Made by a program: the position numbers and the translations under genes. Shown one piece after another: positions 1 through 64,000 of a stretch of 64,000 bases of DNA. The stretch is from an uncultured Bacillales bacterium (GTDB lineage: Bacteria > Bacillota_I > Bacilli_A > RFN20 > CAG-826). The notes beneath the pieces were generated by a model. It worked only from the letters and a program-made list of their open reading frames with translations, was not told the origin of the DNA and did no database searches. The stretch is from NCBI GenBank assembly GCA_905197045.1, contig CAJJXG010000006.1, forward strand, positions 9,555-73,554. Direction: 5' to 3'. Numbering within the stretch: position 1 is the stretch's first letter; the number at the start of each line of letters is the position of its first letter.

Positions 1-174
1 TTCTAGACCAGACATAATTAAAGCTTTTGAAGCAAAATTAGGAGAAGAAATATAAAAAGCATCGTTTTTAAAATAATAAGTTATTCGATTGCTCCTTAAG
101 CCCTTGTATTTAATATAGACATTGTATCTTTTCCCTTCTATTTCATAATAACAAAACAAAGAATATTTCTGCAT
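1..174 (-). CDS. partial CDS (N-terminal part only, runs off the left edge); hypothetical, possibly a DUF45/YgjP-like metallopeptidase N-terminus
   Basis: Manual minus-strand translation from the ATG at ~172-174 is open for 58 codons to the window edge: MQKYSLFCYYEIEGKRYNVYIKYKGLRSNRITYYFKNDAFYISSPNFASKALIMSGLE. The pattern of alternating beta-strand residues followed by 'ISSP' resembles DUF45 N-termini. No clear SD. Absent from the ORF track because it is truncated. Confidence 0.35.
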   Translation of the reverse strand, partial: MQKYSLFCYYEIEGKRYNVYIKYKGLRSNRITYYFKNDAFYISSPNFASKALIMSGLE

Positions 175-228
175 ATTTAAAATTATCGTACGAAGAAAAA
201 GAAATGTGTATAAAAATTATTCCTTTTT

Positions 229-2907
229 CTATTCAATTGTTTTTAAAGCTTCAATTGGCTTTTTATTACTTGCTTTATAAGCAGGTATTAAACTAGCTAA
301 AATTACTAAAACTAAACTTATCGCAATAACAATGAAAGCGTTAATAAAATCAATATTAACTATGTTTGACATTACTAAAAGGCCTAAATAATCACTAATT
401 GAATTATTAATAGAAATAGAGACAATAAAGCTTAAAAGTAAACCAATTATACTAGATAAAAGCGCTATGAAAACTGAGTCAATAATTACTAACTTTCCAA
501 TATCAGTTTTCTTAGCGCCTAAACTTCTTAAAACACCAAATTCATAAGTTCTTTCATTTGTCGAATTAAAAGTTAATACAAAAATCATAATTAAAGCAAT
601 TAATAAACTTATGCTGGTAAGAGATATTAAAATAAATGAAAGAAAATTAATGACATCTTTTACAAAAAGCATCACATCATTACTTAAATCAAGAAAAATT
701 ATTTTATCTTCTTCATCTAAGTTTAGATTGTATTGATTTAAATAATCGCGAATTTTTGTTTTGCTTTCATAGTCTTTTGGATAAATCAAAATATTTGTTA
801 CATATTTATCTAATCCAAAAATTTGTCGATTATTAATATAACTTGTATAGTCATTGCTGATTTCGTTATTTCCAATGATATTTAAAACATTAAAGTTTAA
901 TCTTCCATCAAAGTTTAAATAAAAAGCTTTCTCGTATTCTTTACTTACTTTGTTACGCCTATCATCCAAACAGTTAATGACACCATCTTGATTGATGTCA
1001 CTAACCTCGATTTTATTAAAAGTCTTTAAATAATCATCAAGTTCTTCTAAATAATAAACACCTGGAGAGAAAGATGAAATAAAACTATCTCTATTAGGAC
1101 GAGCAATACCAACAATTTTAAGTTCTTCGCCCTTATTAGAATCAAAATATAACTCTTCTAATTTTTCCTTACTAGGTTCATAAAAATAAGTTGTTTCCTT
1201 TATTTGATGTAAACTTGAAATAAAGTTAAAAATCTGATCTTCATCGTTAAAATCTACTTTATCGATATCAACATTAACACCACTTGGAACATCAACATAC
1301 TTAATGATTCTTTTTAATAATTCTTTTAAGTTTTCAAAATCATCCTTATTGTAAGATTCATTAAGTTTAATTAAATCGTTATATAAATCATAGATATTAA
1401 GATTTTCTTCTTTTAAAACATAACTTTCCTTTAGAAAAATCCCGTTAATCTCATTTGTTTTATTAGAATCTTCATAAAAGTCATCGTTATTAATAATCTT
1501 ATATGTTTTATTTAAAATCTTATCAAAGCCTATTGTGTTTTCATTAACACTTATTCCTATATTTTCTAAAACATCACTAGAAATATTATTATTACGATCA
1601 ACAAAAAGCATTAATTCATTTTTATTTTCAGGAAGTCTACCACTTATAACATCAACATCTTTAATTGCACTCTGATAGTTTCTAATAGGTCGAAAATAAG
1701 AAGAATTTAATAAAATTTGAGATGTAAAGTTAGCTGGTGTATTAAGAAAACTTTTAACTTCCTCGTTATCTAAAGTTAATAGATTCATACTTATTTTTTG
1801 ATTATAGCTGATGGATTCATATAAAGAAGAGTCCATTTGCTTAATATAAGAAAGGTAAGCATTATCTATTTTATTAAGATGAATTAAAGATGAAGTATCA
1901 ACATTTAAGTAGTTATAATCAGGATAAGCACCATCTTCTACTTCAATATAATTATTAAGGTTAATATTTGATAAAATTGAATCCTCAATACTTATTGGGT
2001 ATTTAATTAAAGTGTTATTTTCAATTTCATCAATATAAGAATTGGCCCCGAAATTTAATGCTAAAGATAAGCTTAATCCACCAAGTCCAAGAGCAAAACT
2101 TAGCGAAATAAAAAGTAATTTAAACTTTTGTTTTAAGGCTCTAAATAACTCTAAACCAAATAATGTCTTGTGCTTTAAAGATTTTTTATTCTCATCATTT
2201 TTATTAAAATCCTTGCAAATCTCATTTATTTTTTCATTTAGCAAAACATCATTAATTATTTTCCCATCTTCTAAAGTGATAATACGATCACTATAAATTC
2301 GAGCAAACTCTTCATTATGAGTTACCATAATAACTAAATAATCTTTAGCTAACTCTTTTAATAATCCTAATATTTCATGTGAATTTTTCTTATCTAATTG
2401 ACCAGTTGGTTCATCAGCTAAAATAATTGAAGGAGAATTAATTAAAGCGCGCGCTATAACCACTCTTTGCTTTTCACCTCCACTTAATTCTTTAGGAAAT
2501 TTATTCTTTTTATCAACTAAATTGACTCTTTTTAATATATTTAAAATAATTTCTTTTTCGTTATATTTATCACTTTTAAAATCTAGCGCTAATTTAATGT
2601 TTTGATAAACGTTTAAATAAGAAATTAAACTAAAGTTTTGAAAAACAAAACCGACATTATTTTTACGATACATCGTTAATTTTAAATCTGAATAATTAAC
2701 AATGTTTTCATTATTAAAATAAATTTCACCACTTGTTGGTTTATCGAGCCCTCCAATCAAGTTTAAAAGAGTCGTTTTTCCACTTCCACTATCCCCTAAA
2801 ATCGATATAAAGCCAACATCAGGCAACGTTAAATTGACGCCACTAATGGCGTCAAATTTAACATTACTATCTTGATAATTTTTATTTAACTTTATTAACT
2901 TAAGCAT
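229..2907 (-). CDS. fused ABC transporter ATP-binding/permease protein, MacB/FtsX type
   Basis: 892-aa ORF. N-terminal NBD motifs: Walker A GDSGSGKTT, Q-loop FVFQNF, signature LSGGEKQR, Walker B ILADEPTG, H-motif VTHN. This is followed by a TM helix, a large extracytoplasmic region and a C-terminal FtsX-like bundle (YEFGVLRSLGAKKTDIG...). Overlaps the upstream lipoprotein gene by 8 nt. Confidence 0.9.
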   Translation of the reverse strand: MLKLIKLNKNYQDSNVKFDAISGVNLTLPDVGFISILGDSGSGKTTLLNLIGGLDKPTSGEIYFNNENIVNYSDLKLTMYRKNNVGFVFQNFSLISYLNVYQNIKLALDFKSDKYNEKEIILNILKRVNLVDKKNKFPKELSGGEKQRVVIARALINSPSIILADEPTGQLDKKNSHEILGLLKELAKDYLVIMVTHNEEFARIYSDRIITLEDGKIINDVLLNEKINEICKDFNKNDENKKSLKHKTLFGLELFRALKQKFKLLFISLSFALGLGGLSLSLALNFGANSYIDEIENNTLIKYPISIEDSILSNINLNNYIEVEDGAYPDYNYLNVDTSSLIHLNKIDNAYLSYIKQMDSSLYESISYNQKISMNLLTLDNEEVKSFLNTPANFTSQILLNSSYFRPIRNYQSAIKDVDVISGRLPENKNELMLFVDRNNNISSDVLENIGISVNENTIGFDKILNKTYKIINNDDFYEDSNKTNEINGIFLKESYVLKEENLNIYDLYNDLIKLNESYNKDDFENLKELLKRIIKYVDVPSGVNVDIDKVDFNDEDQIFNFISSLHQIKETTYFYEPSKEKLEELYFDSNKGEELKIVGIARPNRDSFISSFSPGVYYLEELDDYLKTFNKIEVSDINQDGVINCLDDRRNKVSKEYEKAFYLNFDGRLNFNVLNIIGNNEISNDYTSYINNRQIFGLDKYVTNILIYPKDYESKTKIRDYLNQYNLNLDEEDKIIFLDLSNDVMLFVKDVINFLSFILISLTSISLLIALIMIFVLTFNSTNERTYEFGVLRSLGAKKTDIGKLVIIDSVFIALLSSIIGLLLSFIVSISINNSISDYLGLLVMSNIVNIDFINAFIVIAISLVLVILASLIPAYKASNKKPIEALKTIE

Positions 2908-5900
2908 CTAATTTATCTAAAGGTATTTCTGCTTCATAACCTCTACGTATACTGTCAAACTCAAAATAATATCGCACTGTAATAGATGTATAGCCTTCAT
3001 CAACACTTTCGATTGTAACAGGACAATTGTAAATGTTCAAAGTAAGGAAGCTCCAGTGAGATACATATCCAGAATCATAAGTCACAGAAAAATATAATTC
3101 AGCAGAATTTAAATGCACTACATTACCGGTTTTAAAGTCTTTACGAGAATTTTCCACAAATTGTTCACTTGGTATGGCATCACGTAAATCAAAGTCGCTT
3201 GTATAATAAACGAACAAAGAAATCTCTTCGCTAGAATTATTCTCAATATTTTGGACCTTTAATTTTAATTCTTGTCTTTCAGAAGAAAATCTATCAATCT
3301 CGTCTCCGTTTAAAACTTCTAAAATTGAATAAGTAGATATAACTTTCTCTCTATATCCTTTACTAGTTTCAATTCGTTGAACTTTATAAACACTATTACC
3401 AATTAAATACTCAGGTAAAACTGCAGAAGGAAAATAATTATAATCAGTCGCTCTTTCAATCGAAAACTCTTCTGTTATTGTAGGTTTTCCAAAATCTAAG
3501 GTGACTTCTTTTGATACCTTATTATGATTATCATCAACAAGATTAAGAGTGAGAGTATGTTCACCTTCTATAGATGCCATCTCTTCAAATTCTTCCTTAG
3601 TAAGATTTGTGCTTTCAACAAGATAATTAACTTCACCTAGATTCTCTCGACTAGTTATATCGTTACTATATCCAGGGCATGTATAGTTTTGATATGAAGT
3701 AATACGAACTGTTGATTCTAAAAATTCTTCATAACTCATTCCTTGATAAGTAAGACCTTCAAAACGGATTTCTTCATAAACCGGTCCATCTTTTTCAAAT
3801 ACTCGGTAACTAAAAGCGTGATAATTATTATTTACTTTATAGTAAGCAATAAATTCACCACTTTCTTCGGTTGAAAAATTAATAAGATCTTTAGTGGTTA
3901 TAGTTGTTTCGTTGTAATCATAATCTACAATAGTAACCTCTTCATAAACGTTGCCTTTTATTAAATTACTCCAGTTCACATGCAAATAATAATAATCGTG
4001 CTCTTTATCGCAAACATAATATTTAAAAGCAAAATCAAGATTATTATATGTAAAAGTAGCAATTCTTGTGCCATATGTAGAAGTATCAAAGCCTTCGATG
4101 TTTAACTTATCAAAAGCGACCCTTTCCATACTATTTCCATCATTAATTTCTAAATAAAAATTATTATAGTTATCATTTAAATTAAATTTAAAATCTTTAT
4201 TTCCACTAATGAAATATTGAATAACCTGGTTAGGCTCTTCAGGAGCTAGTTCTTGTAGGAATTTTTGGATATGATCTGCTTCTTCTAAACTAATATTATT
4301 GGCATCTAATTTACTAGCATATTCAAGCTCTGCGACAACATCTTTAGCAGGTAAGCCAAATTCAGGTAGCATTTCTGAATAATAGTTATGGTAAGAACTT
4401 AAAGTAAGACAGTATATTGCTTTGTCATTATTAACAAAGAAATCCATAAAATTAGTAACGTCTTCTTTTATGTCACTAGCATTATTTCCAAAAAGAGTAA
4501 ATGTAGATACAAGCTTTTTTGAAAAAACAACAAAAGTTTTTACAGAATTATCCCCACCACTTTGATTTTTAAATAAATCAAGGAAGTTCTTATATTCTTC
4601 TTCGGTTAAGCTTTTTGCTAAAGTTGCAAAATAGCGTATCGCTGCATAAACTTCTTTATAATACTTTTTCGCCTCATTAATTACTTCTTTGTATTCTGAA
4701 TCAATAAATAAAGTCATTTCAGGTTCTGCAAAAAAGGCATTGTAATTAAGAATAAACTCATAATTTTCTTCAACAAAATCTAAATAAAATAAGTAAAACT
4801 CCTTAAAAGCATCAAAACTTATAAAACTATCAGCAAGATAATTTCCTAACTTAACAATCGATCTTGTCATTAATTCGCTATCATTATAGCTTCCTTTATT
4901 AAAACTTGTGATTATATAAATAAAATCATAGATTGTATCTTTACCATATTCTTTTGAAATCTCAGTTTCAATCAAACTATAAAGAATTTGAGCAATATAA
5001 GTGGAAAGTTTGGAAAATCCTTTAGTAAAAGAACTCCCATCTAATTTAACTGAATTATCTTTAAGATTTTGATAGAAATTTTTAATATCTTGATTAGGTG
5101 AATTTTCGATTATGTTATCAAAATTTGTAATGCTTAATGAGCCATAGTTTGCGCCAAATATGTTATATCGCGTATTTGATAAACCCATTTCCATGGAAAA
5201 GCTATATAAACTTGAATAGGTAGCACTTACTATTTCAATAAATTCATCTTTATTAAAGGTTTCGTAAACTCCCATAGCCATTGAATAGACAAGTCTACTA
5301 AATCTTTCAGCATTCATTGAATCAGAATTCTTAAAAAGTTCTTCAAAAAAAGCTAATATCTTTTCATTTCGACTTCCTTCTCTTACAACTTTTTCAAATG
5401 TTTCTTTTTGTAAGCCGTTTCCAATGAATAAATTTATAAGCATTTGCGCCGTTTTATCATTTTTAAACTTGCTTTTTACTTTGCCATTTTCGTCAAAAAA
5501 GTCTTTAGCATATTCTGCATTTTTTACGTCTTCTGCTAGATTATCTTCAATAATTTGGACAAAATCATTAAATGAAAAATCAGCATCGACTACAGGATTA
5601 TAAGGGACAAAATTAAAGCCGCCTTTTAAATATTCAGGTGCTTCACAAACGGTTCCTTTACTTTTTACAGTGATTGTTAATTTATTTGATTCTTTGTCAT
5701 CAAGTTTAGCGCTAATTGTAGTTGTTCCTTCTTTTAAAGCTAAAACAACTCCATCATTAGAAACGCTAGCAACACTAGAATCGCTACTTACAAAAGTTAC
5801 TTTTGTTTTGTCTCCATTTGTTTTTAACTCAATTGTTAAACTTTCACCAACTGCTAATTCACTTTTGCTCGCCGAAATTTCTAACGTTAAATTTTGATCG

Positions 5901-6004
5901 TTATTATCGTAAGTTGGATTATCGCTATTTCCACAAGCGCTAATTGAGCCAAATGTTAAAATTCCTGCTAAAGCTAATGCAATATAACCTCTTCTTCTTT
6001 TCAC
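2900..6004 (-). CDS. large surface lipoprotein with an N-terminal Big_2-like Ig domain
   Basis: 1034-aa ORF with a signal peptide and lipobox (LTFGSISA-C-GN). Residues ~40-115 resemble bacterial Ig-like group 2 (LTLEISASKSELAVGESLTIEL...VTFVSSDSSVASVSNDGVVLALKEGTTTISAKL). I do not recognise the remainder. SD-like GGAGG lies just upstream (cctcc at ~6011-6015 on the + strand). Confidence 0.85.
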   Translation of the reverse strand: MKRRRGYIALALAGILTFGSISACGNSDNPTYDNNDQNLTLEISASKSELAVGESLTIELKTNGDKTKVTFVSSDSSVASVSNDGVVLALKEGTTTISAKLDDKESNKLTITVKSKGTVCEAPEYLKGGFNFVPYNPVVDADFSFNDFVQIIEDNLAEDVKNAEYAKDFFDENGKVKSKFKNDKTAQMLINLFIGNGLQKETFEKVVREGSRNEKILAFFEELFKNSDSMNAERFSRLVYSMAMGVYETFNKDEFIEIVSATYSSLYSFSMEMGLSNTRYNIFGANYGSLSITNFDNIIENSPNQDIKNFYQNLKDNSVKLDGSSFTKGFSKLSTYIAQILYSLIETEISKEYGKDTIYDFIYIITSFNKGSYNDSELMTRSIVKLGNYLADSFISFDAFKEFYLFYLDFVEENYEFILNYNAFFAEPEMTLFIDSEYKEVINEAKKYYKEVYAAIRYFATLAKSLTEEEYKNFLDLFKNQSGGDNSVKTFVVFSKKLVSTFTLFGNNASDIKEDVTNFMDFFVNNDKAIYCLTLSSYHNYYSEMLPEFGLPAKDVVAELEYASKLDANNISLEEADHIQKFLQELAPEEPNQVIQYFISGNKDFKFNLNDNYNNFYLEINDGNSMERVAFDKLNIEGFDTSTYGTRIATFTYNNLDFAFKYYVCDKEHDYYYLHVNWSNLIKGNVYEEVTIVDYDYNETTITTKDLINFSTEESGEFIAYYKVNNNYHAFSYRVFEKDGPVYEEIRFEGLTYQGMSYEEFLESTVRITSYQNYTCPGYSNDITSRENLGEVNYLVESTNLTKEEFEEMASIEGEHTLTLNLVDDNHNKVSKEVTLDFGKPTITEEFSIERATDYNYFPSAVLPEYLIGNSVYKVQRIETSKGYREKVISTYSILEVLNGDEIDRFSSERQELKLKVQNIENNSSEEISLFVYYTSDFDLRDAIPSEQFVENSRKDFKTGNVVHLNSAELYFSVTYDSGYVSHWSFLTLNIYNCPVTIESVDEGYTSITVRYYFEFDSIRRGYEAEIPLDKLDA

Positions 6005-6224
6005 AATGATTCCTCCGATATTTTTTACTTTTCTTAAATCTTATTGCTTCATATAGACAAAGTCAATTTTTAGCCATCATTTGTCACTATTTGATAAAAT
6101 CATTTCCTAAAATAGAAAACAAAGGAAAAAATCTCGATAATCTTCAACATATCAAGAATATTAAGTAGCGCCTTAAACTAATTAAAAGTATAATATTGAG
6201 GTTAGAAAAAGGAGAGAGTAAGTT

Positions 6225-6656
6225 ATGGAAACGATTATTGTTAGCGCATGTCTTTTAGGAGAAAATACTAAATATAATGGCGGAAATAACTATGACGCTC
6301 GAATTGAAAAATTGAAAGAAAAATATAATATTGTTCCAATTTGTCCTGAATCTTTTGGTGGATTAAAAATCCCTAGAGAACCTAGTGAAATTCAAGGATC
6401 TTTTGTTGTTTCAAAAAATGGGAAAGATGTGACCAATCAATTTAATGAAGGCGCTCATAAAGTAATTAATATAGTTAACTTTATGCATGTTAAAAAAGCT
6501 GTTTTAATGGATCGCTCACCAAGTTGTGGAGTAAACAAAATTTATAATGGTAAATTTAACCACACTTTAATTGATGGGCAAGGCTACACTGCTCGCTTAT
6601 TAAAAGAAAAAGGCGTCGAACTTTATACAATCGATGATATCGACAAATTATTATGA
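6225..6656 (+). CDS. DUF523 (YbbK/TudS-like) family protein
   Basis: 143 aa. Shows the characteristic DUF523 cysteine pattern: VSACLLGENTKYNGG, PICPE..GGL, DRSPSCG. Strong SD AAAGGAGAG upstream. The stop overlaps the next start (ATGA). Confidence 0.85.
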   Translation: METIIVSACLLGENTKYNGGNNYDARIEKLKEKYNIVPICPESFGGLKIPREPSEIQGSFVVSKNGKDVTNQFNEGAHKVINIVNFMHVKKAVLMDRSPSCGVNKIYNGKFNHTLIDGQGYTARLLKEKGVELYTIDDIDKLL

Positions 6657-7201
6657 GATCAAAAACTAGTGTTATTATTTTAAAAATATCTTTTATTGCT
6701 CTTTTTAGTGCCTTGATTTTTGTTTGTGGAGCTTTTTTAGCTATTCCTTATGCTGGAGGAGCTGGATACTTTAATTTTTCAGATATTTTAATATTATTTT
6801 CTTCTGCTTATTTAGGCCCTGAAATAGGATTGATTTCTGGAATAATTGGAGCATCAATGAGTGATTTATATGCCGGATTTGCTAGCTGCATTCCATTTAC
6901 AATAATTGCAAAAAGCTTAGAATCAATTGTATTTTCATTAATTTTCTTTATTTTCAGAAAACATAAATACCTGAAAAATATTGCTTTTTTAATTGCACCA
7001 CTTTTTATGGTTGCTTCTTATATTCCATATTATCTTTTATATGATAATGGTGCTGGAGTTATGGCTTTAATATCGTCTTGTTATGATTTATTACAAGGAG
7101 CTATTTCTACTGTTGTTGCTATCTTTTTATATTATCTATTTATTAGATTAAAACTACCTTTTAATGTATATAATCTATTAAACTGGCCTAATAAAAATTA
7201 G
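6653..7201 (+). CDS. ECF-transporter S-component-like membrane protein (substrate unknown)
   Basis: 182 aa with ~5-6 TM helices. Size and hydrophobicity pattern are typical of ECF substrate-capture subunits. Translationally coupled to the DUF523 gene. Confidence 0.6.
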   Translation: MRSKTSVIILKISFIALFSALIFVCGAFLAIPYAGGAGYFNFSDILILFSSAYLGPEIGLISGIIGASMSDLYAGFASCIPFTIIAKSLESIVFSLIFFIFRKHKYLKNIAFLIAPLFMVASYIPYYLLYDNGAGVMALISSCYDLLQGAISTVVAIFLYYLFIRLKLPFNVYNLLNWPNKN

Positions 7202-7211
7202 TTTTTAATCA

Positions 7212-7739
7212 TTAATACTTATAAAAGTAGATATCATATTTACCAGCTTGTTTAGTTTTTTCGTATGTTTTTGTATCTAATCCACCAATTTCAAAGCCAC
7301 AAGATAAATAAAATAAACAAGCATCTAAATTATTATCTTGAGCAATGGTATATAAGCCAGGATAATTATGATTAAGTGCATATTGATAAGAGAATTCAAT
7401 TAATTTTTTACCAATTCCTTTTCTTCTAAAACTTTTATTAACCTTTAAATCATATAAGAAAAGGGAAGAATTAAAAGTTTCAGTTAAAATTGCAAGTCCA
7501 ACACAAATATTATTTTCATAAGCTCCAATAAAAACATAATCATCCATCTTTTCAAAATTATAGTTTTCGTTAGGAAAGGTCATTTCCTTAACTTGATTTT
7601 CTTTAAAAACTTCCTCTCTATATTCCCACTTGTTATTAACAAAAGACACTAAAAGTCTTCCTCTAATTTTAAAAGGTTGATTAGGAATATTTATATCTTT
7701 TTCGAAGTCTTCATTAATAATTCTAATTTCCAAATACAC
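7212..7739 (-). CDS. GNAT family N-acetyltransferase
   Basis: 175 aa. Acetyl-CoA binding motif VNKSFRRKGIGKKLIE (R/Q-x-x-G-x-G/A). GTG start preceded by GAGAGG. Confidence 0.85.
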   Translation of the reverse strand: MYLEIRIINEDFEKDINIPNQPFKIRGRLLVSFVNNKWEYREEVFKENQVKEMTFPNENYNFEKMDDYVFIGAYENNICVGLAILTETFNSSLFLYDLKVNKSFRRKGIGKKLIEFSYQYALNHNYPGLYTIAQDNNLDACLFYLSCGFEIGGLDTKTYEKTKQAGKYDIYFYKY

Positions 7740-7777
7740 TACCTCTCTTTTTAATTAGTTTATCATCAATTTGCTAG

Positions 7778-7810
7778 TAAACAAAAAGCCAGATATATTT
7801 CAATCTGGCT
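7778..7810 (-). terminator. rho-independent terminator downstream of the small ORF
   Basis: 8-bp stem AGCCAGAT / ATCTGGCT (~7787-7794 / 7803-7810) with an 8-nt loop. On the minus strand it is followed by TTTTTGTTT. Confidence 0.6.
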
Positions 7811-7838
7811 CATATTAATAATTAATTCTTGAAGCGAA

Positions 7839-7979
7839 TTAATACTTAACAACTTTGAAAATTGGTGCGGATACTGTTTGACCGAATTCGTTATTCATTG
7901 CATAAATCGTGTAAACACTTTCAACCTTAGCTTCTTTTCTTAATTGTCTTCTTAACATTAATCTTCTTAAAAACATCAT
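7839..7979 (-). CDS. small basic protein, 46 aa, unknown function (below the ORF-track cutoff)
   Basis: Manual translation: MMFLRRLMLRRQLRKEAKVESVYTIYAMNNEFGQTVSAPIFKVVKY*. A perfect SD AAGGAGG lies 9 nt upstream of the ATG at ~7979 (an in-frame ATG at ~7988 abuts the SD and is unlikely). Its own terminator hairpin lies ~29 nt after the stop. Confidence 0.55.
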   Translation of the reverse strand: MMFLRRLMLRRQLRKEAKVESVYTIYAMNNEFGQTVSAPIFKVVKY

Positions 7980-8288
7980 ATTGAGCATCCTCCTTACGCC
8001 TTATATATTAAGGTAGTTTTTAAAAGATACAACAGAAATTACAAGCTCAAAAATAGTCTGAAAACGCTTACTTTTTTTCTTTATTTTCAAAAATCACGAT
8101 AATAATCGACATATTTCATACGTAAGTATTTTTTTATGAAAGTGTTTTCATATAAAAGGAATTTTTTAATAAATAAATTGACTTTTGATAAATTAACTTA
8201 ACTTTTACAAGGTTTTCTTAAAAAATCAAAAATAAGAATAATATGTTTTTCTTTCATTCAAAAATAGAATAAATTTTAATTTCTTGTA

Positions 8289-8705
8289 TTATCCTTTATT
8301 TAAAAAAGTTTCAATGTCTTCATTCCATTTATTTGTATCAACACTACTTATTGAAACATAATTTGTCGATTTTTCTAAATCTCTAATATATAGGTTTCCT
8401 AAAGTAGTTGAAGAAACTCCTAAAGGAATTTTTCTATCTTGATACCAAAGTGAAACTGAAGAAACAGAAAACAAAATAGTATCAGTTTCTAAAAAAGTTG
8501 TATCCTTTAAATACGTCGAATAAAAATAATCAAAATCATCCTCTGAAAGAGTTATAAGAGCAATCCCATCATTAAGAATTTCAATTTTATCTGGTTTTTC
8601 TAGACTCATTTTGTTGCCTTCATATGGAAATTCTTCTTTTCCACAAGATGATAATAAAACTAAAGGCAAAATCATAAATGGTATAAGTAATTTCTTTTTC
8701 ATCAT
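8289..8705 (-). CDS. small lipoprotein, unknown function
   Basis: 138 aa with signal peptide and lipobox LLSS-C-G. Paralogous to the next gene (shared ...LSE[DE]...[FY]Y.TYLK...F segment). SD AAGGAG upstream. Confidence 0.7.
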   Translation of the reverse strand: MMKKKLLIPFMILPLVLLSSCGKEEFPYEGNKMSLEKPDKIEILNDGIALITLSEDDFDYFYSTYLKDTTFLETDTILFSVSSVSLWYQDRKIPLGVSSTTLGNLYIRDLEKSTNYVSISSVDTNKWNEDIETFLNKG

Positions 8706-8720
8706 TAAACTCCTTACTAA

Positions 8721-9146
8721 TTAATCAGAGTTTTCAAGTAAAAACTCATGCATCTCAATGTAAGGAACTTCTTCATTACATAAAAATTCATGAGTTATAT
8801 TGTCTCGAACAAGTCTAAAAGAAATCATGTTAAAGTTTGCTAAAAATAGCTGAATAGGTTTATCACCATTTGGATATTGATCAAAATGATAACTATATTC
8901 AATTTCAGTTCCACCAATAAATGAGTTTTTAAAACGTTCAAACTTAAGCGATTTTAGATAAGTGTTGTAAAATTCAAGCGATTTCTCTTCACTTAGTGTT
9001 TTTATGTTGTCACCATTACTTTTAAACGATATTTCAGTTGGAGCTGGTAAATAAACAACATCTTCAAAAACATCAAAATTATTACTATTTGAGCATCCAG
9101 TCAAAAGCATTGAAAAAATAATTCCAGCAAATATTTTTTTCTTCAT
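8721..9146 (-). CDS. small lipoprotein, unknown function (tandem paralog)
   Basis: 141 aa with lipobox LLTG-C-S. SD AAGGAGAG upstream. Confidence 0.7.
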   Translation of the reverse strand: MKKKIFAGIIFSMLLTGCSNSNNFDVFEDVVYLPAPTEISFKSNGDNIKTLSEEKSLEFYNTYLKSLKFERFKNSFIGGTEIEYSYHFDQYPNGDKPIQLFLANFNMISFRLVRDNITHEFLCNEEVPYIEMHEFLLENSD

Positions 9147-9193
9147 AACTCTCCTTTATATGGGAACTTTTAGAATTGCAATATTTCCGTGGA

Positions 9194-9225
9194 TTAAAAA
9201 AGATGCCTATTAAAATAGGCATCTT
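9194..9225 (-). terminator. rho-independent terminator ending the maltodextrin operon
   Basis: 10-bp perfect stem AGATGCCTAT / ATAGGCATCT (~9201-9210 / 9215-9224) with a 4-nt loop. Followed on the minus strand by TTTTTTAAT. Lies 12 nt after the ATPase stop. Confidence 0.8.
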
Positions 9226-9236
9226 GCATTTCATAA

Positions 9237-11783
9237 TTAGTAAAGTCTAATATCAAATCTGCTTTCAAATAATCTTGCTTTACTTAAATCAATACCAAGC
9301 TTGATTTCAGTACCTTTAGCAATCTTTTCTTCAGTCTTTACGTAAATGATATTACCTAAAACATTACAGACAAGATATCTTGAGCTTTCATAATTAAGTT
9401 CATCAATTACAACTGCTCCAATACCATATTCTTGAATAGAATATGCATCATGAGGAACTTCAAGTCTAAACAAAGAAGTAAATGTTCTTGTTCCTAAAGC
9501 TTGAATTATCTTACCTTCGATTTCTTCATTAACTTTAAGATAATAACCATTAACCATTAAATATCCTTGTCTTAAAGCAAAGTTATATTTATCGTTTTTA
9601 GCCTCATAATCTTTTTCAGTTTCATTTGGCTCTAATAATTTAACTTGATTAACATCTTCTTTTTTAGCTTTAGCTGCATTAATTAATTCTTTATTCTTTG
9701 CTAATCTTTGTTTTCTTGCTTCAAGTCCAGCAGCCTTCACAGATTGTAAATCTGCTAATGTAGAAGAAACATCGTTTTTGCTATCAGCTTTTAACCATGC
9801 ATCATTTGCAGAAAGGATTGATACATAAGCATTGAAGTAATCTTGAGCTTCTTTAATCATTGCTTCATATTTACTTCTAACTTCAGCTTCACGTTTTTCG
9901 TCGCTCGCTTTTTGTTCAGCACTTCTTTCATTTAATTTCTTGACCATTGCTTCATAATCTGCAAGACCTTTTTCATAGGTTTCTTTAGAAGCGGCTAGAT
10001 CTTTTGTGAGTTGTTCTTTGATCTTCTTTTTGCCATCTTTTCCTAAATCGCCTTTTTCTAAATTAAATGTTGCTTCTGCTCTATATTTAGAATTACGAGC
10101 TTTAAATTCTTTCTTTAATGCTGCTGGAATTGTCGTATCAATTGCAACGCCTTTAAGTTCTTCTCTTTCTTTAGCTTTTACATTCTCAATGTACTTGTCA
10201 ACTATTTCAGAAACACTACGTTTTAAGGTTTTCTTACTTTCGTTTAAAGTGAATGCACTTGCAAAACCAGCAGTATATTTATCAAAAGCAGCAAGTGGTT
10301 TCAAAATGACTTTTTCGTCTTTTTGAATTTCAATCATTGTGTAATCTAAAGCAATCTTAACTTTATCACCAACTTTATGAGAATCATCATGAAGTTTTGT
10401 AAAGAAAACTCTATCTTTAGCTTTTAAATAGCAAAGTTTAACACCATTAATATCTTCAATATTAACGATTTCAGCTGGTACATCACCTCCAAATGAAATA
10501 GCATCGCTTGGTACTAATAAACTTAAATTGTCACCATCTTCGACTTTAATTGCTTCTGGTAATTTTAAGTTAATATCAAGGAATGATAAGACGTTATCTT
10601 TAACACTTGCATCGAATAAGTTCATTTCTGGAACTCTTGGCATAATGCTATCTTCAGTTTTGGAATCAAAGAAATGAATATGCGAAACATCAAAGGCTGC
10701 ATCTATAATTTCACCTGGTTTAATTCCTAAATAGCCTTTTGCATTTTTAATGATTACACGAGTCGAGGATTCAACATAACCATCACCTTGCATGTTAAGG
10801 TCACCATAAATTAATGTTTCACTTCCTAATTCTTCAAAGTGAGAAACCTTAACTTTGACAATATTCTTACTCTTTTTGACAACTTCTGGTTCAACAGAAA
10901 TATTTTCACATCTTAAGCCAACGATAACTTTAGTTTTACCATTGAAGTAAGCTGGTTGAACTTTAATTAAGTCATTGAATGGAACATATAAAACATCATC
11001 ACAATAGTCAAATTTGATTTCGACCATATCTTTATTACGTTTTAATGTTGCTTCAAAAAAGTTCATTTGAGGAGTTCCAATAAATCCTGCAACAAACTTA
11101 TTAATTGGATAATTATATAAGTTTTTAGGAGTATCGATTTGTTGAACTCTTCCTAATTTCATAACAACAATTCTAGTACCCATTGTCATAGCTTCTGTTT
11201 GATCGTGGGTAACATAAATAAATGTTGTTCCAAGTTGACTATGTAACTTTGAAATTTCAGCTCTCATTTGAGTTCTGAGTTTAGCGTCAAGGTTAGATAA
11301 AGGCTCGTCAAGCAAGAATACTTTAGGATTTCTTAAAATAGCTCTACCTAAAGCAACTCTTTGTCTTTGACCACCAGACATAGCTCTTGGTTTTCTATCA
11401 AGATATTCTTTAATGCCTAAGATATCTGCTGCCCACATAATTTTTTCATGAATTTGAGCAGCTGGAATATGTCTTAATTTGAGGCCAAAAGCCATATTAT
11501 CATAAACAGTCATGTGAGGATATAAAGCATAATTTTGGAAAACCATTGCAATATCTCTATCCTTTGGCTCAACGTTATTGACTAATCTTCCGCCAATAAA
11601 TAATTCACCAGCAGAAATATCTTCAAGGCCTGCAATCATTCTTAAAGTTGTTGATTTACCACAACCTGATGGGCCAACAAAAACAATAAATTCCTTATCC
11701 TTGATTTCCATATTGAAATCGCTAACAGCTTTTGTGCCGTTTGGATAAACTTTATAAATATGTCGTAAACTTAAATCAGCCAT
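9237..11783 (-). CDS. msmK: sugar ABC transporter ATP-binding protein, MsmK/MalK-like, with a ~470-aa C-terminal extension
   Basis: 848 aa. Residues 1-~375 form a canonical MalK-type NBD plus TOBE domain (GPSGCGKST, FQNYALYPHMTV, MSGGQRQR, FLLDEPLSNLD, VTHDQ). The extra ~470 aa comprise a second OB/TOBE-like segment, a K/E/A-rich coiled-coil region and a third OB-like segment. Confidence 0.9.
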   Translation of the reverse strand: MADLSLRHIYKVYPNGTKAVSDFNMEIKDKEFIVFVGPSGCGKSTTLRMIAGLEDISAGELFIGGRLVNNVEPKDRDIAMVFQNYALYPHMTVYDNMAFGLKLRHIPAAQIHEKIMWAADILGIKEYLDRKPRAMSGGQRQRVALGRAILRNPKVFLLDEPLSNLDAKLRTQMRAEISKLHSQLGTTFIYVTHDQTEAMTMGTRIVVMKLGRVQQIDTPKNLYNYPINKFVAGFIGTPQMNFFEATLKRNKDMVEIKFDYCDDVLYVPFNDLIKVQPAYFNGKTKVIVGLRCENISVEPEVVKKSKNIVKVKVSHFEELGSETLIYGDLNMQGDGYVESSTRVIIKNAKGYLGIKPGEIIDAAFDVSHIHFFDSKTEDSIMPRVPEMNLFDASVKDNVLSFLDINLKLPEAIKVEDGDNLSLLVPSDAISFGGDVPAEIVNIEDINGVKLCYLKAKDRVFFTKLHDDSHKVGDKVKIALDYTMIEIQKDEKVILKPLAAFDKYTAGFASAFTLNESKKTLKRSVSEIVDKYIENVKAKEREELKGVAIDTTIPAALKKEFKARNSKYRAEATFNLEKGDLGKDGKKKIKEQLTKDLAASKETYEKGLADYEAMVKKLNERSAEQKASDEKREAEVRSKYEAMIKEAQDYFNAYVSILSANDAWLKADSKNDVSSTLADLQSVKAAGLEARKQRLAKNKELINAAKAKKEDVNQVKLLEPNETEKDYEAKNDKYNFALRQGYLMVNGYYLKVNEEIEGKIIQALGTRTFTSLFRLEVPHDAYSIQEYGIGAVVIDELNYESSRYLVCNVLGNIIYVKTEEKIAKGTEIKLGIDLSKARLFESRFDIRLY

Positions 11784-11794
11784 ATTTTTCTCCC

Positions 11795-13333
11795 TTATTT
11801 ATTATTCATAATAACAATTCCACATGGAGGAATCGTTATCTTATTACCTTCAATTGAAACTTTATCTTCATTAATATCTACAAGCAAACTTTCATAACCA
11901 TTACTATCTAGATTCAGAGTAGATAAATCATAAGTCTTATTTTCAACACCGAAATTAATTATTAAATGAGTTGTTTCTTCATTATAAGTTTTTTTAATAA
12001 CTTGAAGCTCATTATCACCGGTATCGATTTTTTCAACGCTACCCTTTCGAATAGATTCGTAACTATTTCGAATATAATTTGCTTTTTTATAGTAATTTAG
12101 AATTGAGTTTTGATCTCCAAGTTGTTCTTTTACAGATGGATATATTTTTTCATCTGCAGTTGCACCACTTGGATTGTTGCAAGTTCCGTCTTCTTCTCCC
12201 CAATACATTGCTGTACGAACATTTTCATCTGGAGGATTAACACCAATCATTCCGATTTCATCCCCATAATATGTAAAAGTTGTACCACTCATCATTTGCA
12301 TGAGGCCTTGCCCAAATTTTAGGTATTTATCGTTATTTCTTGCTTGCAAGATATTTGCTGCTCTTGGATTATCATGATTTGTGATAAATGGAGCAGGAAT
12401 ATGATCACCTGCCTGCTCTACTAAGAAGGACATTTTATCTGTATAGTTATGACCTCTTCCAGTAGCAATTGCAGATGATATATCTTTTCCTAAACAATCA
12501 GTATCGTAAGCAAAGAAACTATCGATACCAGATTCATAATATCTTGTTATAAATCCAGCGCTTTCCCATGCTTCAGCTACAATATAAGCATTTTCATTAT
12601 AGCTTTTAGTTACTTCATTAATCCGTGATAAGAATTCTATATTCTTAACATCGTTTCCTTTAAAATACCAAGGTACAGCGTCTAATCTAAATCCATCAAT
12701 TCCTATATCTTCCATATAGAATCTAATGATTTCTTTAATCTCATTTTTAACATTCTCGCTATCAAGATTTAAATCAGGCATTGAACCTCCGCCAAATCCT
12801 GATTCATAATAAACTCCATTAGATATATAAGGATGAACTGAATCAGAAGTTAAAGAGAAGTTATAATAATCGGAATATTTTCCGCCTTTTCCTTCTTTAA
12901 ATGCTTTAGCTCCTTCAACAAACCACGGATTAGATGTCGATGTATGATTAAGAACTAGATCTAAAATTACATTAATACCTTTATTGTGTGCTTCTTTAAC
13001 TAAATTACGATAATCATCCATTGTACCAAGATTAGGATTTATCGAAAGGTAATCGTCAACATCATATCCATGATATGAAGGAGATTCATGAATAGGTGTA
13101 AGCCAAATTCCATTAAATCCTAAATCTTGAATATAAGATAATTTTTCGGTGATTCCATTTAAATCGCCATAACCATCACCATCAGAATCATAATATGTTC
13201 CAGGAAAAATCTCGTAATATGTACGATATTTTTCTTCTTGAGGTAAGGTTGGCGATTTAAAATCACCATTATTTGAACAAGAAGTAGTTAGCAATATTAA
13301 AGGAAATATAACTAATAACTTGCTTTTTTTCAT
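11795..13333 (-). CDS. GH13 alpha-amylase-family glycosidase, lipoprotein (extracellular alpha-glucan/maltodextrin hydrolase)
   Basis: 512 aa with lipobox LTTS-C-S. GH13 regions: GDGYGDLNGI..LSYIQDLGFNGIWLTPI, VILDLVLNHTS, GFRLDAV, VAEAW, FITNHDN. Confidence 0.9.
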   Translation of the reverse strand: MKKSKLLVIFPLILLTTSCSNNGDFKSPTLPQEEKYRTYYEIFPGTYYDSDGDGYGDLNGITEKLSYIQDLGFNGIWLTPIHESPSYHGYDVDDYLSINPNLGTMDDYRNLVKEAHNKGINVILDLVLNHTSTSNPWFVEGAKAFKEGKGGKYSDYYNFSLTSDSVHPYISNGVYYESGFGGGSMPDLNLDSENVKNEIKEIIRFYMEDIGIDGFRLDAVPWYFKGNDVKNIEFLSRINEVTKSYNENAYIVAEAWESAGFITRYYESGIDSFFAYDTDCLGKDISSAIATGRGHNYTDKMSFLVEQAGDHIPAPFITNHDNPRAANILQARNNDKYLKFGQGLMQMMSGTTFTYYGDEIGMIGVNPPDENVRTAMYWGEEDGTCNNPSGATADEKIYPSVKEQLGDQNSILNYYKKANYIRNSYESIRKGSVEKIDTGDNELQVIKKTYNEETTHLIINFGVENKTYDLSTLNLDSNGYESLLVDINEDKVSIEGNKITIPPCGIVIMNNK

Positions 13334-13338
13334 ATTGA

Positions 13339-14226
13339 TTAGCCTTTAACAGCTCCTCCAGTTACACCTTCAACATAATATCTTTGTAAGCAGAAGAAGA
13401 ATATAACAATTGGAATTGATGTAAACACAGCACCAGCACAGAATCTAGTAAAATAAAGTGTCAAGTTTTGACCATTATTACCAGTTAACCAGTTTTGTAA
13501 ACCAACTGCTACTGTCCAGTTATCTGGGCTAGTACCAAGTAAATAGCTACTCATCATGAAGTCGCCCCAAGGAGCAACAAAACTTGTTAAGATTGTGTAA
13601 ATAACAATTGGTTTTGATAAAGGTAAAATAACCTTCCAGAAAATAGTATTTCTAGTTGCGCCATCTATCATTGCAGCTTCATCAAGCGACTTTGGAATCG
13701 TATCAAAGAAACCTTTAACAACATAGTAACTCATGGCCGATCCTGCAATATAAACAAGGACTAAACCAAATGGATTACCAATCATATTGACTTGTTTTAA
13801 AACGTAATAAATTGCAATAAGAGAAAGGAAGCCTGGGAACATACCAATGACCAAAATCATCTTCATGATTCCTTGTCTGCCCTTAAATCTCATTCTTGAT
13901 AATGCATAAGATACCATTAAAACAAGTACGGTTTGAATAACACAAGTAATTACTGCAATCATTAAAGTTGTAAGATACCACTTAATGAAAGGATAAGTAT
14001 CGTTAAAATTAAATAATGCGATGTAATTATCAAAAGTCCACTCTTCTGGAATTAAATATCCAACAACACCAGTTGATTCCCCTCTAAATGATTGCAAAAT
14101 CAAATAAACAAAAGGGAAAATCCATATAATTGAAATAATAACTAAAATAACATAAGTAATTGTATTAGAAATAATACGATTACGACGTTGATGTCCTTCT
14201 TGCTTGTTTGTAAGATTCATTCTCAT
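13339..14226 (-). CDS. malG: maltodextrin/sugar ABC transporter permease (MalG-like)
   Basis: 295 aa with 6 TM helices. EAA loop: LDEAAMIDGATRNTIFWKVILP. Confidence 0.9.
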   Translation of the reverse strand: MRMNLTNKQEGHQRRNRIISNTITYVILVIISIIWIFPFVYLILQSFRGESTGVVGYLIPEEWTFDNYIALFNFNDTYPFIKWYLTTLMIAVITCVIQTVLVLMVSYALSRMRFKGRQGIMKMILVIGMFPGFLSLIAIYYVLKQVNMIGNPFGLVLVYIAGSAMSYYVVKGFFDTIPKSLDEAAMIDGATRNTIFWKVILPLSKPIVIYTILTSFVAPWGDFMMSSYLLGTSPDNWTVAVGLQNWLTGNNGQNLTLYFTRFCAGAVFTSIPIVIFFFCLQRYYVEGVTGGAVKG

Positions 14227-15728
14227 TATTGGAAATCCTCCTCGTTCTTAACTGCTTTACTTCTTGAATAGAAGATTAAGGAAATAACAGCAACAATAAC
14301 GAAGACAACAATACCAATGACAGAAGCCATCTTATAGTTGTTTTCATTGACAGTTAATTTATATAACCATGTAACAAGTAAATCAGTATCACCAGCAACG
14401 AATTTATTCGAATTAACTGGGACTCCTCCTGTTAAAAGGAAGATAACGTTAAAGTTATTAATGTTACCAACAAATGCAGAAATTAAGCTTGGACCCATAA
14501 CAAACATCATATATGGCAATGTTATATTGGCATACATTCTAAATGGATTTGCTCCATCAATTTTTGCTGATTCATATAAATCTTCAGGAATATTCATTAA
14601 AATACCAGTACAGGATAAAACGGTATATGGAATACCAACCCACACGTTGATGATAATAACGAATATTCTTGCCCAAACTGTATTAAGAGAATATGTTAAT
14701 GGTTCAAGACCAAATATAGCTAAAACACTATTAAATATACCTGTTGATTGAAACATTTGAGAAATTAAAAGTAATGAAACAAATTGAGGAACAGCAATTG
14801 TAGTAATTAAAATTGTTCTCCAGAATTTCTTAAATTTAATTCCTTTTTTATTAATCAAAAGGGCTACTACCATTCCTAAGAAAAAATTTGTAAAAGTAGC
14901 AAAAACTGCCCAAACCATTGTCCAAACAAGAGCATCAGCAAATGTATAGGCAAATTTTGAGTTTTGACCTAAAGATCCACCACCCAATAAAGTATCAAAG
15001 TTTTGGAATCCAACCCAAGTAAATAGATTTTCAGGTGGCATATGTGGTTTATCGTAATTTGTAAACGCAATAAAAATCATGAATATGAGAGGAACAATTG
15101 TAAAAACAACCAATCCTAACATAGGTAAAGCTAAAAGAGTTTTGTGATATGATCTATCAGCTAAAGCTTTAATATCATCTTTGACTCCATTAATTTTTCC
15201 GTTAATTGAAGTAATTTGTTGTAATTCAAACACTTGTTTGATACTTGAATAATAAGTATAAATAAATCCTATTATTACTAAAATACAGATTGTGCCATAA
15301 AGCAAAATCAATAGCGAATTATCTCCAGGAATAGTAACATAAACTCCCTGAGTTTCATCCCAAATTTCAGTTGGTGTTTGAGTTCCTAAACTACCAAATT
15401 TTGCTAAATAAGCCCAGCCCCACAAACCAATAAATAGTGCAAAAACTATTTCAAAAATTAAATATAAGAATCCCCTTACATATTGTTTTCTGGCGATTAA
15501 TCCAAAACCCATAACTAAGAATGAAAGTCTTGTCTTCCAATCACCAAAACTCATAGCATCGGCCAATGTTTGAAAAGGAGCTGCAACCTTTTTCAAAACC
15601 TTCATCAAATTCCCAGGTAATCTTTTGAAAAACCCGCAAAACTTTGACGGAATGTTCATAAACCAATTAGTTGTTTTATATAAAATTCGACGTGGTTTTG
15701 AAAATCCTAAGTATGATAAATCTTCCAT
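14226..15728 (-). CDS. malF: maltodextrin/sugar ABC transporter permease (MalF-like, extended N-terminus)
   Basis: 500 aa with 8 predicted TM helices. EAA loop: LYESAKIDGANPFRMYANITLP. 1-nt overlap with malG. Confidence 0.9.
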   Translation of the reverse strand: MEDLSYLGFSKPRRILYKTTNWFMNIPSKFCGFFKRLPGNLMKVLKKVAAPFQTLADAMSFGDWKTRLSFLVMGFGLIARKQYVRGFLYLIFEIVFALFIGLWGWAYLAKFGSLGTQTPTEIWDETQGVYVTIPGDNSLLILLYGTICILVIIGFIYTYYSSIKQVFELQQITSINGKINGVKDDIKALADRSYHKTLLALPMLGLVVFTIVPLIFMIFIAFTNYDKPHMPPENLFTWVGFQNFDTLLGGGSLGQNSKFAYTFADALVWTMVWAVFATFTNFFLGMVVALLINKKGIKFKKFWRTILITTIAVPQFVSLLLISQMFQSTGIFNSVLAIFGLEPLTYSLNTVWARIFVIIINVWVGIPYTVLSCTGILMNIPEDLYESAKIDGANPFRMYANITLPYMMFVMGPSLISAFVGNINNFNVIFLLTGGVPVNSNKFVAGDTDLLVTWLYKLTVNENNYKMASVIGIVVFVIVAVISLIFYSRSKAVKNEEDFQ

Positions 15729-15756
15729 AATTTAGTATTTCTCCTCCATTATAAAA

Positions 15757-15789
15757 CAGCAAAAACTTCCCGACTAAACAGTCGGGAAG
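15757..15789 (-). terminator. intra-operon hairpin/attenuator after the binding-protein gene
   Basis: 10-bp perfect stem CTTCCCGACT / AGTCGGGAAG (~15766-15775 / 15780-15789) with a 4-nt loop. Followed on the minus strand by TTTTTGCTGTTTT. Its position between the SBP and permease genes is typical for differential SBP expression. Confidence 0.65.
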
Positions 15790-15803
15790 TAAAATTTTAT
15801 TTA

Positions 15804-17090
15804 TTAAGCAATAGTTGTCATATCTTCAACTAAAGAATCAAGACTTGCTTGTAAGTTTTCTTTATTAATCTCTTTTTTATGACCAATGGAGCATCCAAAG
15901 TTTTGAACTGCTGTCCAGAAAGTTGATGGAACGTTGATTTGAGGATCTGAAGCAGCTGCAAATTGCTTATTTAAACCGACCAATGCGACATCAGATTTTA
16001 CAGCTTCGTTTTCAGCAGCCTTAATATTTGATGGTCCATAATTATAGTTCTTATATCTTAATAATTGAACTTCTTCGCTTGTAATATATTGGGCGAATTT
16101 ATGTGCTAAAACTAAATTTTTAGATTGTTTGTTGACACCAACCATCTTCATGCCAAGGAATGTTCTCATTCTCTTGGTTGTATCATTTTCTTTCATTAAT
16201 GGAAGGACATCACAACGAACATTAGCATCGTCCCAGGCGTCTTTATCAAGAACATAAGTTTTGACAGCACCAGGATAAGAAATGAAAGCGCCAATCTTAG
16301 ACATATTAGTATCTAAATAAGCATTAAGCTTAAGTCCTTCTTCACCGGCTGCTCCACCATCAACATAGGCAAAACCTTCAGTATTTGCTAAATCAATTAA
16401 GAAGTTGCCTGTATCAATTCCAGGTTGTTTATTATAATTGCATGTAATCTTGCTTTCTTTGCCATCAGCACCATATTCAACGCTATATTCACCGCCGAAA
16501 CCTGCAAAGAAGCCATAATCATACCATGAATCGCCCATTGGTACTACAAATTCTTTTCCAGCTTCTGCACATTGTTTAGCAACATCAAAGAAAGTTGTGG
16601 TTTCATCATAATCTTTTACAACACTTGCATCGTAAGTTAACATATAACCATTATCAAGTGTCATTGGATATGCATAAATTCCACCATCTGTGCCTTTACT
16701 TGCATCAACTGCAGCTTTACTGTTATTTGTTTCGACAAATGTTTTGTAGTCGCCTCCAAGTTGAGCTAAAGCACCAATATTAATTAAGTTATAAAGTTGG
16801 TCATTAGCCATTGTGAAAACATCAGCAGCACCTGTAACATCCTTTGAAACTTGGTTGTAAGCTTCTGCTTCAGAACAAGCGCCAAATTCAAATTTCATAT
16901 CAGCATATTCTGGATTAGCTGCCTTGAAATCAGTGAAAATTTGTTCATACATTGCCTTATGTTCAATAGGTGCCCAAACTTTAAATGTATTTGAGTTATC
17001 TGTTGTACTAGTTCCGTCACCACAACTGACTGCACCAACTAATGCCATAGCGCCGATAGCGGCTAAACTAAAGAGTTTAATCTTTTTCAT
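15804..17090 (-). CDS. malE: maltose/maltodextrin-binding lipoprotein (family-1 solute-binding protein)
   Basis: 428 aa with lipobox GAVS-C-G. The size, the operon context with MalF/G-like permeases, and aromatic-rich segments are typical of MalE/cyclodextrin-binding proteins. Confidence 0.85.
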   Translation of the reverse strand: MKKIKLFSLAAIGAMALVGAVSCGDGTSTTDNSNTFKVWAPIEHKAMYEQIFTDFKAANPEYADMKFEFGACSEAEAYNQVSKDVTGAADVFTMANDQLYNLINIGALAQLGGDYKTFVETNNSKAAVDASKGTDGGIYAYPMTLDNGYMLTYDASVVKDYDETTTFFDVAKQCAEAGKEFVVPMGDSWYDYGFFAGFGGEYSVEYGADGKESKITCNYNKQPGIDTGNFLIDLANTEGFAYVDGGAAGEEGLKLNAYLDTNMSKIGAFISYPGAVKTYVLDKDAWDDANVRCDVLPLMKENDTTKRMRTFLGMKMVGVNKQSKNLVLAHKFAQYITSEEVQLLRYKNYNYGPSNIKAAENEAVKSDVALVGLNKQFAAASDPQINVPSTFWTAVQNFGCSIGHKKEINKENLQASLDSLVEDMTTIA

Positions 17091-17153
17091 TAAATTTATC
17101 CTCCTATAAATTAAACTTCTTATTTATTATTAACTCTTACGAGTTTAATAAAC

Positions 17154-18665
17154 TTAATTTCTTTGGTAATTATCTACCCAACGCACAAGAACTTCCGATT
17201 TTTCTTTTGCGTGTTCTTTAAATAAGTTCTCATCCATTCTCCAAGACCAATTATCATCAGATAAAGTAGATGGAAAATTAATACGAGCTTCTTTACCTAA
17301 AGCAAATAAATCCATAATTGGGATTATTGCTGATTTCGCCTTACTTGCAAAATTTAATTCGCAAATAATAGCAGTTAACTTTTCATTAGAGAGTTTTCTA
17401 GCAAAAGGTACGCCAAACTTTTTGCACTCATCTTCCAAAATATCAAGCATCAACTTCTTTTCTTTTTCACTCAAATCATCAATAAATTGACGTGTAGTTT
17501 TTGAATCATGAGTTCCGGTATAAGAAAAGAAATTATATGTATAATTTGAAGGTCTCCAAATATTTTTTGGATCGGCATCTTCAAAAGCTTGATCTACAAT
17601 TTTCATTCCTGGATAACCAGTTTGCTTCATAAGAGTTAAGAATTTATCATCAATCATTCCTAAATCTTCAGCAACGATTGGATATTCCAATTTATCTTTA
17701 AATAAATCGAATCCTGGGCCATCAACCCAAACTCCATTACGAGCTGTTTTATCACCGTATGGAATTGAAAAATAACGACTGAATCCTCTAAAATGGTCAA
17801 TTCTAATTAAGTCATAAAGTTTTAAAGCGTTATCGATTCTTTCATTCCACCACTTATAACCACTCTTTTTATGATATGACCAATCATATAAAGGATTGCC
17901 CCATAATTGCCCATCTTCACTAAAGCAATCTGGTGGTACGCCAGCAACTTTTTTTGGAACTAAATTTTCATCCAAATCAAAAAGATAAGGATATTTCCAA
18001 ACTTCTACAGAATCATAAGCAACATAAATAGGTAAATCGCCCATTATTTGGATTCCATTTTTATTTGCGTATTCTTTTAAGGAATTATATTCATTTAAAA
18101 ATTCAAATTGAGTCCACATATAAAACAAATAATCGTTTTTATATGTAGTTTTAACCTCTTTTTCTAAAGAAAGAGAATATTTACTCCATTTATCATTCCA
18201 TTCATACCAAGGTTTTAAAGAATGTAAATCTTTTAAAACCATGAAAATAGCAAAATCATTAAAATTTTGTCCTTCTTCCAAGAATTTTTTAAATGTTTCA
18301 TCTGTTAGGTCAAAACGTGAAAAAGCTAATCTCAATACCTTCAATTTATTGTTAAAGATTGCTCCATAGTCAACTCTTGAAGAATTTTCACCCCAAAATT
18401 CGCTTTCTACTTCTTCTTTCTTCAATAAACCTTTTTCAATTAATTTATCAAAATCAATAAAATAATAATTTAATGCATAGTTTGAAGGCGATTGATAAGG
18501 TGAATTCCCAAAGCTTGTAACATTTAAAGGTAAAATTTGCCAAATAGAGAATTCAGACTCTTTCAAAAAATCTACCAATTCATAGGCAGCTTTACCCAAA
18601 GTTCCAATCCCATATTTCCCCCAAAGAGAAGATATTGGAAACAACAATCCCGCATTTCTTTTCAT
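17154..18665 (-). CDS. malQ: 4-alpha-glucanotransferase (amylomaltase, GH77)
   Basis: 503 aa. GH77 hallmarks: GIGTLG near the N-terminus, IRIDHFRGF, PIVAEDLG, YTGTHDS. Confidence 0.92.
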   Translation of the reverse strand: MKRNAGLLFPISSLWGKYGIGTLGKAAYELVDFLKESEFSIWQILPLNVTSFGNSPYQSPSNYALNYYFIDFDKLIEKGLLKKEEVESEFWGENSSRVDYGAIFNNKLKVLRLAFSRFDLTDETFKKFLEEGQNFNDFAIFMVLKDLHSLKPWYEWNDKWSKYSLSLEKEVKTTYKNDYLFYMWTQFEFLNEYNSLKEYANKNGIQIMGDLPIYVAYDSVEVWKYPYLFDLDENLVPKKVAGVPPDCFSEDGQLWGNPLYDWSYHKKSGYKWWNERIDNALKLYDLIRIDHFRGFSRYFSIPYGDKTARNGVWVDGPGFDLFKDKLEYPIVAEDLGMIDDKFLTLMKQTGYPGMKIVDQAFEDADPKNIWRPSNYTYNFFSYTGTHDSKTTRQFIDDLSEKEKKLMLDILEDECKKFGVPFARKLSNEKLTAIICELNFASKAKSAIIPIMDLFALGKEARINFPSTLSDDNWSWRMDENLFKEHAKEKSEVLVRWVDNYQRN

Positions 18666-18687
18666 AAAAATTTACTTCCCTAAAATA

Positions 18688-18729
18688 TGTAAGCGCTTAC
18701 ATTATAATAGGTCAAATTTTGCATGTCAA
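18688..18729 (-). promoter_or_regulatory. consensus sigma-A promoter with an abutting perfect cre (CcpA) box for the mal operon
   Basis: Minus strand reads TTGACA-(17 nt)-TATAAT (+ strand ~18724-18729 and ~18701-18706). The 14-bp palindrome TGTAAGCGCTTACA (~18688-18701) starts at the last base of the -10 and matches the cre consensus WTGNAANCGNWNNCW. It lies ~25 nt upstream of the malQ start. Confidence 0.75.
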
Positions 18730-18928
18730 ACATAAAAAGTATGATAAATATCGCATACTTTTAAATGTTGTGAATTAATTATTTAAAATGATGATAATTT
18801 TTTCAGATTTTTTACAATGAATCAAAAAAATATCGATAATTATCGTATTTTTAACGATTATTTTAAAATAAAAAATTAAATGATAAGTATCGCATTTTTA
18901 ACAAAAATCAAAATTAGTTAATTATTTT

Positions 18929-20443
18929 CTATTTTTTTGCACGATGATATTTAATTATTAAATTTTTTAGTGATTGTTCAATCTCTTTACTTAAATCGTG
19001 CCATAAAAAACGGTATGTCCAGTTCTCTTCGTTCACTGTTCCAGGCTCATTCATTCTAGACTCTTTCCCTTGAAACAAAATATCTTGCATCGTTAAAGTA
19101 ACATGATCAGCTTTACTAGCAAAAGCAAGTTCAAAAAGGAATCTAGTTTTTTCAAATAAAGACATACCTTCCTTTAATTCAACGCCCATTTTTTTGGCTT
19201 CTTCAACAATTCTTTTTTCACCTAATTTTCTTTCTTCATCAGTTAAAACATCAAGCAAACCTTTAATAGGCAAATTATCATGATTGCCCAAATAAAGATA
19301 AGTATTTTCATTAATATTTGAAGGCAAAAAAGAATCTGAATAAAATTTTGTAGCAAAAAAATTGCCACAAACAACGCTTAAACTAGGTAGTCCTGTTTTT
19401 TCAACGAAATTAGAAACATCTTTAGAATAAGTACCTAAATTGTTAGCAATTAATGGATATTCCTTTTTTATATCGTTAACAAATTCGAGTCCAGGTCCAT
19501 TAAGATAAATCCCTTTTCTACCATTTTTGCTTCTAAAGTTAACGGCATATATCTGATAAAAACCTCTAAAATGATTTAATTTTATGCGATCATAGAAACC
19601 TTTTGCTACATTAAGACGATATCTCCACCATTTATAATTACTCATCTTCATATAATCCCAATCGTATAGAGGATAACCCCGTTTTTGGCCTTCTTTTCTA
19701 AAATTATCAGGCGGGAATCCTACAACATATGTTGGCATATTTCTTTTATCGATAATAAAAAGTTCTGGTGACATGTACATCGTGTCAGAGTCATAGCTTA
19801 AAAAGTGTGGCACTTCTCCGACAATATCAATACCTTTTTTCTTAGCGTAGTTATGCAGTTTATTCCATTGTTTTACAAACAAAAAAGATAAAAATAAATA
19901 GTAATCAATTTCACTAGAATATTTTTTCTGATATTCTTCGCGAATTTCGCTTCCAAAATATCGATCCTCAAGTCTAAAATCAAACCAACTCTTGTCTTGA
20001 TTTTTCGACTTAATAGTCTCATAAAGGGCATATTGGTATCGAAATGGATTATTTTTGAATTCAATAAAATCAGGATTTGTTTTGTCAAATCGTTTAAAAG
20101 CTTGTTTTAGAATTTGCGTCTTGCTTTCTTTAAGTTTTATATAATCAATTTTTCTAGGATTTTGTCCAAAATCAATTCCAGTAAAGTCTCGGCTCGTCAA
20201 TAAACCATCCTTTATTAACTCTTCAAAATCAATGAAAAGATAGTTCAGACTATAAGCACTAGGAATGTCGTAAGGTGAATTACCTTTACCAACATCTTCA
20301 ATTGGCAATATTTCCCAATATGAAAAACCACATTCACTTAAAAAATCAATGAATTTATAGGCATTTTCACCAAGCGTACCTATTCCATATTTACCTGGCA
20401 AAGATGAAATATGTAATAAAACACCACATTCTTTTTTTCTCAT
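18929..20443 (-). CDS. malQ: 4-alpha-glucanotransferase paralog (GH77)
   Basis: 504 aa, collinear with the neighbouring malQ (GIGTLG, IKLNHFRGF, PLIANNLG, YLGNHDN) but clearly diverged. It sits upstream of the cre-controlled promoter. Confidence 0.9.
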   Translation of the reverse strand: MRKKECGVLLHISSLPGKYGIGTLGENAYKFIDFLSECGFSYWEILPIEDVGKGNSPYDIPSAYSLNYLFIDFEELIKDGLLTSRDFTGIDFGQNPRKIDYIKLKESKTQILKQAFKRFDKTNPDFIEFKNNPFRYQYALYETIKSKNQDKSWFDFRLEDRYFGSEIREEYQKKYSSEIDYYLFLSFLFVKQWNKLHNYAKKKGIDIVGEVPHFLSYDSDTMYMSPELFIIDKRNMPTYVVGFPPDNFRKEGQKRGYPLYDWDYMKMSNYKWWRYRLNVAKGFYDRIKLNHFRGFYQIYAVNFRSKNGRKGIYLNGPGLEFVNDIKKEYPLIANNLGTYSKDVSNFVEKTGLPSLSVVCGNFFATKFYSDSFLPSNINENTYLYLGNHDNLPIKGLLDVLTDEERKLGEKRIVEEAKKMGVELKEGMSLFEKTRFLFELAFASKADHVTLTMQDILFQGKESRMNEPGTVNEENWTYRFLWHDLSKEIEQSLKNLIIKYHRAKK

Positions 20444-20600
20444 AGCAAAATTATTTTAACTTTTAATTTGAATTATTGAAAGTAGATAAGGCAGATTTAA
20501 AGCTTTTTTCGTTTTAGACTACAATAGCTTAAACAAAATAATTAATTGAGGTTTAGATTTTAATTTGCTTTTGATTTTTTTCTTCACTACTATATTAAGT

Positions 20601-21890
20601 ATGAAAAAATATTTAAAAAACCAAATTATATATCAGGTATACGTTAGAAATTTTACAAAAGAAGGCACATTTAAAGGGTTATTAAATAAAATTGACTATA
20701 TTAAATCTTTAAATGTCGACATCGTTTATTTACTTCCAATTTCTCCAATTGGGCAATTAAATAGAAAAGGAACGCTTGGTTCGCCATATTCGATTAAGGA
20801 TTATACAAAAATTAATGAAGAATTAGGGAATGAAGAAGACTTTAAAAATGTTATTGCGTCTTGTCACAAGAGAAACATGAAAGTAATGATTGATATTGTT
20901 TATAATCACACATCAAGAGATTCATGGATTAAAGAAAATCATCCTGAATGGATGTTTCACGATAAAAAAGGCAATATTTCAAACAAAGTTGAAGATTGGT
21001 CTGATGTTTATGATTTAGATTATAACAACAAAGATTTAATTGACTATTTAGTTAAAGTTATCGAATACTACTCGTCTTTAGGCGTTGATGGGTATCGTTT
21101 TGATGTCGCAAGTTTAATTGATAAAGAATTTTTTATTGCGTTAAAGAAAATGTTGAACGAAAAATATCCAGAAACAATTCTTCTTGCTGAGAGTGTTCAC
21201 CCTGGATTTGTCGATTCTTTAAGAGCACAAAACTACAATTGTTTAAGTGATGGTGAACTTATTGAGTATGCTTTCGATTTACTCTACCCATATAATTCTT
21301 ACGAAAATTTAAGAAATTATTTAGATATTAAAGATGAAAGATGGCTTGATTATTATAAATATTCCTTACTTCTTGAAGACAGCATGACTCCAAATACTTC
21401 TTTAAGAATTAGAGGTTTAGAAAATCATGATCAAAGAAGACTTTATCAATTCAGTCATGATTTCACTTTATTAAGAAATCTTGCTGCCTTAGCTCCTTAT
21501 ATGAAAGGACCAATGTTTATTTATAATGGTTTAGAAACCAAAGCTGACCATTTAGAAAGCTTGTTCGATAAAGATGATATGAGTTGGGAAATCGATCAAG
21601 ACTGGTTTGACTTTATTAAAAAGTTAATATCTTATAAAAAGGATGAAAAGAATCTTGATTTGAACACCACCGCTCCTCTTTTAACAAAAGGCGCCAATTT
21701 AGCTTTTAAAAACACTTATAAAGATGGAACTTTCACTTATGGCTTATTTTCACTAAGCGGTAAAGACGAGTTAATTGAAGATTCTGGATTAATTGATGGT
21801 GAATATACCGACTATTTAACAGGTAAAACTTACACCATAAATAACCACTCAATTAGTGTTAAGGAACCACTTTTCTTGTTTAAAAAATAA
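20601..21890 (+). CDS. cytoplasmic GH13 alpha-amylase-family enzyme
   Basis: The ORF track starts at a TTG (20565). The in-frame ATG (MKKYLKNQIIYQVYVRNF...) is the likelier start. GH13 regions: VMIDIVYNHTS, GYRFDVA, LLAESV, LENHDQ. No signal peptide. Confidence 0.85.
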   Translation: MKKYLKNQIIYQVYVRNFTKEGTFKGLLNKIDYIKSLNVDIVYLLPISPIGQLNRKGTLGSPYSIKDYTKINEELGNEEDFKNVIASCHKRNMKVMIDIVYNHTSRDSWIKENHPEWMFHDKKGNISNKVEDWSDVYDLDYNNKDLIDYLVKVIEYYSSLGVDGYRFDVASLIDKEFFIALKKMLNEKYPETILLAESVHPGFVDSLRAQNYNCLSDGELIEYAFDLLYPYNSYENLRNYLDIKDERWLDYYKYSLLLEDSMTPNTSLRIRGLENHDQRRLYQFSHDFTLLRNLAALAPYMKGPMFIYNGLETKADHLESLFDKDDMSWEIDQDWFDFIKKLISYKKDEKNLDLNTTAPLLTKGANLAFKNTYKDGTFTYGLFSLSGKDELIEDSGLIDGEYTDYLTGKTYTINNHSISVKEPLFLFKK

Positions 21891-21892
21891 TT

Positions 21893-22321
21893 ATGCGCTT
21901 AAAAATCTTTAGAATTTCTTGTCTAATACTTTATGTTATTTCTTTATTAGTATCGATTGGTCTATTTGTTCTATCGATTATCTTTACAACAAGTACTGAT
22001 TTTTATTTAACGCCAATTGCTTGTGGGGCTAGTTGTGTTATTTCTTTGCTTCTTCTTATAATGAGTATTAAAAATTTTAATAAGAATACTTGTGCGCTTG
22101 TAGATTTAGCATATGAAAAAAACATGTCAATCAATAAGGCTGCTTTTATCGGATCAATTGTTGTTTTTAGTTTCGGAATTATTTCTTTAATAGGCGGAAT
22201 CTTGCTAATTGTATTATTAAGTTATTTTACTTTAGGTTTAGCTTTACTTGCTTTAGCAAATTTCATCATTATTAACTTGATTCTTTATTACATTTATATG
22301 TATGTTGAAATTCATTATTAA
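21893..22321 (+). CDS. small integral membrane protein (4 TM), unknown function
   Basis: 142-aa ORF. The ATG lies 2 nt after the GH13 stop. It is followed by a terminator. Confidence 0.55.
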   Translation: MRLKIFRISCLILYVISLLVSIGLFVLSIIFTTSTDFYLTPIACGASCVISLLLLIMSIKNFNKNTCALVDLAYEKNMSINKAAFIGSIVVFSFGIISLIGGILLIVLLSYFTLGLALLALANFIIINLILYYIYMYVEIHY

Positions 22322-22343
22322 TGAGTTTACATCTATAAAAATT

Positions 22344-22374
22344 GAGCGGTTAAAAACCGCTCTTTTATTTTTTT
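22344..22374. terminator. bidirectional rho-independent terminator between convergent genes
   Basis: Stem GAGCGGT / ACCGCTC (~22344-22350 / 22356-22362) with a 5-nt loop. A T-run TTTTATTTTTTT lies downstream and an A-rich run upstream. Confidence 0.75.
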
Positions 22375-22407
22375 ACCTTAGATTTGCAGGGTTTTTGGCT
22401 AAAAAGC

Positions 22408-22992
22408 TTAGTTTATGTATTTAATAATTTTTGCTGGATTACCTGCAACAATAGCATTATCTGGTACATCTTTTGTAACCACACTTCCTGCTCCAATAAT
22501 TGCATTTTCTCCTATTGTTACACCTGGTAAAATAACACTTTTTGAGCCAATCCAAGCGTAATCTTTAATAACGATTTTTTTAGGAATTAAATCATATCTT
22601 TCTTCTTTTTTAAATCCATGATTTAAAGAAGCAAAAATACATTCGTGTCCAATATTTACATAATTACCAATTTCAATTCCGCCTTGATCTTGAAAAGCAC
22701 ATCCTGCGTTTATAAAAACATGTTTCCCTATTCTTAAGTTTTTTCCAAAATCAATATAAATTGGTGGAAATAAAGAAAAGTTATCATCTAAGTTTTTCCC
22801 AGTAATTTCTTCCATTAATTTTATTAATTCTTTTTCATCGTGATATTTAGTATTGATTTCAAAAGTTAACTTACGTGTCTCACCACTAATTTTATGCATT
22901 AACTCTTTATATTCATTACCTTGTTTTAAAGTTTTTCCTTCATTTAAATAGTTTAATAAATCATTTAAAGATACTTCTTTCATCTTAATCAA
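22408..22992 (-). CDS. maa: sugar O-acetyltransferase, hexapeptide-repeat family (Maa/LacA-like)
   Basis: 194 aa with an N-terminal Mac domain. Left-handed beta-helix hexapeptide repeats are present ([29 protein letters not shown]). Confidence 0.85.
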
Positions 22993-23908
22993 TCCTTTCT
23001 TTTATTACATCATCCGCCATTAATCTACCAATTAATAAGGATGAATCATCACTATGTTTTAAATAGTTATTTTTAACTTCTTCTTCATTAAAGTTTGCAT
23101 AGCAATAGCGACAAAGCGACTTACAAGAATTATATGCTCCAATATCAACAGTTTGGACACAATTACAATTTTCATTATCTCGATGAGTTCTTCTTTTAAA
23201 TTTAACAGTTTTATTAAGCTCATTCATTAAAGAAGAAGCAAATTCTTTTGTTAAACAACTTCCTTTAATAAAACCATATTGTGTTAGATTTTCTTTTTCT
23301 CCACAAGTAAAAATTTTAAGGTTATTTTCACTAGCAATCTTAAAAAATTCTTCTCCTATTAATTTATAATCTTCTTCTTTAAATTTCTCTAAATGTAGAT
23401 ATTTATCGTTATTATTTAAAACGTTTTTATATAAATCAATAAATGAAATCACCACATTATCAGCGCTTCCACTTATTTCACTTGCTAACTTTTTAAAAGC
23501 TTTTATGTGATAAGAGATAGTGTATTCCTTACTTTTTAAAATTGGATCAAAGCGAATAAAAATACGTTCCTTTCCATAGCGCTTTCCTAAATAACGAACT
23601 GCTTTAATTATTTCTTTTTTATCTTTAGCAATTTTAGGTTCAATATCTTCCTTATATGGTGTTATTGTAATATGAAAAATCAAAGGAACATTTTTTAAAA
23701 GTGAATCTAATTCATCAAGATATGGTAAAAATGGTATTGGATTTTTAGTACAAAACATAATAATATCGACCATATCAAAATAAATTCGTGATACAAGTTT
23801 TGGATTATAAGGATTTCTTGTATCAACATAGCCTTCTTTTACTCGATTTATAAACCATTTTGGATAGTAGGTTAAAATATCACTTCTTCCGCTTACAAAT
23901 AAAACCAT
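22985..23908 (-). CDS. DUF1848 domain-containing protein
   Basis: 307 aa. The N-terminus [33 protein letters not shown]... and [15 protein letters not shown] match the DUF1848 pattern. C-terminal cysteine cluster [15 protein letters not shown]. Confidence 0.75.
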
Positions 23909-23962
23909 AATTTGTATTTTATAAGTTTCTCTAGTGTTGATAAAGAATTAAGCGCAATCTGA

Positions 23963-24141
23963 TTGCATATTTTTATAGCGACTTTTTGAATGATTTGCAT
24001 TTTTTTCAAGCGAGTTTTTAAGAACTTTGCATATTTTTATAGCGACTTTTTAAGTTATTTGCATATTTTTATAGCGACTTTTTGAATGATTTGCATTTTT
24101 TTCAAGCGAGTTTTTAAGACTTTTACATATTTTTGTAGTGC
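23963..24141. repeat. tandem array of six 31-33-bp units (pattern A-B-A'-A-B-A'')
   Basis: Unit A is TTGCATATTTTTATAGCGACTTTTTGAATGA and unit B is TTTGCATTTTTTTCAAGCGAGTTTTTAAGAAC. The A+B pair (~62 bp) recurs almost exactly 96 bp later (23963-24025 vs 24059-24120). The last unit is degenerate. Confidence 0.85.
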
Positions 24142-24585
24142 AAAATGAGGATTCTAAGAATTATACTGTTGAAGCATGTCTGAAAACATTAAGTAGAATT
24201 GAGGCAACAAGGAATCCTTCAACCAATGAATACAACGTATTGTATGAATTAACTAAACACCAAAAAGAGATATTAAATTGCCTTGGATTAACTCAAAAAA
24301 TAGTTAATAAAACATATAAATACTGATTTAGTTATCAAAATCCTAAAAGTTTAGGACATAAATAACCTCACTTTTTAGCCACGATACCACGATAAATTTT
24401 AAAGTATCTAAAAATGTTGTTAACTGTTTCGGATATAAAAAATACGATGGTTATCGCATGTTTGCCTGTACGTATTTTCAAGGCTCTAAGGATTAATCGT
24501 GGCTTTTTCTAAACAAGGGACTGACATTCCCCCAAAAGTATTATAAATTAATATGAGATACGTCAAAACAAGGGAGGTAAGACCT

Positions 24586-25614
24586 ATGAATCCGTATTTT
24601 ATCATCAGCAATGCAAAGACCTTTGCTTTTTCCGCAGAAAATCCCACAGGAACCAGAGCAGGCGGTTCCAGAGGAGGGGATTGCACCAAGCTTCGTCCAA
24701 CCGTGACGATTCACGCAGGGGAGACTGTGACACTGGTGGACACCAATGGGCCAGGAATAATCCAGAGCATCTGGTTTACCGGCTACGTTGGACACAGCTT
24801 TGTGCTCCGCATTTACTGGGACAACTGCGAATATCCTTCTGTGGAAGCTCCCATTTCCGCATTTTTCGGGACAGCATACGATGAGAATTTTGTGGACAGG
24901 GATGGAAAATATGCGGTGCTCAATTCTGCAAAGATCCTAGTGGCTCCCGGACGAGGACTGAGCTGTTACTGGGAGATGCCTTTCAAAAAGCACTGCCGAA
25001 TCACCATGGAAAACCGCGGTGAAAAGGATCAGGACCTGTACTATATCATCACCGGCTGCCACTGTGAGGTGCCCGACGAGATCGGGTATTTCCATGCTTC
25101 CTACCGTCAGGAGCATCCCGTTCAGAAGGGACGTTCCTACACCATCATCGACGGCATTCAGGGAAAAGGCCAGTTCGTGGGCGTAACCCTGGCCACCGGA
25201 ATAAACGGAAACAACACCTGTTGGGTGGAGGGAGAAGCCAGAATGTACATAGACGATGACAAATATCCTTCCATTCACTATACAGGCACAGAGGATTATT
25301 TCGGCGGCTCCTACGGCTTTGGAAATGATGTTCAAATCAAATCCTATCAGACTTACAGCGGCCTTTACAGCGGAATGTACGCCATCTACGGTAATAACCG
25401 TGAATTTTACAACGGCCAGCAGAGATTTCTGCTATACCGCTTCCACATCGCTGACCCGATTCATTTTGAGACCAAATTCCGCATGACCCTGGACAATCTG
25501 GGATGGACCGGGCCACGATACGATGACTATACTTCCTGCGCATACTGGTATCAGACGCTGCCATCCGCACCACTGAAACCACTGCCGTCTGACAAAGAGA
25601 TGATTATGAAGTGA
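24586..25614 (+). CDS. DUF2961 / glycoside hydrolase family 172-like protein on a GC-rich foreign cassette
   Basis: The track ORF starts at 24553. The ATG at 24586 (MNPYFIISN...) has SD GGGAGG 7 nt upstream. DUF2961 hallmarks: GPGIIQSIWFT, WEMPFKKHCRITMEN, EGEARMYIDDDKYPSIHYTGTEDYFGG. G+C is visibly above 50%, against below 30% in the flanks. Confidence 0.85.
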   Translation: MNPYFIISNAKTFAFSAENPTGTRAGGSRGGDCTKLRPTVTIHAGETVTLVDTNGPGIIQSIWFTGYVGHSFVLRIYWDNCEYPSVEAPISAFFGTAYDENFVDRDGKYAVLNSAKILVAPGRGLSCYWEMPFKKHCRITMENRGEKDQDLYYIITGCHCEVPDEIGYFHASYRQEHPVQKGRSYTIIDGIQGKGQFVGVTLATGINGNNTCWVEGEARMYIDDDKYPSIHYTGTEDYFGGSYGFGNDVQIKSYQTYSGLYSGMYAIYGNNREFYNGQQRFLLYRFHIADPIHFETKFRMTLDNLGWTGPRYDDYTSCAYWYQTLPSAPLKPLPSDKEMIMK

Positions 25615-25653
25615 CCGCCACAGGCGAATGGGTAAAAAACATTACAAAAAATT

Positions 25654-25688
25654 GGGATGTCAAGCAAAAATACTTGACCCCTTTTTTT
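25654..25688 (+). terminator. rho-independent terminator of the GH172 cassette
   Basis: Stem GTCAAG / CTTGAC (~25659-25664 / 25673-25678), extendable by GGG/CCC. Followed by TTTTTTT (~25682-25688). Confidence 0.55.
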
Positions 25689-25744
25689 ATATAATCTTCG
25701 TTGGCTGACGGCAGCAGACTGCCTTATTTTTGACCGTAAAGAAA

Positions 25745-27013
25745 TCAAGGTTTTAAGCAGCCTAATGGGACTACATAAACGTCATCATCTCTTTTGTAGG
25801 CATATTTATTTTTTGTAATAACCATTAAGTATGCTGGCTGCTCAATTAAATCGTCTTTAATCTTTTTTAAATTACTGGCAGCTTCTTCTATATCGTCATC
25901 ATCGCCAAGTTTTATTTCTATTAATCCAAATTCACCATCACGATAGACAATAACTGCATCACATTCTCTACCTAAACTATCACGATAATGGTAAATAGAA
26001 GCATCGATAACCGAAGCGTAAATCTTTAAATCTCTAATTGCAAGCGATTCAAAAAGAAATCCAAATAATTTCATATCTTTAAATATTGATTGAGGCGTAA
26101 GGCCTAAAGAAGCTACAGCAATCGATGAATCAATAAAATATCTGGTATTTTTCGTTCTAATCGCTGTTTTACTTCTTAAATTTGTATTCCGAGCTAAAAC
26201 CTCATCAATTACAAACAATCTTTGAAGTGCTGAAAAATACTTTTCAAACGTTTTTACATCAATATTTGCGTCATTAATAATTGTAGAATCTGGACACTGA
26301 GTACCAATATTTCTTGCATACGAGCGTAATATTTTCTGCGATGTTAAAATATTTTTTCTAATTGCTAAATCTTTAAAAGTAAATAAATCATCTTGGTATA
26401 ATATCTCAAAATAATAATAAGCTTGCGCAAGAGCAACTTTTTCGCTTTCTCCTATAGATAATGGCCGGCCACCTCTACAAATATAAAATGCATAGTCAAA
26501 AATATTTTTCTCACAAGCGCCAAAATTAAAATTTCCATTTTTTAAAGAAGAAAGAGAAATTGTTCCATTACTTTCGCCGCTTTCATAAAGAGAGAGTGTT
26601 CTCATCATTTTTCGACAAATTCGACCATTTCCAGTATGTTCGTCTAATCCGTCTGCACTAATACTTGATGATAATTTATTAGTTACACTTCCTGTTAAAA
26701 TGTATTCGCCAAATTCACAATTTTTGTCAACTTGAATTTTAATTTCATTCCAAATAAAAGGTATAAGTTGCCATTCATCAATTAAAATTGGTTTCTCTCC
26801 TTGATTTAAAAATAAATCAGGAGCATTTTTAGCAAATTCAATAATTTGAGATCTCGTTTTTAAAGGCAGAAGTTCTATTATTGTTTTAGCATGTCTTGCA
26901 CATGTTGTTGTTTTACCACACCATTTTGGGCCAACTACCAATACAGCGCCTTTACTTTCTAAAGCAAATCGTAAAATTTCATCAAATAATCTTGGAATAT
27001 AGGTCTTTTTCAT
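25745..27013 (-). CDS. AAA+ ATPase with C-terminal DUF4143 (COG1373 family)
   Basis: 422 aa. Walker A VVGPKWCGKTT, Walker B ILIDEWQ. The DUF4143-type C-terminus (YHYRDSLGRECDAVIVYRDGEFGLIEIKLG) looks like a PD-(D/E)xK fold. Paralog of 43677..44972. Confidence 0.85.
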   Translation of the reverse strand: MKKTYIPRLFDEILRFALESKGAVLVVGPKWCGKTTTCARHAKTIIELLPLKTRSQIIEFAKNAPDLFLNQGEKPILIDEWQLIPFIWNEIKIQVDKNCEFGEYILTGSVTNKLSSSISADGLDEHTGNGRICRKMMRTLSLYESGESNGTISLSSLKNGNFNFGACEKNIFDYAFYICRGGRPLSIGESEKVALAQAYYYFEILYQDDLFTFKDLAIRKNILTSQKILRSYARNIGTQCPDSTIINDANIDVKTFEKYFSALQRLFVIDEVLARNTNLRSKTAIRTKNTRYFIDSSIAVASLGLTPQSIFKDMKLFGFLFESLAIRDLKIYASVIDASIYHYRDSLGRECDAVIVYRDGEFGLIEIKLGDDDDIEEAASNLKKIKDDLIEQPAYLMVITKNKYAYKRDDDVYVVPLGCLKP

Positions 27014-27052
27014 ATTGCTAGTTTATCATTTAAAAAAACAATTAACAATAAA

Positions 27053-27167
27053 AATCCCAAAAATATTAGTAAAATAATCCCAAATTTATGAGTAAATTAA
27101 TCCCATAAATATTATTAAATTAATCCCAGAAATGTTAGTAAAATAATCCCAAAAATATTAGTAAAAA
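27053..27167. repeat. five tandem 23-bp direct repeats (iteron-like) upstream of the COG1373 ATPase
   Basis: AATCCCAAAAATATTAGTAAAAT / AATCCCAAATTTATGAGTAAATT / AATCCCATAAATATTATTAAATT / AATCCCAGAAATGTTAGTAAAAT / AATCCCAAAAATATTAGTAAAAA. The period is exactly 23 bp and the array starts ~40 bp upstream of the ATPase start codon. Confidence 0.9.
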
Positions 27168-27333
27168 ATCAAAAGTAGTTAGTTCTTAAAGGTAATTCAA
27201 CAATGATCGTTTTCGATATAAAATTCACTTAGTTAAAATAGTAAAACTAATAGATAGCTATTTAAATTAGCCTAATATAGCGCCTAGATTATAATCGTGT
27301 TTTACTTAAAAAGCCTGCAAATCAAAAAGTTTT

Positions 27334-28731
27334 TCATTCGTTTTTAGGTTTTAATTGCTCTTCGACTTCTTTAGCTCTTTTATTAATTACTCTAGGGAAA
27401 GTAATAAAAATTACTATACCAGTGATTACTCCTGCAACTAAATCAGCAATTCCTTCTGACATATATACGCCTTGAAAGCCAACGGTATAGGTCAATAAAA
27501 AGCATAAAGGAATTAAAATAATAACCTTTCTTAAGGTCGCTAAAAAGACAGCGGTTTTTCCTTGCCCTAAAGCTACATTTATATTCTGTAAAGTCATTTG
27601 AATAGCAAACATAATTGTTCCCATTAAAAATAGAGGTGTATAAGCTTTAATTAAACTCATAACTTCTTCATCTGCACTAAAAACATAGCCATAAATTTGT
27701 GGAGCCGACATTGAGATAGTGTAAATTATTACATCAAAGACTAAGCCAATAATAAAAGTATAAATAATTCCTTTCTTTAATCTTTTAGCATCTCCTCTTC
27801 CATAGTTATAACTTACAAAAGGGGCTATTCCATAACCAAGTCCATTTAAAGGTAAAGATATTAATTGTAATGCACTAAGCATAATAGTTAATGCTGCCGT
27901 ATAAGCGCTACTTGTTCCTCCAGTTGCAATTTTAAGACAAACATTAAAAACAATTTGTATAATGCTTTCTGTTAAAGTCATGATAAAAGGTGATAAACCT
28001 AAAAACAAAATTGACCCAATTATTAAAAAATCAAATTTCATTTCTTTAAGCTTAAAAGTAAAAGTTGATCCTTTCATAAAGAAAAGAATTATAATCCAAA
28101 CAAAGGAAGCAAATTGAGAAAGAATGGTAGCAAGCGCCGCTCCTTCTACTCCCATATTAAAGGTAAAAATAAATAAAGGGTCGAGCGCTACATTTAATAT
28201 AGCGCCTAAAAGTGTTGTTCCCATCGCCAAAATTGAATGACCTTGAGCACTAATAAATGGATTTAATCCTTGAACCAATATTATAAAAACACTACCTAAA
28301 GCATAAATTTTTAAATAATTAGTAGCATAAACTATCGAATTATCTGGACAGCCAAATAAAACAATAATTGGTTCAGCAAAGAAAAATAAAATTAAAGTTA
28401 AAATAATCCCAATAATTACTAGTAAAAGAGTCGAAATATTAAAAATACGATTAGCTTTTTCTTTATTATTTTCTCCTAAAGCCATGCTGGCTTTTGGAGA
28501 AGCACCTAGTCCAATTAAATTAGCAAAGGCTTGAACAATTATGGTAATTGGTAAAACTATACCTAAAGCCGCTAATGCTTCAGTTTTAATATCTTGAATA
28601 TTAGAAACATACATTCTATCAACAAGGTTATAAAGAAATGTAATAAGTTGAGCTATAACTGCTGGAATAGTTAATTTAAAAACTAAAGGTAATATCTTTC
28701 CACTTCCAAATTCACTTGTAATATCTTTCAT
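27334..28731 (-). CDS. MATE family efflux transporter
   Basis: 465 aa with 12 TM helices. The N-terminus (ILPLVFKLTIPAVIAQLITFLYNLVDRMYVS) is typical of MATE/NorM-like proteins. Confidence 0.9.
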   Translation of the reverse strand: MKDITSEFGSGKILPLVFKLTIPAVIAQLITFLYNLVDRMYVSNIQDIKTEALAALGIVLPITIIVQAFANLIGLGASPKASMALGENNKEKANRIFNISTLLLVIIGIILTLILFFFAEPIIVLFGCPDNSIVYATNYLKIYALGSVFIILVQGLNPFISAQGHSILAMGTTLLGAILNVALDPLFIFTFNMGVEGAALATILSQFASFVWIIILFFMKGSTFTFKLKEMKFDFLIIGSILFLGLSPFIMTLTESIIQIVFNVCLKIATGGTSSAYTAALTIMLSALQLISLPLNGLGYGIAPFVSYNYGRGDAKRLKKGIIYTFIIGLVFDVIIYTISMSAPQIYGYVFSADEEVMSLIKAYTPLFLMGTIMFAIQMTLQNINVALGQGKTAVFLATLRKVIILIPLCFLLTYTVGFQGVYMSEGIADLVAGVITGIVIFITFPRVINKRAKEVEEQLKPKNE

Positions 28732-28821
28732 ATTTTTCCCTTCAAACCTTAGAGATTATAAATGATTTATAATGCCTAAACAAGATTATCGACTATTATC
28801 AATTGGGTTAGATAGAAAAGA

Positions 28822-28837
28822 TATTATCGCGATAATA
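28822..28837. promoter_or_regulatory. perfect 16-bp palindrome upstream of the MATE gene (candidate operator)
   Basis: TATTATCGCGATAATA lies ~90 bp upstream of the MATE start. A related half-site pair ATTATCGACTATTATC lies at ~28785-28800. Confidence 0.4.
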
Positions 28838-29095
28838 GTGTGCCTCTAGCTAAAAGGAAATTACTAAATTTTAAATTGATTCAATTGTATTCTTTTATGA
28901 CGCTTATACTTTTATCAAACTTAATTACTTGTGCTTTAAAATTTGTATCTCTTCAAATAAATAAGAATAAATTAAGTTAGGTAATAGGTTTCTTAATAAG
29001 CTGCTTAACTCTTTTATATTAAATAAAACTATTTTCAAAATAGCGCTCTTGTTATATAATTTAATTCGCTTTCAGGAAGAAATGAAAGAAAAAAA

Positions 29096-29172
29096 CTCCT
29101 AGTAGCTCAACTGGATAGAGTGTTTGGCTACGAACCAAGAGGTTGCGGGTTCGACTCCTGCCTAGGAGGCCA
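29096..29172 (+). tRNA. tRNA-Arg (anticodon ACG), CCA encoded
   Basis: Hand-folded cloverleaf. Acceptor CTCCTAG/CTAGGAG; D-arm GCTC..GAGT; anticodon stem TTTGG/CCAAG with loop CTACGAA (ACG); T-arm GCGGG TTCGACT CCTGC; discriminator G, then CCA. Confidence 0.9.
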
Positions 29173-29185
29173 CTTTTAAAAAATA

Positions 29186-29220
29186 AAGCTTAGCATGAAT
29201 AAACGTGTTAAGCTTTTTTT
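29186..29220 (+). terminator. rho-independent terminator after the tRNA
   Basis: 10-bp stem AAGCTTAGCA / TGTTAAGCTT (one G-U pair) with a 10-nt loop. The downstream run of T bases extends to ~29220. Confidence 0.6.
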
Positions 29221-29388
29221 CTGCACTTTATTAAGCTTTATTTGAAATTTTCGTCTGAGTTTTGCAGGGATTTTAATAAATTTTGCATATAAAACTCTAA
29301 TTCATTTTCTGTTTTGATATTCAAAAAGTCAATAAAAAATAACTTGTGTGCTTCAATAAGTATTAAAATATTTTTGAGGTAAATCGAG

Positions 29389-29589
29389 ATGAAAAAACTT
29401 TATTACTTTATTGCTTTAATTGTTATTTTAATTATCAATTTTATTTTGTTTTTCTTTATAGAAAACGTTGCTTATATTATCGCCATTGAACTACCTATAT
29501 TTACGGCATGTATCATCTTTGAAATAATTAATGTGCAAAATAAGTTAAAGAATAATGATGACGATAAAAATAACGAAAATCTAGATTAA
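29389..29589 (+). CDS. small membrane protein (2 TM, acidic tail), unknown function
   Basis: 66-aa ORF. SD GAGG lies ~9 nt upstream of the ATG. It has two hydrophobic helices. Confidence 0.4.
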   Translation: MKKLYYFIALIVILIINFILFFFIENVAYIIAIELPIFTACIIFEIINVQNKLKNNDDDKNNENLD

Positions 29590-29698
29590 ACAGCAAAATA
29601 TTTGAGATTTGCAATGTTTTTAAATAATTTATATCTTTTTCTTAAAAATTTTAGATTTTAAATCGAATATTTATATCAAAAATTAATATGGTGTAGTC

Positions 29699-30589
29699 TT
29701 AGACACTAGTTAAGAAATATTTAAAACGTCCCTTAAAAAATAGCTTCTTGGAAGGCAAGATTAAATAACTTTTATATTTACTTACGTTTAATTCATCAAT
29801 TTTACCTTCACCATCTATAACCGTAATTATTGAAGCTTTAGAAATTTCAACTTCTTTTTCTTCATTTACTACATCACCTTTAACAACAAAATATTCAGTT
29901 TTAATCTCCTTCTCTTCTTTTAAATTTTTGACTTCTAATCGAGAAAAATTTAAAACATCCATTGCTTTATTAACATGCAGTTCTCTTTTATTTCCACTAT
30001 TATCGACTCTATTAAAATCATAAACTCTATAAGTCAATTTACTGCTTTCTTGAATCTCTAACAAAGTGATTCCTTTTCCTATTGCATGAATTGTACCTGG
30101 TTTTATTAAATATACATCACCTGGTTTAACATAAATTTTATTTAAACACTTTAAAATCGAATCATCTTTTATTAGCTCTGGAAAATTGCTTTTTGAAACA
30201 TCTTTATTAAAGCCAAGATTAATATACGAGTTCTCTTCAGCTTCTAAAATGATCCACATTTCAGTTTTACCAAGCGAATTTTCATATTTTAAAGCATATT
30301 CATCACTAGGATGAACTTGAATTGAAAGAGATTGACTTGAATCAATAAGTTTAACTAAAAGATTTTTAAGTTTTGGATTAATATATTTTTTTATTTCTTC
30401 TTTTTCTATAAATTCACTTATTGTTATTTCTTGATTGTCATATATTAACTTTGTCTCATCACCTTTTAAAAAAGAAAGTTCCCAGCTCTCAGATATTTTC
30501 CCTAGCTCGGTCTTTTTATATTTTTTAAGATTCTCTCCAGCCCAAACATATTCTTTTAATGGCGGAATTAATTCATATATCTTTTTCAT
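29699..30589 (-). CDS. manA: mannose-6-phosphate isomerase, class I (Firmicutes short type)
   Basis: 296 aa. Motifs: LLVKLIDSSQSLSIQVHPSDEYA, GKTEMWIIL, GTIHAIG, YRVYDFNR. 4-nt overlap (ATGA) with pgm. Confidence 0.85.
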   Translation of the reverse strand: MKKIYELIPPLKEYVWAGENLKKYKKTELGKISESWELSFLKGDETKLIYDNQEITISEFIEKEEIKKYINPKLKNLLVKLIDSSQSLSIQVHPSDEYALKYENSLGKTEMWIILEAEENSYINLGFNKDVSKSNFPELIKDDSILKCLNKIYVKPGDVYLIKPGTIHAIGKGITLLEIQESSKLTYRVYDFNRVDNSGNKRELHVNKAMDVLNFSRLEVKNLKEEKEIKTEYFVVKGDVVNEEKEVEISKASIITVIDGEGKIDELNVSKYKSYLILPSKKLFFKGRFKYFLTSV

Positions 30590-32295
30590 AACTCATCAAC
30601 CACTTTCTTGAAGAGCTTTGAATATCTTTTTAATTTTTCACTACATTTTTCTTCATCTTTATCATTAACTTCGATGTAACACTTTATTTTTGGTTCAGTT
30701 CCACTAGGTCTTATCATAAAACGTGTCTCATCTTCGAACTTAAAAATAAGAACATTACTTTTAGGTAATAAAATCTCGGTTGTGCTTTCTTTATAAAAAC
30801 ACTTTGATATTAAATAATCTTCTTTAGACAAAACATTTTCAGAAAATAATTCAGAAAGTTTTTCAAAAGACATTTCTCTTAAATTTTGAACAATTTTATC
30901 AATGCGTATTAAGCCACTTTCACCATCTAATTCTTCAGTAAGTAAAATTGTTTTGTTGTAGCCAAATTTAGTATATATATTTTTTAATTCATCAATTAAA
31001 GAATGTCCATTACGACGATAATATTCGCTCATTTCAGCAATAAACAAAGAAGCATTAACTGCGTCTTTATCGCGAACTTCTTTATTAGTTAAATATCCAT
31101 AACTTTCTTCAAAACCAAAAAGATAATTATCTAATTTATTATTTCTTTCTAGGCGATTCATTTCTTCGCCAATATATTTAAAGCCAGTTAAAACTTCTTT
31201 TACTTTGATATTATTTGCTTTAGCTAATTTATCAACAAAGGAAGTTGAAACTATGCTTCTTACGATTTCTTTATCGCTTAAATTGCCTTTAACTTTAATT
31301 AAATAATAAAGCATTAATATTGCTACTTCATTTCCATTTAAAAGAATAAAGTCATCATTATAACGCACTCCAACCCCACATCTATCACAATCAGGATCAG
31401 TAGCGATTAAAAGATCGCTATTAGAAGATTTAGCAAGTTTTATGCCAAGTTCCATTGCTTCTTTTAGTTCAGGATTTGGTTTAGGACAGGTTGGAAAATT
31501 TCCATCAGGACTTGCTTGCTCTTTAACAACTAGTAAATTTTTAAAACCACACTCTTTTAAAACTTGTGGTACTAATTTATAACCTGCTCCGTTTAAAGGA
31601 GTATAGACAATTTTGATTCTTTTTTCTGAAAAAGTCTCTAAAAGTGAGGTTTTTTTCGTCGATTTAATAAAATCTTCAATAAGAGTTTCTTCTATTTCGT
31701 TAATGAGAAAAGAGCTGTCTTTGCTTAAAGATGTAAATTTTAAATATTCATCAAGAGGGTCAATTTCACTAACTTTAGCAATAATTGCATTTGCTTCTTC
31801 TAAAGTAATTTGATTCCCTCCATCATTATAAACTTTATAGCCATTGTATTCTTTTGGGTTATGGCTTGCCGTTAAAATTACTCCTGCACTAGCTTTTAAA
31901 TAACGAATTGAAAAACTAACAACAGGAGTTGGTATAAGTTCATTAAATATAAAAACTTTAATTCCTAAATTAGCAAAAACGTTTGCACTAATATAAGCAT
32001 ATTCTCTTGAATGATTTCTAGAATCATAGCCAATTACAACGCTTGGTTTATTGAATTTAGTTTTTAAATATAAACCAACTCCTCTTGTTGCTTTATAAAT
32101 TGTAAATTGATTTATACGATTAGTTCCTAAACCCATCTTTCCTCTTAGTCCACCAGTGCCAAAGGAAAGATCTTTATAAAATGAATCGTTGATGTTATCT
32201 TCATTCATTTTTAAAAGTTCTTGATAGTCTGTTTTAGAGATATCATTAAGTTTATTTTTCCAAACATTAAAGTTATTTAAAGCATTAATATTCAT
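30586..32295 (-). CDS. pgcA: phosphoglucomutase/phosphomannomutase (PgcA-type alpha-D-phosphohexomutase)
   Basis: The track ORF begins at a TTG (32310). The ATG at 32295 (MNINALNNF...) is the likelier start. Active-site loop TASHNPKEYNGYKVY, metal loop ATDPDCDRCG, sugar loop GFEESYG, phosphate loop RPSGTEPKIK. Confidence 0.9.
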   Translation of the reverse strand: MNINALNNFNVWKNKLNDISKTDYQELLKMNEDNINDSFYKDLSFGTGGLRGKMGLGTNRINQFTIYKATRGVGLYLKTKFNKPSVVIGYDSRNHSREYAYISANVFANLGIKVFIFNELIPTPVVSFSIRYLKASAGVILTASHNPKEYNGYKVYNDGGNQITLEEANAIIAKVSEIDPLDEYLKFTSLSKDSSFLINEIEETLIEDFIKSTKKTSLLETFSEKRIKIVYTPLNGAGYKLVPQVLKECGFKNLLVVKEQASPDGNFPTCPKPNPELKEAMELGIKLAKSSNSDLLIATDPDCDRCGVGVRYNDDFILLNGNEVAILMLYYLIKVKGNLSDKEIVRSIVSTSFVDKLAKANNIKVKEVLTGFKYIGEEMNRLERNNKLDNYLFGFEESYGYLTNKEVRDKDAVNASLFIAEMSEYYRRNGHSLIDELKNIYTKFGYNKTILLTEELDGESGLIRIDKIVQNLREMSFEKLSELFSENVLSKEDYLISKCFYKESTTEILLPKSNVLIFKFEDETRFMIRPSGTEPKIKCYIEVNDKDEEKCSEKLKRYSKLFKKVVDEL

Positions 32296-32321
32296 GTAAA
32301 AACCCCGCAAAAATCAATAAT

Positions 32322-32353
32322 TTTTATAAAAGGGGCGTGTTTTAACGCCCCTT
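32322..32353 (-). terminator. rho-independent terminator after the ABC importer operon
   Basis: Stem GGGGCGT / ACGCCCC (~32332-32338 / 32345-32351) with a 6-nt loop. The minus strand continues TTTTAT. It lies 9 nt after the ATPase stop. Confidence 0.7.
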
Positions 32354-32361
32354 AAAGAATT

Positions 32362-34365
32362 TTATTCTAATCCGCCTTGAGCGATTAATTTGCCACTCTT
32401 TCTATCAAAAAGTAAAATTTCTTTTCCGACAAAATCAAAGCGACAAATACTTCCGACTTTATAATCGACTCCGCCAAATATAACACTTGTTAATAAGAAT
32501 TCACCAACTCTAATTTTAACAATTGTTTCCATACCTGAAGGAAGTGCACTATAAATTTCACCTTCCACTTTTCCTTCATCAGATAAACGAATAAATTCAG
32601 GTCTAATGCCAATAATATATTCATTATCTTTGATTTCTTTTTCCTCATCTGAACTCATTGTTTCAGTGACTTTTTGGATAGCGAAAACAAAATCTTTGTC
32701 TTTATTTCCTTTTTCGACGAATTTCTTATTGTCTTTGAGTTTAGCTTTTTCTTCTTCCTCTTTCTTAAATTCTTCGTCTCTTTCTTTTCTTAATTCTTCA
32801 AGATTAACATCACTTAAAGGATTAAATTCAAAATGTAGGTTATTTAAGAAGGAAAGTTTAATACGTTTATCAGCTCCTTGTTCTACAAAGCATTCAACAA
32901 AGTTAATAGCAGGAGAGCCAACAAAGTCAGCAACGAAGATATTCTTAGGTTTTTTATAAACATCAAGAGGTGCATCGTATTGTTGTAAAACGCCATTATT
33001 AATAAGACAAATCTTTGTAGCAAGAGTCATAGCTTCAAGTTGATCATGAGTAACGTAAATGAAAGTTGATCCTGTTTCAAGATGCAAACGTTTAAGTTCA
33101 CTTCTCATTTCAAGACGTAACTTAGCATCAAGATTAGAGAGTGGTTCATCCATAAATAATACTTTTGGTCCTGGAGCAAGGGTACGAGCAATTGCAACTC
33201 TTTGTTGTTGTCCACCACTTAATTCACTAGGATAACGATCCATGAATTCGCCAATTTTAACAACACGGGAAACATGTCTTACTTTAAGATCAATTTCTTC
33301 TTTTGATAAGCCTCTTAATTTAATTAAGTGAACTTTTTTACCATCCCATGATTTATTTTCATAATCAATAGTTGGAATTTTTTCGCCTTTTTCATTAAGA
33401 TGGAAACCATTATTTAAATAATAACTTTTAACTCTTTCAATTTCGTTACTATAAAATTTAAGTTCTCTTTGTACTTCTTCTTCTTTTTCCTCATCATTTT
33501 TTGAAACAATAGAAGTTGCAAAGTCTAATAACGTTTTTGCTGTTTTATATGAGACATTTGTTTTTCTCATAATATATTTAACAGGCTTTACATTTTCTTC
33601 TTTTGCTTTATCAAGATAAGTTAATAGAGTCTTATAATCTTTAATAATATCGTAAATTAATTTAACTGATATATAATCTTCAGCCAGTTCAGAATCAGCT
33701 AAAACATAACCATCTAAATTAAGATCAATACCTTTTTCTTCACATTTTTTAACAATATTATCAATTTTTTCATTAGTTTCTTTAATCTTGTTTTCACAAA
33801 TTTTTTTAACTTCTTCTGGAGTTTTTTCCTCAAGATTTAAGTCAAAGATTTTCTTTGCAGAAAACATTGAAACCTTGAAATTATCAATAATTGCAATTAA
33901 AGCTCTTCTCTTATCGACTTTGCCTTTTTTATCGATATTTTCTTTAATAATTTCAACAACTTTAGAAGCGTTATTAAATAAGATTAAATCATTTTTATAT
34001 TGAGTATAATCACTATCAATTACAGGCATATACTCTTTTAAATTTTGAAGACCAAATTCAATATTTTTTTGTACGGTCATATGTGGCCAAAGAGCATAGT
34101 TTTGGAACAAGAACCCAACATGTCTTTTGCTAGCTGGAATATTAATTCCAAGTTCGCTATCAAAAACGGGTACACCATTGATATAAATTTTTCCACTTGT
34201 TGGAGTTTCAAGACCAGCAATCATTCTTAATGTAGTTGTTTTACCACATCCAGAAGGACCAAGAAGTGTAATAAAAGAATAATCATCAATATGGAGATTT
34301 AAATTATCTACAGCATAGAAATCTCCCCATCTTTTTGTAACATTTACTAAATCTATTGTAGGCAT
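32362..34365 (-). CDS. ABC transporter ATP-binding protein (MalK/UgpC/PotA-like) with a ~240-aa insertion inside the NBD
   Basis: 667 aa. Walker A GPSGCGKTT and Q-loop FLFQNYALWPHMTV lie in residues 1-~108. The signature LSGGQQQRVA, Walker B LFMDEPLSNLD and YVTHDQ only resume after residue ~350. The C-terminal TOBE-like domain also carries a K/E-rich insert. Confidence 0.9.
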   Translation of the reverse strand: MPTIDLVNVTKRWGDFYAVDNLNLHIDDYSFITLLGPSGCGKTTTLRMIAGLETPTSGKIYINGVPVFDSELGINIPASKRHVGFLFQNYALWPHMTVQKNIEFGLQNLKEYMPVIDSDYTQYKNDLILFNNASKVVEIIKENIDKKGKVDKRRALIAIIDNFKVSMFSAKKIFDLNLEEKTPEEVKKICENKIKETNEKIDNIVKKCEEKGIDLNLDGYVLADSELAEDYISVKLIYDIIKDYKTLLTYLDKAKEENVKPVKYIMRKTNVSYKTAKTLLDFATSIVSKNDEEKEEEVQRELKFYSNEIERVKSYYLNNGFHLNEKGEKIPTIDYENKSWDGKKVHLIKLRGLSKEEIDLKVRHVSRVVKIGEFMDRYPSELSGGQQQRVAIARTLAPGPKVLFMDEPLSNLDAKLRLEMRSELKRLHLETGSTFIYVTHDQLEAMTLATKICLINNGVLQQYDAPLDVYKKPKNIFVADFVGSPAINFVECFVEQGADKRIKLSFLNNLHFEFNPLSDVNLEELRKERDEEFKKEEEEKAKLKDNKKFVEKGNKDKDFVFAIQKVTETMSSDEEKEIKDNEYIIGIRPEFIRLSDEGKVEGEIYSALPSGMETIVKIRVGEFLLTSVIFGGVDYKVGSICRFDFVGKEILLFDRKSGKLIAQGGLE

Positions 34366-34369
34366 TTAA

Positions 34370-36196
34370 TTAACCTCCTATACCTTTATCTAAGCTAGCA
34401 CCAGTAATCTTGTTGATTAACCAGTTAAAGATCAAAATAACAACAACAAGAATTAAGTTAGCTGCATTTTCAAGTGCTGGTAAACCAGTTTCTTCAAGTT
34501 GGAACATAAGTGTTGTAAGAAGCATTCCAGTTGGAGCTATAAGAACAAATAGTGAAAGTTCTCTCATACAACTAATAAATGGTAATAAGTAGCCACTTAA
34601 GAAACTTGATTTTTGAATTGGGAAGACAATTCGAACCATTCTCTTCCACCATGGAATGTTTTGAATCATTGCTGCTTCTTCAATTTCATTACTAAGTTGA
34701 AGCATTGCATTTAAACTACTTCTACTTGCAAATGGTATATATTTAACAACACCAACAATTGCACAAAGTAAGAAAGGAGTTGCATATAACCACTTGATAT
34801 TTAAACCAACCATAAAGAAGATTGCAGAAAGAGAAATTGAAGGCAATAAATAAGGTAAGAAAGCTAAACTATTAACACCTTGAGCAAGTGTACTCTTTCT
34901 CTTTTTACTAACTGCATAACCAATAAGTAAACCAAATGTTCCAGCAAATAGTGAGCAAACAAGAGACAAAGCAATTGATCCACCAAGTGCAGACCAAATT
35001 TCTGGAGAGTAGAATACACCTTTATATCCATTTCTTAATACTTCTTGAGAAGTCCACCATTTAGTTGTAAAGCCAATTGAGTAATCACCCGAATTTGGTA
35101 ATAATGATTCAAAAATAAACGAAACCATTGGACCAATGCAGAAGAATAAAACGATAATTGCTAAAATAACTGCTACGACCCATTTTCCAACTTTTCCAAG
35201 ATTATTCTTACTGACTTGACCACTCTTTCCACTAACCGTTGTATATTGTTTACGGCTTCCAGTAGTTGCATTATTAAGTAAAAGAATAACAACACCAATT
35301 GCAATTAAAACAAGAGAAATAATAGCTCCCATTCCAGCTTCACCAGAATATCGTCCACCTTGTAGCATGACATTAAGTTGAGTAGCTAAAACTTGATAAT
35401 TAATTGGCTTACCTAAAGTCGTTGCAACAGGATAAGAGCTCATTGCGCTTGAAAAAACAAGCAAAATCGTACTTAAAATTGCAGGTTTTAAAATTGGAAC
35501 TGTAATATGAGTGAATATTTTATGACGTGGAATATTTAAAATTGTTGCTGCTTCTTCTAAGTTAGCATCCATATTTCTTAAAATTCCACCAATTAAAATA
35601 TAAGCAAATGGTGCATAGTGTAATCCTAAAACAAGTGAAATAGGAAATGCACCATAAACTAACCATTCAGGTGAAGCAAACCCAGTTAAGGCTTGCAATT
35701 CGCCAACATATCCACCAGCACAATTTGTTGAAATGAAAAAGTTTTTCCAGAAAAGTGCTAATGTCCATTGAGGCATGATGTAAGGAAAAATAAAAACACT
35801 AGAAACAAACTTTTTAAAAGGCATATTAGTTCTAGTTACTAAATATGCAACCGCTCCACCAAAAAGAATGGCAAAAATACAAGATAAAACAGAAACAAGA
35901 AGTGAATTCCCAAGTGGTTCCCAGAAATAACTTATGCTGTTTTTCCCAGCAAATACCTCTTGCCAATGCGCAAAGGTAAAACTACCTGCAGCAAGTCCAA
36001 GAGATGGAGCTTCCATGACATGTACTGTAAATGAATCGATTACAACATATATCAATGGGACAAAGGTTAAAATTAAAAGCAAAACACCAAAAATAACTAA
36101 AATGGAATTAGCAGGTAAACCAAAAAAGCTTAAGCCTCTATTCATTGCTTTTTTTGCTTTTAATTTCATGGAATCTAAATTAAACGTATTTTCCAT
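34370..36196 (-). CDS. ABC transporter permease, fused double BPD_transp_1 (FbpB/AfuB/ThiP-type)
   Basis: 608 aa with ~12 TM helices. Two EAA-like loops: LEEAATILNIPRHKIFTHITVP and IEEAAMIQNIPWWKRMVRIVFP. Confidence 0.9.
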   Translation of the reverse strand: MENTFNLDSMKLKAKKAMNRGLSFFGLPANSILVIFGVLLLILTFVPLIYVVIDSFTVHVMEAPSLGLAAGSFTFAHWQEVFAGKNSISYFWEPLGNSLLVSVLSCIFAILFGGAVAYLVTRTNMPFKKFVSSVFIFPYIMPQWTLALFWKNFFISTNCAGGYVGELQALTGFASPEWLVYGAFPISLVLGLHYAPFAYILIGGILRNMDANLEEAATILNIPRHKIFTHITVPILKPAILSTILLVFSSAMSSYPVATTLGKPINYQVLATQLNVMLQGGRYSGEAGMGAIISLVLIAIGVVILLLNNATTGSRKQYTTVSGKSGQVSKNNLGKVGKWVVAVILAIIVLFFCIGPMVSFIFESLLPNSGDYSIGFTTKWWTSQEVLRNGYKGVFYSPEIWSALGGSIALSLVCSLFAGTFGLLIGYAVSKKRKSTLAQGVNSLAFLPYLLPSISLSAIFFMVGLNIKWLYATPFLLCAIVGVVKYIPFASRSSLNAMLQLSNEIEEAAMIQNIPWWKRMVRIVFPIQKSSFLSGYLLPFISCMRELSLFVLIAPTGMLLTTLMFQLEETGLPALENAANLILVVVILIFNWLINKITGASLDKGIGG

Positions 36197-36211
36197 AAGT
36201 TAACTCCAATA

Positions 36212-36248
36212 ATATAAAACTTTGCGGGTAAATTTTTTACCCGCAAAG
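36212..36248 (-). terminator. intra-operon hairpin/attenuator after the binding-protein gene
   Basis: 13-bp perfect stem CTTTGCGGGTAAA / TTTACCCGCAAAG (~36220-36232 / 36236-36248) with a 3-nt loop. The minus strand continues TTTTAT. It lies between the SBP and permease genes. Confidence 0.65.
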
Positions 36249-36253
36249 TACGT

Positions 36254-37633
36254 CTATAAATGTAAATTACTTTTGCTTGCGATAACGTCTTTAATGAAAG
36301 CATTGACGTTTGTGTATTCTGTAACGATAAAAGCAGGATCTTCTACTACAACATTTGCTTTATCTTCCCACCAACTTGAAGCTGGGTCATTTAAGCAAGG
36401 GAAGACGTTTTCGCCATCATCTTTTTGTGTGAATTCATAGTTTTCTAATGTACCATGACCAAACTTTGTTCTATCAACATTAATTGATGGCATTGATGGA
36501 TAATCACCAATATCTTTACCCCAAGCAGCATATCCTTCTTTAGTTGTACTTAAGTAATTGATGAATGCACAGGATGTCCATGGATGTTGTGTATATGGCA
36601 TAATTTGCAAATAATGTTTATACATAAATCCACCAAAACCAGCGATTTTTGAATCACCAGGATTTGCTCCATCACTAATATCTTTACCTAAAGCGGCAAT
36701 TGTAATGTTTTTCTTTGTAATACTGGCAGTTTCTTGAATGGAAGCAATCTTAGAATAAACAATCCAGCCAAGTCCACCTTCATCTTTCATGAATGCATCA
36801 CGTGCAGCGCCATCATCACCATAAAATACTGCATTATTTAAATAGTTTTCGATAAAAGCATAAGCATATTTTTGGTCGCCATATTTATCATATTTTGCCA
36901 TGTCTAATGACTTATTATCATTAGTTGAAGCATTGAATGCATCTTCAAGAGCATCACACCATTCATCTTTTGTTAACATGATAAGCCAATCTCTATTAAC
37001 ATTTTCATTATTTGGATCCATGGTATGGATATGGTTTTTAAATTTAGCTTGTGTAATATCCCAAATATTATCAATTACAACATCTGCTCCTTTTCCACCA
37101 TTATTGACCATCCAAGTTTTCATATTATATTGAAGTGAGAATGGGTTAGCGTTTTTGGTCTTATCGGTATCTTTAGCATCACTCCATTCTTTTGGAATGT
37201 AGTTTAAGAATTTTCCAGTACTAATACCTAAAGCTTGTAATTGATAACCATCTTGGACAAGGGCTGCATCGTAACCTGTTGTTAAACCATTATCAATTTC
37301 GCCACATAATTTAGCATAAATTTCACCATCAACTGCTGTATCAGTAGTAATTGACATATTAGCGCAAGCAGCATTATATTTTGTTAATTCAGCTTTAAAT
37401 CCTTCGATAGCATTTTTAAATCTGGATGAAGTTCCGATGAATTTTAATTGGCCGCCGCCAATTTCTTCAGCAGCTTTTTTGAAAAGATCATCTCTTGATA
37501 ATGTTTGAGCTTCACTAATGATATCTTTATTTGTATTTTTAATTTCGTCATTAGCATTACCACCACATGCTGTCATTGTACATGCACAGATTATGGCAGC
37601 GCTTAACGTAAATAAACCTTTTGATTTTTTCAT
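36254..37633 (-). CDS. ABC transporter substrate-binding lipoprotein (substrate unknown)
   Basis: 459 aa with lipobox CTMTA-C-GG. First gene of the SBP-permease-ATPase operon. SD GAAGGAGG upstream. Confidence 0.8.
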   Translation of the reverse strand: MKKSKGLFTLSAAIICACTMTACGGNANDEIKNTNKDIISEAQTLSRDDLFKKAAEEIGGGQLKFIGTSSRFKNAIEGFKAELTKYNAACANMSITTDTAVDGEIYAKLCGEIDNGLTTGYDAALVQDGYQLQALGISTGKFLNYIPKEWSDAKDTDKTKNANPFSLQYNMKTWMVNNGGKGADVVIDNIWDITQAKFKNHIHTMDPNNENVNRDWLIMLTKDEWCDALEDAFNASTNDNKSLDMAKYDKYGDQKYAYAFIENYLNNAVFYGDDGAARDAFMKDEGGLGWIVYSKIASIQETASITKKNITIAALGKDISDGANPGDSKIAGFGGFMYKHYLQIMPYTQHPWTSCAFINYLSTTKEGYAAWGKDIGDYPSMPSINVDRTKFGHGTLENYEFTQKDDGENVFPCLNDPASSWWEDKANVVVEDPAFIVTEYTNVNAFIKDVIASKSNLHL

Positions 37634-37670
37634 TATAAATCCTCCTTCAAAAAGTTTTTAAGATACTTTA

Positions 37671-37698
37671 ATTATAAATGTAAGCGCTTACAATTCAA
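37671..37698 (-). promoter_or_regulatory. sigma-A promoter with a perfect cre box filling the spacer
   Basis: Minus strand reads TTGAAT-(16 nt)-TATAAT (+ strand ~37693-37698 and ~37671-37676). The spacer contains TGTAAGCGCTTACA (~37679-37692), identical to the cre box at 18688-18701. Confidence 0.7.
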
Positions 37699-37793
37699 GC
37701 AAAAAAATTTACAATTAAAAATATTTTGAAACCGAAACAACTAATTATCACGATATTTATCGTATTTATTTTATTTTTTAAAATGTAAAGAAA

Positions 37794-39452
37794 TTAATAG
37801 GTAATTGTAAATTCGGAACCTTTTCCTAAACTACTTTTAACATCAATCTTATATTCATAATAATTACAAATATATTTAACAATTGATAAGCCTAGACCAG
37901 TGCCACCATTTTCCCTACTTCTTGCTTTGTCGACTCTAAAAAATCTTTCAAAAATACGGGATTTGTTTTCATCACTTACCCCAATTCCACTATCTTTAAT
38001 TGAAATTTTATGGTTTGTTGTATCAATTGTAATTACGATTTCGCCATTGACTTTGTTGTATCTAATCGCATTTTCGATAATATTTTTAAAAAGATTATAA
38101 AAATCTTCATTGTTAATCTTTAAGATTAGTTTTTGGTAATTTTTGATCACTTTTATATGTTTTGCCTTAATTTGCTCTTCAAGCATAAGCAAAATATGAT
38201 CAAGTTCTTTCATGACATCAATTTTTTCAATTGGTCTTAAATTATTATTTTCAAGCGAAGAAAGTTCAAGCATTTCCATAATAAGCTTATTCATTCTTTC
38301 GCTCTCTTTAATTGTCTTTTCATTAGCAGTTTTAATTTCTTCATTACTTGTTAATACCCCATCTTTGATTAATTCTTGATAACCTAAAATAGTCGTTAAA
38401 GGCGATTTTAATTCATGAGCGGCATTAGCAAAAAAGTCTCTTTTCATCTTTTCACTATTAAATTTATCAGTAATATCAACAATTAAAATTGAAACACTGC
38501 TTACATTTGAGTTTTCATTAAAAGAATCATCTATATTATTAATATTAAATTCAAAGATTTTTCCATCGATTTCTTTATTAAATAAGAGTGGTCGGTTTAA
38601 CGAAGAAACAACTTTAACATTAACTAAAATATCATGAGTTAAAGGATTATCGATAATTTTTTTATCATTTCTTTCTATGTGAATTATGTCTCTTCCTTTT
38701 TTATTAGAAAGAATAATTAATCCATCTAAATTAACAACTAAAATACCTTGTTCAATTGAATCCAAAATGAAGTTTAACTTCTTTTCACTTAAAAAATTAT
38801 TCTTTAACTGTCTATCAAGTTCTCGTCTTGTATCTTTTAATATATTTGCTAAATTTTCAACATCATTATCGTATTCAACCATGGTTTGAATATTAACAAT
38901 ATTGCGTAATTTTCTGACTTGGTATTTTAAATAAGCCGCTTCTTTTTTTGACTTAACATATTCAAAAACCACGCAAAAAGCACCTAAAATTAATAAAATT
39001 ATTGGAATTACTATCACAAGTATCCTAAAAATAATAAAACTTGAATCATAATAAACAATATATAAATTATAAGAATTATTATTTAAGTTATAAGAACAAG
39101 TGGCTAGACCAGTTCCTCCATTTTTATTGGAAAAAGAAATAATATGATCTAAATTGCTTTTTAATTTAAATAGATAATTTGAATCAAAAGCGATTTCGCT
39201 TGTAGATTTAACAACATTTCCACTTCCATTAAAAATAACTATATCTTTTTCTTTATCGTTACTATAAAAAGCAATAATATCATCTTCATTTTCACTATTT
39301 AAAACTTCGTTTATATTAAAAGAGAAGGTTGTTAAAGTTTCTTTATAAGAATTTTCTAAAATAAAATACGGAACTAAAAGTCCAACAAGAGAAATTCCTA
39401 TAAAAGCAAAGGTAAATAAAAAAATTATAAAAGTTCGTTTAAGTCGCATCAT
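37794..39452 (-). CDS. sensor histidine kinase (two TM, extracytoplasmic loop, PAS-like, HisKA-HATPase_c)
   Basis: 552 aa. H-box FFANAAHELKSPLT, N-box NAIRYN, G-boxes DSGIGV and GGTGLGLSIV. 4-nt overlap with the response regulator gene. Confidence 0.9.
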   Translation of the reverse strand: MMRLKRTFIIFLFTFAFIGISLVGLLVPYFILENSYKETLTTFSFNINEVLNSENEDDIIAFYSNDKEKDIVIFNGSGNVVKSTSEIAFDSNYLFKLKSNLDHIISFSNKNGGTGLATCSYNLNNNSYNLYIVYYDSSFIIFRILVIVIPIILLILGAFCVVFEYVKSKKEAAYLKYQVRKLRNIVNIQTMVEYDNDVENLANILKDTRRELDRQLKNNFLSEKKLNFILDSIEQGILVVNLDGLIILSNKKGRDIIHIERNDKKIIDNPLTHDILVNVKVVSSLNRPLLFNKEIDGKIFEFNINNIDDSFNENSNVSSVSILIVDITDKFNSEKMKRDFFANAAHELKSPLTTILGYQELIKDGVLTSNEEIKTANEKTIKESERMNKLIMEMLELSSLENNNLRPIEKIDVMKELDHILLMLEEQIKAKHIKVIKNYQKLILKINNEDFYNLFKNIIENAIRYNKVNGEIVITIDTTNHKISIKDSGIGVSDENKSRIFERFFRVDKARSRENGGTGLGLSIVKYICNYYEYKIDVKSSLGKGSEFTITY

Positions 39453-40126
39453 TTCTCAATAATATAGCCACCACCATAAATTGATTTAATAAAATTCTTA
39501 TTCTCATCACCAATTTTTGCTCGTATTGATTTAATGTGCATATCAACACTACGTGAATTATTTTTATTATTAGTGCCCCAAATTTGATTATACAATTCGT
39601 CTCGAGAAACAACATTGCCTTGCTTTAAGAACAAGTATTTCAAAATCTTAAATTCATTTGAAGTTAAATCAATAAGATTATCAAATTTATAAAATTTTTC
39701 GTTTTTAATGTCTAATGTGAACTCTTTGAGTTTAATTATGAATTTATCTTTTAAAAATTTACGATAATGTACGTTAATTCGACTAATTAGTTCTTTGATA
39801 TTAAAAGGTTTAACAAGATAATCATCTGCACCATTATTAAGTCCGCTTATTCTATCTTCTAAAAGCGATTTAGCGCTTAAAATAATTATTGGTATCTTGT
39901 CATTATCGATATCTTTACGAATAATGTTTAAAATTTCATTGCCTTGAATACCTGGAAGCATTAAATCAAGAAGTATTAAATTAGGTTTTTTAATTTCAAA
40001 TGTCTTTAAGAAAGATTCACCATCATCAAAACAGCGAACATCAAAATCGCTCTTCTTTAATGCAATTCTAATTAAATTTGCAATTTCATGATCATCTTCA
40101 ACCGAATAAATTAAAAAATCATTCAT
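39449..40126 (-). CDS. OmpR/PhoB-family response regulator
   Basis: 225 aa. Receiver domain (DD...LILLDLMLPG...K) plus a winged-helix output domain (LTSNEFKILKYL...RSVDMHIKSIRAKIG). Confidence 0.9.
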   Translation of the reverse strand: MNDFLIYSVEDDHEIANLIRIALKKSDFDVRCFDDGESFLKTFEIKKPNLILLDLMLPGIQGNEILNIIRKDIDNDKIPIIILSAKSLLEDRISGLNNGADDYLVKPFNIKELISRINVHYRKFLKDKFIIKLKEFTLDIKNEKFYKFDNLIDLTSNEFKILKYLFLKQGNVVSRDELYNQIWGTNNKNNSRSVDMHIKSIRAKIGDENKNFIKSIYGGGYIIEK

Positions 40127-40363
40127 GAATTAATTTTACAATTTAAAATGATTAAATTCATTATTAAATTATCACTATTAACGATAATGATGGTATTTAA
40201 GTTGTGTAATTTTTAAAATTCATTATATAAAAGAAGAAGATTGTAAAGAAAAAATCGACAGAATATTAAATATTTTCGCGTTTTTTGATTTTAATTTCAA
40301 ATTGTAAAGAAAAGTCTAGTTTAAGGTAAAAATCCCGCAAAAGTTGTATATTTAACAGCATTT

Positions 40364-40954
40364 TTAATCTTTACTATTTGATTTAAAATATTCAATCAGC
40401 TCTTTAGTCATTAAAATATAGCCTTCTTTGTTTGGATGAATGCCATCAGACATTATCTTTTTAAAGGTGGCGTTTCTCATATTTGCATCATTATAAAAAT
40501 CAATAACATCAAAATGATAAATAACAGCTAATGATTTTAATCTTTCTATCATGCTTTCATATTTCTTATTTATCTTTGTAAAACATGTATAGAAAACAAT
40601 TTTAGCTTCTGAGTTCTTTCTTAAATATTCGATTATATTAACAATTGCTCCAAAAGTTGTTCTTTCATTATCTAAATCGTACTTATTATTAAATAAGTGT
40701 AAGTCATTTGTAGAAAGTTGAATCAAAGCATAATTAAAAGTTTTTAAGATATTTAGATCTATCTTTTTAACTCTTGCTAGATAAGAGTCAGCTTTTCGAT
40801 TAGCTAAACAAGTTCCGTTAACTGCCTCTTTATAGACTTCAAATTTAACCGTTTCATCATTATATTCATTTAACATTTCTACATAAGAAACATTAAAATT
40901 ACCATAACCTTTAGTAATACTACTACCTAAAGCTAATATATTAATCTTTTTCAT
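40364..40954 (-). CDS. SGNH/GDSL-family hydrolase
   Basis: The track ORF starts at a TTG (40978). The ATG giving MKKINILALGSSITKGYG is the likelier start. Block I GSSIT, block V DGIHPN. Confidence 0.8.
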   Translation of the reverse strand: MKKINILALGSSITKGYGNFNVSYVEMLNEYNDETVKFEVYKEAVNGTCLANRKADSYLARVKKIDLNILKTFNYALIQLSTNDLHLFNNKYDLDNERTTFGAIVNIIEYLRKNSEAKIVFYTCFTKINKKYESMIERLKSLAVIYHFDVIDFYNDANMRNATFKKIMSDGIHPNKEGYILMTKELIEYFKSNSKD

Positions 40955-40955
40955 A

Positions 40956-41366
40956 CTAATTTTTCTCGATAAGTTCAAATAACTCTAAAAAATCATCAGA
41001 CAATTTATAGTTATTAATCTCACTTTTATTTATCCAAAAGACTTTTCCTTCTTCACTACTTTTAATTTCACCACTAAAATCATCACTTTTATAAAGTAAG
41101 CCTAAATAGCGAACGTTATCACCCCAGTCCCGCTCTTTAATAGCGCAAAATTTAACTGAGTGAAGAGTTAAACCAGTTTCTTCTTTAATTTCACGAATTA
41201 CACTTTCTTCAAGTGTTTCTCCTTTTTCAACATGTCCTCCTGGAAAAGAAAGACCTGGCCAATCAGATTTAACTCGATCAATAACCAAAATCCTCTCACC
41301 TTTATAAACCATACACATGTTTGAAAGGATGCATTTTGTAATTTTATCGTTCATATCAATCAACAA
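40956..41366 (-). CDS. Nudix hydrolase (MutT-like)
   Basis: 136 aa. Nudix box GGHVEKGETLEESVIREIKEETGL. An alternative ATG start lies at ~41354, 1 nt after the upstream stop. Confidence 0.85.
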   Translation of the reverse strand: MLIDMNDKITKCILSNMCMVYKGERILVIDRVKSDWPGLSFPGGHVEKGETLEESVIREIKEETGLTLHSVKFCAIKERDWGDNVRYLGLLYKSDDFSGEIKSSEEGKVFWINKSEINNYKLSDDFLELFELIEKN

Positions 41367-41841
41367 CTACATCTCTATTTTTATCAATAAAATAGCTCTT
41401 TAACACTCTTTGGTCCATTCTTAAACAATTGTCAAAATCAATTTTATCAAATGGAACGAACTTAATTTCTTTACTTTCACCATCTTGAGATGAAATTTTA
41501 ACTTTTGTTGAATCTACTCTTCCAAGAAAAATAACATCAGTATAATAAGTTACATCTTGATTAGGATATTCCATTCTTCCTTCTTCTCCAGAAAAAATAC
41601 CGAGTAAACTTATTTCATCTTCATTAAATTTTATTCCAGTTTCTTCATAAGTCTCTCTTATAGCGCCAGTCTTAACCTTTTCGCCCATATTTAAAGCTCC
41701 ACCTGGAAAAGAATATTTTCCATTATCACTTCTTGTTTCTAGAAGAACCTCATCTTTCTCATTCAATACTAAAATAGCTACTCCTATAGCCATGATTTCC
41801 TTATGACCAACTATATTTCTAATATATTTTATATAATCCAT
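41356..41841 (-). CDS. Nudix hydrolase
   Basis: 161 aa. Nudix box GGALNMGEKVKTGAIRETYEETGI. Confidence 0.85.
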   Translation of the reverse strand: MDYIKYIRNIVGHKEIMAIGVAILVLNEKDEVLLETRSDNGKYSFPGGALNMGEKVKTGAIRETYEETGIKFNEDEISLLGIFSGEEGRMEYPNQDVTYYTDVIFLGRVDSTKVKISSQDGESKEIKFVPFDKIDFDNCLRMDQRVLKSYFIDKNRDVVVD

Positions 41842-42002
41842 ATTTTCTTTCCTTTACCTAAACTATTTTAATAACTTTTCTTAAATAATTAAAGTTAACG
41901 GAATTTTTTAAGTTAAATACACTAACAAAATTGAAATAATAATTTAATAAGATCAAATAATAAACTTTTTTTACTTATTTTGAATCGCTAAATAAATTGA
42001 TA

Positions 42003-42111
42003 CTTAAAAATACGCATTTAATCGTAATTTTTGCCATTAATTCTTACCTCTAGGACATGGTCATGGACATAAATAATGTCTAAGACATTTTTGAAAATGT
42101 CCTTGACATTT
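42003..42111. repeat. left copy (R1) of a ~110-bp direct repeat bracketing the COG2865 gene
   Basis: CTTAAAAATACGCATTTAATCGTAATTTTTGCCATTA...CTCTAGGACATGGTCATGGACATAAATAATGTCTAAGACATTTTTGAAAATGTCCTTGACATT. About 90% identical by eye to 43542-43653. Contains the palindrome AATGTCTAAGACATT (~42075-42089) and seven GACAT/ATGTC half-sites. Confidence 0.85.
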
Positions 42112-42132
42112 CTCTTTATTATTTTCTATTAA
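42103..42132 (+). promoter_or_regulatory. candidate promoter of the COG2865 gene, embedded in the end of R1
   Basis: TTGACA (~42103-42108)-(18 nt)-TATTAA (~42127-42132), ~30 nt upstream of the ATG. The -35 forms part of an ATGTCC/TTGACAT inverted pair. Confidence 0.4.
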
Positions 42133-42161
42133 AATCTTATATTTATTTAAAGGAAATTTTT

Positions 42162-43511
42162 ATGATTATTGGAAGAGAAACAGAAACCATCGAATTCAAA
42201 AAAAGTACCAGCGAATTAAAAGAGGCGCTTCAATCCATATCTGCTATTTTAAACAAGCATCAACATGGCGTTATTTATTTTGGTGTAAAAGACAATGGCG
42301 AAGTCGTAGGACAAAAAATTGAAAAAGATACATTAAGAGATATCTCAAATAAAATAAGAGAACAAATCAAACCAGAGTGTTTCTATAACGTTGAAAAGAG
42401 AAACGACGATGAGAATAACACTTTTATAGAAGTATCTTTTAGTGGAGAAAGAATTCCATATTCAGCTAATGGTAAATTTTATTTAAGATTTTCAGATCAA
42501 GATCGATTAATGACAAATGAGGAACTTGAAAAATTTTTTCTTAATATTCAAAAAAATTATTCTATATGGGAGAACGAAGATTCTTTTACTAGTATAAACG
42601 ATATAGATGAAGCTTTACTTGAAAAGATGATTAATAAAGGTTACGAAAACAAACGACTTCATTTTAAATATACTAATTCCTATGAAGTTTTAAAAAAGTT
42701 AGGATTAATTGCTAAAGGTAACCAAAACCTCAATAATGCAGGTAACGTATTATTTTCATCCTTAAATCCAATAACTCTTAAATTAGCCACTTTTGCGTCA
42801 GAAACAAAAGAAACATTTTTAAAACTTGAATATTTTGAAGGTAATATCTTCACTTGTATTGAAAAAGGAATTTCTTATGTTTTAAACGCAATAAATTGGA
42901 ACGTAACTTTAGATGGTTCACCTTTGAGAAAAGAAACTCCAGAGATTCCTAAAGAAGCATTAAGAGAGATTATAGTTAACGCTTTTAGTCATGCTCGTTA
43001 TAGAAGTTCGACTACTTTTGAAATTGATGTTTTTAAAGACCGTGTAACAATATATAGTCCTGGCTACTTTCCATTAGGATACACTCCTGAAGATTTTGCA
43101 TACAACCATGAAGAACCAATTATGTTGAATCCTAAGATTATTCACGTTTTATTTAAAACGTGTCAGATTGAATCTTTTGGTTATGGATTTGAAACAACTT
43201 TTAAATTATGTAAAGAATTTTCGGTACCATATAAGTACGAGAACACAAAATCAGGCTTTAAATTTATTTTTTATAGACCTTTATCATTAAAATATTCAAC
43301 TTTTGATTTAAACGATACTGAAACCAAAGTTTTAAGGCAAATTATAAAAAATTCAACAATTAAAATTAAAGAAATAGCCGCTAATATCAATAAAAGTGAG
43401 AAAACAGTATCACGTGCTCTTAAAAAATTAAAAGAAGAAAACTTTATATATCGTGAAGGCGATGATTTTAGAGGTGAATGGATTGTTAATAAGGATTTAT
43501 ATAAAAAATAA
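42162..43511 (+). CDS. AlbA_2 (Schlafen-like) + HATPase_c_4 + C-terminal wHTH protein (COG2865 family, often annotated as a 'RecG-like putative DNA-binding protein')
   Basis: 449 aa. The N-terminus GRETETIEFKKSTSELKEALQSISAILNKHQHGVIYFGVKDNGEVVGQ is the AlbA_2 signature. The central REIIVNAFSHARY motif matches HATPase_c_4. The C-terminus is an HTH (TIKIKEIAANINKSEKTVSRALKKLKEENFI). Confidence 0.8.
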   Translation: MIIGRETETIEFKKSTSELKEALQSISAILNKHQHGVIYFGVKDNGEVVGQKIEKDTLRDISNKIREQIKPECFYNVEKRNDDENNTFIEVSFSGERIPYSANGKFYLRFSDQDRLMTNEELEKFFLNIQKNYSIWENEDSFTSINDIDEALLEKMINKGYENKRLHFKYTNSYEVLKKLGLIAKGNQNLNNAGNVLFSSLNPITLKLATFASETKETFLKLEYFEGNIFTCIEKGISYVLNAINWNVTLDGSPLRKETPEIPKEALREIIVNAFSHARYRSSTTFEIDVFKDRVTIYSPGYFPLGYTPEDFAYNHEEPIMLNPKIIHVLFKTCQIESFGYGFETTFKLCKEFSVPYKYENTKSGFKFIFYRPLSLKYSTFDLNDTETKVLRQIIKNSTIKIKEIAANINKSEKTVSRALKKLKEENFIYREGDDFRGEWIVNKDLYKK

Positions 43512-43541
43512 TCACATTTAATTTAACTGTTTATAAATATT

Positions 43542-43653
43542 CTTAAAAAAATACGCATTTAATCGTAATTTTTGACATTACTACTTACCTCTAGGACATG
43601 GTCATGGACATAATTAATGTCTTAGACATATTTGAAAATGTCTAAGACATTTT
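43542..43653. repeat. right copy (R2) of the ~110-bp direct repeat
   Basis: CTTAAAAAAATACGCATTTAATCGTAATTTTTGACATTA...CTCTAGGACATGGTCATGGACATAATTAATGTCTTAGACATATTTGAAAATGTCTAAGACATTTT. It lies between two convergent genes. The TTGACA -35 of R1 is replaced here by TAAGACA. Confidence 0.85.
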
Positions 43654-43676
43654 AATGTTAAATTAAGATGCTAAAT

Positions 43677-44972
43677 TCAAGGTCTTAAACAATTAATTGG
43701 AATAATAAAGATACCTTCTTCGTTTTTATAGCAAGCTCCACTTGAAGTAATAATTGCTTTAAATTTAGGAAGTTTTGCTTTTGCTCGAACTAATTTGTCT
43801 TCAAATCTAGTAAGAGATCTAATTCCATCTTGAATATTTTCAGGACTATTAATTTTAACTTCTATCGCACCGAATTCACCATTTGGTAATTGAACAATTA
43901 TGTCGACTTCTTGACCGCTGCTATCCCTATAATGTTTTAAACTAGCGCCAATACTTTCAGCATAAACTGAGACATCTCTTACAACAAAGTCTTCAAAGAA
44001 AAGACCAAAAGATTTAATATCATTTAATAAATCATCAGGTTTAATATTAAGTGCTTCGCAAGCAATAGATGTATCAATAAAATGTCTAGTCGGAGCACAC
44101 CTTACTGCTACCGAAGATCTTAAATTGATGTTATATGAAGGCATATCATATATTAAAAATAACTTTTTCAATATAGTCTCATAATCATTAAAAGTGTTTT
44201 CGTCTAATTTGCTTCTTTCGCCAGATTCTAAAATATCATTTATCATGGTAGTTTTTTTGGCTTGTGTAGATATGTTACGAGCATAGGATTTTAAAATCAG
44301 TTTTAATAAATCTATATTTTTATTCTTGTAAAAGTCATTATATTCGTTATTCTCTCTAAATAAACCTGAATAATAATTGTCTGTAATTATCAAAGAAATG
44401 CTTTTTTCTGAACAAACGGATAAAGGCCAACCGCCACGGCAAATTAAAAAGGCAATATCAAATAAAGTAATTGGATTATCGTTTTCAAGCAAAGTTTTGA
44501 AATTATCTCCACCATGAAACAAATCTTCTATTGATACAATGCCAAAAGATTCTTCTGACTCATAAAGAGTGAATGGCTTTATATTTAAATCGACTATTCT
44601 TCCAGCACCAGAATGTAATATCTCTGAACTATTAAGTGGCATGGTGCTACCTGTTGTTAAATACTTTCCAAAAACATATTCATCATCCAAATCTTTTTTA
44701 ATTTGATTCCACACATCTGGACACCTTTGCCATTCATCAATTAAATGTGGTTTATCGCCTTCTATAGCCAATCTAGGATTTCCTTTGATAACCATTAATG
44801 TATTATTATCGCTTAAATAAGTTATCGATTTAGCATATCTTTTGCATAATGTTGTTTTGCCTGAAAATTTTGGACCATTAACTAACACACATCCAGAAGT
44901 TTTCATTTTAAGTTCAAGAACTTTTTCAATAATTCTATTTTTATATAAGCCATCTTTAATCATCATATCCAT
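43677..44972 (-). CDS. AAA+ ATPase with C-terminal DUF4143 (COG1373 family), paralog 2
   Basis: The track ORF (442 aa) starts at a TTG at 45005. The in-frame ATG at 44972 (MDMMIKDGLYKNR...) aligns better with paralog 1. Walker A VNGPKFSGKTT, Walker B HLIDEWQ. C-terminus HYRDSSGQEVDIIVQLPNGEFGAIEVK. Both paralogs end in a ...P[LI][GN]CL[KR]P tail. Confidence 0.85.
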   Translation of the reverse strand: MDMMIKDGLYKNRIIEKVLELKMKTSGCVLVNGPKFSGKTTLCKRYAKSITYLSDNNTLMVIKGNPRLAIEGDKPHLIDEWQRCPDVWNQIKKDLDDEYVFGKYLTTGSTMPLNSSEILHSGAGRIVDLNIKPFTLYESEESFGIVSIEDLFHGGDNFKTLLENDNPITLFDIAFLICRGGWPLSVCSEKSISLIITDNYYSGLFRENNEYNDFYKNKNIDLLKLILKSYARNISTQAKKTTMINDILESGERSKLDENTFNDYETILKKLFLIYDMPSYNINLRSSVAVRCAPTRHFIDTSIACEALNIKPDDLLNDIKSFGLFFEDFVVRDVSVYAESIGASLKHYRDSSGQEVDIIVQLPNGEFGAIEVKINSPENIQDGIRSLTRFEDKLVRAKAKLPKFKAIITSSGACYKNEEGIFIIPINCLRP

Positions 44973-45005
44973 ATTATAAATATCTATTTGCTTAAAAACA
45001 ATCAA

Positions 45006-45073
45006 ATTCAGTGTTTTGAAAGTTTTAATTCAGTGTTTTGAAAGATTATGATTCAGTGTTTTGAAAAGTAATA
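45006..45073. repeat. three tandem 22-23-bp direct repeats, proximal cluster upstream of COG1373 paralog 2
   Basis: ATTCAGTGTTTTGAAAGTTTTA / ATTCAGTGTTTTGAAAGATTATG / ATTCAGTGTTTTGAAAAGTAAT. The core TTCAGTGTTTTGAA contains the inverted half-sites TTCA-N6-TGAA. Confidence 0.9.
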
Positions 45074-45192
45074 ACAAGTACTAAAAATTTGGGATTAAAC
45101 TATAAAAATATTGTAAAAAAGTAGATTTTATAACGATTTTACTATCTTTGATAAAGCAAATACTTAATTTTCTGAATTAAATGCTTATTCAT

Positions 45193-45261
45193 TTTCAGTG
45201 TTTTGAAATGTTTTGTTTCAGTGTTTTGAAAGGTTTTAATTCAGTGTTTTGAAAATTATTA
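45193..45261. repeat. three further tandem copies of the same 23-bp repeat, distal cluster
   Basis: TTTCAGTGTTTTGAAATGTTTTG / TTTCAGTGTTTTGAAAGGTTTTA / ATTCAGTGTTTTGAAAATTATTA. Separated from the proximal cluster by ~120 bp of unique AT-rich DNA. Confidence 0.9.
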
Positions 45262-45427
45262 TTTCTAGATCTTAAATTAGACTAAACCGCTTTTAATTAG
45301 TATCATTTATAAATGTTCATTTTAATTATGGCTATAATCTTCTGATTCTATTTCTCATTATTTTTCTATAAAAATTTACAATTCATTCTTTTACAAGAGA
45401 GAAGGTAATTTATAAAATAATAAAGAT

Positions 45428-47515
45428 ATGGAAAAAGCAGCAAAAAGAAAAAGAATTATTATTAAATTAAATGAATCTAATTACGTTGAAAGAGATATTT
45501 CATGGTGTTATTTTAACTACCGTATTTTAAAAGAAGCTCAAAATAATAATGTCCCACTTTATGAAAGACTTTCATTTTTAGGAATATATTCAAGCAACCT
45601 CGACGAGTTTTATAAAGTTAGAGTTGCTACCTTAAAACGTATTGCAGAAAACACTTCAAAAGACTTTAAAAAAGAGAAAAACCTTGCAAAATCCACTTTA
45701 AAAAAGATTTATTCTCTTGTTTCTGACTACTCAAAAGAATATAACGAAGCAAGTAAAAAAGTCTTTGAAGAACTTAAAAATAAGGATGTTATCTTGCTTG
45801 ATGATTTAACAGTTAATGAAGAGCAAAAAGAATATTTAAGAAGTTATTTTGTTAAAAATATTTCTTTAGATATCAATCCTCTAATTCTTTCTAAAAAAGC
45901 TGATTTTTCTAGCGTCAACGATACACACATCTATTTAGCGATTAAAATGAGTGAGCCACTTAACAATAAGGAAGACAAAAATTGCTATGCTCTTATCGCT
46001 CTTCCTACTTCTCATTGTGGACGTTTTATTGCTCTACCTAGTAAAGACAATAAACACTACTATATCTATCTTGATGATGTTGTTCGTTTAAATCTTGATT
46101 ATATTTTTAAAAACTTACCATATCTAAAATTTGAAGCTTACGCTTTTAAATTTTCAAAAGATGCTGAAATGGAAATTGAATCAGATCCTGAAGAAGGCGT
46201 CTTAAAAAGTATTTCTTTAGCTGTTAAAGAAAGAAAAAAAGGTATCCCAGTCCGTGTAGTTTTTGGTGAAGGAATGCCAAAAGATCTTCAAGAAAAATTA
46301 ATTAAAAAACTTGAAATTGATGATACTGACATTATTACAAAAGGTGGAAAATATCATAACAATAAAGATTTAATGAAATTTCCACGTTTAAACATTGCCG
46401 GTTTATCATATCCAGAATGGCCTCAATCTTTTGAAAAAGCTTTTAAGGTCACTCCTTCTTTAATAGATATAATTTCCAAAAAAGATATTTTAGTTCATGT
46501 TCCTTATGAATCTTTTAATGCCTTCATTAATGTTTTACAAGAAGCCGCAATTTCACCAAATGTAAATGAAATTAAAGCCTCAATTTATCGAGCAGCAAAA
46601 GATAGTAAAGTCATTCAAGCTTTAATTAACGCTTCTAAAAATGGCAAAAAAGTAACCTGTATGGTTGAACTTTTAGCTCGCTTTGATGAATCAAGTAACA
46701 TTTTAATCTCACAAACTTTAAAAGATGCTGGTGTTGATGTTTTAACAGGTAAAGAAGGCTTTAAGGTTCATGGAAAAATTGTTTATATAAGAGTTAAAAA
46801 TGGAAAAGATATTGCAATTATTTCAACAGGCAACTTCCATGAAGGAAACGCTAAAACCTATACTGATTGTCTACTTTTCACTTCTAACCCTAAAATTGTT
46901 AATGAAGTTAAAGAAATTTTTAGTTATATCGCAAATCCTTATGAAAAGCATAATTTTAAAAACTTGCTCGTTTCCCCTTTACACATGCAATCTGTTTTTG
47001 AACGCTTAATAAAAAATGAAATTAAAAATCATAATGCTGGCTTACCAAGTGGTATTAAAATCAAAATTAATCATATTACTGATAAAGCCATGGTTAAATT
47101 GCTTTATGAAGCCAGTAGTAAAGGCGTAAAAGTTGATTTACTTATAAGAGGTAATTCTTCTCTTGTCCCTAATCTTCCTGTAGTTAGCGAAAATATATCA
47201 ATTCACGCTATAATTGATCGTTATCTTGAACATTCTCGTATTTTTGTTTTTGAAAACGCTGGAAATCCACTCGTTTATATGGGTTCAGCCGATTGGATGC
47301 CACGTAATTTATATAACCGTATTGAAGTTATTACTCCTGTTTATGATGAAGACATCAAAAAAGAACTTATTATGATTGTAAATAGAGGTTTAAAAGATAA
47401 TGTAAAAGGCGTTATTGCTAATGGCAAAGATGAATATGAAAGATATATTAATGATGATAAGCCTTTCCGCTCTCAAGAAGAGTTGTATAATTATTACAGC
47501 AAAACAAATAAATGA
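45428..47515 (+). CDS. ppk: polyphosphate kinase 1
   Basis: 695 aa. The N-terminus ERDISWCYFNYRILKEAQNNNVPLYERLSFLGIYSSNLDEFYKVRV is typical of PPK1. Two PLD-like HKD-type domains are present (HGKIVYIR..., HSRIFVFE...GSADWMPRNLYNRIEV). Confidence 0.95.
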   Translation: MEKAAKRKRIIIKLNESNYVERDISWCYFNYRILKEAQNNNVPLYERLSFLGIYSSNLDEFYKVRVATLKRIAENTSKDFKKEKNLAKSTLKKIYSLVSDYSKEYNEASKKVFEELKNKDVILLDDLTVNEEQKEYLRSYFVKNISLDINPLILSKKADFSSVNDTHIYLAIKMSEPLNNKEDKNCYALIALPTSHCGRFIALPSKDNKHYYIYLDDVVRLNLDYIFKNLPYLKFEAYAFKFSKDAEMEIESDPEEGVLKSISLAVKERKKGIPVRVVFGEGMPKDLQEKLIKKLEIDDTDIITKGGKYHNNKDLMKFPRLNIAGLSYPEWPQSFEKAFKVTPSLIDIISKKDILVHVPYESFNAFINVLQEAAISPNVNEIKASIYRAAKDSKVIQALINASKNGKKVTCMVELLARFDESSNILISQTLKDAGVDVLTGKEGFKVHGKIVYIRVKNGKDIAIISTGNFHEGNAKTYTDCLLFTSNPKIVNEVKEIFSYIANPYEKHNFKNLLVSPLHMQSVFERLIKNEIKNHNAGLPSGIKIKINHITDKAMVKLLYEASSKGVKVDLLIRGNSSLVPNLPVVSENISIHAIIDRYLEHSRIFVFENAGNPLVYMGSADWMPRNLYNRIEVITPVYDEDIKKELIMIVNRGLKDNVKGVIANGKDEYERYINDDKPFRSQEELYNYYSKTNK

Positions 47516-47525
47516 GGTTTAATAA

Positions 47526-48431
47526 ATGAAGAGTGGTTATTATGCTGGTATTGATATTGGTACAAATGGAGCTCGTCTTGTAATTAAAGACGCTTTTTAT
47601 AATGAAAATCGTGAACTTGAGGCGGTTGAAGTTAATAAAGTTCGTGTTCCTTTAAGACTTGGAGTCGATGTTTATTCTATCGGCGAACTTTCAGAAAGAA
47701 AAATTCATCAACTTTCATTATGTATTTCTTCTTTTAGAGATTTAATGAATATATATGATGTTGTTTCTTATTCTTGTCTTGCAACAAGCGCTATGAGAGA
47801 AGCAAAAAATGGTACTGAAGTAATTGAAAGAATTAGAAAAGAAACTGGCGTTCAAATTTCTATAATTGATGGAGAAACCGAAGCAAAAACAATCTCTAAA
47901 ATCGCTAAAGATTTTAAACTTGACGATGATAAATATGTTTTTATTGATGTTGGAGGAGGCTCAACCGAAGTTACTTTAGTTTCTAAAGGAAAAGCCATTG
48001 AAAGCACTTCTTTCGAACTTGGTACTCTTAGAATTTTAGCTCACAAAGATAAAAAAGAAACTTGGGGACGCTATGAAGATCTTCTTGATTCATATCATGA
48101 TAAATATGGGGCTTTAGATATTGTCGGAACTGGCGGAAATATTAACCGCTATTGGAAAATGAGCAAGAAAAAATCAAACAAAAAAGATTTAAACTATTTA
48201 ACAGTTGATGATCTTAACTCTTTATATAATGAATTAAGTAAATACACTCCTTCTCAAAGAATGGCTAGATATGATATGAAGCCTGATCGAGCTGACGTTA
48301 TAATTCCAGCCGGAAACATCTTTAAAAAAGCTAGCGAGATTTTAAAATCAAAAATAATTTATGTACCAATGATTGGTTTAAGTGATTCAATTGTTGATAC
48401 TTTAATTGAAAATTATATTAACGTAATTTAA
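47526..48431 (+). CDS. ppx: exopolyphosphatase, Ppx/GppA family (short, two-domain form)
   Basis: 301 aa. ASKHA phosphate-1 motif GIDIGTNGARLVI and phosphate-2 motif IDVGGGSTEV. Lies directly downstream of ppk. Confidence 0.85.
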   Translation: MKSGYYAGIDIGTNGARLVIKDAFYNENRELEAVEVNKVRVPLRLGVDVYSIGELSERKIHQLSLCISSFRDLMNIYDVVSYSCLATSAMREAKNGTEVIERIRKETGVQISIIDGETEAKTISKIAKDFKLDDDKYVFIDVGGGSTEVTLVSKGKAIESTSFELGTLRILAHKDKKETWGRYEDLLDSYHDKYGALDIVGTGGNINRYWKMSKKKSNKKDLNYLTVDDLNSLYNELSKYTPSQRMARYDMKPDRADVIIPAGNIFKKASEILKSKIIYVPMIGLSDSIVDTLIENYINVI

Positions 48432-48455
48432 TAAGATTTAAGTAAAAATTAACCC

Positions 48456-48488
48456 AAAAAATATCTAACGATTATGTTAGATATTTTT
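48456..48488. terminator. bidirectional rho-independent terminator (ppx on + strand, large operon on - strand)
   Basis: Stem ATATCTAAC / GTTAGATAT (~48461-48469 / 48476-48484) with a 6-nt loop, flanked by AAAAA on the left and TTTTT on the right. Confidence 0.8.
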
Positions 48489-48520
48489 TGATTTTTATTT
48501 AAAAAGCCTGCAAAACTTAA

Positions 48521-48976
48521 CTATTTGGCCAAAAATAAGTATTTTTCAAGAAATAAATCTAAATTAACAAAATCACTTTCGTTTGGTCTATTTTTATTAA
48601 CGCCACCAAAAAGTTTTAAAGGACCAAATGTTGTAAAACCTTTAGTGTGATATACTCCAATTATTTTATTATTAAATCTCAATAACTCTTTTTTAATGCT
48701 ACTTGCAAAACTTGCTTTATCAAGGCAAGAAGTAAAAATTAAAAAGACTTTTTTGTTATTGATATTTCTTTTACTTATCAAAGAAATAATATCTTTATGG
48801 AATTCAAAGCCATAAATTCCACTAGCAAGTCCAATATAATCGTATTTAGATAAATCTAAGTTATTATCTATCTCGTCTACATTTAAAAGTTCAAAATTAT
48901 ACTTATCTTTTAAATGTTTTATTAATCGATAAGTATTTTGATGATGATATGATTTATAAATTATTAACGTTTTCAT
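48521..48976 (-). CDS. flavodoxin-like fold protein
   Basis: 151 aa. MKTLIIYKSYHHQNTYRLIK...IGLASGIYGF resembles the short flavodoxin-family (Flavodoxin_4/5) layout. It is the last gene of the operon and overlaps the upstream gene by 23 nt. Confidence 0.6.
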   Translation of the reverse strand: MKTLIIYKSYHHQNTYRLIKHLKDKYNFELLNVDEIDNNLDLSKYDYIGLASGIYGFEFHKDIISLISKRNINNKKVFLIFTSCLDKASFASSIKKELLRFNNKIIGVYHTKGFTTFGPLKLFGGVNKNRPNESDFVNLDLFLEKYLFLAK

Positions 48977-51494
48977 AATTTTTTAAATAATCCAGAGATG
49001 GTGCTTCATTAAACCACTTAGCTTTTGAGGAGTCTAATCCATAGAATTTATAGTTATTAAATCCAATTACGTTAAATGATGCTCTTAGCATTGCTACTTT
49101 CATAGTTTCATATTTTGCTTTTGGATCACGATTAAAATCATTACTATGATAAGCTTTTAAATCAAGAGAATAAGTAAATGGATCAACTTCAAGAAGAGGC
49201 GTTAAATACGATTTTAACTCTTCATTTAATACTAATTCGCTTTCATTATAACCTCCTCCTTCAATATAAAAAGGAAGATTAATCTTATTGTCTTTAAGTA
49301 ATGAATTTGAATAATTATCTAAAAGAAGTTTTTTAAGAGGTAAATAATCTTCTTCAGTTATATTAACTTCAAAATCACTTCCTAATCCACCATGAGAAAC
49401 AATTAAGGTTTCAATATCTTGACCAACTAAAGATTCATAAGTTAATTGATTTACGTCTTTCCAATCATAAAAATTAACGCCTTCTCCTATTTCAACTTTA
49501 GTTGGGAAAGAAGTTAATGCCATCTTTTCTGGATAAGCATCAGACATATAAACTCCAAGTAACATTTTAAAGACACTGGTAATGTTTGTTTCTAAAAAAC
49601 TACCTTGAGGGAGAGTATCAAGAGAAATTGCGCTTATTCCACTACTTGCAAAATTTGTATGACCAATTTTTGTTGTACCAGCATAAACTTTATTGTTATT
49701 TTCATCTACAAAACCATTTCGATTAGTTAAAGCATTAATCAAGGTATCTTTAAAGGTTATATATTCTTCTTTAGTATAATTTGGTCCGCTGATATTTAAA
49801 AATTCACCGGCTTGAGTATTCAAAATCGCTGAAAAAGTAAGCATTGAATCAGCTTTATAAGTTTTTTGAGAATAATTAGAAGTAATTGGCTCTAGATAAG
49901 AAGATTTAGTTGAAGAAAGACGTTGACCATTTTCTCCACTATATTCAACTCTTTCATCATAATTTACATGATTAAATTCATTGCTTCCGCTTCTAAAAAG
50001 AAATTCCATCGCATTTTGAATAAGTGAATTTTCAATTAAAAGATTTTTAGATGAATAACTTCTAATAACATTTTTACCATTTTCAATAATAGAATTTTTA
50101 ATAGTTACATTGTCAGCATTAATATCTAGAGTTGAACCAACGTATTCTAAATTTGATAAGTTATTTCCAAAATCACAATTTTTAAAATGAACATCATTAA
50201 TAGTGACATTATCTGAATCAATATAAACTCCACTATTATCTTGTCCATATAAAGTAAACATTGGTAAAGTATCACTCATTGAATAATTTGGATTACCAAG
50301 TGTTACAAAAGGAAGTGGACCTCGATATAAATCGTCTTTTTCTAAATAAGGAACGAGGTAAGTTTCTCCATCGATTGTGACATTTTGTCTTCCACTAGGA
50401 TATGTAAGTTCATGTAAATTAATCGTAAAACCGTTCCCATAAAAATCATCTTGAATATGAAGTCCGGCATAACGCATGATACTAGTTTTTTCTTCTCCTT
50501 CATGCTCGCCTTTATCAATTTCAGCATTCCACTTGTTTAAAAAATCATGATTATATGTTGTTTCAAAAGTGTATAAATCATCTTTAAAATCACTTATTTC
50601 ATTATTTTCATCAATTCGACCAAATAAAGCTGTATTTTTACTTTTAGCTCCTATGATATTGCCATCTTCATCAAAATTATAAGTATTTGCATAAGATTCT
50701 AAGTTTGTTCTTAAAACAATTTTATAAGGTTTATTTGCTTTGTTAGTTAAAGAAATTAAACCATCATAACTATAAGCGTTAACTCCTTCAACTAAAGTAA
50801 AATTAAAACTTGCTCCTCCAGTTGAACTATATGGATGAATGAAATTAATATAAGCTTCTCCACTTCCTAAAAATGAAGCTGTTTTACTTGTTTTATCAAA
50901 ACTTACATTACTTGAAGTTTCAATATTAATTCCATCAAGAGTTAAATTAGTTCCAATTATATCAATATTAAATTCAAGTTTAGCATCAGAGTTAACTCTT
51001 CCTTCACTTCTTGAATCGTAAGCTTCTTTAGAATCATATAAGCCCACATAATTTCTATTTTCAATATGACTTTGAGAAAAAGGAATAATTGGATTAACAA
51101 TAATTCCTCCACTATCACCAAAAATTTTGGCAGTAAATGAAGCAGGAGAGGTTGATCCTTTAACAGTTGAACAAGTAATTATCGATTCACCTTCTTTTTT
51201 AGGAACAAGATAATAATCTTCTCCTTCTTTTAAAATCTCCGCAACACTTTCATCACTACTTGACCAAACAAGTAAATTGCCTTCACTTAAAGGATAATTT
51301 TTATCATAAATTGCTTCTGCTTTTAATAATTGCTTTCCATCGCGTAAAAGAAAGCCAACTTCACCATCATATGGTAAAAGAATGCTAGTGATATTTACTT
51401 CAACCGAACGAATTACATAACTTGCTGTAACAAAAGCAAGAATTGCAATTACAAAAGGTAAAAGTAATAAAAAGAGAAAGGCTTTCTTTTTCAT
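48954..51494 (-). CDS. large secreted/anchored protein: Big_2-like domain plus right-handed parallel beta-helix repeats
   Basis: 846 aa. N-terminal signal/anchor MKKKAFLFLLLLPFVIAILAFVTASYVIRS. An Ig-like segment (LVWSSSDESVAEILKEGEDYYLVPKKEGESIITCS). PbH1-like repeats (NVTINDVHFKNCDFG..., DNVTIKNSIIENGKNVIRSYSSKNLLIENSLIQNA). Confidence 0.75.
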   Translation of the reverse strand: MKKKAFLFLLLLPFVIAILAFVTASYVIRSVEVNITSILLPYDGEVGFLLRDGKQLLKAEAIYDKNYPLSEGNLLVWSSSDESVAEILKEGEDYYLVPKKEGESIITCSTVKGSTSPASFTAKIFGDSGGIIVNPIIPFSQSHIENRNYVGLYDSKEAYDSRSEGRVNSDAKLEFNIDIIGTNLTLDGINIETSSNVSFDKTSKTASFLGSGEAYINFIHPYSSTGGASFNFTLVEGVNAYSYDGLISLTNKANKPYKIVLRTNLESYANTYNFDEDGNIIGAKSKNTALFGRIDENNEISDFKDDLYTFETTYNHDFLNKWNAEIDKGEHEGEEKTSIMRYAGLHIQDDFYGNGFTINLHELTYPSGRQNVTIDGETYLVPYLEKDDLYRGPLPFVTLGNPNYSMSDTLPMFTLYGQDNSGVYIDSDNVTINDVHFKNCDFGNNLSNLEYVGSTLDINADNVTIKNSIIENGKNVIRSYSSKNLLIENSLIQNAMEFLFRSGSNEFNHVNYDERVEYSGENGQRLSSTKSSYLEPITSNYSQKTYKADSMLTFSAILNTQAGEFLNISGPNYTKEEYITFKDTLINALTNRNGFVDENNNKVYAGTTKIGHTNFASSGISAISLDTLPQGSFLETNITSVFKMLLGVYMSDAYPEKMALTSFPTKVEIGEGVNFYDWKDVNQLTYESLVGQDIETLIVSHGGLGSDFEVNITEEDYLPLKKLLLDNYSNSLLKDNKINLPFYIEGGGYNESELVLNEELKSYLTPLLEVDPFTYSLDLKAYHSNDFNRDPKAKYETMKVAMLRASFNVIGFNNYKFYGLDSSKAKWFNEAPSLDYLKNYENVNNL

Positions 51495-53101
51495 CTGGCT
51501 TCTCCTTCATATTTCATAAAAAGTTTAGTAACGCGTGATTTAATTTTGATAATGAAAAATGAAATAACAATAAGTTCTAAAACAATTATTGATAAAAAGA
51601 AAATTACTGTTTCTAAATAAGCTTCAACAAGTAGAGATAAAAGAGCGCCTAAACTAACAGCAAAAAGAGGAAAAACAAAACTTATTAAAACGGTTAATAA
51701 ACTTGATTTATTCTTGCTTTTTAAATCGCTATATAAAGCAATAATGTTAAGTAAAATAATTGATAGCCCTCCTACTAAAATTAAAAAGGCAAAATCAATT
51801 AAACTTATTTCATTAAAAATAACTAAAGCAAGTATGGAAATAAAAAAGGAAATAAAAGATAAAATAGTTGGAACAGATATCTTGATTAAAAGTTGTTTAA
51901 AATAACTTACAGGCAAAGTTTTCATAATAATTAAAGTATTCTTCTCTTTAATTAAAGACATTGAACTAGTGGTATTAATAATAGCAATAAAAAGCATTAT
52001 TAAAATTACATCAACTGTTAAAAATATTGATGGAAAAAGAGTTGATATGTAATTTAAATTCCCTGTTCCAAATATTAAATTCACTGCAGAAATCACACTA
52101 AATACTAAAAATGGTTCTAAAATAATTAAAGATATATAAGAAAAAATTCCATCACTATTACTTAAAGCAAGATTAAATTCTTTTCTAATTAAAGCTCCTT
52201 CAATTGAAGATAATCTAATTGAAAAGATCTTATGTTTTTTTCTACTTATAAAATCATTAGCCCCTTGATAATAATTTAATAAATACTTATTAAAAGTAAA
52301 TAAAGCGATAACAAAAGAAAAGATAATAAAGCTTATAAATATTACAAAGTTAAGATTAACCTCATTTACTTTTGATAGTTCAATTATATTTTTAATTGGG
52401 TAAAGAAAACTAGAAACAGTTTTCATCACTTCAACATTATCAACTGTAAATAAAGAACCTATATCATCGTTTCTAATTAAACTAACAAATAAATTTAAAA
52501 CTCCGCCATATAGTAAAGCTAGAAGAATTAAAAAGATCATCATGACAATAAAAGAGATAATTCGATAGCGTGATACAATCTTTCTAATTTCTCTAAAAGG
52601 AATTACTAGTAAAAAAGCAAATGTTTCAATTAAAACTCCTACTCCTAAAAAAGTAAAAAACATTAAAACAAAGAAAACAAAATCTGTTTCGCTTTTAATG
52701 CCATATGCCATCATTAAAGGAAACATAGTTGAAAAAACAAAAAGTAAAGATTTAAAAAAGATATTTAAGGCTTTAGCAAAAATAATATCAAAAGAACTTG
52801 CTGGAGATGTTCCTAAAATGATTCTTTCTTTTTGGTTTTTAAAGAAAGCATTATAAGTAATTGGAACAAGCGAAAATATACCAACAATAAATAAAGCAAA
52901 CTCAATAATAATAAATAAAGCATCATTAAAATCAGTATAGACATTAACCTTATCAAAAATATTGATATATAAAAGCACTTCTAGAGTTATAAAAAGAGCA
53001 AGTAAAACAAGAGAAGATAATAAAGTAAAAATCTTCTTCATTCCTTTTTTTGCTAAAAAGGAACTCTCTTTAAATTCTTTTAAAAATAAACGAGCAATCA
53101 T
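51491..53101 (-). CDS. polytopic membrane protein, putative ABC exporter permease partner
   Basis: 536 aa with ~12-14 TM helices and no recognisable soluble domain. 4-nt overlaps with the ABC ATPase gene upstream and the beta-helix protein gene downstream. Confidence 0.6.
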   Translation of the reverse strand: MIARLFLKEFKESSFLAKKGMKKIFTLLSSLVLLALFITLEVLLYINIFDKVNVYTDFNDALFIIIEFALFIVGIFSLVPITYNAFFKNQKERIILGTSPASSFDIIFAKALNIFFKSLLFVFSTMFPLMMAYGIKSETDFVFFVLMFFTFLGVGVLIETFAFLLVIPFREIRKIVSRYRIISFIVMMIFLILLALLYGGVLNLFVSLIRNDDIGSLFTVDNVEVMKTVSSFLYPIKNIIELSKVNEVNLNFVIFISFIIFSFVIALFTFNKYLLNYYQGANDFISRKKHKIFSIRLSSIEGALIRKEFNLALSNSDGIFSYISLIILEPFLVFSVISAVNLIFGTGNLNYISTLFPSIFLTVDVILIMLFIAIINTTSSMSLIKEKNTLIIMKTLPVSYFKQLLIKISVPTILSFISFFISILALVIFNEISLIDFAFLILVGGLSIILLNIIALYSDLKSKNKSSLLTVLISFVFPLFAVSLGALLSLLVEAYLETVIFFLSIIVLELIVISFFIIKIKSRVTKLFMKYEGEAR

Positions 53102-53841
53102 TCTTCCTTCTCTTGATATAGTTTTAAGAATATCTTTTCAATACGATTTCTTAAACTTGGTTCATGTTTTAAATCATATACCTCATATATTCTTCCATCT
53201 TTAATAATCGCCACTCGATCACAAAGTTTAGAAATAAGGTCAATATTATGACTTGCTACAAAACAAGTATTACCATGTTTTACATAATCTTTCATAAGTA
53301 AAGAAAGTTCATTAGCACTCATTGCATCAAGTCCAACTGTTGGTTCATCCAAAATCCAAATTCTTGGGTTATGAATTAAAGAAGCAATTAAGCATACTTT
53401 TTGTTTCATACCATGAGAATATTCTCTAATCTCACGATATAAATCTTCTTCATTAAATTCAAACTTCTTTAATAGATAAGTTAAATTTTTAAAGAAGATT
53501 TGCGGATTTATTTGATAAATTGATGATACAAATTGAAGATATTGAATACCACTCATATCTTCATAGCATGTTGGCTCACTTGCTACATAACCAATTATCT
53601 TTTTAACTTCAATTGGCTTATCTTTAATATCTAATCCTTCAACAAATATTTCTCCACTATCAAAAAGTTTTGAACCTAAAATACATTCAATGGTTGTTGA
53701 TTTACCAACACCATTTTTACCAATAAAACCAAAAAGTTCTCCTTCATAAATCTCTAGATTAATATCAAAAAGAACCTGCTTCTTATTGTAGCTTTTATTA
53801 AGATTAACAAGTTTTATAGAGGAATTTAATGTTTCTGACAT
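53098..53841 (-). CDS. ABC transporter ATP-binding protein (ABC-2/drug-exporter type)
   Basis: The track ORF starts at a TTG (53856). The ATG at 53841 has GGAGG 9 nt upstream and overlaps the upstream TAA by 1 nt. Walker A GKNGVGKST, signature YSHGMKQK, Walker B WILDEPTVGLD, H-loop ASHN. Confidence 0.9.
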   Translation of the reverse strand: MSETLNSSIKLVNLNKSYNKKQVLFDINLEIYEGELFGFIGKNGVGKSTTIECILGSKLFDSGEIFVEGLDIKDKPIEVKKIIGYVASEPTCYEDMSGIQYLQFVSSIYQINPQIFFKNLTYLLKKFEFNEEDLYREIREYSHGMKQKVCLIASLIHNPRIWILDEPTVGLDAMSANELSLLMKDYVKHGNTCFVASHNIDLISKLCDRVAIIKDGRIYEVYDLKHEPSLRNRIEKIFLKLYQEKEE

Positions 53842-56504
53842 TATGAAAGCCTCCAAGCTGGATGGGTGTAATATGAATCACCACTTGAAACAAACTTAGC
53901 AGTTTTATTTTCGTCAACAACACTTCCATTATAAGACTTGAATCTTTTTAAATTAATAGTCATGTCTGTTGTATTAATTTTTGCAAATACACCTCGATAA
54001 AATGCAAAATTTTGTGAATTAAATTGTGCTCTGCTATCTACTACTGTAGCAATACCGGTTGATGAATTATAATTCACCCTATAAAATGTTCCATCCAGAT
54101 CATTAATACCCCTATAAAAATCTGAAATTGAACTATATTGTGCTTTATTTACATGCAGTAATTCACTGTCTAGATAATTATTAGAACTATCTGAAGGAAA
54201 ATAACCATAATAAGCATTACCAACTTGAATAATTCCGAGTCCAAAGTCATAAGTGATTTTTGAAGTTAAGTAATCATCTCTAATTCTCGTCAAATAATTG
54301 TTTCTAATATCAAATAAAACATTACCATTACTAACTAGCGGCAAGAAGAAATAATCTGTAACATTAAATCTATAGCTCGCCCCACTGTAATAAGTAATTC
54401 CAAGAATTTTATAGGCTTCTGTTAATCTATTTGGACCAGATTTAAAGGCTTTACTATAAAGCAGCACTTTATCATTCGCATTATCAATTTTATTTTTAAA
54501 ATCCTCTAAATCATAAATATTTATAGTTCCGCCTAAACTATATTTCAAGCTATCATTATTATAGTTTTGTAATTTATCTGAATCATCGAAATCATCAAAA
54601 ACGAATTTACCATAAAAATCAAAATATGCAGGTGTTTTATTAACATATGTCCAAAAGTCGGACATACCACTATATACGGTACACATTCCAGAGGAATAAC
54701 TTCCTTTAAAATCTGAATTATCAATATATTTACCAGCATCTCCAAAATCGTATAACTCATTAATAAATGTAAGCCCTGCAATTCCTACAAAAGACTGTGC
54801 TGGCACTTTTAATCCAAGACTTCCAAAACCGCTAATGCTTTGCTCATTTGTATATGAAAATCTAATTGTTGAATTTTGATCTCCATACATTGAAGACCCT
54901 GGCATGAAATTCAACTGATTAAGAATTGTTACGCTCGTTGATAAAAGATGAAAATCAAAGTATGGTGGTATAAACCAAGGGCATTTATTCATATTTACGC
55001 TTATTTCACCAAGACTCATCTTTACATTCAAATTATTCGGTAATTGAACTTCAATATCACAATTATAAGCAGTATAGATTATCTTTTGATACATCACGTT
55101 ATTGTAAGCAGTTTTACTTGAGGATTTTGATAAGGCTTCTTTCAAACTACCTTCACCAGTGTTATAAAACACATTTCTTAAAATATAAGAATCATCAGGC
55201 GAATTGCAAGTATTAATTAAATATTTTTCTTTGCCGTTAAGGTCGCTACTGCCAATCAAATTAATTTTGTTTAATGAATAATTTGAATTGTCAGCGCCCC
55301 AATCAAGTTTCATATTTCCAATAAATTTAGACCCTTTCTCGAATATAATTGGTACGTTTATATATGGGCATCGATACATTTTAAAAAAAGAATCGCTATA
55401 GTTATAATTCATAGGTGCTCCACTTTCGTGATGGTGATCTTCAACAACAAAAGTGGCAATTAAGGTTGCTCCGTTTTTCATTATAATTTTGCCAGTTTTA
55501 TTTGGTGAAGAATCAGTAATGGTACCATATACTTCGATAGTACTATTTTCAGAAACGATTAATGTGTTACCATTTAAATCTAACTCGGAATAAGGCCCGG
55601 TTATAAACCCTTGCCAATTATATTGTGAATACCCATCATTTGATCCATAAAAAGAAGTAAGGGCTCCAATTGACAACACACTAGTATTGCTAAGAATAGT
55701 ATCTCGCCCTAAAACTACTTTGCTTATGCAGTAATTTCTGCCGTTCGAACCATTTCCTGCTGTTGGCTTAAAATCGCTCACGGAACTTGTTGGATCTTCT
55801 AAGGAAATCGTTGTATCATCATTAGCTTGGTATTTTCTATAATTAGAACCAAACAATGGTTTATCGAAATTAGGAAGGTCAGCAACATACTCATCATCAT
55901 CAGATTTGAAGTTAAAAGATAAATTCAAATCGTTATAAAAGCCATTATTTAATTCTACAACTGCAGCTGGACTTGTACTTGTGTTCCCGTTTTCACAATT
56001 TTGATTGGTTTCATTAAAATTATAGGTATTGCCATTACCTTCGATAGACACACGACTATCATTAATAGTTGAATTTCCTATTGATTGATTAAAGTCATTC
56101 CCTTGAGGGGTTTGAACATAACGTGCTTCAGGTTCTAAAATAAGTTCTTTGTTTACCGTAATTTCTTTTTTAAGCGCATTATTATCATTTGGATCGTTAG
56201 GGTTGAAATAAATAGTATCTTGATCATCTTTCCAAACGTAATAATTCCCTGCGTTGTCAAACAAAAATGGTACTTCTTCAATCGATAATTTGTCATTGTT
56301 TTTGACATATATTTTCTTGATGGAATTTCCATTTGTATCGTAAAACTCAACTTTTTTGTAATTAGGGTCTTGGTTTTCACCACCAATGTTTAAATCGCCA
56401 TTAAGTCCTGTAATATTAAAATTAGCGATTATATAGTTGCCATATCCAACCCATAAAATTGAAGAGAATAAAATAAATATTAACAACAATATTCTTTTTT
56501 TCAT
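53841..56504 (-). CDS. large N/S/Y-rich secreted protein, unknown fold (probably beta-rich)
   Basis: 887 aa. N-terminal signal/anchor MKKRILLLIFILFSSILWVGYGNYIIANF. I recognise no family. Contains an HHHE run (VVEDHHHESGAP). Confidence 0.7.
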   Translation of the reverse strand: MKKRILLLIFILFSSILWVGYGNYIIANFNITGLNGDLNIGGENQDPNYKKVEFYDTNGNSIKKIYVKNNDKLSIEEVPFLFDNAGNYYVWKDDQDTIYFNPNDPNDNNALKKEITVNKELILEPEARYVQTPQGNDFNQSIGNSTINDSRVSIEGNGNTYNFNETNQNCENGNTSTSPAAVVELNNGFYNDLNLSFNFKSDDDEYVADLPNFDKPLFGSNYRKYQANDDTTISLEDPTSSVSDFKPTAGNGSNGRNYCISKVVLGRDTILSNTSVLSIGALTSFYGSNDGYSQYNWQGFITGPYSELDLNGNTLIVSENSTIEVYGTITDSSPNKTGKIIMKNGATLIATFVVEDHHHESGAPMNYNYSDSFFKMYRCPYINVPIIFEKGSKFIGNMKLDWGADNSNYSLNKINLIGSSDLNGKEKYLINTCNSPDDSYILRNVFYNTGEGSLKEALSKSSSKTAYNNVMYQKIIYTAYNCDIEVQLPNNLNVKMSLGEISVNMNKCPWFIPPYFDFHLLSTSVTILNQLNFMPGSSMYGDQNSTIRFSYTNEQSISGFGSLGLKVPAQSFVGIAGLTFINELYDFGDAGKYIDNSDFKGSYSSGMCTVYSGMSDFWTYVNKTPAYFDFYGKFVFDDFDDSDKLQNYNNDSLKYSLGGTINIYDLEDFKNKIDNANDKVLLYSKAFKSGPNRLTEAYKILGITYYSGASYRFNVTDYFFLPLVSNGNVLFDIRNNYLTRIRDDYLTSKITYDFGLGIIQVGNAYYGYFPSDSSNNYLDSELLHVNKAQYSSISDFYRGINDLDGTFYRVNYNSSTGIATVVDSRAQFNSQNFAFYRGVFAKINTTDMTINLKRFKSYNGSVVDENKTAKFVSSGDSYYTHPAWRLS

Positions 56505-56510
56505 CTTTTG

Positions 56511-57230
56511 CTACCTGTAGTCTTCAAAAATAAGTTCAACGTTTACGTTTCCAAAAGTTAAAACATTATATTCTTTTGAATAGCCAATAGATTTATCGAT
56601 TATTTCAAAATTAAAATTTAGGTTGAAATTCCAAGCAAAATCCATTTCAACTCCTCCGACGACCGTTGAATATCGGTTATCAAAATCATTATCTTCTGCG
56701 ATTCTTTGAATATAGAAGTCACCTCCTGCACTATCAGAAGAAAATGATATATGCGAATAACATGTTAAATTGTCACTATCAAACTCTAAACAATTATTTC
56801 CGCCTGATGAATATTTTTCCCCGTATTTCATTGTTAAAGAATAATCACTTCCATAACTCAAGCTTATGAAGTCATTTTTAACGTTTTCTTTTACATGATT
56901 GAATAAAGACGAAGACGTAAAAGTAAGTTTGACGCCAAGTCCAGAATTTATACTAATATTGTTAGTGTTCTCATGATATTTTTTCTGATTTATTTGAAAA
57001 ATTATTGAAAAAGTATCATTTACTATATCGCTATCATAAGTACCAATGCTTTTATTCCCATAATATGTTAAGAAATTTTGCCCTTCGCTTGAAATAGTAA
57101 TGTCATCAGGATTGATTTCAACAATTTTATCTTTATCACCATCAAAAATGTAAGCAGAAAAGCCGATGCCGATTACAGATAAAACAGCAAAAATAAAGGA
57201 AAAAACTATAAAAATTTTCTTATTCTTCAC
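56511..57230 (-). CDS. secreted protein, unknown function, SipW-type signal-like N-terminus
   Basis: 239 aa. N-terminus MKNKKIFIVFSFIFAVLSVIGIGFSAYIFDGD. 4-nt overlap with the upstream gene. Confidence 0.7.
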   Translation of the reverse strand: MKNKKIFIVFSFIFAVLSVIGIGFSAYIFDGDKDKIVEINPDDITISSEGQNFLTYYGNKSIGTYDSDIVNDTFSIIFQINQKKYHENTNNISINSGLGVKLTFTSSSLFNHVKENVKNDFISLSYGSDYSLTMKYGEKYSSGGNNCLEFDSDNLTCYSHISFSSDSAGGDFYIQRIAEDNDFDNRYSTVVGGVEMDFAWNFNLNFNFEIIDKSIGYSKEYNVLTFGNVNVELIFEDYR

Positions 57231-58363
57231 GATAAGACCTCATAATAGGCATAAAACGTTGTATCTTCAAAAATAGGCGTAAGGTCTGTAAGTCTTCCTG
57301 ATAAAGGGTTTGCAGGCCCTTCTGGGGTAGTATAATAACCTTCAAATGAATAACCTTCCATCGTGCACAATGGTATACTCGCAATATTAATAGTGCTGCC
57401 TGCTTCAACAACGATTTTCCCAATTGTTTCGCTTACAAATTTGCCACCATTAGTGTCAAAAGTTACTATACATTTTTCTGTTTTTTTGTTGTTTTCGGTT
57501 AAATTTATAACCTCAACAAAATTCGTACCATCAAAAAAATAAATTATAAAATTCTCTTGATCAAAATAATAATCGCCTTCTACCGCTTCGCTTTTAATAA
57601 TACTATTTGCAGGACCTAAACCGTAATGCCGCTTAGTTGCACGTGGCAAGCTTATAGGCTCTAAGTCCTGTGTAGTACCATCTGTATAATTAATAGTTAT
57701 ATAGTAATAATTATCAATCTGTGTACTAGTAATCGAAATAATGCCTCTTCCATCTTCACCATTTTTATATGGAATTGTAATTACAGTTTTTCCGTTATTA
57801 CCCATACTAGGATCAGAATATGTAATTGTTATAATAATATTTCCTTCATTATCTACATCTTTGTCAACACTTGAAATCCCAATTCCATCTTTTGGTTTAT
57901 CAAAAGTATTTGTTCTAATCGTATCACCATTACTAAGAGTAAAAACAAATTGATATTGTTCAGTATCTGGATCAACAACCAAAGTCGATTCAACAACACT
58001 CACCCCATTAGGAACAGTAATTGTTTCAGGAGGTACTTCATCACTTGTAAAAGTAATTGTTAAGATAGTTGAAAGTCCATCACTTGATTGAGTTGCACTA
58101 ATGTCTTTTATACCTAAGCCAGCTACACCTACTGGACCAGTTTCACCAACTGCTCCTTTAGGAATCTCAAAAGTTAAGGGTTCAACATCTGTGTCAGTAA
58201 AATACATCGTAACTAAAGTCGATCCATTTGCACTTGTTGAAGATTCTACACGGTCAATCATTAAGCCTTCACTTGTTCCGCCAAATAGTGAACACGAAGA
58301 AAGCGTTAAAGATAAAAAGAGAAATAAAGAAGAAATTATACGTTTAAATTTCATAATCATCAC
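57227..58363 (-). CDS. modular lipoprotein: short collagen-like G-X-Y run, four ~40-aa beta modules, C-terminal Listeria/Bacteroides (Flg_new) repeat
   Basis: 378 aa with lipobox LTLSS-C-S. G-X-Y run GAVGETGPVGVAGLG. Repeated modules begin G[LI]GI.[DS][IV]. The C-terminus VTFDTNGGKFVSE...EGYSFEGYYTTPEG is the Flg_new/TIGR02543 pattern. Confidence 0.75.
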   Translation of the reverse strand: MMIMKFKRIISSLFLFLSLTLSSCSLFGGTSEGLMIDRVESSTSANGSTLVTMYFTDTDVEPLTFEIPKGAVGETGPVGVAGLGIKDISATQSSDGLSTILTITFTSDEVPPETITVPNGVSVVESTLVVDPDTEQYQFVFTLSNGDTIRTNTFDKPKDGIGISSVDKDVDNEGNIIITITYSDPSMGNNGKTVITIPYKNGEDGRGIISITSTQIDNYYYITINYTDGTTQDLEPISLPRATKRHYGLGPANSIIKSEAVEGDYYFDQENFIIYFFDGTNFVEVINLTENNKKTEKCIVTFDTNGGKFVSETIGKIVVEAGSTINIASIPLCTMEGYSFEGYYTTPEGPANPLSGRLTDLTPIFEDTTFYAYYEVLS

Positions 58364-59471
58364 CTTCTAAATTAACTGCAAATATATTAAAAATCCATGC
58401 AAAAGTCCCTTCTTTTTTCTTAATTAAGGTATAGTCAGCTAAACAGAAAGGACAAGATTCATTTTCATTATCTTTTTTACAAAGTGGACAAATATTTTCT
58501 TTACTTCTTAATACAGTTTTTAAAGAATAGATAATCTCAACGATGTCTTTTATTTCTTTTATAAAGATAGAATAATCTTTATCATCGTAAGTTAAGATTA
58601 AAGCTTTTGAAAATAGATTAACTTTTAAATCAAAAATATAATCTTTTTTAAGATTAATATCTTTATTTAAAAGAGATAAGAATAACTTTCCTTCTTTTTT
58701 AAAAGAGAAAACAAAATTCTCTTTTAAAAAAGAGAGATAATTACTCTTATTAAAGATAACTACATTATCTTTATCTTTACTTAAAATTAAATATAAATCA
58801 TTAAAGATTTCATTTTTTAAATTTTCACTACTTTCTTTATGTTTACGGTAGTAAAAATAAAGATAAGAATAATCTTTATCGTTAAGTAAAATATTTGTTC
58901 CATAGACTTCATTAAAGCTTACTTTTTTAATGTATCTAAAAAAGTCTAACTTTAATAGATTAACAACTTTTCTTAAATAAATTTCTAAATTCTCTTTATA
59001 AGCGTTTTCCTCTTTAATTAAGTCGACTTCACTATTAATATAGCTTTTTAATAAAGAATATGTTCCAAACTTTCCATAACTAATTCCACTTTTTAAAAAC
59101 GGAATCTTTTCTTTTTGAAGAAGTGATAAGCCATTTTTTAAATCTTCCTCGAGTGTTAAAAGAAGGAATAATATAAAACGATTTTCATAAGTATCAATAT
59201 TTTCATCATAGCTATATTGATATAACTTTTTAGGGAAAATATTATTTCCTTCCTTTGTAAATAAACGAGCATCTTTTGTTGTTTTATTAATTAAAGATTT
59301 ATCATAGCGATGAAACTCTTCAATTCGAGTAATTTCTTCTACTCTTTTTAAATCAACTTTATAAGTAAGCGTAATATTATAAACATGCTCTAAAAGAAGA
59401 CTTATTTCATTAAATAAGTTTAGCGTTAAAGTTGAGATATTTTCTTTTTTATTTGCTCGCACTTCTTTCAC
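58344..59471 (-). CDS. DUF2357/McrC-like partner protein with a C-terminal CxxC-N10-CxxC zinc ribbon
   Basis: 375 aa. The motif IDTYENRFILFLL resembles the (D)TxENRF signature I associate with DUF2357 McrC-type proteins. A possible degenerate PD-(D/E)xK is NKDINLKKDYIFDLKV. Zinc ribbon CPLCKKDNENESCPFC (~58445-58490). The start overlaps the stop of the AAA+ gene by 1 nt. Confidence 0.55.
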   Translation of the reverse strand: MKEVRANKKENISTLTLNLFNEISLLLEHVYNITLTYKVDLKRVEEITRIEEFHRYDKSLINKTTKDARLFTKEGNNIFPKKLYQYSYDENIDTYENRFILFLLLTLEEDLKNGLSLLQKEKIPFLKSGISYGKFGTYSLLKSYINSEVDLIKEENAYKENLEIYLRKVVNLLKLDFFRYIKKVSFNEVYGTNILLNDKDYSYLYFYYRKHKESSENLKNEIFNDLYLILSKDKDNVVIFNKSNYLSFLKENFVFSFKKEGKLFLSLLNKDINLKKDYIFDLKVNLFSKALILTYDDKDYSIFIKEIKDIVEIIYSLKTVLRSKENICPLCKKDNENESCPFCLADYTLIKKKEGTFAWIFNIFAVNLEGDDYEI

Positions 59472-61288
59472 TAAATTGATCTCCTTAAGTATTTATTAAT
59501 TAAAGCTTTGGAGTATTTAAAAGAATCTAGACCAAATTCGGTGTCTAAAACTTTAATTAAGCGAGTTAAACCATTTCTTAAACTTGAATTATAGCGTGAT
59601 TCAAGTTTTCTTAAAATCTTACTTGTAAATAAAGCATCTAAACAATCAAGACTTGTTAAACCCATTGCTTCATAAATTGGAACCATTTCATCAAGTTGAC
59701 GAATAATACGATTACCAATTGTGATATCAAGTTCGTTAGAGATAAAATCTAAAACTTTTAAGAATTTATTACGTTCACTCTCTTTGAATTTATATTCTTT
59801 TTCAGCGTTTTTAAAAAGTTCATGAAGTTTTTCATAACTTAAAGAAATAGCAGTAAACTCTTTATCAAATTTAATTTCTTTTTGAGTGTTTTCAAAATCA
59901 ATAACAATTGCTCTATCAATAACTTTATCTGTAATTGTAAAAGTAGAATCATCTTTATTAGCTGTCCCAATAAAATAGGTATTAGGAGTAATAATAAGTT
60001 GACCTTTTTCTAAGTTTTCAGGAGCATCATAATCATCTGGAAGAAGCATTAAAGAAATACGACGATCTTCTTCTGGAAATTCCATAACACTTAAAAAATC
60101 AGCAAAATAATATTCAACACGGCTAATATTCATTTCATCAAGAACTACAAGATTAATACGCCCAACTTCATAACTTGCCTTATATAGATTCTCTAAAAAT
60201 GGAGTTTCATTATATTTACCAGTTAATTCATTATAAAATCCTAATAAATCTGATTTTTCTTTATATGTTACTTGAATTGCTTCAAAATAAGCTTCTTCAC
60301 CAATAAATTTAGCAAAATAACGTGGAAGCGAAGATTTACCAGTTCCACTAACACCTTCTAAAATAATGAATTTAGAAGCGTTAAGCCCTGCAATAAATTG
60401 AGCAAGTTCATGCTTGTTATAATAAAGTTTTAAAGATGTTGCAAGATAGCCTTGAAGATTATCGAGAAGATCTTTTAAAGTAATGTTTTCAGTATCGCTT
60501 ATTCTCCCACTACTTAAGTTTTGATTATCTATTGCTACTAAATTTTTAAAGACTTCTTCTTTTTTAGCTAATTCTTTTGAAAGTAAGCCACCTCCGCTAG
60601 CTCCAATTGAAGAAGCATTAACTCCATTAATAAATTGAGGAACCTTATTTAAAGAATTTACATCGCTAAAAGAGTTAGCAAGATCAGCTTTTTCTTCTTC
60701 CTCTTTCTTTTTAAGTTCTTCTTTTAATTTTTCTTTTTCTTCATCTTCCTCATTAATGCTTTTTGGTTTTCTTCTTAAGCAATAATTTAAAACTCCAATT
60801 ATTGCCCAAAATAGACCAAGTAAAACAGCGTATACTAAAAGAGCAAGTAAAAGAGCACTAAATACAAAACCAAATGTTGTATCAAGATGAGCAATTCCAC
60901 CAACCTCTCCTTGTTCGCCAAGCTGAAATAAAATCCCTAAGCCAATTGCAAGCGCGAAGCAACTTGCAAAGCTTGCACTATAATAAGCAAAAGCTTTAAT
61001 AGAATAAGTTTTTCCATTATGTTTTATTAAAAAACGACGCAAAAATAAAACTAAAACAGCAAAAATAATAATAAAAACAAGAATAAAAATAAGTAATATC
61101 CATATGCCTGAATAAGTTTCTATGCTTGGCATATTTAAAAGTTCAGCAAGACCAGCAAAAATATTATTTTTGTTCATGGCGGTGTGACTACCATCCATCC
61201 CTAAAGCTGTTAATAAAGCAACAATTACATAAAAGATGGTAAGACCTATAGCCAGCCATTCTCCACTAGATAACTTCTTTTTCATCAT
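59471..61288 (-). CDS. membrane-anchored McrB-like AAA+ (AAA_5) NTPase
   Basis: 605 aa. Residues 1-~175 contain 4-5 TM helices, followed by an E/K coiled coil. The AAA+ core has Walker A LEGVSGTGKSS, Walker B plus McrB-type continuation LVVLDEMNISRVEYYFADFLSVME, and FIGTANKDDSTFTITDKVIDRAIVIDF (compare the McrB GTMNTADRS...RRF region). Confidence 0.7.
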   Translation of the reverse strand: MMKKKLSSGEWLAIGLTIFYVIVALLTALGMDGSHTAMNKNNIFAGLAELLNMPSIETYSGIWILLIFILVFIIIFAVLVLFLRRFLIKHNGKTYSIKAFAYYSASFASCFALAIGLGILFQLGEQGEVGGIAHLDTTFGFVFSALLLALLVYAVLLGLFWAIIGVLNYCLRRKPKSINEEDEEKEKLKEELKKKEEEEKADLANSFSDVNSLNKVPQFINGVNASSIGASGGGLLSKELAKKEEVFKNLVAIDNQNLSSGRISDTENITLKDLLDNLQGYLATSLKLYYNKHELAQFIAGLNASKFIILEGVSGTGKSSLPRYFAKFIGEEAYFEAIQVTYKEKSDLLGFYNELTGKYNETPFLENLYKASYEVGRINLVVLDEMNISRVEYYFADFLSVMEFPEEDRRISLMLLPDDYDAPENLEKGQLIITPNTYFIGTANKDDSTFTITDKVIDRAIVIDFENTQKEIKFDKEFTAISLSYEKLHELFKNAEKEYKFKESERNKFLKVLDFISNELDITIGNRIIRQLDEMVPIYEAMGLTSLDCLDALFTSKILRKLESRYNSSLRNGLTRLIKVLDTEFGLDSFKYSKALINKYLRRSI

Positions 61289-62193
61289 TATTTTTCCTTT
61301 TTTAGTTCTTTAGTTAACTTCTCAGTTTTAATTAAAGAGTTTATATCATTTTCTTCTCTATTTTCATTAAATATATAGACGTTTTCTTTAACAGTTAATG
61401 TTCCTGAAGAAGAAATTAATTCATATGTTTCATTTTCACTAACTACAGATTTAATTTCTTCTTTTAAATATGTAATGCGTTTGTCTTCTACTTTTTCAAT
61501 TGATGATTTAACAAAATAATAAACTATAGAAAGAAGAAGAATGAAGCTAATTGTTGAAATACCATAATCACTTGAAAGAAAGAAAGTAAATGCGCCAATT
61601 CCAGGAATTTTCACTCCGTTATATTTACCAACAATATCATCAAGTCTTATTTGAATATTATCATTAGCGTTATTTGCATCGCCTCTTGTGATTAGATAAT
61701 TTTCATTAACTTCAACAACACGATGAACAATTCTTAAATTTTCATCATTTTCATAACAGATAATATCGTATAGCTCTACTTCATCTAATGAAGTAACTCT
61801 ATCTAAAAATATTAGATCATTAACTTGAATCTGATTATCTAAATGATTTTCAAATAAATAATCATTTTCTTCATTTTTTTCTGACATTGAACCAGTTGCA
61901 ATAACTACGCTTTTAATAGGAAGAGAAGATATATTAATAGTTTTATCAACAATACCAACTAAAAATAATAAACCTAATAAAGCAATTAAAACATCAAGTC
62001 CAATATCTAAGCTTTTTTTAAATATCTTATGCTTTTTATTTTTAACTTCTCTTAGATGGTCTTCATATATTAATTCTGAGTCAAGATAACCTTCTTTAAT
62101 TTCTTTAACACTACTTTGTCTTTCATATATTAAGAAAGAGATTACTCCTATTGCAAAAACAATTAAGATTACAAGAACAATATAGAAGACCAT
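61288..62193 (-). CDS. sipW: signal peptidase I, SipW-like (ER/archaeal S26B type)
   Basis: 301 aa. Catalytic Ser box ATGSMSE, His box IVHRVVEV, and the conserved GD-NN box TRGDANNANDN. TM helices lie on both sides of the catalytic domain, with an ~80-aa charged C-terminal tail. Confidence 0.75.
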   Translation of the reverse strand: MVFYIVLVILIVFAIGVISFLIYERQSSVKEIKEGYLDSELIYEDHLREVKNKKHKIFKKSLDIGLDVLIALLGLLFLVGIVDKTINISSLPIKSVVIATGSMSEKNEENDYLFENHLDNQIQVNDLIFLDRVTSLDEVELYDIICYENDENLRIVHRVVEVNENYLITRGDANNANDNIQIRLDDIVGKYNGVKIPGIGAFTFFLSSDYGISTISFILLLSIVYYFVKSSIEKVEDKRITYLKEEIKSVVSENETYELISSSGTLTVKENVYIFNENREENDINSLIKTEKLTKELKKEK

Positions 62194-62219
62194 TAGAAGT
62201 TAATTTGTTAGTTTAAAGA

Positions 62220-62864
62220 TTATGCGCCTGCTCCAGCATCAACTTGAGTAATTGTAACAACAAAAGTTGTACCATTAACTGCTGTTGCAAATGCATTTAA
62301 TTCATTAAGTACAACGTTAACATCAGTACCTTCTTCGATTTTAGAATTATAAAAAGCTGCAGGATCCGTTGGATTCGTTTCTCCAAATGCACTTCCCCAA
62401 GACCAAGTTAATGGTAGATTATAGGTAAACCCAGTTTCGGTATTTCCAGATGTAAATTTATCTTTTGTTACTGTAGTTGTCTCTGGCAGTTTAATATAAT
62501 TAATAGGACTTGTAACGCCTTTACCTTCTTCTGTAACAGCAACATTATAATTAGGGATACTATCTCGATCTTTTGCCTTTACAGTAAGAGGAATATTAAT
62601 AGTTAGATTTCCATTTCCGCTAGTAGTAATTGCTCCTTTGGCAACTGGAGTAGTAGGTTGAAATAAAAGTTCTTCACTAACAGTTCCAACTGTTAAATCT
62701 ACTACCTTGTTATCAATTTCAACTGGACTTGGGTCAACATTTGCTTCGCCTTTATTTTTCCCACCAGTAATGATATAGGCCGCAAGAGCGCTACTTGTAA
62801 TAGCTGCAATGCCTAATACGATCGTACTAGCTAATACGATTTTTTTGTTTTTGTTCCTTTTCAT
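62220..62864 (-). CDS. small secreted beta-rich protein, candidate TasA/camelysin-like SipW substrate
   Basis: 214 aa. N-terminus MKRNKNKKIVLASTIVLGIAAITSSALAAYIITGG. The mature part is T/G/N/V-rich. Strong SD GGAGGGAAG. It is visibly more GC-rich than its neighbours (a weak hint of high expression) and is the first gene of the operon, directly upstream of sipW. Confidence 0.6.
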   Translation of the reverse strand: MKRNKNKKIVLASTIVLGIAAITSSALAAYIITGGKNKGEANVDPSPVEIDNKVVDLTVGTVSEELLFQPTTPVAKGAITTSGNGNLTINIPLTVKAKDRDSIPNYNVAVTEEGKGVTSPINYIKLPETTTVTKDKFTSGNTETGFTYNLPLTWSWGSAFGETNPTDPAAFYNSKIEEGTDVNVVLNELNAFATAVNGTTFVVTITQVDAGAGA

Positions 62865-62965
62865 ACTTCCCTCCGCTAGATATTATTCCTAGCCAATTTT
62901 TCAAAGAAAAAAACGATTTTCTTACTTCAATTTTCCTCTAAAAACTACTTTTTTACAAGATAAAT

Positions 62966-64000: not shown

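What the first reader, a model, noticed from the sequence alone, without database searches (positions are those of the whole stretch)
45006..45261. Split 3+3 array of a different 22-23-bp repeat upstream of the second COG1373 ATPase, with one inverted copy of the other paralog's word
Seen in sequence:
- Three tandem copies of ATTCAGTGTTTTGAAAG... lie at 45006-45073 and three more at 45193-45261. The core contains inverted half-sites TTCA-N6-TGAA.
- The proximal cluster begins ~34 bp upstream of the probable ATG (44972). It abuts the TTG that the ORF track used as the start.
- The ~120-bp unique spacer contains AAATTTGGGATT (~45085-45096). This is the reverse complement of AATCCCAAATTT, which matches the repeat word of the array at 27053-27167.

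Inference: two clusters separated by ~120 bp could allow DNA looping. The stray inverted A-type word hints at cross-talk between the two paralogs or at a shared evolutionary origin of the arrays.
Basis: partly seen in the sequence, partly recalled or inferred. Interest (0 to 1): 0.62.

Follow-up and report, generated by a model that had tools for sequence, protein, structure and literature searches.

The report
Phased repeat operator of PDC-S01 ATPase
The 3+3 repeats are real and are one local example of a previously unreported rule: genes of the very common but uncharacterised candidate phage-defence ATPase family PDC-S01 (COG1373) carry 2-5 same-strand repeats, spaced 22-23 bases apart, at their own promoter, and these are most likely the protein's own binding sites.

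Summary
Six exact copies of TTCAGTGTTTTGAAA lie in two clusters of three, 22-23 nt apart within a cluster, with a 119-nt spacer.

The main result is that this is a family-wide feature, not a local oddity.
- In 75 homologous loci (45-61% identity; Bacteroidales, Clostridia, Bacilli), the strongest self-similarity lag upstream of the ATPase start is 23 nt in 69. In control windows it is 23 nt in 3.6% (p about 1e-91).
- The same 22-23-nt arrays occur at 22-39% identity in Bacteroides, Collinsella, Mycobacterium and alpha-/beta-proteobacterial plasmids.
- Units are always on the gene strand and abut or overlap the -35/-33 promoter element.
- The array is the only conserved non-coding DNA, and no neighbouring gene is conserved.
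- The motif differs between protein clades and between the two paralogs in this window.
- One otherwise invariant residue (D257) changes only in the two lineages whose repeats change G to T.

Related genomes have an empty NUDIX-ppk site, so both clusters arrived with the ATPase gene.

Best reading: these are self-recognised operator arrays for autoregulation, probably repression, by an Orc1/Cdc6-like AAA+ protein with a predicted winged helix and a nuclease domain.

Looping between the clusters is untested and specific to this lineage. The cross-talk word is marginal (P about 0.01-0.07). The TTCA-N6-TGAA dyad is not conserved.

The parts
45006..45073 (-). Proximal cluster of three 22-23-nt units. 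On the gene-sense strand each unit reads TTTCAAAACACTGAAT plus a 6-7-nt variable linker. The 16-nt cores lie at 45006-45021, 45028-45043 and 45051-45066.
   Evidence: The motif is the same as in the closest homologs L001-L006 and L053 (TTTCAAAACACCGAA).
45193..45261 (-). Distal cluster of three units, same sequence and orientation. Cores lie at 45193-45208, 45216-45231 and 45239-45254. No promoter-like element lies immediately downstream of it on the gene-sense strand.
   Evidence: It is conserved in the 98% relative L083. It is absent from the 80 genome loci.
45074..45192 (.). Unique spacer of about 119 nt between the clusters. It holds no ORF of 20 aa or more apart from a 23-aa frame that runs through the repeats, and no Rfam match.
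   Evidence: Two indels relative to L083 cancel out (-1 and +1), so the spacing is unchanged.
45085..45097 (+). Orphan word AAATTTGGGATTA. It is the reverse complement of TAATCCCAAATTT in the array of paralog 1. It resembles one unit of the paralog-1 type, pointing away from the ATPase gene.
   Evidence: Its significance is marginal.
44973..45001 (-). Inferred sigma-70-type promoter of the ATPase gene: -35 TTGTTT (45001-44996), a 17-nt spacer, then -10 TATAAT (44978-44973). The ATG at 44966 is the 7th base after the -10 element, which suggests a leaderless or near-leaderless transcript and a true start at 44966 rather than 44972.
   Evidence: Read. The same TTGTTT-N16/17-TATAAT lies directly after the last unit in L001 and L003, and TTGACG-N17-TATAAT in L002. 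Paralog 1 and its relatives show the same arrangement of -10, 6 nt, then ATG. This is an inference: no transcription start data exist, and the consensus scan did not list the site.
43677..44972 (-). PDC-S01 / COG1373 ATPase gene (431 aa): AAA_14 P-loop domain, helical region, a winged-helix-like segment (about residues 220-298), and a C-terminal PD-(D/E)XK-like domain.
   Evidence: Pfam AAA_14 and DUF4143. PADLOC PDC-S01, E 5.9e-58. AlphaFold2 pLDDT 89.7, pTM 0.90. Foldseek hits to SSO1545, ORC/Cdc6, clamp loaders and Card1.
27053..27170 (-). Array of the paralogous ATPase (gene 25745-27013, 38% identical). Five 23-nt units read ATTTTACTAATATTTTTGGGATT on the sense strand, followed by TTGTTA-N17-TAAACT, 6 nt and the ATG.
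   Evidence: Relatives L084-L087 (86-88% identical) carry 2-4 detected units of the same motif.
41890..45345 (.). Insertion of about 3.45 kb (approximate ends) relative to related genomes. It carries the Schlafen/AlbA_2-wHTH gene, the ATPase gene and both repeat clusters.
   Evidence: Relatives whose ppk is 86-92% identical have NUDIX and ppk separated by only 112 nt, with no repeats.

Best explanation
The six repeats are the cognate operator array of the adjacent gene. That gene encodes a PDC-S01/COG1373 protein with an AAA+ ATPase, a predicted winged helix and a PD-(D/E)XK nuclease domain.

**Proposed mechanism**
- Each 22-23-nt unit is an asymmetric site for one protomer. It has two conserved blocks about one helical turn apart and a 6-7-nt free linker.
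- Protomers bind head-to-tail on 2-5 phased units. This orientation matches the inherently head-to-tail assembly of AAA+ proteins.
- The array ends at, or overlaps, the -35/-33 element of the gene's own promoter. Occupancy therefore sets the gene's own expression, most likely by repression that keeps the nuclease-ATPase low until the protein is titrated away or changes nucleotide state.
- In this lineage a second, distal triplet 187 nt upstream was added. It may raise local occupancy or permit looping.

**Shown:** the array architecture, its family-wide conservation, its position relative to promoter elements, its co-transfer with the gene, and clade-specific motifs.
**Inferred:** that the ATPase itself binds the array, the sign of regulation, and any role of the distal cluster.
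For: 1. **Family-wide periodicity.**
   - Among loci at 45-61% identity, lag 23 is the best of lags 15-34 in 69 of 75 upstream regions. In control windows from the same loci it is best in 17 of 468 (binomial p 7e-92). The mean lag-23 score is 33.1 of 46, against 17.4 in controls.
   - Tandem Repeats Finder reports arrays in 35 of 75 upstream regions, against a background of 0.023 per 430 nt.
   - Lag 23 is also best in 16 of 18 loci at 33-40% identity.
   - Lag 22 or 23 is best in 13 of 14 plasmid loci at 22-36% identity, in Bacteroides, Collinsella, Agrobacterium, Rhodoferax, Sinorhizobium and Sphingomonas among others. The Mycobacterium locus has four units visible on reading.
2. **Orientation and position.** Units are always on the gene strand, in register, 30-130 nt before the ATG. 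They are essentially absent elsewhere in the loci.
3. **Only conserved non-coding DNA.** Among class-A pairs below 85% protein identity, identity is 0.29 in the 40 nt before the first unit, 0.80 in the units and 0.33 after them.
4. **No conserved partner gene.** The commonest neighbour family is present in 6 of 80 loci, and it is another ATPase paralog.
5. **The motif tracks the protein, not the host.**
   - The same class-A motif occurs in Bacteroidales, Clostridia, Bacilli and Spirochaetes.
   - The two paralogs in this one genome carry different motifs.
   - All 12 units of the window lineage share a derived T at position 12.
6. **Residue-base covariation.** D257, at the start of the third helix of the winged-helix-like segment, is invariant in 81 of 83 proteins. 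It changes only in L050 (E) and L057 (T). These are not sister sequences, and they are the only loci whose units read GGT instead of GGG. It is the only column in the protein with exactly that pattern.
7. **Promoter geometry.**
   - In Bacteroidales the last unit supplies the -33 TTG and runs up to the TAnnTTTG box.
   - In Firmicutes a partial extra unit (ATTGAAA/ATTGACA) is the -35 element.
   - In class B the -35 element starts at unit position 21-22.
8. **Fold.** The protein has an Orc1/Cdc6-like AAA+ architecture. The wing arginines R285 and R291 are invariant, and the nuclease residues D357, E371 and K373 are conserved.
9. **Arrival with the gene.** Related genomes have an empty NUDIX-ppk site, so both clusters came in with the ATPase.
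Against: - There is no binding, footprint or expression data, and transcription starts are not mapped.
- The winged-helix assignment rests on the secondary-structure order of the full-length model. An isolated-domain model was poor (pLDDT 67.8) and gave no Foldseek hit below E = 2. Pfam sees only DUF4143 in that segment.
- In Firmicutes-type loci, including this window, the nearest full unit is centred near -49. That position suits activators as well as repressors.
- The D257 covariation rests on two lineages and was noticed after the fact.
- The motif-clade correlation is partly explained by shared ancestry.
- The loci sampled are mostly gut bacteria, and archaeal members were not examined.
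- PDC-S01 itself is only a candidate defence gene (PMC12988326).
Confidence: 0.6

Rival explanations
1. The ATPase-nuclease does bind the array, but not mainly for transcription control. The array would be a nucleation or loading platform, or a 'home base', on which the AAA+ oligomer assembles. This would resemble ORB/iteron-type or parS-type sites, and any effect on expression would be secondary.
For: - The architecture resembles Orc1/Cdc6, and archaeal Orc1/Cdc6 genes also sit next to their repeated binding sites (the adjacency is established knowledge).
- The 22-23-nt spacing resembles plasmid iterons.
- The period is conserved across four phyla while promoter types differ.
- The extra distal triplet has no promoter of its own.
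Against: - In every clade the array is locked to the promoter, at or overlapping -35/-33. A pure loading site would not need that.
- No DnaA boxes lie in the region.
- All units are direct repeats, not inverted around an unwinding element.
- The loci are chromosomal, on contigs up to 345 kb.
Confidence: 0.17
2. The repeats are bound by a host factor or by RNA polymerase itself, as a tandem -35-like or UP-like promoter array. They are unrelated to the ATPase's DNA-binding specificity.
For: - Class-A units begin with TTGAAA, which resembles a -35 element.
- The 23-nt period equals the distance from the start of -35 to the start of -10 (6 + 17).
- On the opposite strand the window's units contain TTGAAA, which the promoter scan picked up twice.
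Against: - The second conserved block (GGGAAT, CACCGAA, GGGATT, GCCAAA..CCGAA, TTCCAAT, ATGGACG and others) differs by ATPase clade, although sigma-70 specificity is universal.
- The same motif occurs in Bacteroidota and Firmicutes, which use different promoter consensus sequences.
- Two paralogs in one genome have different motifs.
- No regulator gene travels with the module.
- Promoter-like hits in the region are at the chance level: 6 found, 5.4 expected.
Confidence: 0.1
3. The repeats act at the RNA level, as a repeated 5' leader, or are a functionless product of replication slippage.
For: - Copy number varies between close relatives: 2 to 4 detected units among L084-L087.
- Many arrays have units identical even in their linkers (L001, L014, L023), which shows recent slippage or conversion.
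- In alpha-proteobacterial loci the array runs up to the annotated ATG.
Against: - In Firmicutes-type loci the -35 and -10 elements lie downstream of the array, so this promoter does not transcribe it.
- A 23-nt period is not a multiple of 3.
- There is no Rfam match.
- Neutral repeats would not keep the same period, strand and position from 22% to 98% protein identity across four phyla.
Confidence: 0.05

Closest known systems
Plasmid iterons with Rep autoregulation (for example pSC101, P1, F, RK2)
   Same: Both have direct repeats with a period of about 22 bp, lying next to the gene for a winged-helix protein. In iteron plasmids that protein binds the repeats as head-to-tail monomers, and the gene's promoter is controlled by the same protein.
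   Different: - The protein here is AAA_14 plus DUF4143, not a WH1-WH2 Rep.
- There are no DnaA boxes, and the loci are chromosomal on contigs up to 345 kb.
- The array has only 2-5 units and is fused to the promoter.
Archaeal Orc1/Cdc6 and ORB elements
   Same: The protein has an AAA+ initiator-clade fold followed by a winged-helix-like segment (Foldseek hits 2qby, 7jpq, 2fna). The gene is adjacent to repeated recognition sites.
   Different: - ORB elements are typically inverted around an unwinding region, whereas all units here are direct and on the gene strand.
- There is an extra PD-(D/E)XK domain.
- The hosts are bacterial, and the array sits at the promoter.
Controller (C) proteins and C-boxes of restriction-modification systems; BrxR/CapW/RptR-type repressors of defence islands
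   Same: A nuclease-containing or defence locus is held under tight autoregulation by sites at its own promoter that move with the locus.
   Different: - Those regulators are small, separate HTH proteins that bind palindromes as dimers.
- Here the presumed binder is the effector itself.
- The sites are 2-5 asymmetric direct repeats, 23 nt apart.
MalT/SARP-type STAND or AAA+ regulators, and DnaA at the dnaA promoter
   Same: An NTP-dependent oligomerising ATPase with a DNA-binding domain binds cooperatively to arrays of asymmetric sites in direct orientation, upstream of or overlapping -35.
   Different: - Different ATPase clades and DNA-binding domains.
- Different spacing (about 10-11 bp for those systems).
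- They regulate other operons.
- They have no nuclease domain.

Membership tests
PDC-S01 / COG1373 (AAA_14 + DUF4143) candidate defence ATPases | N-terminal AAA_14 P-loop domain with Walker A and Walker B motifs | tested here: met
   PF13173, E 9.8e-14. G33, G38, K39, D79 and E80 are invariant in 69 sequences.
PDC-S01 / COG1373 (AAA_14 + DUF4143) candidate defence ATPases | DUF4143 region with PD-(D/E)XK catalytic residues | tested here: met
   PF13635, E 9.2e-27. D357 and E371 are invariant, and K373 is conserved in at least 90% of sequences. Foldseek aligns the model with the Card1/Cdn1 nucleases.
PDC-S01 / COG1373 (AAA_14 + DUF4143) candidate defence ATPases | Match to the PADLOC PDC-S01 model | tested here: met
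   PDLC04790: E 5.9e-58 for this gene and 6.7e-53 for the paralog.
PDC-S01 / COG1373 (AAA_14 + DUF4143) candidate defence ATPases | Protection against phage | not testable with these tools
   The literature describes PDC-S01 as an unvalidated candidate (PMC12988326).
Iteron-type replication origin | Direct repeats of 17-22 bp with a period of about 22 bp | tested here: met
   The period is 22-23 nt, with 3+3 copies.
Iteron-type replication origin | Adjacent gene encodes a Rep initiator, and DnaA boxes are nearby | tested here: not met
   The gene is AAA_14/DUF4143. No TTATCCACA with 1 mismatch or fewer lies in 44973-45427. Homologous modules sit in chromosomal contigs up to 345 kb.
Archaeal-type Orc1/Cdc6-ORB origin | AAA+ initiator fold with a C-terminal winged helix | tested here: inconclusive
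   The full-length model hits ORC/Cdc6 and SSO1545 (E 4e-7 to 1e-4, TM 0.2-0.49). The isolated-domain model gave no significant hit.
Archaeal-type Orc1/Cdc6-ORB origin | Recognition boxes in inverted orientation flanking an unwinding element | tested here: not met
   All units are direct and on the gene strand, in the window and in the 80 genome loci.
CRISPR array | Repeats separated by unique spacers of similar length, usually with cas genes nearby | tested here: not met
   Units are contiguous, with a 16-nt core and a 6-7-nt linker. Neither gene flanking the arrays is a cas gene: one is the ATPase and the other is ppk.
Autoregulatory operator at the gene's own promoter | Sites overlap or abut the -35/-10 (or -33/-7) elements of the gene that travels with them | tested here: met
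   Sequence geometry in three promoter types. The promoters are inferred from consensus and are not mapped.
Autoregulatory operator at the gene's own promoter | The gene product binds the sites and changes its own transcription | not testable with these tools
   Only indirect support: no other conserved gene, clade-specific motifs, and the D257/G15 covariation.

The most novel reading that the evidence does not exclude
PDC-S01 proteins are sequence-specific, ATP-driven oligomerising nucleases whose DNA specificity is written next to each gene. The promoter array would be both the repressing operator and the template that sets the 23-bp register of the oligomer. Foreign DNA would compete for, or re-template, that oligomer, which would simultaneously de-repress the gene and activate the nuclease. 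Foreign DNA of this kind might include phage or plasmid repeat arrays with a similar period of about 22 bp, such as iterons. Motif diversification between clades and paralogs would then reflect arms-race retargeting and insulation between paralogs.
Probability: 0.13. Interest if true: 0.88.

Novelty: new variant of a known kind. Interest (0 to 1): 0.68.

Why it matters
PDC-S01 is reported to be among the most frequent defence candidates in prokaryotes. One survey ranks it fourth overall, with about 39,000 loci. Another found it to be the most frequent single locus in rumen genomes (PMC12988326, PMC13356809). It has no known mechanism, target or regulation.

A conserved, clade-specific repeat array at each gene's promoter gives a predicted DNA-recognition sequence for every family member. 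It also gives a predicted contact residue (D257) and a simple test system: EMSA, a promoter reporter, and array swaps between the two paralogs of one genome. In addition, it gives annotators a non-coding signature for the family, and it explains why assemblies break just upstream of these genes.

The full-text searches run here (DUF4143, COG1373, PDC-S01, Pfam accessions, guilt-by-embedding) found no paper that mentions these repeats.

Tried and rejected
- **Sequence search of the PDB.** No hit with the single protein, and only noise with the profile.
- **Isolated winged-helix segment.** The AlphaFold2 model of residues 208-300 was poor (pLDDT 67.8) and its Foldseek hits all had E above 2. The domain-level confirmation therefore failed and is not used as evidence.
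- **Pfam on the two sub-segments.** Only DUF4143 was returned.
- **Metagenome scan with paralog 1.** It gave only 4 loci.
- **The 78% ortholog (L082).** Its contig breaks 8 nt upstream of the gene, so its array cannot be read.
- **Promoter and terminator scan.** Promoter-like hits are at the chance level, and the scan did not list the promoter inferred by homology.
- **Small ORFs or a known RNA in the intergenic region.** None found.
- **A regulon elsewhere in the window.** There are no further copies with 1 mismatch or fewer. Two 2-mismatch hits inside an ORF near 59.8 kb are within the chance expectation.
- **Replication origin.** Rejected: no DnaA boxes, no Rep gene, chromosomal context.
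- **CRISPR-like array.** Rejected: there are no spacers.
- **Cross-talk word.** An ungapped matrix of the paralog's unit does not rank it in the top 20 positions. A gapped matrix ranks it second among non-array positions. I treat it as unproven.
- **Literature searches** on AAA_14 and Pfam accessions returned only irrelevant papers.
Full report
**1. The observation**

The intergenic region 44973-45427 lies between a minus-strand gene (43677-44972) and the plus-strand ppk-ppx genes (45428-48431). Tandem Repeats Finder reports two arrays of period 23: 45005-45074 with 3.1 copies and 45193-45265 with 3.2 copies.

The 15-mer TTCAGTGTTTTGAAA occurs exactly six times, at 45007, 45029, 45052, 45194, 45217 and 45240. 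It has no other copy in the 64-kb window with 0 or 1 mismatch. The proximal cluster abuts the TTG at 45005 and lies 34 nt from the ATG at 44972. The spacer is 119 nt.

**2. The gene**

Both this gene and the paralog at 25745-27013 (38% identical) have the Pfam domains AAA_14 and DUF4143. Both match the PADLOC model PDC-S01 (E 5.9e-58 and 6.7e-53).

PDC-S01 is a single-gene phage-defence candidate that has not been validated. It is described as the fourth most common defence candidate across prokaryotes, and as an ATPase fused to a PD-(D/E)XK nuclease (PMC12988326; PMC13356809; PMC3424549).

An AlphaFold2 model built from 69 sequences is confident (pLDDT 89.7, pTM 0.90). It shows:
- a P-loop domain at residues 1 to about 135;
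- a helical region;
- a helix-helix-helix-strand-wing-strand segment at about residues 220-298;
- a C-terminal alpha/beta domain.

Foldseek places the model nearest to the archaeal AAA+ protein SSO1545, ORC/Cdc6, clamp loaders and RuvB. The C-terminal part aligns with the Card1/Cdn1 nucleases. The following residues are invariant or nearly so:
- Walker A: G33, G38, K39
- Walker B: D79, E80
- wing arginines: R285, R291
- putative nuclease residues: D357, E371, K373

**3. The array is a property of the family**

A scan of one genome per species returned 80 loci, 45-61% identical, from Bacteroidales, Clostridia, Bacilli/Mollicutes, Spirochaetes and others.

| Locus set | Protein identity | Result |
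|---|---|---|
| Genome loci with at least 150 nt upstream | 45-61% | Tandem Repeats Finder array of period 22-23, about 3 copies, within about 110 nt of the start in 35 of 75; background 0.023 arrays per 430 nt |
| Same loci, lags 15-34 tested | 45-61% | best lag is 23 in 69 of 75; mean lag-23 score 33.1 of 46 |
| Random 260-nt control windows of the same loci | n/a | best lag is 23 in 17 of 468; mean lag-23 score 17.4 of 46; binomial p 7e-92 |
| Viral-contig loci | 33-40% | best lag is 23 in 16 of 18 usable loci |
| Plasmids of cultured bacteria | 22-36% | best lag is 22 or 23 in 13 of 14; Mycobacterium units are visible on reading |

Motifs in the plasmid loci:
- Bacteroides ovatus: AAGCCAAACTGCCGAATAATATT, 3 copies.
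- Collinsella aerofaciens: AATCGTCCCAACGAGCTATCGTC, 3.5 copies.
- Mycobacterium riyadhense: GTGGAATCAGGACGTTTCTAGCC, 4 copies.
- Agrobacterium and Rhodoferax: ATTGGACG, 3 copies, period 22.
- Eight further alpha-proteobacterial plasmids: TTCCAAT, ATGGACG or TTTCAAATAGTCA, with lag 22 best in 8 of 8.

Relatives of paralog 1 (86-88% identical) carry 2-4 detected units of its motif. The period is therefore constant from 22% to 98% protein identity across four phyla, while the sequence of the unit changes.

**4. Anatomy of the arrays**

Motif hits are always on the gene strand and in 23-nt register, with 2-5 copies (one locus scored 6), 30-130 nt before the ATG. They are almost absent from the rest of the roughly 7-kb loci. 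The exceptions lie just after the gene, at the distance where a second gene copy would begin.

- **Class A** (176 units in 71 loci). There are two conserved blocks, TTGAAAAT (positions 2-9) and GGAATT (14-19), whose centres are about 11 nt apart. A variable tetranucleotide separates them, and a linker follows.
- **Class B**, the class of this window (33 units). The unit reads TTTCAAAACAC[C/T]GAA[T/A] and is followed by 7 variable positions.
It occurs only in the window lineage, in 12 of 12 units.
  - Elsewhere position 12 is C. The units are therefore asymmetric sites, not palindromes.

Among class-A pairs below 85% protein identity, ungapped identity is 0.29 in the 40 nt before the first unit, 0.80 in the last unit and 0.33 in the 40 nt after it. 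The array is the only conserved non-coding DNA. No neighbouring gene is conserved either: the commonest neighbour family occurs in 6 of 80 loci, and it is another ATPase paralog.

**5. Relation to the promoter** (inferred from sequence; transcription starts are not mapped)

- In Bacteroidales the last unit is followed directly by TAnnTTTG(CA), and its ATTG sits where the -33 element belongs. The GGGAAT block therefore lies inside the promoter spacer.
- In Firmicutes-type class-A loci, an extra partial unit (ATTGAAA or ATTGACA) in register is followed by 17 nt and then TATAAT or a close variant.
- In class-B loci a TTGTTT or TTGACG hexamer starts at position 21-22 of the last unit and is followed by 16-17 nt and TATAAT.
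- In the window the sense strand reads CACTGAAT-TTGA-TTGTTT-N17-TATAAT-ATGGAT-ATG.
  - The -35 element would be 45001-44996 and the -10 element 44978-44973.
  - The ATG at 44966 is the seventh base after the -10 element.
  - Paralog 1 and its relatives have the same arrangement of -10, 6 nt, then ATG.
  - The TTG at 45005 is therefore not a start codon. The true start is probably 44966, on a leaderless or near-leaderless transcript.

**6. Who binds the array?**

Several lines point to the ATPase itself.
- It is the only protein that travels with the array.
- The same motif accompanies the gene across phyla that use different promoter types.
- Two paralogs in one genome, facing the same host factors, carry different motifs.
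- All 12 units of the window lineage share one derived base.
- Classes A and C share the DNA word TTGGGAWT and the wing sequence RSKT[SA]IR. Class B has CACCGAA and RSSV[AS]VR.
- D257 sits at the start of the third helix of the winged-helix-like segment.
  - It is D in 81 of 83 proteins. It changes only in L050 (E) and L057 (T).
  - Those two are not each other's nearest relatives: they are 67% identical, and their nearest neighbours are at 76% and 68%.
  - They are the only loci in which both units read GGT instead of GGG.
  - It is the only column of the whole protein with exactly that pattern.
- In the more distant loci, D at this column mostly goes with a GAAT word in the unit, and S, N or T mostly goes without it. 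The unit alignment across classes is uncertain there.

This covariation is suggestive but was noticed after the fact, and it rests on two lineages.

**7. The module is an insertion**

Genomes whose ppk is 86-92% identical have NUDIX and ppk divergent, with only 112 nt between them and no repeats. Window homology on the ppk side begins near 45345-45350.

About 3.45 kb (roughly 41890-45345) is therefore inserted DNA. It carries a Schlafen/AlbA_2-wHTH gene, the ATPase and both repeat clusters. Two other relatives (L082, L083) have the ATPase but lack the Schlafen-like gene. The repeats are thus not ppk regulatory DNA.

**8. The features specific to this window**

- **The 3+3 split.** It is kept in the 98%-identical relative L083, where two indels in the spacer cancel so that the spacing is unchanged. 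None of the 80 genome loci has a distal cluster. The distal cluster has no promoter-like element immediately downstream on the sense strand. Looping or a local-concentration effect is possible but untested.
- **The orphan word.** A shared 13-mer arises in 1.0-2.4% of shuffles, and a match of 12 or more in 2 of 135 window tiles. With a gapped matrix of the paralog's unit it ranks second among non-array positions, but it lacks the invariant TTTT block. I regard cross-talk as unproven.

**9. Mechanism and comparison with known systems**

- **Best reading (confidence 0.6).** The array is an operator recognised by the gene's own product. One protomer binds per 23-nt unit, protomers assemble head-to-tail, and occupancy controls the gene's own promoter, probably by repression. 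The arrays overlap the core promoter in Bacteroidales. In the alpha-proteobacterial loci they run up to the annotated ATG.
- **Rivals.** These are a non-regulatory loading platform, binding by a host factor or RNA polymerase, and an RNA-level or neutral repeat.
- **Closest known systems.** These are iteron/Rep autoregulation, Orc1/Cdc6-ORB, C-protein/C-box control of restriction-modification systems, and MalT- or DnaA-type cooperative ATPases.
- **Membership.** Membership in the iteron-origin, ORB-origin and CRISPR categories fails on tested features. Membership in PDC-S01 is met.

**10. Novelty and limits**

The full-text searches run here found nothing on these repeats.

The limits are:
- no experimental data;
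- promoters inferred, not mapped;
- the winged-helix assignment not confirmed at domain level;
- sampling biased towards gut bacteria;
- archaeal members not examined.

Noticed in passing
window 42006-42111 and 43547-43652: A 106-nt direct repeat (92% identical) flanks the Schlafen/AlbA_2-HATPase_c_4-wHTH gene (42162-43511). It contains a run of palindromes of the form AGACAT-N-ATGTCT. That gene is absent from the relatives L082 and L083, so the repeat may mark its insertion or deletion, or may be its operator region.
   Followed up: partly
window about 41890-45345, compared with L125/L126 (3889-4000) and L127 (2383-2494): Related genomes (ppk 86-92% identical) have an empty site, with NUDIX and ppk only 112 nt apart. 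The Schlafen-like gene, the ATPase and the repeats form a strain-variable insertion with no integrase or transposase inside it.
   Followed up: yes
window 23963-24138: A third array has a 32-nt unit in 5.5 copies (or 96 nt in 1.8 copies), TTGCATATTTTTATAGCGACTTTTTGAATGAT. It lies 55 nt upstream of a DUF1848 gene (22985-23908, minus strand) that matches the PADLOC model RTasDUF1848 (a DRT accessory). It may be an analogous operator array for another family.
   Followed up: no
window 24001-26000 (DUF2961 gene 24553-25614): This segment has 41% G+C against a background of about 28%, which suggests recent horizontal acquisition next to the paralogous ATPase.
   Followed up: no
window 44973-44966, 27019-27013 and 45413-45428; L127 2480-2497: The -10-like hexamers lie only 6-9 nt before the ATG of ATPase 2, ATPase 1 and ppk. 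In L127 the ppk -10 element is 6 nt from the ATG. This organism may commonly use leaderless or near-leaderless mRNAs.
   Followed up: partly
L092 (Pseudomonas mendocina plasmid NZ_CP115818) 1146-1307 and 3085-3246: The ATPase gene is bracketed by two similar composite repeats. Each consists of TTTT(A/T)TCTTGT in about 3.5 copies followed by a 21-22-nt unit in about 3.9 copies that contains CTACAGATTC. The upstream one lies 185-270 nt from the ATG, farther than in other loci. These could be plasmid iterons rather than the family array.
   Followed up: no
L082 (contig start): The contig carrying the 78%-identical ortholog begins 8 nt upstream of the gene. This fits an assembly break at the repeat array. 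Such breaks may hide these arrays in short-read metagenome assemblies.
   Followed up: no
L049 (+1292, +1315), L072 (+1262, +1285) and L006 (+1327), relative to the ATPase start: Additional class-A or class-B units appear immediately after the ATPase gene in some loci, at the distance where a second gene copy would begin. A second, tandem paralog with its own array may follow.
   Followed up: no

Follow-up and report, generated by a model that had tools for sequence, protein, structure and literature searches.

Among the NxD GTPases of the McrB family, those with transmembrane (TM) and coiled-coil segments that are linked to signal peptidases have been named "CoCoPALM", their description being deferred (Bell et al., eLife 2024, PMC11090510), and we found no fuller account of them in the literature beyond two sentences of that paper. 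The CoCoNuTs are treated there as predicted immune systems whose CnuC-type partners are predicted to bind RNA (PMC11090510). The pair of genes described here lies in a stretch of 64,000 nucleotides (the window). It shares with CoCoPALM an NxD McrB GTPase (here N-K-D-D, a second D following NxD as in the published description) with an N-terminal TM and coiled-coil part, a McrC homolog, and a neighbour of the signal peptidase family. The first-pass annotation had known of no precedent for either of its readings, but this kind had already been named by Bell et al. The published kind is, however, an FtsB-like fusion with a single TM segment whereas the GTPase in the window has four TM helices, and hhalign of this GTPase against E. 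coli FtsB gave no match. In addition, no clear coiled-coil insert was seen in the partner, and the published account does not mention an ABC transporter, a 12-TM permease, a protein of about 830 aa or a lipoprotein. The peptidase in the window also differs in keeping its catalytic residues, and it is therefore not merely a pilus 'assembly factor'.

When the pair was compared with CoCoNuTs, the GTPase signature G-T-A-N-x-D-[DE]-S-T was identical, the partner was homologous over DUF2357, the region next to it and the CPxC zinc ribbon, and the nuclease, like that of Type II/III CnuC, has been lost or inactivated. CoCoNuTs, however, have soluble coiled coils of about 400 aa without TM segments and have helicase, HEPN or other nuclease genes nearby, none of which is in the module of the window. 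With E. coli McrBC (PDB 6hz4, 6ut6) the pair shares the AAA+ core, Walker A and B, the sensor-1 Nx(x)D and a partner with a DUF2357 activator domain encoded directly downstream, but it is membrane-embedded, lacks the DNA-binding N-terminal domain and the PD-(D/E)xK active site, is only remotely similar in sequence (about 23 bits), and has a context of secretion and not of restriction-modification. As in B. subtilis tapA-sipW-tasA, a SipW-type peptidase adjoins small secreted proteins that share a distinctive signal peptide, but the small proteins here have no detectable similarity to TasA/Peptidase_M73 or TIGR04088. Their G-F-A-x-W motif appears to resemble the G-T-F/W-A-x-F of TasA/CalY, and we know of no TasA system with a GTPase, a McrC-like protein or an ABC transporter. 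No pilin similarity was found in the small proteins either, and therefore 'fibre' and 'pilus' are used for them by analogy only.

Table 1. Features of the operon in the window, in order of transcription (all on the minus strand)
Feature	Coordinates	Strand	Basis
214-aa small secreted protein, first operon gene, signal K-rich / hydrophobic / ...ALAAYII; putative SipW substrate or fibre subunit	62220..62864	-	
SipW/archaeal-type signal peptidase I, 301 aa, extra N- and C-terminal TM segments	61288..62193	-	TIGR02228
605-aa membrane-anchored McrB-type (NxD branch) AAA+ GTPase	59471..61288	-	motifs, profiles, AF2, ORF
GTPase: N-terminal 4-TM domain, residues 8-172	60773..61267	-	hydropathy, positive-inside rule, AF2 helices, conserved columns
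GTPase: E/K-rich helical (coiled-coil-like) linker, residues 173-205	60674..60772	-	AF2, alignment
GTPase: McrB-type AAA+ GTPase domain and C-terminal helical lid, residues 262-605	59474..60505	-	PDB profile, Foldseek, signature, PADLOC
GTPase: Walker A	60332-60355	-	
GTPase: Walker B (VLDEMN)	60128-60145	-	
GTPase: N-K-D-D signature	59948-59959	-	
375-aa McrC-like partner without nuclease: DUF2357 N-terminal domain and helical bundle, all-beta domain, zinc ribbon	58344..59471	-	
Partner: DUF2357 match, residues 14-119	59115..59432	-	PF09823 36.3 bits, E 4.5e-9
Partner: invariant Y95-E96-N97 in DUF2357 (sets of 25 and 83 homologs)	59181-59189	-	
Partner: predicted seven-stranded beta domain, residues 237-304	58560..58763	-	AF2 secondary structure, conservation scan
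Partner: zinc ribbon CPLC-N8-CPFC (C328, C331, C340, C343)	58443..58490	-	homolog conservation, Pfam
378-aa lipoprotein, conserved lipobox Cys, C-terminal Flg_new (Listeria-Bacteroides repeat) domain, module core	57227..58363	-	PF09479 28.3 bits
239-aa secreted protein, GFSAY[IF] signal motif, clade-specific (5 loci)	56511..57230	-	
887-aa secreted or anchored protein, accessory (39 loci)	53841..56504	-	
ABC transporter ATPase, 252 aa, module core	53098..53856	-	PF00005 87 bits
536-aa polytopic permease, module core	51491..53101	-	PF09847 12TM_1 in a homolog (L004)
846-aa N-terminally anchored secreted protein, beta-helix-like repeats, core; last conserved module gene in the window	48954..51494	-	

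The 605-aa and 375-aa ORFs of the first-pass annotation are both present on the minus strand, and its observation that the pair is translationally coupled to secretion genes on both sides was confirmed, as the genes overlap at both ends. The SipW stop overlaps the GTPase start (TAATG). The GTPase and partner ORFs share a single base (TAGTG), preceded by a Shine-Dalgarno site (AGGAGA), and an overlap of 8-20 nt joins the partner to the gene that follows. SipW scored 57.2 bits against TIGR02228 (cut-off 51.85) and its catalytic GSMS, HR and GDaN motifs were kept in 79 homologs. The lipobox cysteine of the lipoprotein was likewise kept among homologs, and no sequence relative of the 846-aa protein was found in the PDB. 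When 84 related loci (34-66% identity) were compared, a fixed module of 8-9 genes was found, consisting in this order of small secreted proteins, SipW, the GTPase, the partner, an ABC ATPase, a 12-TM permease, a secreted protein of about 830 aa and a lipoprotein. The partner gene was always directly downstream of the GTPase gene, and the pair was accompanied by SipW in about 75 of 77 informative loci and by the ABC transporter in 70 of 71. The ABC ATPase was present in 79-81, the large secreted protein (846 aa in the window) in 72 and the lipoprotein in 66-68 of the 84 loci. The small secreted family (about 250 aa), to which the 214-aa protein in the window belongs, was found upstream of SipW in 74 of the 84 loci in 156 copies, about two per locus, of which 132 carry K[RK]K followed by about 17 hydrophobic residues and [TV]GF[AS]xW[IV][IV]. 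The flanks of the module are unrelated, no gene within 10 kb beyond it being common to more than 6 loci; such variable flanks are also compatible with a mobile island. A relative is carried by at least 557 species-level genomes, and the pair is a constant component of this operon across hundreds of gut Firmicutes that have not been cultured.

In the GTPase, GVSGTGKS, VLDEMN..EYYFADFLS and GTANKDDST..DKVIDRA were invariant or nearly so across 20 homologs, down to 36% identity, and E. coli McrB was the sole significant match of the single sequence in the PDB (E 2.6e-4), which upholds the earlier description of these motifs as McrB-type. With a profile of the AAA+ part, McrB was matched in the PDB at E 1.9e-4 to 5.3e-4 and the runner-up, dynein, at 0.21. 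Among the top 150 relatives, almost every one carries the signature G-T-A-N-x-D-[DE]-S-T, and its invariant N-x-D-[DE] fits the published description of the NxD clade (PMC11090510); this motif and the nearest relatives place the GTPase, as judged from sequence, in the NxD branch of McrB, and it would be expected to use GTP. Of the four to five TM helices proposed by the first-pass annotation, hydropathy recovered four (residues 12-30, 64-82, 105-123 and 146-164) and the same four appear as long helices in the AF2 model (pLDDT about 84-92), so that the membrane anchor stands and the fifth helix does not. The K/R counts in the loops indicate by the positive-inside rule an N-in/C-in topology, and the AAA+ domain is thus predicted to be cytoplasmic. 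In outside loop 1, which has a short helix at residues 43-50, D32 and N42 are nearly invariant among homologs, and the TM part is therefore likely to be more than a mere anchor. The TM domain is followed by a charged helix (residues 178-203) with low pLDDT, and the linker then continues in disordered form as far as about residue 240. This region is charged and variable among homologs, and charged linkers of 40-140 aa were found in all TM-bearing relatives.

The description of the partner as a DUF2357/McrC-like zinc-ribbon protein also proved sound. Its PF09823 score is above the cut-off of 23.3 bits, DUF2357 was matched in 18 of 25 diverse homologs, and Y95-E96-N97 was kept in 82 of 83 homologs, as were the four zinc-ribbon cysteines (99% per column); several homologs also had Pfam zinc-ribbon matches. 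With the HMM of the partner family, a McrC homolog of CoCoNuT type was matched (E 2e-37), the zinc-ribbon region included. The beta domain stands where McrC would have its PD-(D/E)xK nuclease. A degenerate nuclease of this type had been suggested from KDIN...FDLKV, but it was not upheld, as no D/E or K column in residues 222-327 was conserved at 70% or more in the 83 homologs and none of the 25 homologs had a nuclease Pfam domain. By its sequence, the partner appears to be a McrC homolog that has kept DUF2357 and lost the nuclease active site.

With the domain identities, the topology, the loss of the nuclease motif and the strict conservation of the operon observed here, a probable explanation is that the pair is a membrane-anchored McrBC derivative of the NxD branch and of the CoCoPALM kind that serves SipW-dependent processing or assembly of surface proteins and not DNA restriction. 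The DNA-reading N-terminus of a McrB homolog would have been swapped for the four-helix membrane domain and the charged coiled-coil linker, and six GTPase subunits would assemble into a ring on the cytoplasmic side, anchored beneath the membrane by 24 TM helices. In McrBC the DUF2357 domain plugs the pore of the hexamer and triggers GTP hydrolysis; here the McrC-like partner may dock on the ring and turn on hydrolysis, and the energy or switch may be relayed by the coiled coil and then the TM domain to the extracytoplasmic face. SipW, which is encoded in the operon and catalytically intact, would there process the signal-anchored small proteins, which carry GFAxW[IV][IV] signals, and these would be released or built into a surface structure together with the lipoprotein, the large secreted protein and the ABC transporter. 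By this mechanism the system would be part of a machine for export or assembly of surface proteins and not a DNA restriction enzyme. Of the two readings of the first-pass annotation, co-option of a McrBC chassis for the surface-protein operon agrees far better with the evidence than a membrane-tethered defence module does, the operon module being locked, the nuclease residues lost and the partner without a PADLOC match.

It is unlikely, though it deserves the most weight among the alternatives, that the pair acts in anti-phage defence or abortive infection as a membrane-tethered CoCoNuT-like sensor of phage entry or envelope perturbation, perhaps with the surface proteins as intermediaries, and that its response runs by way of the TM domain or some effector. 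The nearest TM-less relatives of the GTPase are CoCoNuT-type systems in operons with a helicase and the GTPase matches PADLOC PDC-M26A (133 bits, 3.4e-39), both of which speak against the preferred explanation; GTPase-domain relatives are also common on plasmids, and the variable flanks agree with defence as well. In at least one locus (L083) the pair is present without SipW or the ABC transporter, which means that it can exist alone and again counts against a role in surface-protein assembly. However, the partner matches nothing in PADLOC and the neighbours match no PDC-M26 component, nor anything else except generic ABC, so that a complete PADLOC system, a check raised by the first-pass annotation, is absent, and PDC systems are themselves candidates by guilt-by-embedding. 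No nuclease and no other effector could be recognised in the partner, no full-length homolog was found in plasmid and phage collections, and the single gene order with SipW, the ABC transporter and secreted proteins, which spans at least 80 species, is unlike that of defence cassettes. The surroundings in the window are those of an ordinary chromosome, with ppk/ppx, maltodextrin genes and a two-component system.

Quite improbable is a regulator directed at nucleic acids, in which the GTPase and the zinc-ribbon partner bind RNA and, instead of having proteins as their target, tether the mRNA of the operon to the membrane or control it or its translation there. Nucleic-acid binding is common among zinc ribbons, which tells against the preferred explanation, the CPxC ribbon is conserved here, and the partner is homologous to the CnuC-type proteins for which RNA binding was predicted. 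But no CSD, YTH, HEPN or OB domain was found in a Pfam scan of 25 partner homologs, and the conserved four-helix TM domain with its outside-loop residues is hard to account for in this way. That the GTPase is a generic MoxR/AAA_5 chaperone without a specific tie to McrBC, its neighbour's likeness to DUF2357 being remote and functionally irrelevant, is very hard to credit, even though Foldseek gave MCM, MoxR-type proteins (2r44, NorQ, RavA, CbbQ), dynein and BrxL as top matches without singling out McrB, the AAA_5 score of 19.4-20.8 bits is just under the 22-bit gathering cut-off (both of which also weigh against the preferred explanation), and the partner model had no significant fold match in the PDB (EcMcrC E 0.39), because in the PDB the sequence profiles match McrB but nothing of MoxR type, an N-x-D-[DE]-S-T signature with an adjacent DUF2357 partner is a hallmark of McrBC, the VWA partner used by MoxR ATPases is absent, and the relatives include bona fide GTPase and DUF2357 operons. 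MCM, MoxR-type/NorQ/RavA, dynein and BrxL together make up one AAA+ clade. The assignment to PF07728 (AAA_5) made at first pass held in so far as AAA_5 was the best Pfam family for the GTPase in the window, despite its score, and for all 11 homologs scanned.

The window is AT-rich (about 28% G+C) and reads cleanly in the bacterial code. The AAA+ protein, called here the GTPase, and its partner are encoded by the third and fourth of ten genes that lie on one strand and whose ends overlap or nearly abut. The first-pass annotation had placed the pair correctly and had described it as translationally coupled on both sides, and the overlapping gene junctions bear this out: the peptidase and GTPase genes meet at TAATG, the GTPase and partner genes meet at TAGTG with an AGGAGA site upstream, and the partner gene and the lipoprotein gene overlap by 8-20 nt. 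The first gene of the operon is preceded by about 470 bp of non-coding sequence, and outside the operon the window is ordinary chromosome that carries ppk/ppx, NUDIX genes, a two-component system, and genes for the uptake and metabolism of maltodextrin.

Coordinates of the operon genes and of other features in the window, in related loci and in a phage record
Record	Feature	Position	Strand	Remark
Window	Operon	62864 down to 48954	-	10 genes
Window	Gene 1, 214-aa protein	62220-62864	-	Secreted
Window	Gene 2, 301-aa protein	61288-62193	-	Signal peptidase
Window	Gene 3, 605-aa protein	59471-61288	-	GTPase (AAA+)
Window	Gene 4, 375-aa protein	58344-59471	-	Partner
Window	Gene 5, 378-aa protein		-	Lipoprotein
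Window	Gene 6, 239-aa protein	56511-57230	-	Secreted
Window	Gene 7, 887-aa protein		-	Secreted
Window	Gene 8		-	ABC ATPase
Window	Gene 9, 536-aa protein		-	Polytopic permease
Window	Gene 10, 846-aa protein		-	Secreted
Window	Genes 8 to 10 together	48954-53856	-
Window	Flavodoxin_5 gene	48521-48976	-	Beyond gene 10
Window	Schlafen AlbA_2/HATPase_c_4/wHTH protein	42162-43511	+
Window	AAA_14-DUF4143 ATPase	43677-45005	-	Adjoins the AlbA_2 gene
Window	ABC_tran-FtsX and Big_2 genes	229-6004		892 and 1034 aa
L083 (Christensenellaceae MAG)	GTPase and partner	4522-8658
L087 (locus of a 2-TM relative)	2-TM GTPase and neighbours	967-14806
MT835511.1 (phage record)	GTPase-domain relative	40013-41200

When the loci of four homologs of the GTPase (66, 47, 39 and 37% identity) were compared, the neighbours were shared and the flanks differed. 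Among the species-representative genomes scanned, at least 557 carry a relative, and these carriers are mostly labelled as uncultured Mollicutes, Acholeplasmatales or Bacilli (Candidatus Enteromonas, Onthovivens, Scatosoma, 'Staphylococcus sp. CAG:324'), with some Clostridia or Christensenellaceae MAGs. Across 84 homologous loci the order of the module is SipW-type peptidase, GTPase, partner, ABC ATPase, permease, a protein of about 830 aa, and lipoprotein, and in the window's own clade the lipoprotein gene and those of two more secreted proteins have moved between the partner and the ABC gene. All-versus-all clustering of the ORFs of these 84 loci gave nine families common to 39-82 loci, namely the seven of the module order, a family of about 250 aa upstream of SipW (156 copies in 74 loci) and a family of about 876 aa (39 loci), and no ORF family beyond these nine was common to more than six of the 84 loci. 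SipW lies upstream in about 75 of the 77 loci that have enough sequence, and the ABC gene lies downstream in 70 of 71. The per-locus similarities of the module genes gave Spearman correlations of 0.14-0.65, which are moderately positive only and not decisive. In plasmid and phage collections we found relatives of the GTPase domain only, covering 58% or less of the query, and never the full-length protein. In L083, a locus from a Christensenellaceae MAG, the TM-containing GTPase and its partner occur without the SipW or ABC genes, and this partner is longer (790 aa) and ends in a tandem repeat of about 130 aa (…SRxSxSYxxFNxGRKSVAK…KYQDTPTM…) for which no relative was found in the PDB. Seven other carrier contigs (L013, L020, L026, L027, L029, L070 and L080) belong to MAGs that bear the names Prevotella, Lachnospiraceae, Oscillospiraceae, Roseburia hominis or Paludibacteraceae, and since in gene content and similarity they agree with the Bacilli/Mollicutes loci, these contigs are probably mis-binned or mislabelled.

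The membrane-anchored, McrB-like enzyme that the first-pass annotation had recognised is real and was well described. Hydropathy places four TM helices at residues 12-30, 64-82, 105-123 and 146-164; the successive loops contain 3, 1, 5 and 0 Lys/Arg residues, and RRKPK follows the last helix. We predict from the sequence that both termini are inside and that the AAA+ domain is cytoplasmic. In the AlphaFold2 model, built with 20 homologs (mean pLDDT 79), these four long helices recur with high confidence, the first outside loop contains a short helix, and a charged helix spans residues 178-203; then come a disordered linker and, from about residue 270, the AAA+ domain with its helical lid. In the outside loop D32 and N42 are nearly invariant among the 20 homologs, which indicates that the TM domain is selected for more than hydrophobicity. 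The Walker A (GxxGxGK[ST], G312-S319) and Walker B (hhhDE[IM]N, V382-N387) motifs align with those of McrB and are invariant in the 20 homologs, down to 36% identity, as are the Walker B extension VLDE-N-I-R-EYYFADFLS and the sensor-1 signature G-T-A-N444-K-D446-D447-S-T...DKV-DR. The Nx(x)D signature, for which the counterpart in E. coli McrB is MNTADRS, is thus present at sensor 1; N-K-D-D fits NxD followed by D/E, can also be read as NxxD, and has the downstream spacing of E. coli McrB.

When the single protein was searched against PDB sequences, E. coli McrB was the sole significant match (E 2.6e-4, from Walker A to past sensor 1). A full-length family profile gave only TM and coiled-coil noise, and the profile was trimmed to the AAA+ part for a usable search; it then found three McrB constructs (E 1.9e-4 to 5.3e-4), the next match being dynein at 0.21, and no MoxR-type protein. 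AAA_5 (PF07728) was the best-scoring Pfam family in all 11 members scanned (best E 1.8e-5), although the window protein itself stays below its gathering cut-off of 22 bits, with 19.4 bits at full length and 20.8 bits for the domain alone. In a Foldseek search with the model, MCM, MoxR-type proteins, NorQ, RavA, dynein and BrxL ranked first and McrB was outside the top 50; these we take to be one AAA+ clade, McrB included, within which the search could not tell McrB apart from MoxR-type proteins, MCM or dynein. As the fold ranking does not single out McrB, the term McrB-like rests on the sequence motifs, the profile match and the partner.

An ORF of 350-480 aa starts a few bases from the stop codon of the GTPase gene in nearly every related locus with sequence there, and 82 of the 84 loci contain ORFs of the partner family. 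The window partner does carry DUF2357 (PF09823, the N-terminal domain of McrC), as had been proposed, at residues 14-119 with 36.3 bits against a cut-off of 23.3, and PF09823 matches 18 of 25 diverse partner homologs. Across 83 partners Y95-E96-N97, T192-N193 and several aromatic residues are conserved, and the four cysteines of the CPxC...CxxC zinc ribbon are kept in 82. The degenerate PD-(D/E)xK site that had also been suggested did not hold up: the candidate residues (KDIN...FDLKV; D272, D281-x-K283) are kept only in the close subclade, no D, E or K column reached 70% in residues 222-327, the region of the McrC nuclease, among the 83 homologs, and no nuclease family of Pfam matched any of 25 members. 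From these observations we conclude that the partner, as judged from its sequence, is homologous to McrC but lacks the active site of the nuclease. Its AlphaFold2 model (pLDDT 79) has a beta stalk with a helical bundle, seven consecutive strands at residues 237-304, one helix and the zinc ribbon, and the long modelled helices at 95-120, 148-173 and 199-232 may simply be the DUF2357 bundle. Foldseek of this model against the PDB gave nothing significant; the best hit was an integrative model of B. subtilis YdjA-YdiS (E 0.011), and EcMcrC scored E 0.39.

The window peptidase passes TIGR02228, the NCBIfam model for archaeal/SipW-type signal peptidase I, and its Ser, His and Asp motifs are kept in 79 homologs, by which the SipW-type enzyme is catalytically intact. 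It is about 110 aa longer than a typical SipW and has two additional TM helices at the N-terminus and one at the C-terminus, which has a charged tail. Upstream of SipW each locus has about two copies of the 250-aa family, which share a conserved WGSxFGGxNP motif and, in 132 of the 156 copies, a signal made up of K[RK]K, about 17 hydrophobic residues and [TV]-G-F-[AS]-x-W-[IV]-[IV]; the 214-aa and 239-aa proteins of the window carry variants of it. The G at -3 and the A at -1 would fit cleavage by a type I peptidase, and in the 214-aa and 239-aa proteins the predicted cut lies behind G-F/L-A. Compared to a fibre operon of the SipW/TasA type, the window thus has a peptidase above the TIGR02228 cut-off with its catalytic motifs kept, but its small proteins have neither similarity to TasA/camelysin or TIGR04088 nor a PDB relative: 10 members of the family gave no match at E<=1 to TasA/camelysin or SipW-cognate signal models (Pfam, NCBIfam TIGR04088), no pilin match was found for the family, and profiles of the 214-aa and 846-aa families found no relatives in the PDB. 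The 250-aa family may be the subunits of an undescribed surface structure. The ABC ATPase, the permease, which has 12 TM helices and is of the PF09847 type in the homolog of locus L004, and the protein of about 830 aa, which is N-terminally anchored and has beta-helix-like repeats, are linked to the GTPase as tightly as SipW is.

The GTPase domain, searched exhaustively with HMMER, gave 652 clusters (50% identity) at E <= 1e-30 and 5911 at E <= 1e-10. Nearly all of the best 150 relatives have G-T-A-N-x-D-[DE]-S-T, and by their N-termini they can be sorted into four classes: a highly charged stretch of about 400 residues without TM helices (62 relatives), 1-2 TM helices with a linker that is charged and about 70-85 aa long (37), 4-6 TM helices with a similar linker, which is the type of the window (45), and 7-12 TM helices (6). 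These last six (P0180, P0282, P0286, P0288, P0292 and P0294) are proteins of 740-940 aa. The operon of one TM-less member also encodes a superfamily-1 helicase, a protein of 483 aa and a DUF2357 protein of 596 aa, and this last protein is matched by an HMM of the window partner at E 2e-37 across DUF2357, the next region and the zinc ribbon. The 2-TM member at L087 (and L088) is flanked by LRR_5 (BspA-type) surface proteins of 2750 and 290 aa and has a 790-aa coiled-coil partner, which is another association of this GTPase clade with surface proteins. A 222-aa TM protein with a cysteine-rich tail upstream in L087 was considered as SipW and ruled out, as it is not SipW-like. In an unannotated 'Bacteriophage sp.' record from human faeces, residues 262-602 of the query find a further relative of the GTPase domain at 29% identity (E 1e-40).

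A census of McrBC systems by Bell, Koonin and colleagues (eLife 2024) describes a major branch in which the GTPase motif NxxD is shortened to NxD, the next residue being in most cases glutamate or another aspartate; this branch consists mostly of coiled-coil fusions, the CoCoNuTs, with McrC homologs that often lack the nuclease or have it inactivated and that carry CPxC zinc ribbons (PMC11090510). In the same work a clade with TM and coiled-coil helices linked to signal peptidases was named CoCoPALM and left for a later paper (PMC11090510). The statement in the first-pass annotation that there was no precedent was therefore wrong. The window system shares with CoCoPALM the NxD motif, the nuclease-less zinc-ribbon partner and the signal-peptidase neighbour, and resembles it in the TM and coiled-coil-like segments fused to the GTPase; it is probably a member, in the form of a distinct four-TM subtype, of this class. 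In CoCoPALM as described the GTPase is fused to FtsB-like TM and coiled-coil helices; the window GTPase has four TM helices and a charged helix, and the locus adds a catalytically intact peptidase and six further conserved genes. An hhalign comparison of the GTPase family with a hand-entered sequence of E. coli FtsB gave a probability of 0.1% and found no homology, and relatives of the window GTPase with 1-2 TM helices do exist among the best 150. In CoCoPALM coiled coils are 'usually' present in both the McrB and the McrC homologs (PMC11090510). Literature searches found no later CoCoPALM paper, no accession list for the clade and, among the papers listed, none with both DUF2357 and SipW.

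McrBC is the textbook modification-dependent restriction enzyme, and in the window its GTPase/activator core is retained, the DNA reader and the nuclease are discarded, and what is left is wired to the membrane beside a signal peptidase, an arrangement conserved in at least 557 species-level genomes mostly labelled uncultured Bacilli or Mollicutes. The main alternative to a role at the cell surface is an immune function inherited from CoCoNuT-like ancestors, and the isolated pair in L083, the variable flanks of the module and the zinc ribbon of the partner are in its favour. CoCoNuTs have a long soluble coiled coil with tandem nucleases, HEPN or a helicase, whereas the window GTPase has four TM helices and a linker of only about 30-60 aa, and no nuclease or helicase gene is in the window operon. 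Among PADLOC models the defence candidate PDC-M26 was matched in its A component only (PDC-M26A, by the GTPase), a match that reflects the shared NxD GTPase, and in none of its other components; the partner and neighbours matched no model besides generic ABC hits. PDC systems were picked out as candidates from within BREX, DISARM and type I R-M loci and are untested, and a literature search for PDC-M26 found nothing. Since SipW and the ABC gene accompany the pair in nearly all informative loci, the partner and neighbours have no PADLOC match beyond those ABC hits, the surroundings are ordinary chromosome and no full-length plasmid or phage copy was found, the pattern of context fits a fixed component of a locus for the export or assembly of surface proteins and not a shuffling defence cassette. 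The earlier interpretation was half right: of its two readings, a tethered defence module and a McrBC chassis co-opted for the surface-protein operon, the context favours the second, and its nuclease motif and its statement of no precedent fall away.

The McrB hexamer is known to become active when the DUF2357 stalk of McrC inserts into it and shifts the Nx(x)D motif (PMC11090510). On this model, and beyond the domain identities, topology, loss of the nuclease, linkage and clade that the sequences give, we infer an oligomeric state, a nucleotide preference, a mode of activation and a coupling to secretion for the window system. A cytoplasmic GTPase ring would be held at the membrane by 24 TM helices and activated by the McrC-like protein, and conformational work or timing would be passed through the coiled coil and the TM domain to the outer face, where SipW would cleave the signal-anchored small proteins, which would then be released, or assembled along with the lipoprotein and the large secreted protein; a second input of energy would come from the ABC transporter. 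A bolder version, which we put forward as a tentative and rather unlikely possibility, is that the module is an undescribed machine that builds a filament or coat on the surface of uncultured gut Bacilli (RF39-, Acholeplasmatales- and Onthovivens-like), in which the restriction-enzyme-derived GTPase ring, held by its 24 TM helices and gated by a nuclease-less McrC, acts in the cytoplasm as a motor or checkpoint when small subunits of a new family, which carry GFAxW[IV][IV] signals, are processed and polymerised in a SipW-dependent way. If so, in function it would resemble the ATPases of type IV pili, but its origin would be independent. If the role at the surface is as proposed, this would be a clear case of an immune motor recruited for envelope biogenesis, and would point to an undescribed structure on the surface of a large, uncultured group among the gut microbes of humans and animals. 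Such a co-option is notable, but the idea is already in the literature; the published mention of CoCoPALM gives no anatomy, and the gene list, topology, motifs and exceptions reported here make the hypothesis testable.

Some other genes lie near the module. The Flavodoxin_5 gene, on the strand of the operon, shares 23 nt with the end of the 846-aa gene; it was not found in related loci and is probably an unrelated downstream gene. The AlbA_2 protein and the adjoining AAA_14-DUF4143 ATPase are encoded about 4 kb from the operon, beyond ppk/ppx. Elsewhere in the window a fused ABC_tran-FtsX gene overlaps that of a Big_2-containing protein, and in loci L001 and L004 the module is accompanied by a gene for a protein of about 1070 aa that lies beside lgt and a Flg_new gene; these further surface-protein genes may be in the same regulon as the module.

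Follow-up and report, generated by a model that had tools for sequence, protein, structure and literature searches.

A SipW-like signal peptidase and a candidate cleavage-site class among the exports of a CoCoPALM-type operon in a probably wall-less gut bacterium

An operon on the minus strand of the 64,000-nucleotide stretch of DNA analysed here (the window) encodes a 301-aa protein that is predicted to be an active SipW-like signal peptidase I acting on the exports of its own operon. Quite probably this peptidase removes the signal peptides of proteins A, F and G, and possibly that of protein J, by way of a special cleavage site. A, F and G, and perhaps J, would take the Sec route into the membrane with ordinary n- and h-regions, followed by a cleavage region, [ST]-[VT]-G-F-[AS]↓x-[W/F/Y]-[IV]-[IV] (the arrow marks the predicted cut), that would be read by the SipW-type enzyme. 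Four SipW-type paralogues are encoded in the genome; motif proteins flank every one of them, and each paralogue would serve the set beside it. The host, a gut bacterium as yet uncultured, is probably wall-less. The principal genes of the operon are the following:

62220..62864, minus strand: protein A, small and exported, 214 aa, of a family without annotation
61288..62193, minus strand: SipW-type (ER/archaeal) signal peptidase I, 301 aa, assigned by TIGR02228 and invariant catalytic residues
59471..61288, minus strand: McrB-like AAA+ NTPase, membrane-anchored, 605 aa
58344..59471, minus strand: McrC-like partner, 375 aa, with a DUF2357 N-terminal region (PF09823, E = 4.5e-9)
57227..58363, minus strand: lipoprotein, 378 aa, with lipobox L-S-S-C (LTLSSC) and a C-terminal Flg_new repeat (PF09479, E = 2e-6)
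56511..57230, minus strand: protein F, distantly paralogous to A, 239 aa
53841..56504, minus strand: protein G, large and exported, 887 aa
51491..53856, minus strand: ABC transporter, consisting of an ATPase (53098-53856; PF00005, E = 1.8e-24) and a 536-aa multi-TM permease (51491-53101)
48954..51494, minus strand: protein J, 846 aa, with beta-helix-like repeats

The run of minus-strand genes ends with a flavodoxin-like gene (48521-48976), just past which lies a terminator-like hairpin (48454-48491, matched on both strands). This hairpin is the sole feature returned by the promoter and terminator scan, which places no internal terminator in the operon; the operon leader yields no riboswitch or other RNA at the gathering or E <= 1 threshold. 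The ABC transporter is kept in the operon, and there are related loci with the same gene order. The normal lipobox that the preliminary description assigned to the operon lipoprotein is present, and this protein is predicted to follow the signal peptidase II route and not that of the motif. The proposed separation of the signal class from lipobox proteins also extends to the genome, which holds ~75-110 of the latter, apart from the motif set.

The assignment of the peptidase begins with TIGR02228, which scores 57.2 bits against a curated cut-off of 51.85 (59.6 bits in the genome-frame search). The LepB-type model TIGR02227 stays below its cut-off (21.6 bits vs 47), as does the Bacillus SipW equivalog NF046067 (54.4 bits vs 190); the protein is accordingly classed as SipW-like and not as a SipW orthologue. 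The Ser (ATGSMSE), His (IVHRV) and GDANNANDN boxes lie where they had been claimed, in the strings ...VIATGSMSEKN..., ...LRIVHRVVEV... and ...TRGDANNANDN..., and S102, H157, D172 and D178 are invariant across 24 peptidase homologues. The catalytic residues are assigned as Ser102 (GSMS), His157 (IVHRV) and Asp172/Asp178 (GDANNAND), i.e. Ser and His with Asp as opposed to the Ser-Lys dyad of LepB-type enzymes. A profile of the 24 homologues finds human SEC11A (7P2P) with E = 9e-10, the IVHRV and GD boxes falling in register and the match being restricted to about residues 120-210; direct phmmer of the PDB with the peptidase itself gives no match, so that the profile is required. SEC11A/C and the archaeal signal peptidase I (S26B) are the closest relatives of solved structure and share the His (IVHRV) and Asp (GD) boxes. 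Unlike them the bacterial peptidase is stand-alone, and its TM architecture differs. An extra N-terminal TM helix and charged linker precede the usual TM-catalytic domain-TM unit, and the C-terminal tail is charged. The TIGR02228 score, the SEC11A profile match and the invariant residues together bear out the SipW-like identity first proposed for 61288..62193, as an ER/archaeal-type Ser-His-Asp signal peptidase I.

The open reading frames and motif strings of the preliminary description are all at the positions it gave. Protein A (...ITSSALAAYIITGG) has a signal peptide of about residues 1-28 and a predicted cleavage at A-L-A28↓A29-Y30-I-I-T-G-G, the motif DNA lying at about 62766-62789. The predicted cleavages are G-F-S25↓A26-Y27-I-F-D in protein F (...VIGIGFSAYIFDGD) and G-Y-G22↓N23-Y24-I-I in protein G (...LWVGYGNYIIANF); protein J (...LAFVTASYVIRS) begins with MKKK followed by LLLLPFVIAILAFVTA↓SYVIRS. 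Searches of the four proteins against Pfam, NCBIfam and PADLOC give nothing informative, and no Pfam, NCBIfam or source name is attached to the 120 homologues of protein A listed from a set of 5.8 billion proteins. The A and F families are merged by jackhmmer, with 172 members common to both.

The consensus of 220 unique N-termini of relatives, [ST][VT]-G-F-[AS]↓x-[W/F/Y]-[IV]-[IV], has a small P3, an aromatic P2, Ala or Ser at P1 and an aromatic P2'. P2 is F in 76% and P3' is I or V in 75% of these N-termini, a strong conservation at positions that are unconstrained. In up to 75 related loci the motif is kept in 190 of 201 unique A/F-family N-termini and in 32 of 45 from the G family, the nearest G orthologues having e.g. 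AFSAYIIEN or AFANYIVEN. Among J orthologues it is found in 9 of 66 (8 of 11 in the peptidase clade of the window, 1 of 57 elsewhere). The J motif is restricted to that clade; J is a doubtful substrate or else an uncleaved anchor, and it is probably no conserved member of the motif set. The original grouping of four motif-sharing operon products therefore stands for A, F and G, whose site is conserved in relatives, and is weak for J, whose motif appears lineage-limited.

The arrangement resembles the SipW-TasA system of Bacillus, in which an ER/archaeal-type Ser-His peptidase and its presumed substrates likewise lie in one operon. The aromatic P2' of TasA and the Trp at P2 hinder LepB, and SipW processes TasA (PMC10269814); as a poor LepB substrate TasA thus depends on the ER-type SipW. 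An aromatic P2, an Ala P1 and an aromatic P2' are common to both systems (GTWA↓AF in TasA, GFA↓xW here), and the P2' aromatic behind the SipW dependence of TasA (PMC10269814) has its counterpart in the aromatic residue earlier noticed after the h-region. Given this TasA-like layout, the motif may mark its carriers for the SipW-type enzyme. Other features differ; e.g. P3'/P4' are Ile/Val here and Ser/Thr-Asp in the SipW-TasA system, and the present peptidase, at 301 aa, is set apart from SipW by its extra N-terminal TM helix and its C-terminal tail. The substrates have no match to Peptidase_M73/TasA (PF12389; no Pfam match at E <= 1) or to the TasA fold, the host is probably wall-less, and the operon adds a McrBC-like pair and an ABC transporter.

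The concept of a special signal class adjoining SipW-type peptidases is already embodied in the NCBIfam "SipW-cognate class signal peptide" (TIGR04088; 34 positions, threshold 19 bits), and the motif proteins have the gene adjacency that is a trait of that class. The model, named as a check in the preliminary description, nonetheless fails to match the four N-termini; of 40 family members it finds not one, and a search of the whole genome at E <= 10 stays empty. The control genomes, B. subtilis and Haloferax, do give matches, as do relatives of the same order, and canonical members (e.g. ...IGGTYALFTDS, ...SSATYAAFSDQ) occur in this order beside short SipW genes. TIGR04088 membership of the A, F, G and J signals is ruled out by zero matches in four tests with working controls, and by its sequence the motif is a separate class, unrecognised so far. 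With substrates that are also unlike TasA, the whole represents a new variant of the SipW-TasA arrangement, one that recurs in hundreds of related genomes. A literature search on the motif, or on SipW in Mollicutes, found nothing specific.

The coupling of the signal class to the peptidase gene, first remarked on in this operon, holds across genomes. At least 524 loci are related to that of the McrB-like NTPase, and in 76 of the best 80 a SipW-type gene adjoins; the gene directly upstream of the peptidase has the motif in 60 of 70 related loci. The A family, with 1-7 tandem copies per locus, extends to hundreds of uncultured RF39/Acholeplasmatales-like species. It is present in 17 of 61 genomes of the order, all 17 of which have SipW-type genes, and 56 of the 61 A-family genes in these 17 lie within 5 kb of a SipW-type peptidase.

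No LepB-type peptidase is found in the present genome; at 96% completeness, the assembly may have failed to capture one. As it stands, the four paralogues are the only type I signal peptidases found in the cell, and they may therefore be general and not dedicated. That they are interchangeable type I enzymes, with the adjacency of the motif arising from export-gene clustering in a reduced genome, is an unlikely reading, although several relatives likewise have no LepB and a rough census gives few other convincing non-lipoprotein signal peptides beyond the four loci. Against it, LepB is above the cut-off in 43 of the 61 genomes of the order, some of which (e.g. G007, G042 and G015) also have A-family/SipW loci, and genome G024 has both arrangements, TIGR04088 substrates of the canonical kind beside a short SipW of their own as well as A-family/long-SipW loci. 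The substrate flavour, moreover, tracks the peptidase clade: the copy in the window belongs to a clade of 10 peptidases (SH-aLRT 99) whose substrates have Tyr/Phe at P2' in 10 of 10 cases, whereas the remaining peptidases have W in 52 of 60. The other three paralogues of the genome have Trp-type substrates. This pattern is clean but represents essentially one evolutionary split, and was not accepted as proof of enzyme-substrate co-evolution. On two further contigs (C2 and C20) peptidase and motif substrates lie together while AAA and system ABC genes are absent, an arrangement that favours the peptidase as the motif's reader. A role for the peptidase dedicated to its neighbours, as first suggested, is plausible.

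It is less likely still that the N-termini are uncleaved anchors, G-F-A-x-W-I-I being a membrane-interface or subunit-packing motif and the peptidase acting elsewhere or as an assembly chaperone, in the manner of SipA, a non-catalytic protein of Streptococcus pyogenes pili. Anchoring would be sensible in a wall-less cell, from which fully released proteins are lost; J-type N-termini are anchor-like, the AF2 helix of full-length protein A runs on unbroken through the motif, and a pilus chaperone resembling a signal peptidase is described in PMC4049620. The Ser, His and Asp residues are invariant, however, unlike those expected of a dead chaperone, and the motif segment is preceded by an ordinary n-region and h-region, giving the n/h/polar-c order of a cleavable signal. 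The small-residue rule is strongly observed in the 220 N-termini (G/A at position -3 in 92%, A/S at position -1 in 97%), and the layout copies the proven cleavage site of TasA. We therefore favour cleavage by the SipW-type enzyme, with the cut predicted directly after the residue at -1.

The motif was also counted over the 1375 open reading frames of the genome, a check that had been proposed at the outset. The strict pattern, [AGSN]-Y-[IV]-[IVF] right after an N-terminal hydrophobic stretch, is not common: it occurs in 7 of the 1375, and a signal-peptide-like N-terminus accompanies it only in A, F, G and J. A position matrix trained on other genomes only ranks F 11th and A 12th, while G and J are absent from its 40 best-scoring frames; its top 13 are without exception <=14 kb away from a SipW-type paralogue (hypergeometric P = 3e-16). 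The motif is nevertheless not confined to this operon, as had been supposed, for three more SipW paralogue loci carry a Trp version, G-F-A-x-W. That the motif is a functionless chance resemblance or relic of recent paralogy is hardly credible: it was set post hoc from four sequences and its match in J seems lineage-limited, but it persists among proteins of 16-30% overall identity at up to 75 loci, the independent matrix clusters at peptidase loci, and it precedes unrelated mature domains (the 200-aa A family, the ~900-aa G family and the 465-1135-aa proteins of contig C20).

The operon matches a CoCoPALM-type system as described in PMC11090510, where TM and coiled-coil segments are joined to a McrB-type NxD NTPase that has a McrC-like partner. 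Here the McrB-like protein combines TM helices at its N-terminus with a coiled-coil stretch rich in E/K, and it carries both a GVSGTGKS P-loop and the NxD signature TANKDD, with a weak AAA_5 match and PADLOC PDC-M26A at E = 3.4e-39; its McrC-like partner ends in a CxxC...CxxC zinc ribbon. The NTPase fusion, the McrC-like partner and the adjacent signal peptidase by which such systems are defined are all found, and TANKDD, DUF2357 and peptidase stand in CoCoPALM order in the window. PMC11090510 names CoCoPALM in one paragraph and defers its analysis; SipW, TasA, substrates and a cleavage motif are unmentioned. Unlike CoCoPALM, the pairing of peptidase and motif also occurs without McrBC-like genes, on the contigs C2 and C20 noted above.

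A possible role of the mature proteins is suggested by their predicted N-termini, which would have a short, hydrophobic, strand-prone start (x-Y/W-I-I) on a flexible linker. Such a start would suit proteins that assemble into a surface structure in concert with the operon's ABC transporter and its McrBC-like NTPase pair in the membrane. Protein A gave two AF2 models (pLDDT 81.6 and 85.2); the mature form is modelled at a pLDDT of about 85 with its first 15 residues disordered. A TasA-like or other known fold was rejected for these two models: Foldseek finds nothing in the PDB at E <= 0.001, TasA is not in the top 50, and the best matches are weak ones to Ig-like proteins or donor-strand pilins such as CfaB (E = 0.06, TM 0.32-0.40). 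A tentative suggestion, on balance rather doubtful, is that the A family supplies the subunits of a hitherto unseen surface filament in wall-less gut bacteria. A strand of each subunit would insert into the next (donor-strand complementation), with the ABC transporter and the membrane-anchored NTPase pair of McrBC descent as drivers or gates of assembly, and Trp- and Tyr/Phe-reading peptidase paralogues would keep co-resident systems apart.

The substrates of CoCoPALM systems are undescribed in the only paper naming those systems (PMC11090510), and the rule G-F-[AS]↓x-[WFY]-[IV]-[IV] beside a SipW-type gene may serve as a substrate finder for CoCoPALM-type operons. Current annotation models miss this candidate cleavage-site class, leaving hundreds of gut-bacterial surface proteins without names. 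Four paralogues and two substrate flavours in one small, LepB-less genome offer a natural test bed for the specificity of ER-type signal peptidases. The RF39/Acholeplasmatales-like bacteria, most of them uncultured, are frequent inhabitants of the guts of humans and animals, and it is probably through their surface structures that they meet the host and their neighbours.

The motif that ends the N-terminal hydrophobic stretch of four exported proteins (A, F, G and J) encoded beside a SipW-like peptidase is real, and is broader than the preliminary description saw; every string quoted there was recovered at its coordinates. The genome (G000; 1.41 Mb, ~28% GC, 96% complete) carries these genes as tightly packed minus-strand ORFs running from 62864 to 48521:

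62220-62864, minus: A, 214 aa
61288-62193, minus: peptidase, 301 aa
59471-61288, minus: membrane AAA+ protein
58344-59471, minus: DUF2357 protein
57227-58363, minus: lipoprotein
56511-57230, minus: F
53841-56504, minus: G
51491-53856, minus: ABC ATPase + permease
48954-51494, minus: J
48521-48976, minus: flavodoxin-like protein (PF12724, E = 5e-8)

A terminator scan found no terminator-like site inside the operon; at 48454-48491 both strands gave a match to a terminator-like hairpin. The flavodoxin-like gene, which shares 23 nt with the end of J, appears to be the operon's last gene because it lies just inside this hairpin. Genes for a four-domain Ppk1 polyphosphate kinase and a Ppx/GppA phosphatase (45428-48431, plus strand) converge towards the operon end.

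Among signal-like N-termini of the 1375 G000 ORFs, only those of A, F, G and J have the strict Tyr pattern behind their hydrophobic stretch. The motif had been proposed as a local secretion 'address' but is not confined to this operon, since Trp-type motif proteins also flank the other SipW-type paralogues of G000, which number four with the copy on C6, the contig of the window (C6:9555-73554):

C3:30482-31534, SipW-type paralogue
C2:58298-59242, SipW-type paralogue
C20:24682-25734, SipW-type paralogue

All three are flanked by proteins with G-F-A-T-W-x-I-like h-region ends (VGFATWNIDG, IGFASWVIKN, TGYAAWTIGG, GSGFSAWYFSE). At C3 (C3:16033-36289) the entire operon recurs as a paralogous copy, in which six A-like genes in tandem (235-273 aa, each with G-F-A/S-x-W) lie upstream of the peptidase gene; the C2 and C20 loci comprise peptidase and substrates only, the AAA+ and system ABC genes being absent. 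Further motif proteins at C3 have 215 aa (C3:16033-16680, TIGYSAFLISQ), 204 aa (AYASWAMIN) and 1054 aa (TFSAFSLSK). When all G000 ORFs were scored with a position matrix (P7-P5') trained on other genomes only, each of the top 13 had one of the four peptidase genes no more than 14 kb away (P = 3e-16).

The association holds across genomes. With the AAA+ protein as query at least 524 related loci were found, the closest in 'uncultured Mollicutes bacterium UMGS238' and the remainder in MAGs of uncultured gut Mollicutes, Bacilli, Acholeplasmatales or RF39-like organisms. A SipW-type gene adjoins the AAA+ gene in 76 of the best 80 loci, which were those analysed; in 60/70 cases the peptidase has a motif-bearing gene directly upstream, and the median locus has three motif proteins. 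The motif is present in 190/201 A/F-family and 32/45 G-family N-termini, and 220 sequences give the consensus ...[SA]-L-x-[ST]-[VT]-G(78%)-F(76%)-[AS](97%)-x-[W 71/F 18/Y 11]-[IV]-[IV]-[GST]. Homologues of A occur in 17 of 61 genomes sampled across the order, all 17 of which have SipW-type genes; 56 of 61 A-family matches lie within 5 kb of one, and three matches with no SipW-type gene on their contig lie ~1-2 kb from the contig start.

The observation of a shared motif thus stands for the group, with J as the doubtful member: only 9/66 J-family N-termini carry it, nearly all of them from the peptidase clade to which the window's copy belongs (8/11 vs 1/57 elsewhere). J (846 aa) would be at best a clade-specific substrate; it may be an anchor, and is probably a membrane-anchored beta-helix protein. 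Its N-terminus is highly conserved (MKKK-x-L-x-x-LLL-I-P-F-[IV]-I-A-L-L, with Pro in mid-helix), and parallel beta-helix-like repeats follow (NVTINDV..., NVTIKNSIIENG...).

The peptidase passes the archaeal/ER-type signal peptidase I model TIGR02228 (57.2 bits, curated cut-off 51.85); its scores against the LepB-type model and the Bacillus SipW equivalog fall far short of their cut-offs. A profile of 24 homologues matches human SEC11A (7P2P) at E = 9e-10 over the IVHRV and GD boxes, and Ser102, His157, Asp172 and Asp178 do not vary among these homologues. On these grounds the enzyme is SipW-like in kind but no orthologue of SipW. Its chain is longer than that of SipW, with one more TM helix at the N-terminus and then a charged linker (~50 aa) ahead of the usual TM-catalytic domain-TM arrangement. 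There is also a charged C-terminal tail of ~70 aa; system-associated copies have 276-425 aa, and SipW-type enzymes of 160-220 aa in the same order lack the extra helix, linker and tail.

The motif had been likened to the SipW-cognate signal class TIGR04088, but that model recognises none of the motif proteins; it does detect controls and canonical members of the same order beside short SipW genes (e.g. ...IGGTYALFTDS). A relative of the same family, G024, holds both canonical TIGR04088 substrates and A-family loci, so that two signal classes coexist in one cell. Its eight canonical proteins lie on contigs C7, C13 and C4, two of them on C13 adjoining a short SipW-type gene, and its A-family loci with long SipW genes lie on C8 and C15.

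A cut after G-F-[AS] would place small residues at -3 (G/A 92%) and -1 (A/S 97%) and aromatics at P2 and P2'. TasA, cut between VGGGTWA and AF..., has the same layout. According to Musik et al. (PMC10269814), its P2' Phe and P2 Trp hinder LepB, no verified E. coli LepB substrate has an aromatic P2', and the enzyme that processes TasA is SipW, which is dedicated and of ER type. From this likeness the motif is best read as a cleavage site requiring an ER-type peptidase, which would account for the enzyme gene staying with those of its substrates. We infer cleavage, its exact position and the enzyme specificity alike, and the mechanism first proposed, SipW-type secretion, is largely right. Dedication of the peptidase to its substrates is no more than plausible, as no LepB-type gene was found in the 96%-complete G000 (best E = 0.36), unlike 43/61 genomes of the order, which have LepB. 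In the peptidase tree a clade of 10 including the window's copy (SH-aLRT 99) has Tyr/Phe substrates in 10/10 cases, and enzymes outside it have Trp substrates in 52/60; both types are present in G000. The pattern fits paralogue-specific substrates but amounts to a single evolutionary split.

The A family has no annotation in Pfam, NCBIfam or source names. AF2 models of A are confident (pLDDT 81.6 full length, 85.2 mature part) and show a beta-sandwich with two helices, for which there is no significant PDB match and no match to TasA. The top hits are weak and are donor-strand pilins, CfaB (E = 0.06, TM 0.32-0.40) followed by CooA and FimA; in the mature model, residues 1-15 (AYIITGG...) are disordered, which would suit a free N-terminal strand but is no proof of one. 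In the family alignment (A2) the C-terminal core is strongly conserved (F-x-W-G-x-x-F-G-x-x-N-P-x-x-Y-Y-N); this core is missing from F and the orthologues closest to it.

The membrane-anchored, McrB-like AAA+ protein has a GVSGTGKS P-loop, a TANKDD signature and an E/K coiled-coil stretch, and is matched by PADLOC PDC-M26A (E = 3.4e-39); its DUF2357/McrC-like neighbour ends in a CxxC...CxxC zinc ribbon. The pair (58344-61288, minus strand), with its at least 524 related loci in gut MAGs, matches the description of the McrBC-derived, TM/coiled-coil-fused systems named 'CoCoPALM' by Bell et al. 2024 (PMC11090510), which makes no mention of substrates or motif. The pairing of an ER-type peptidase with substrates to which it is dedicated is a known kind of arrangement; the variant here is new, and lies within an unstudied, widespread operon, probably for surface assembly.
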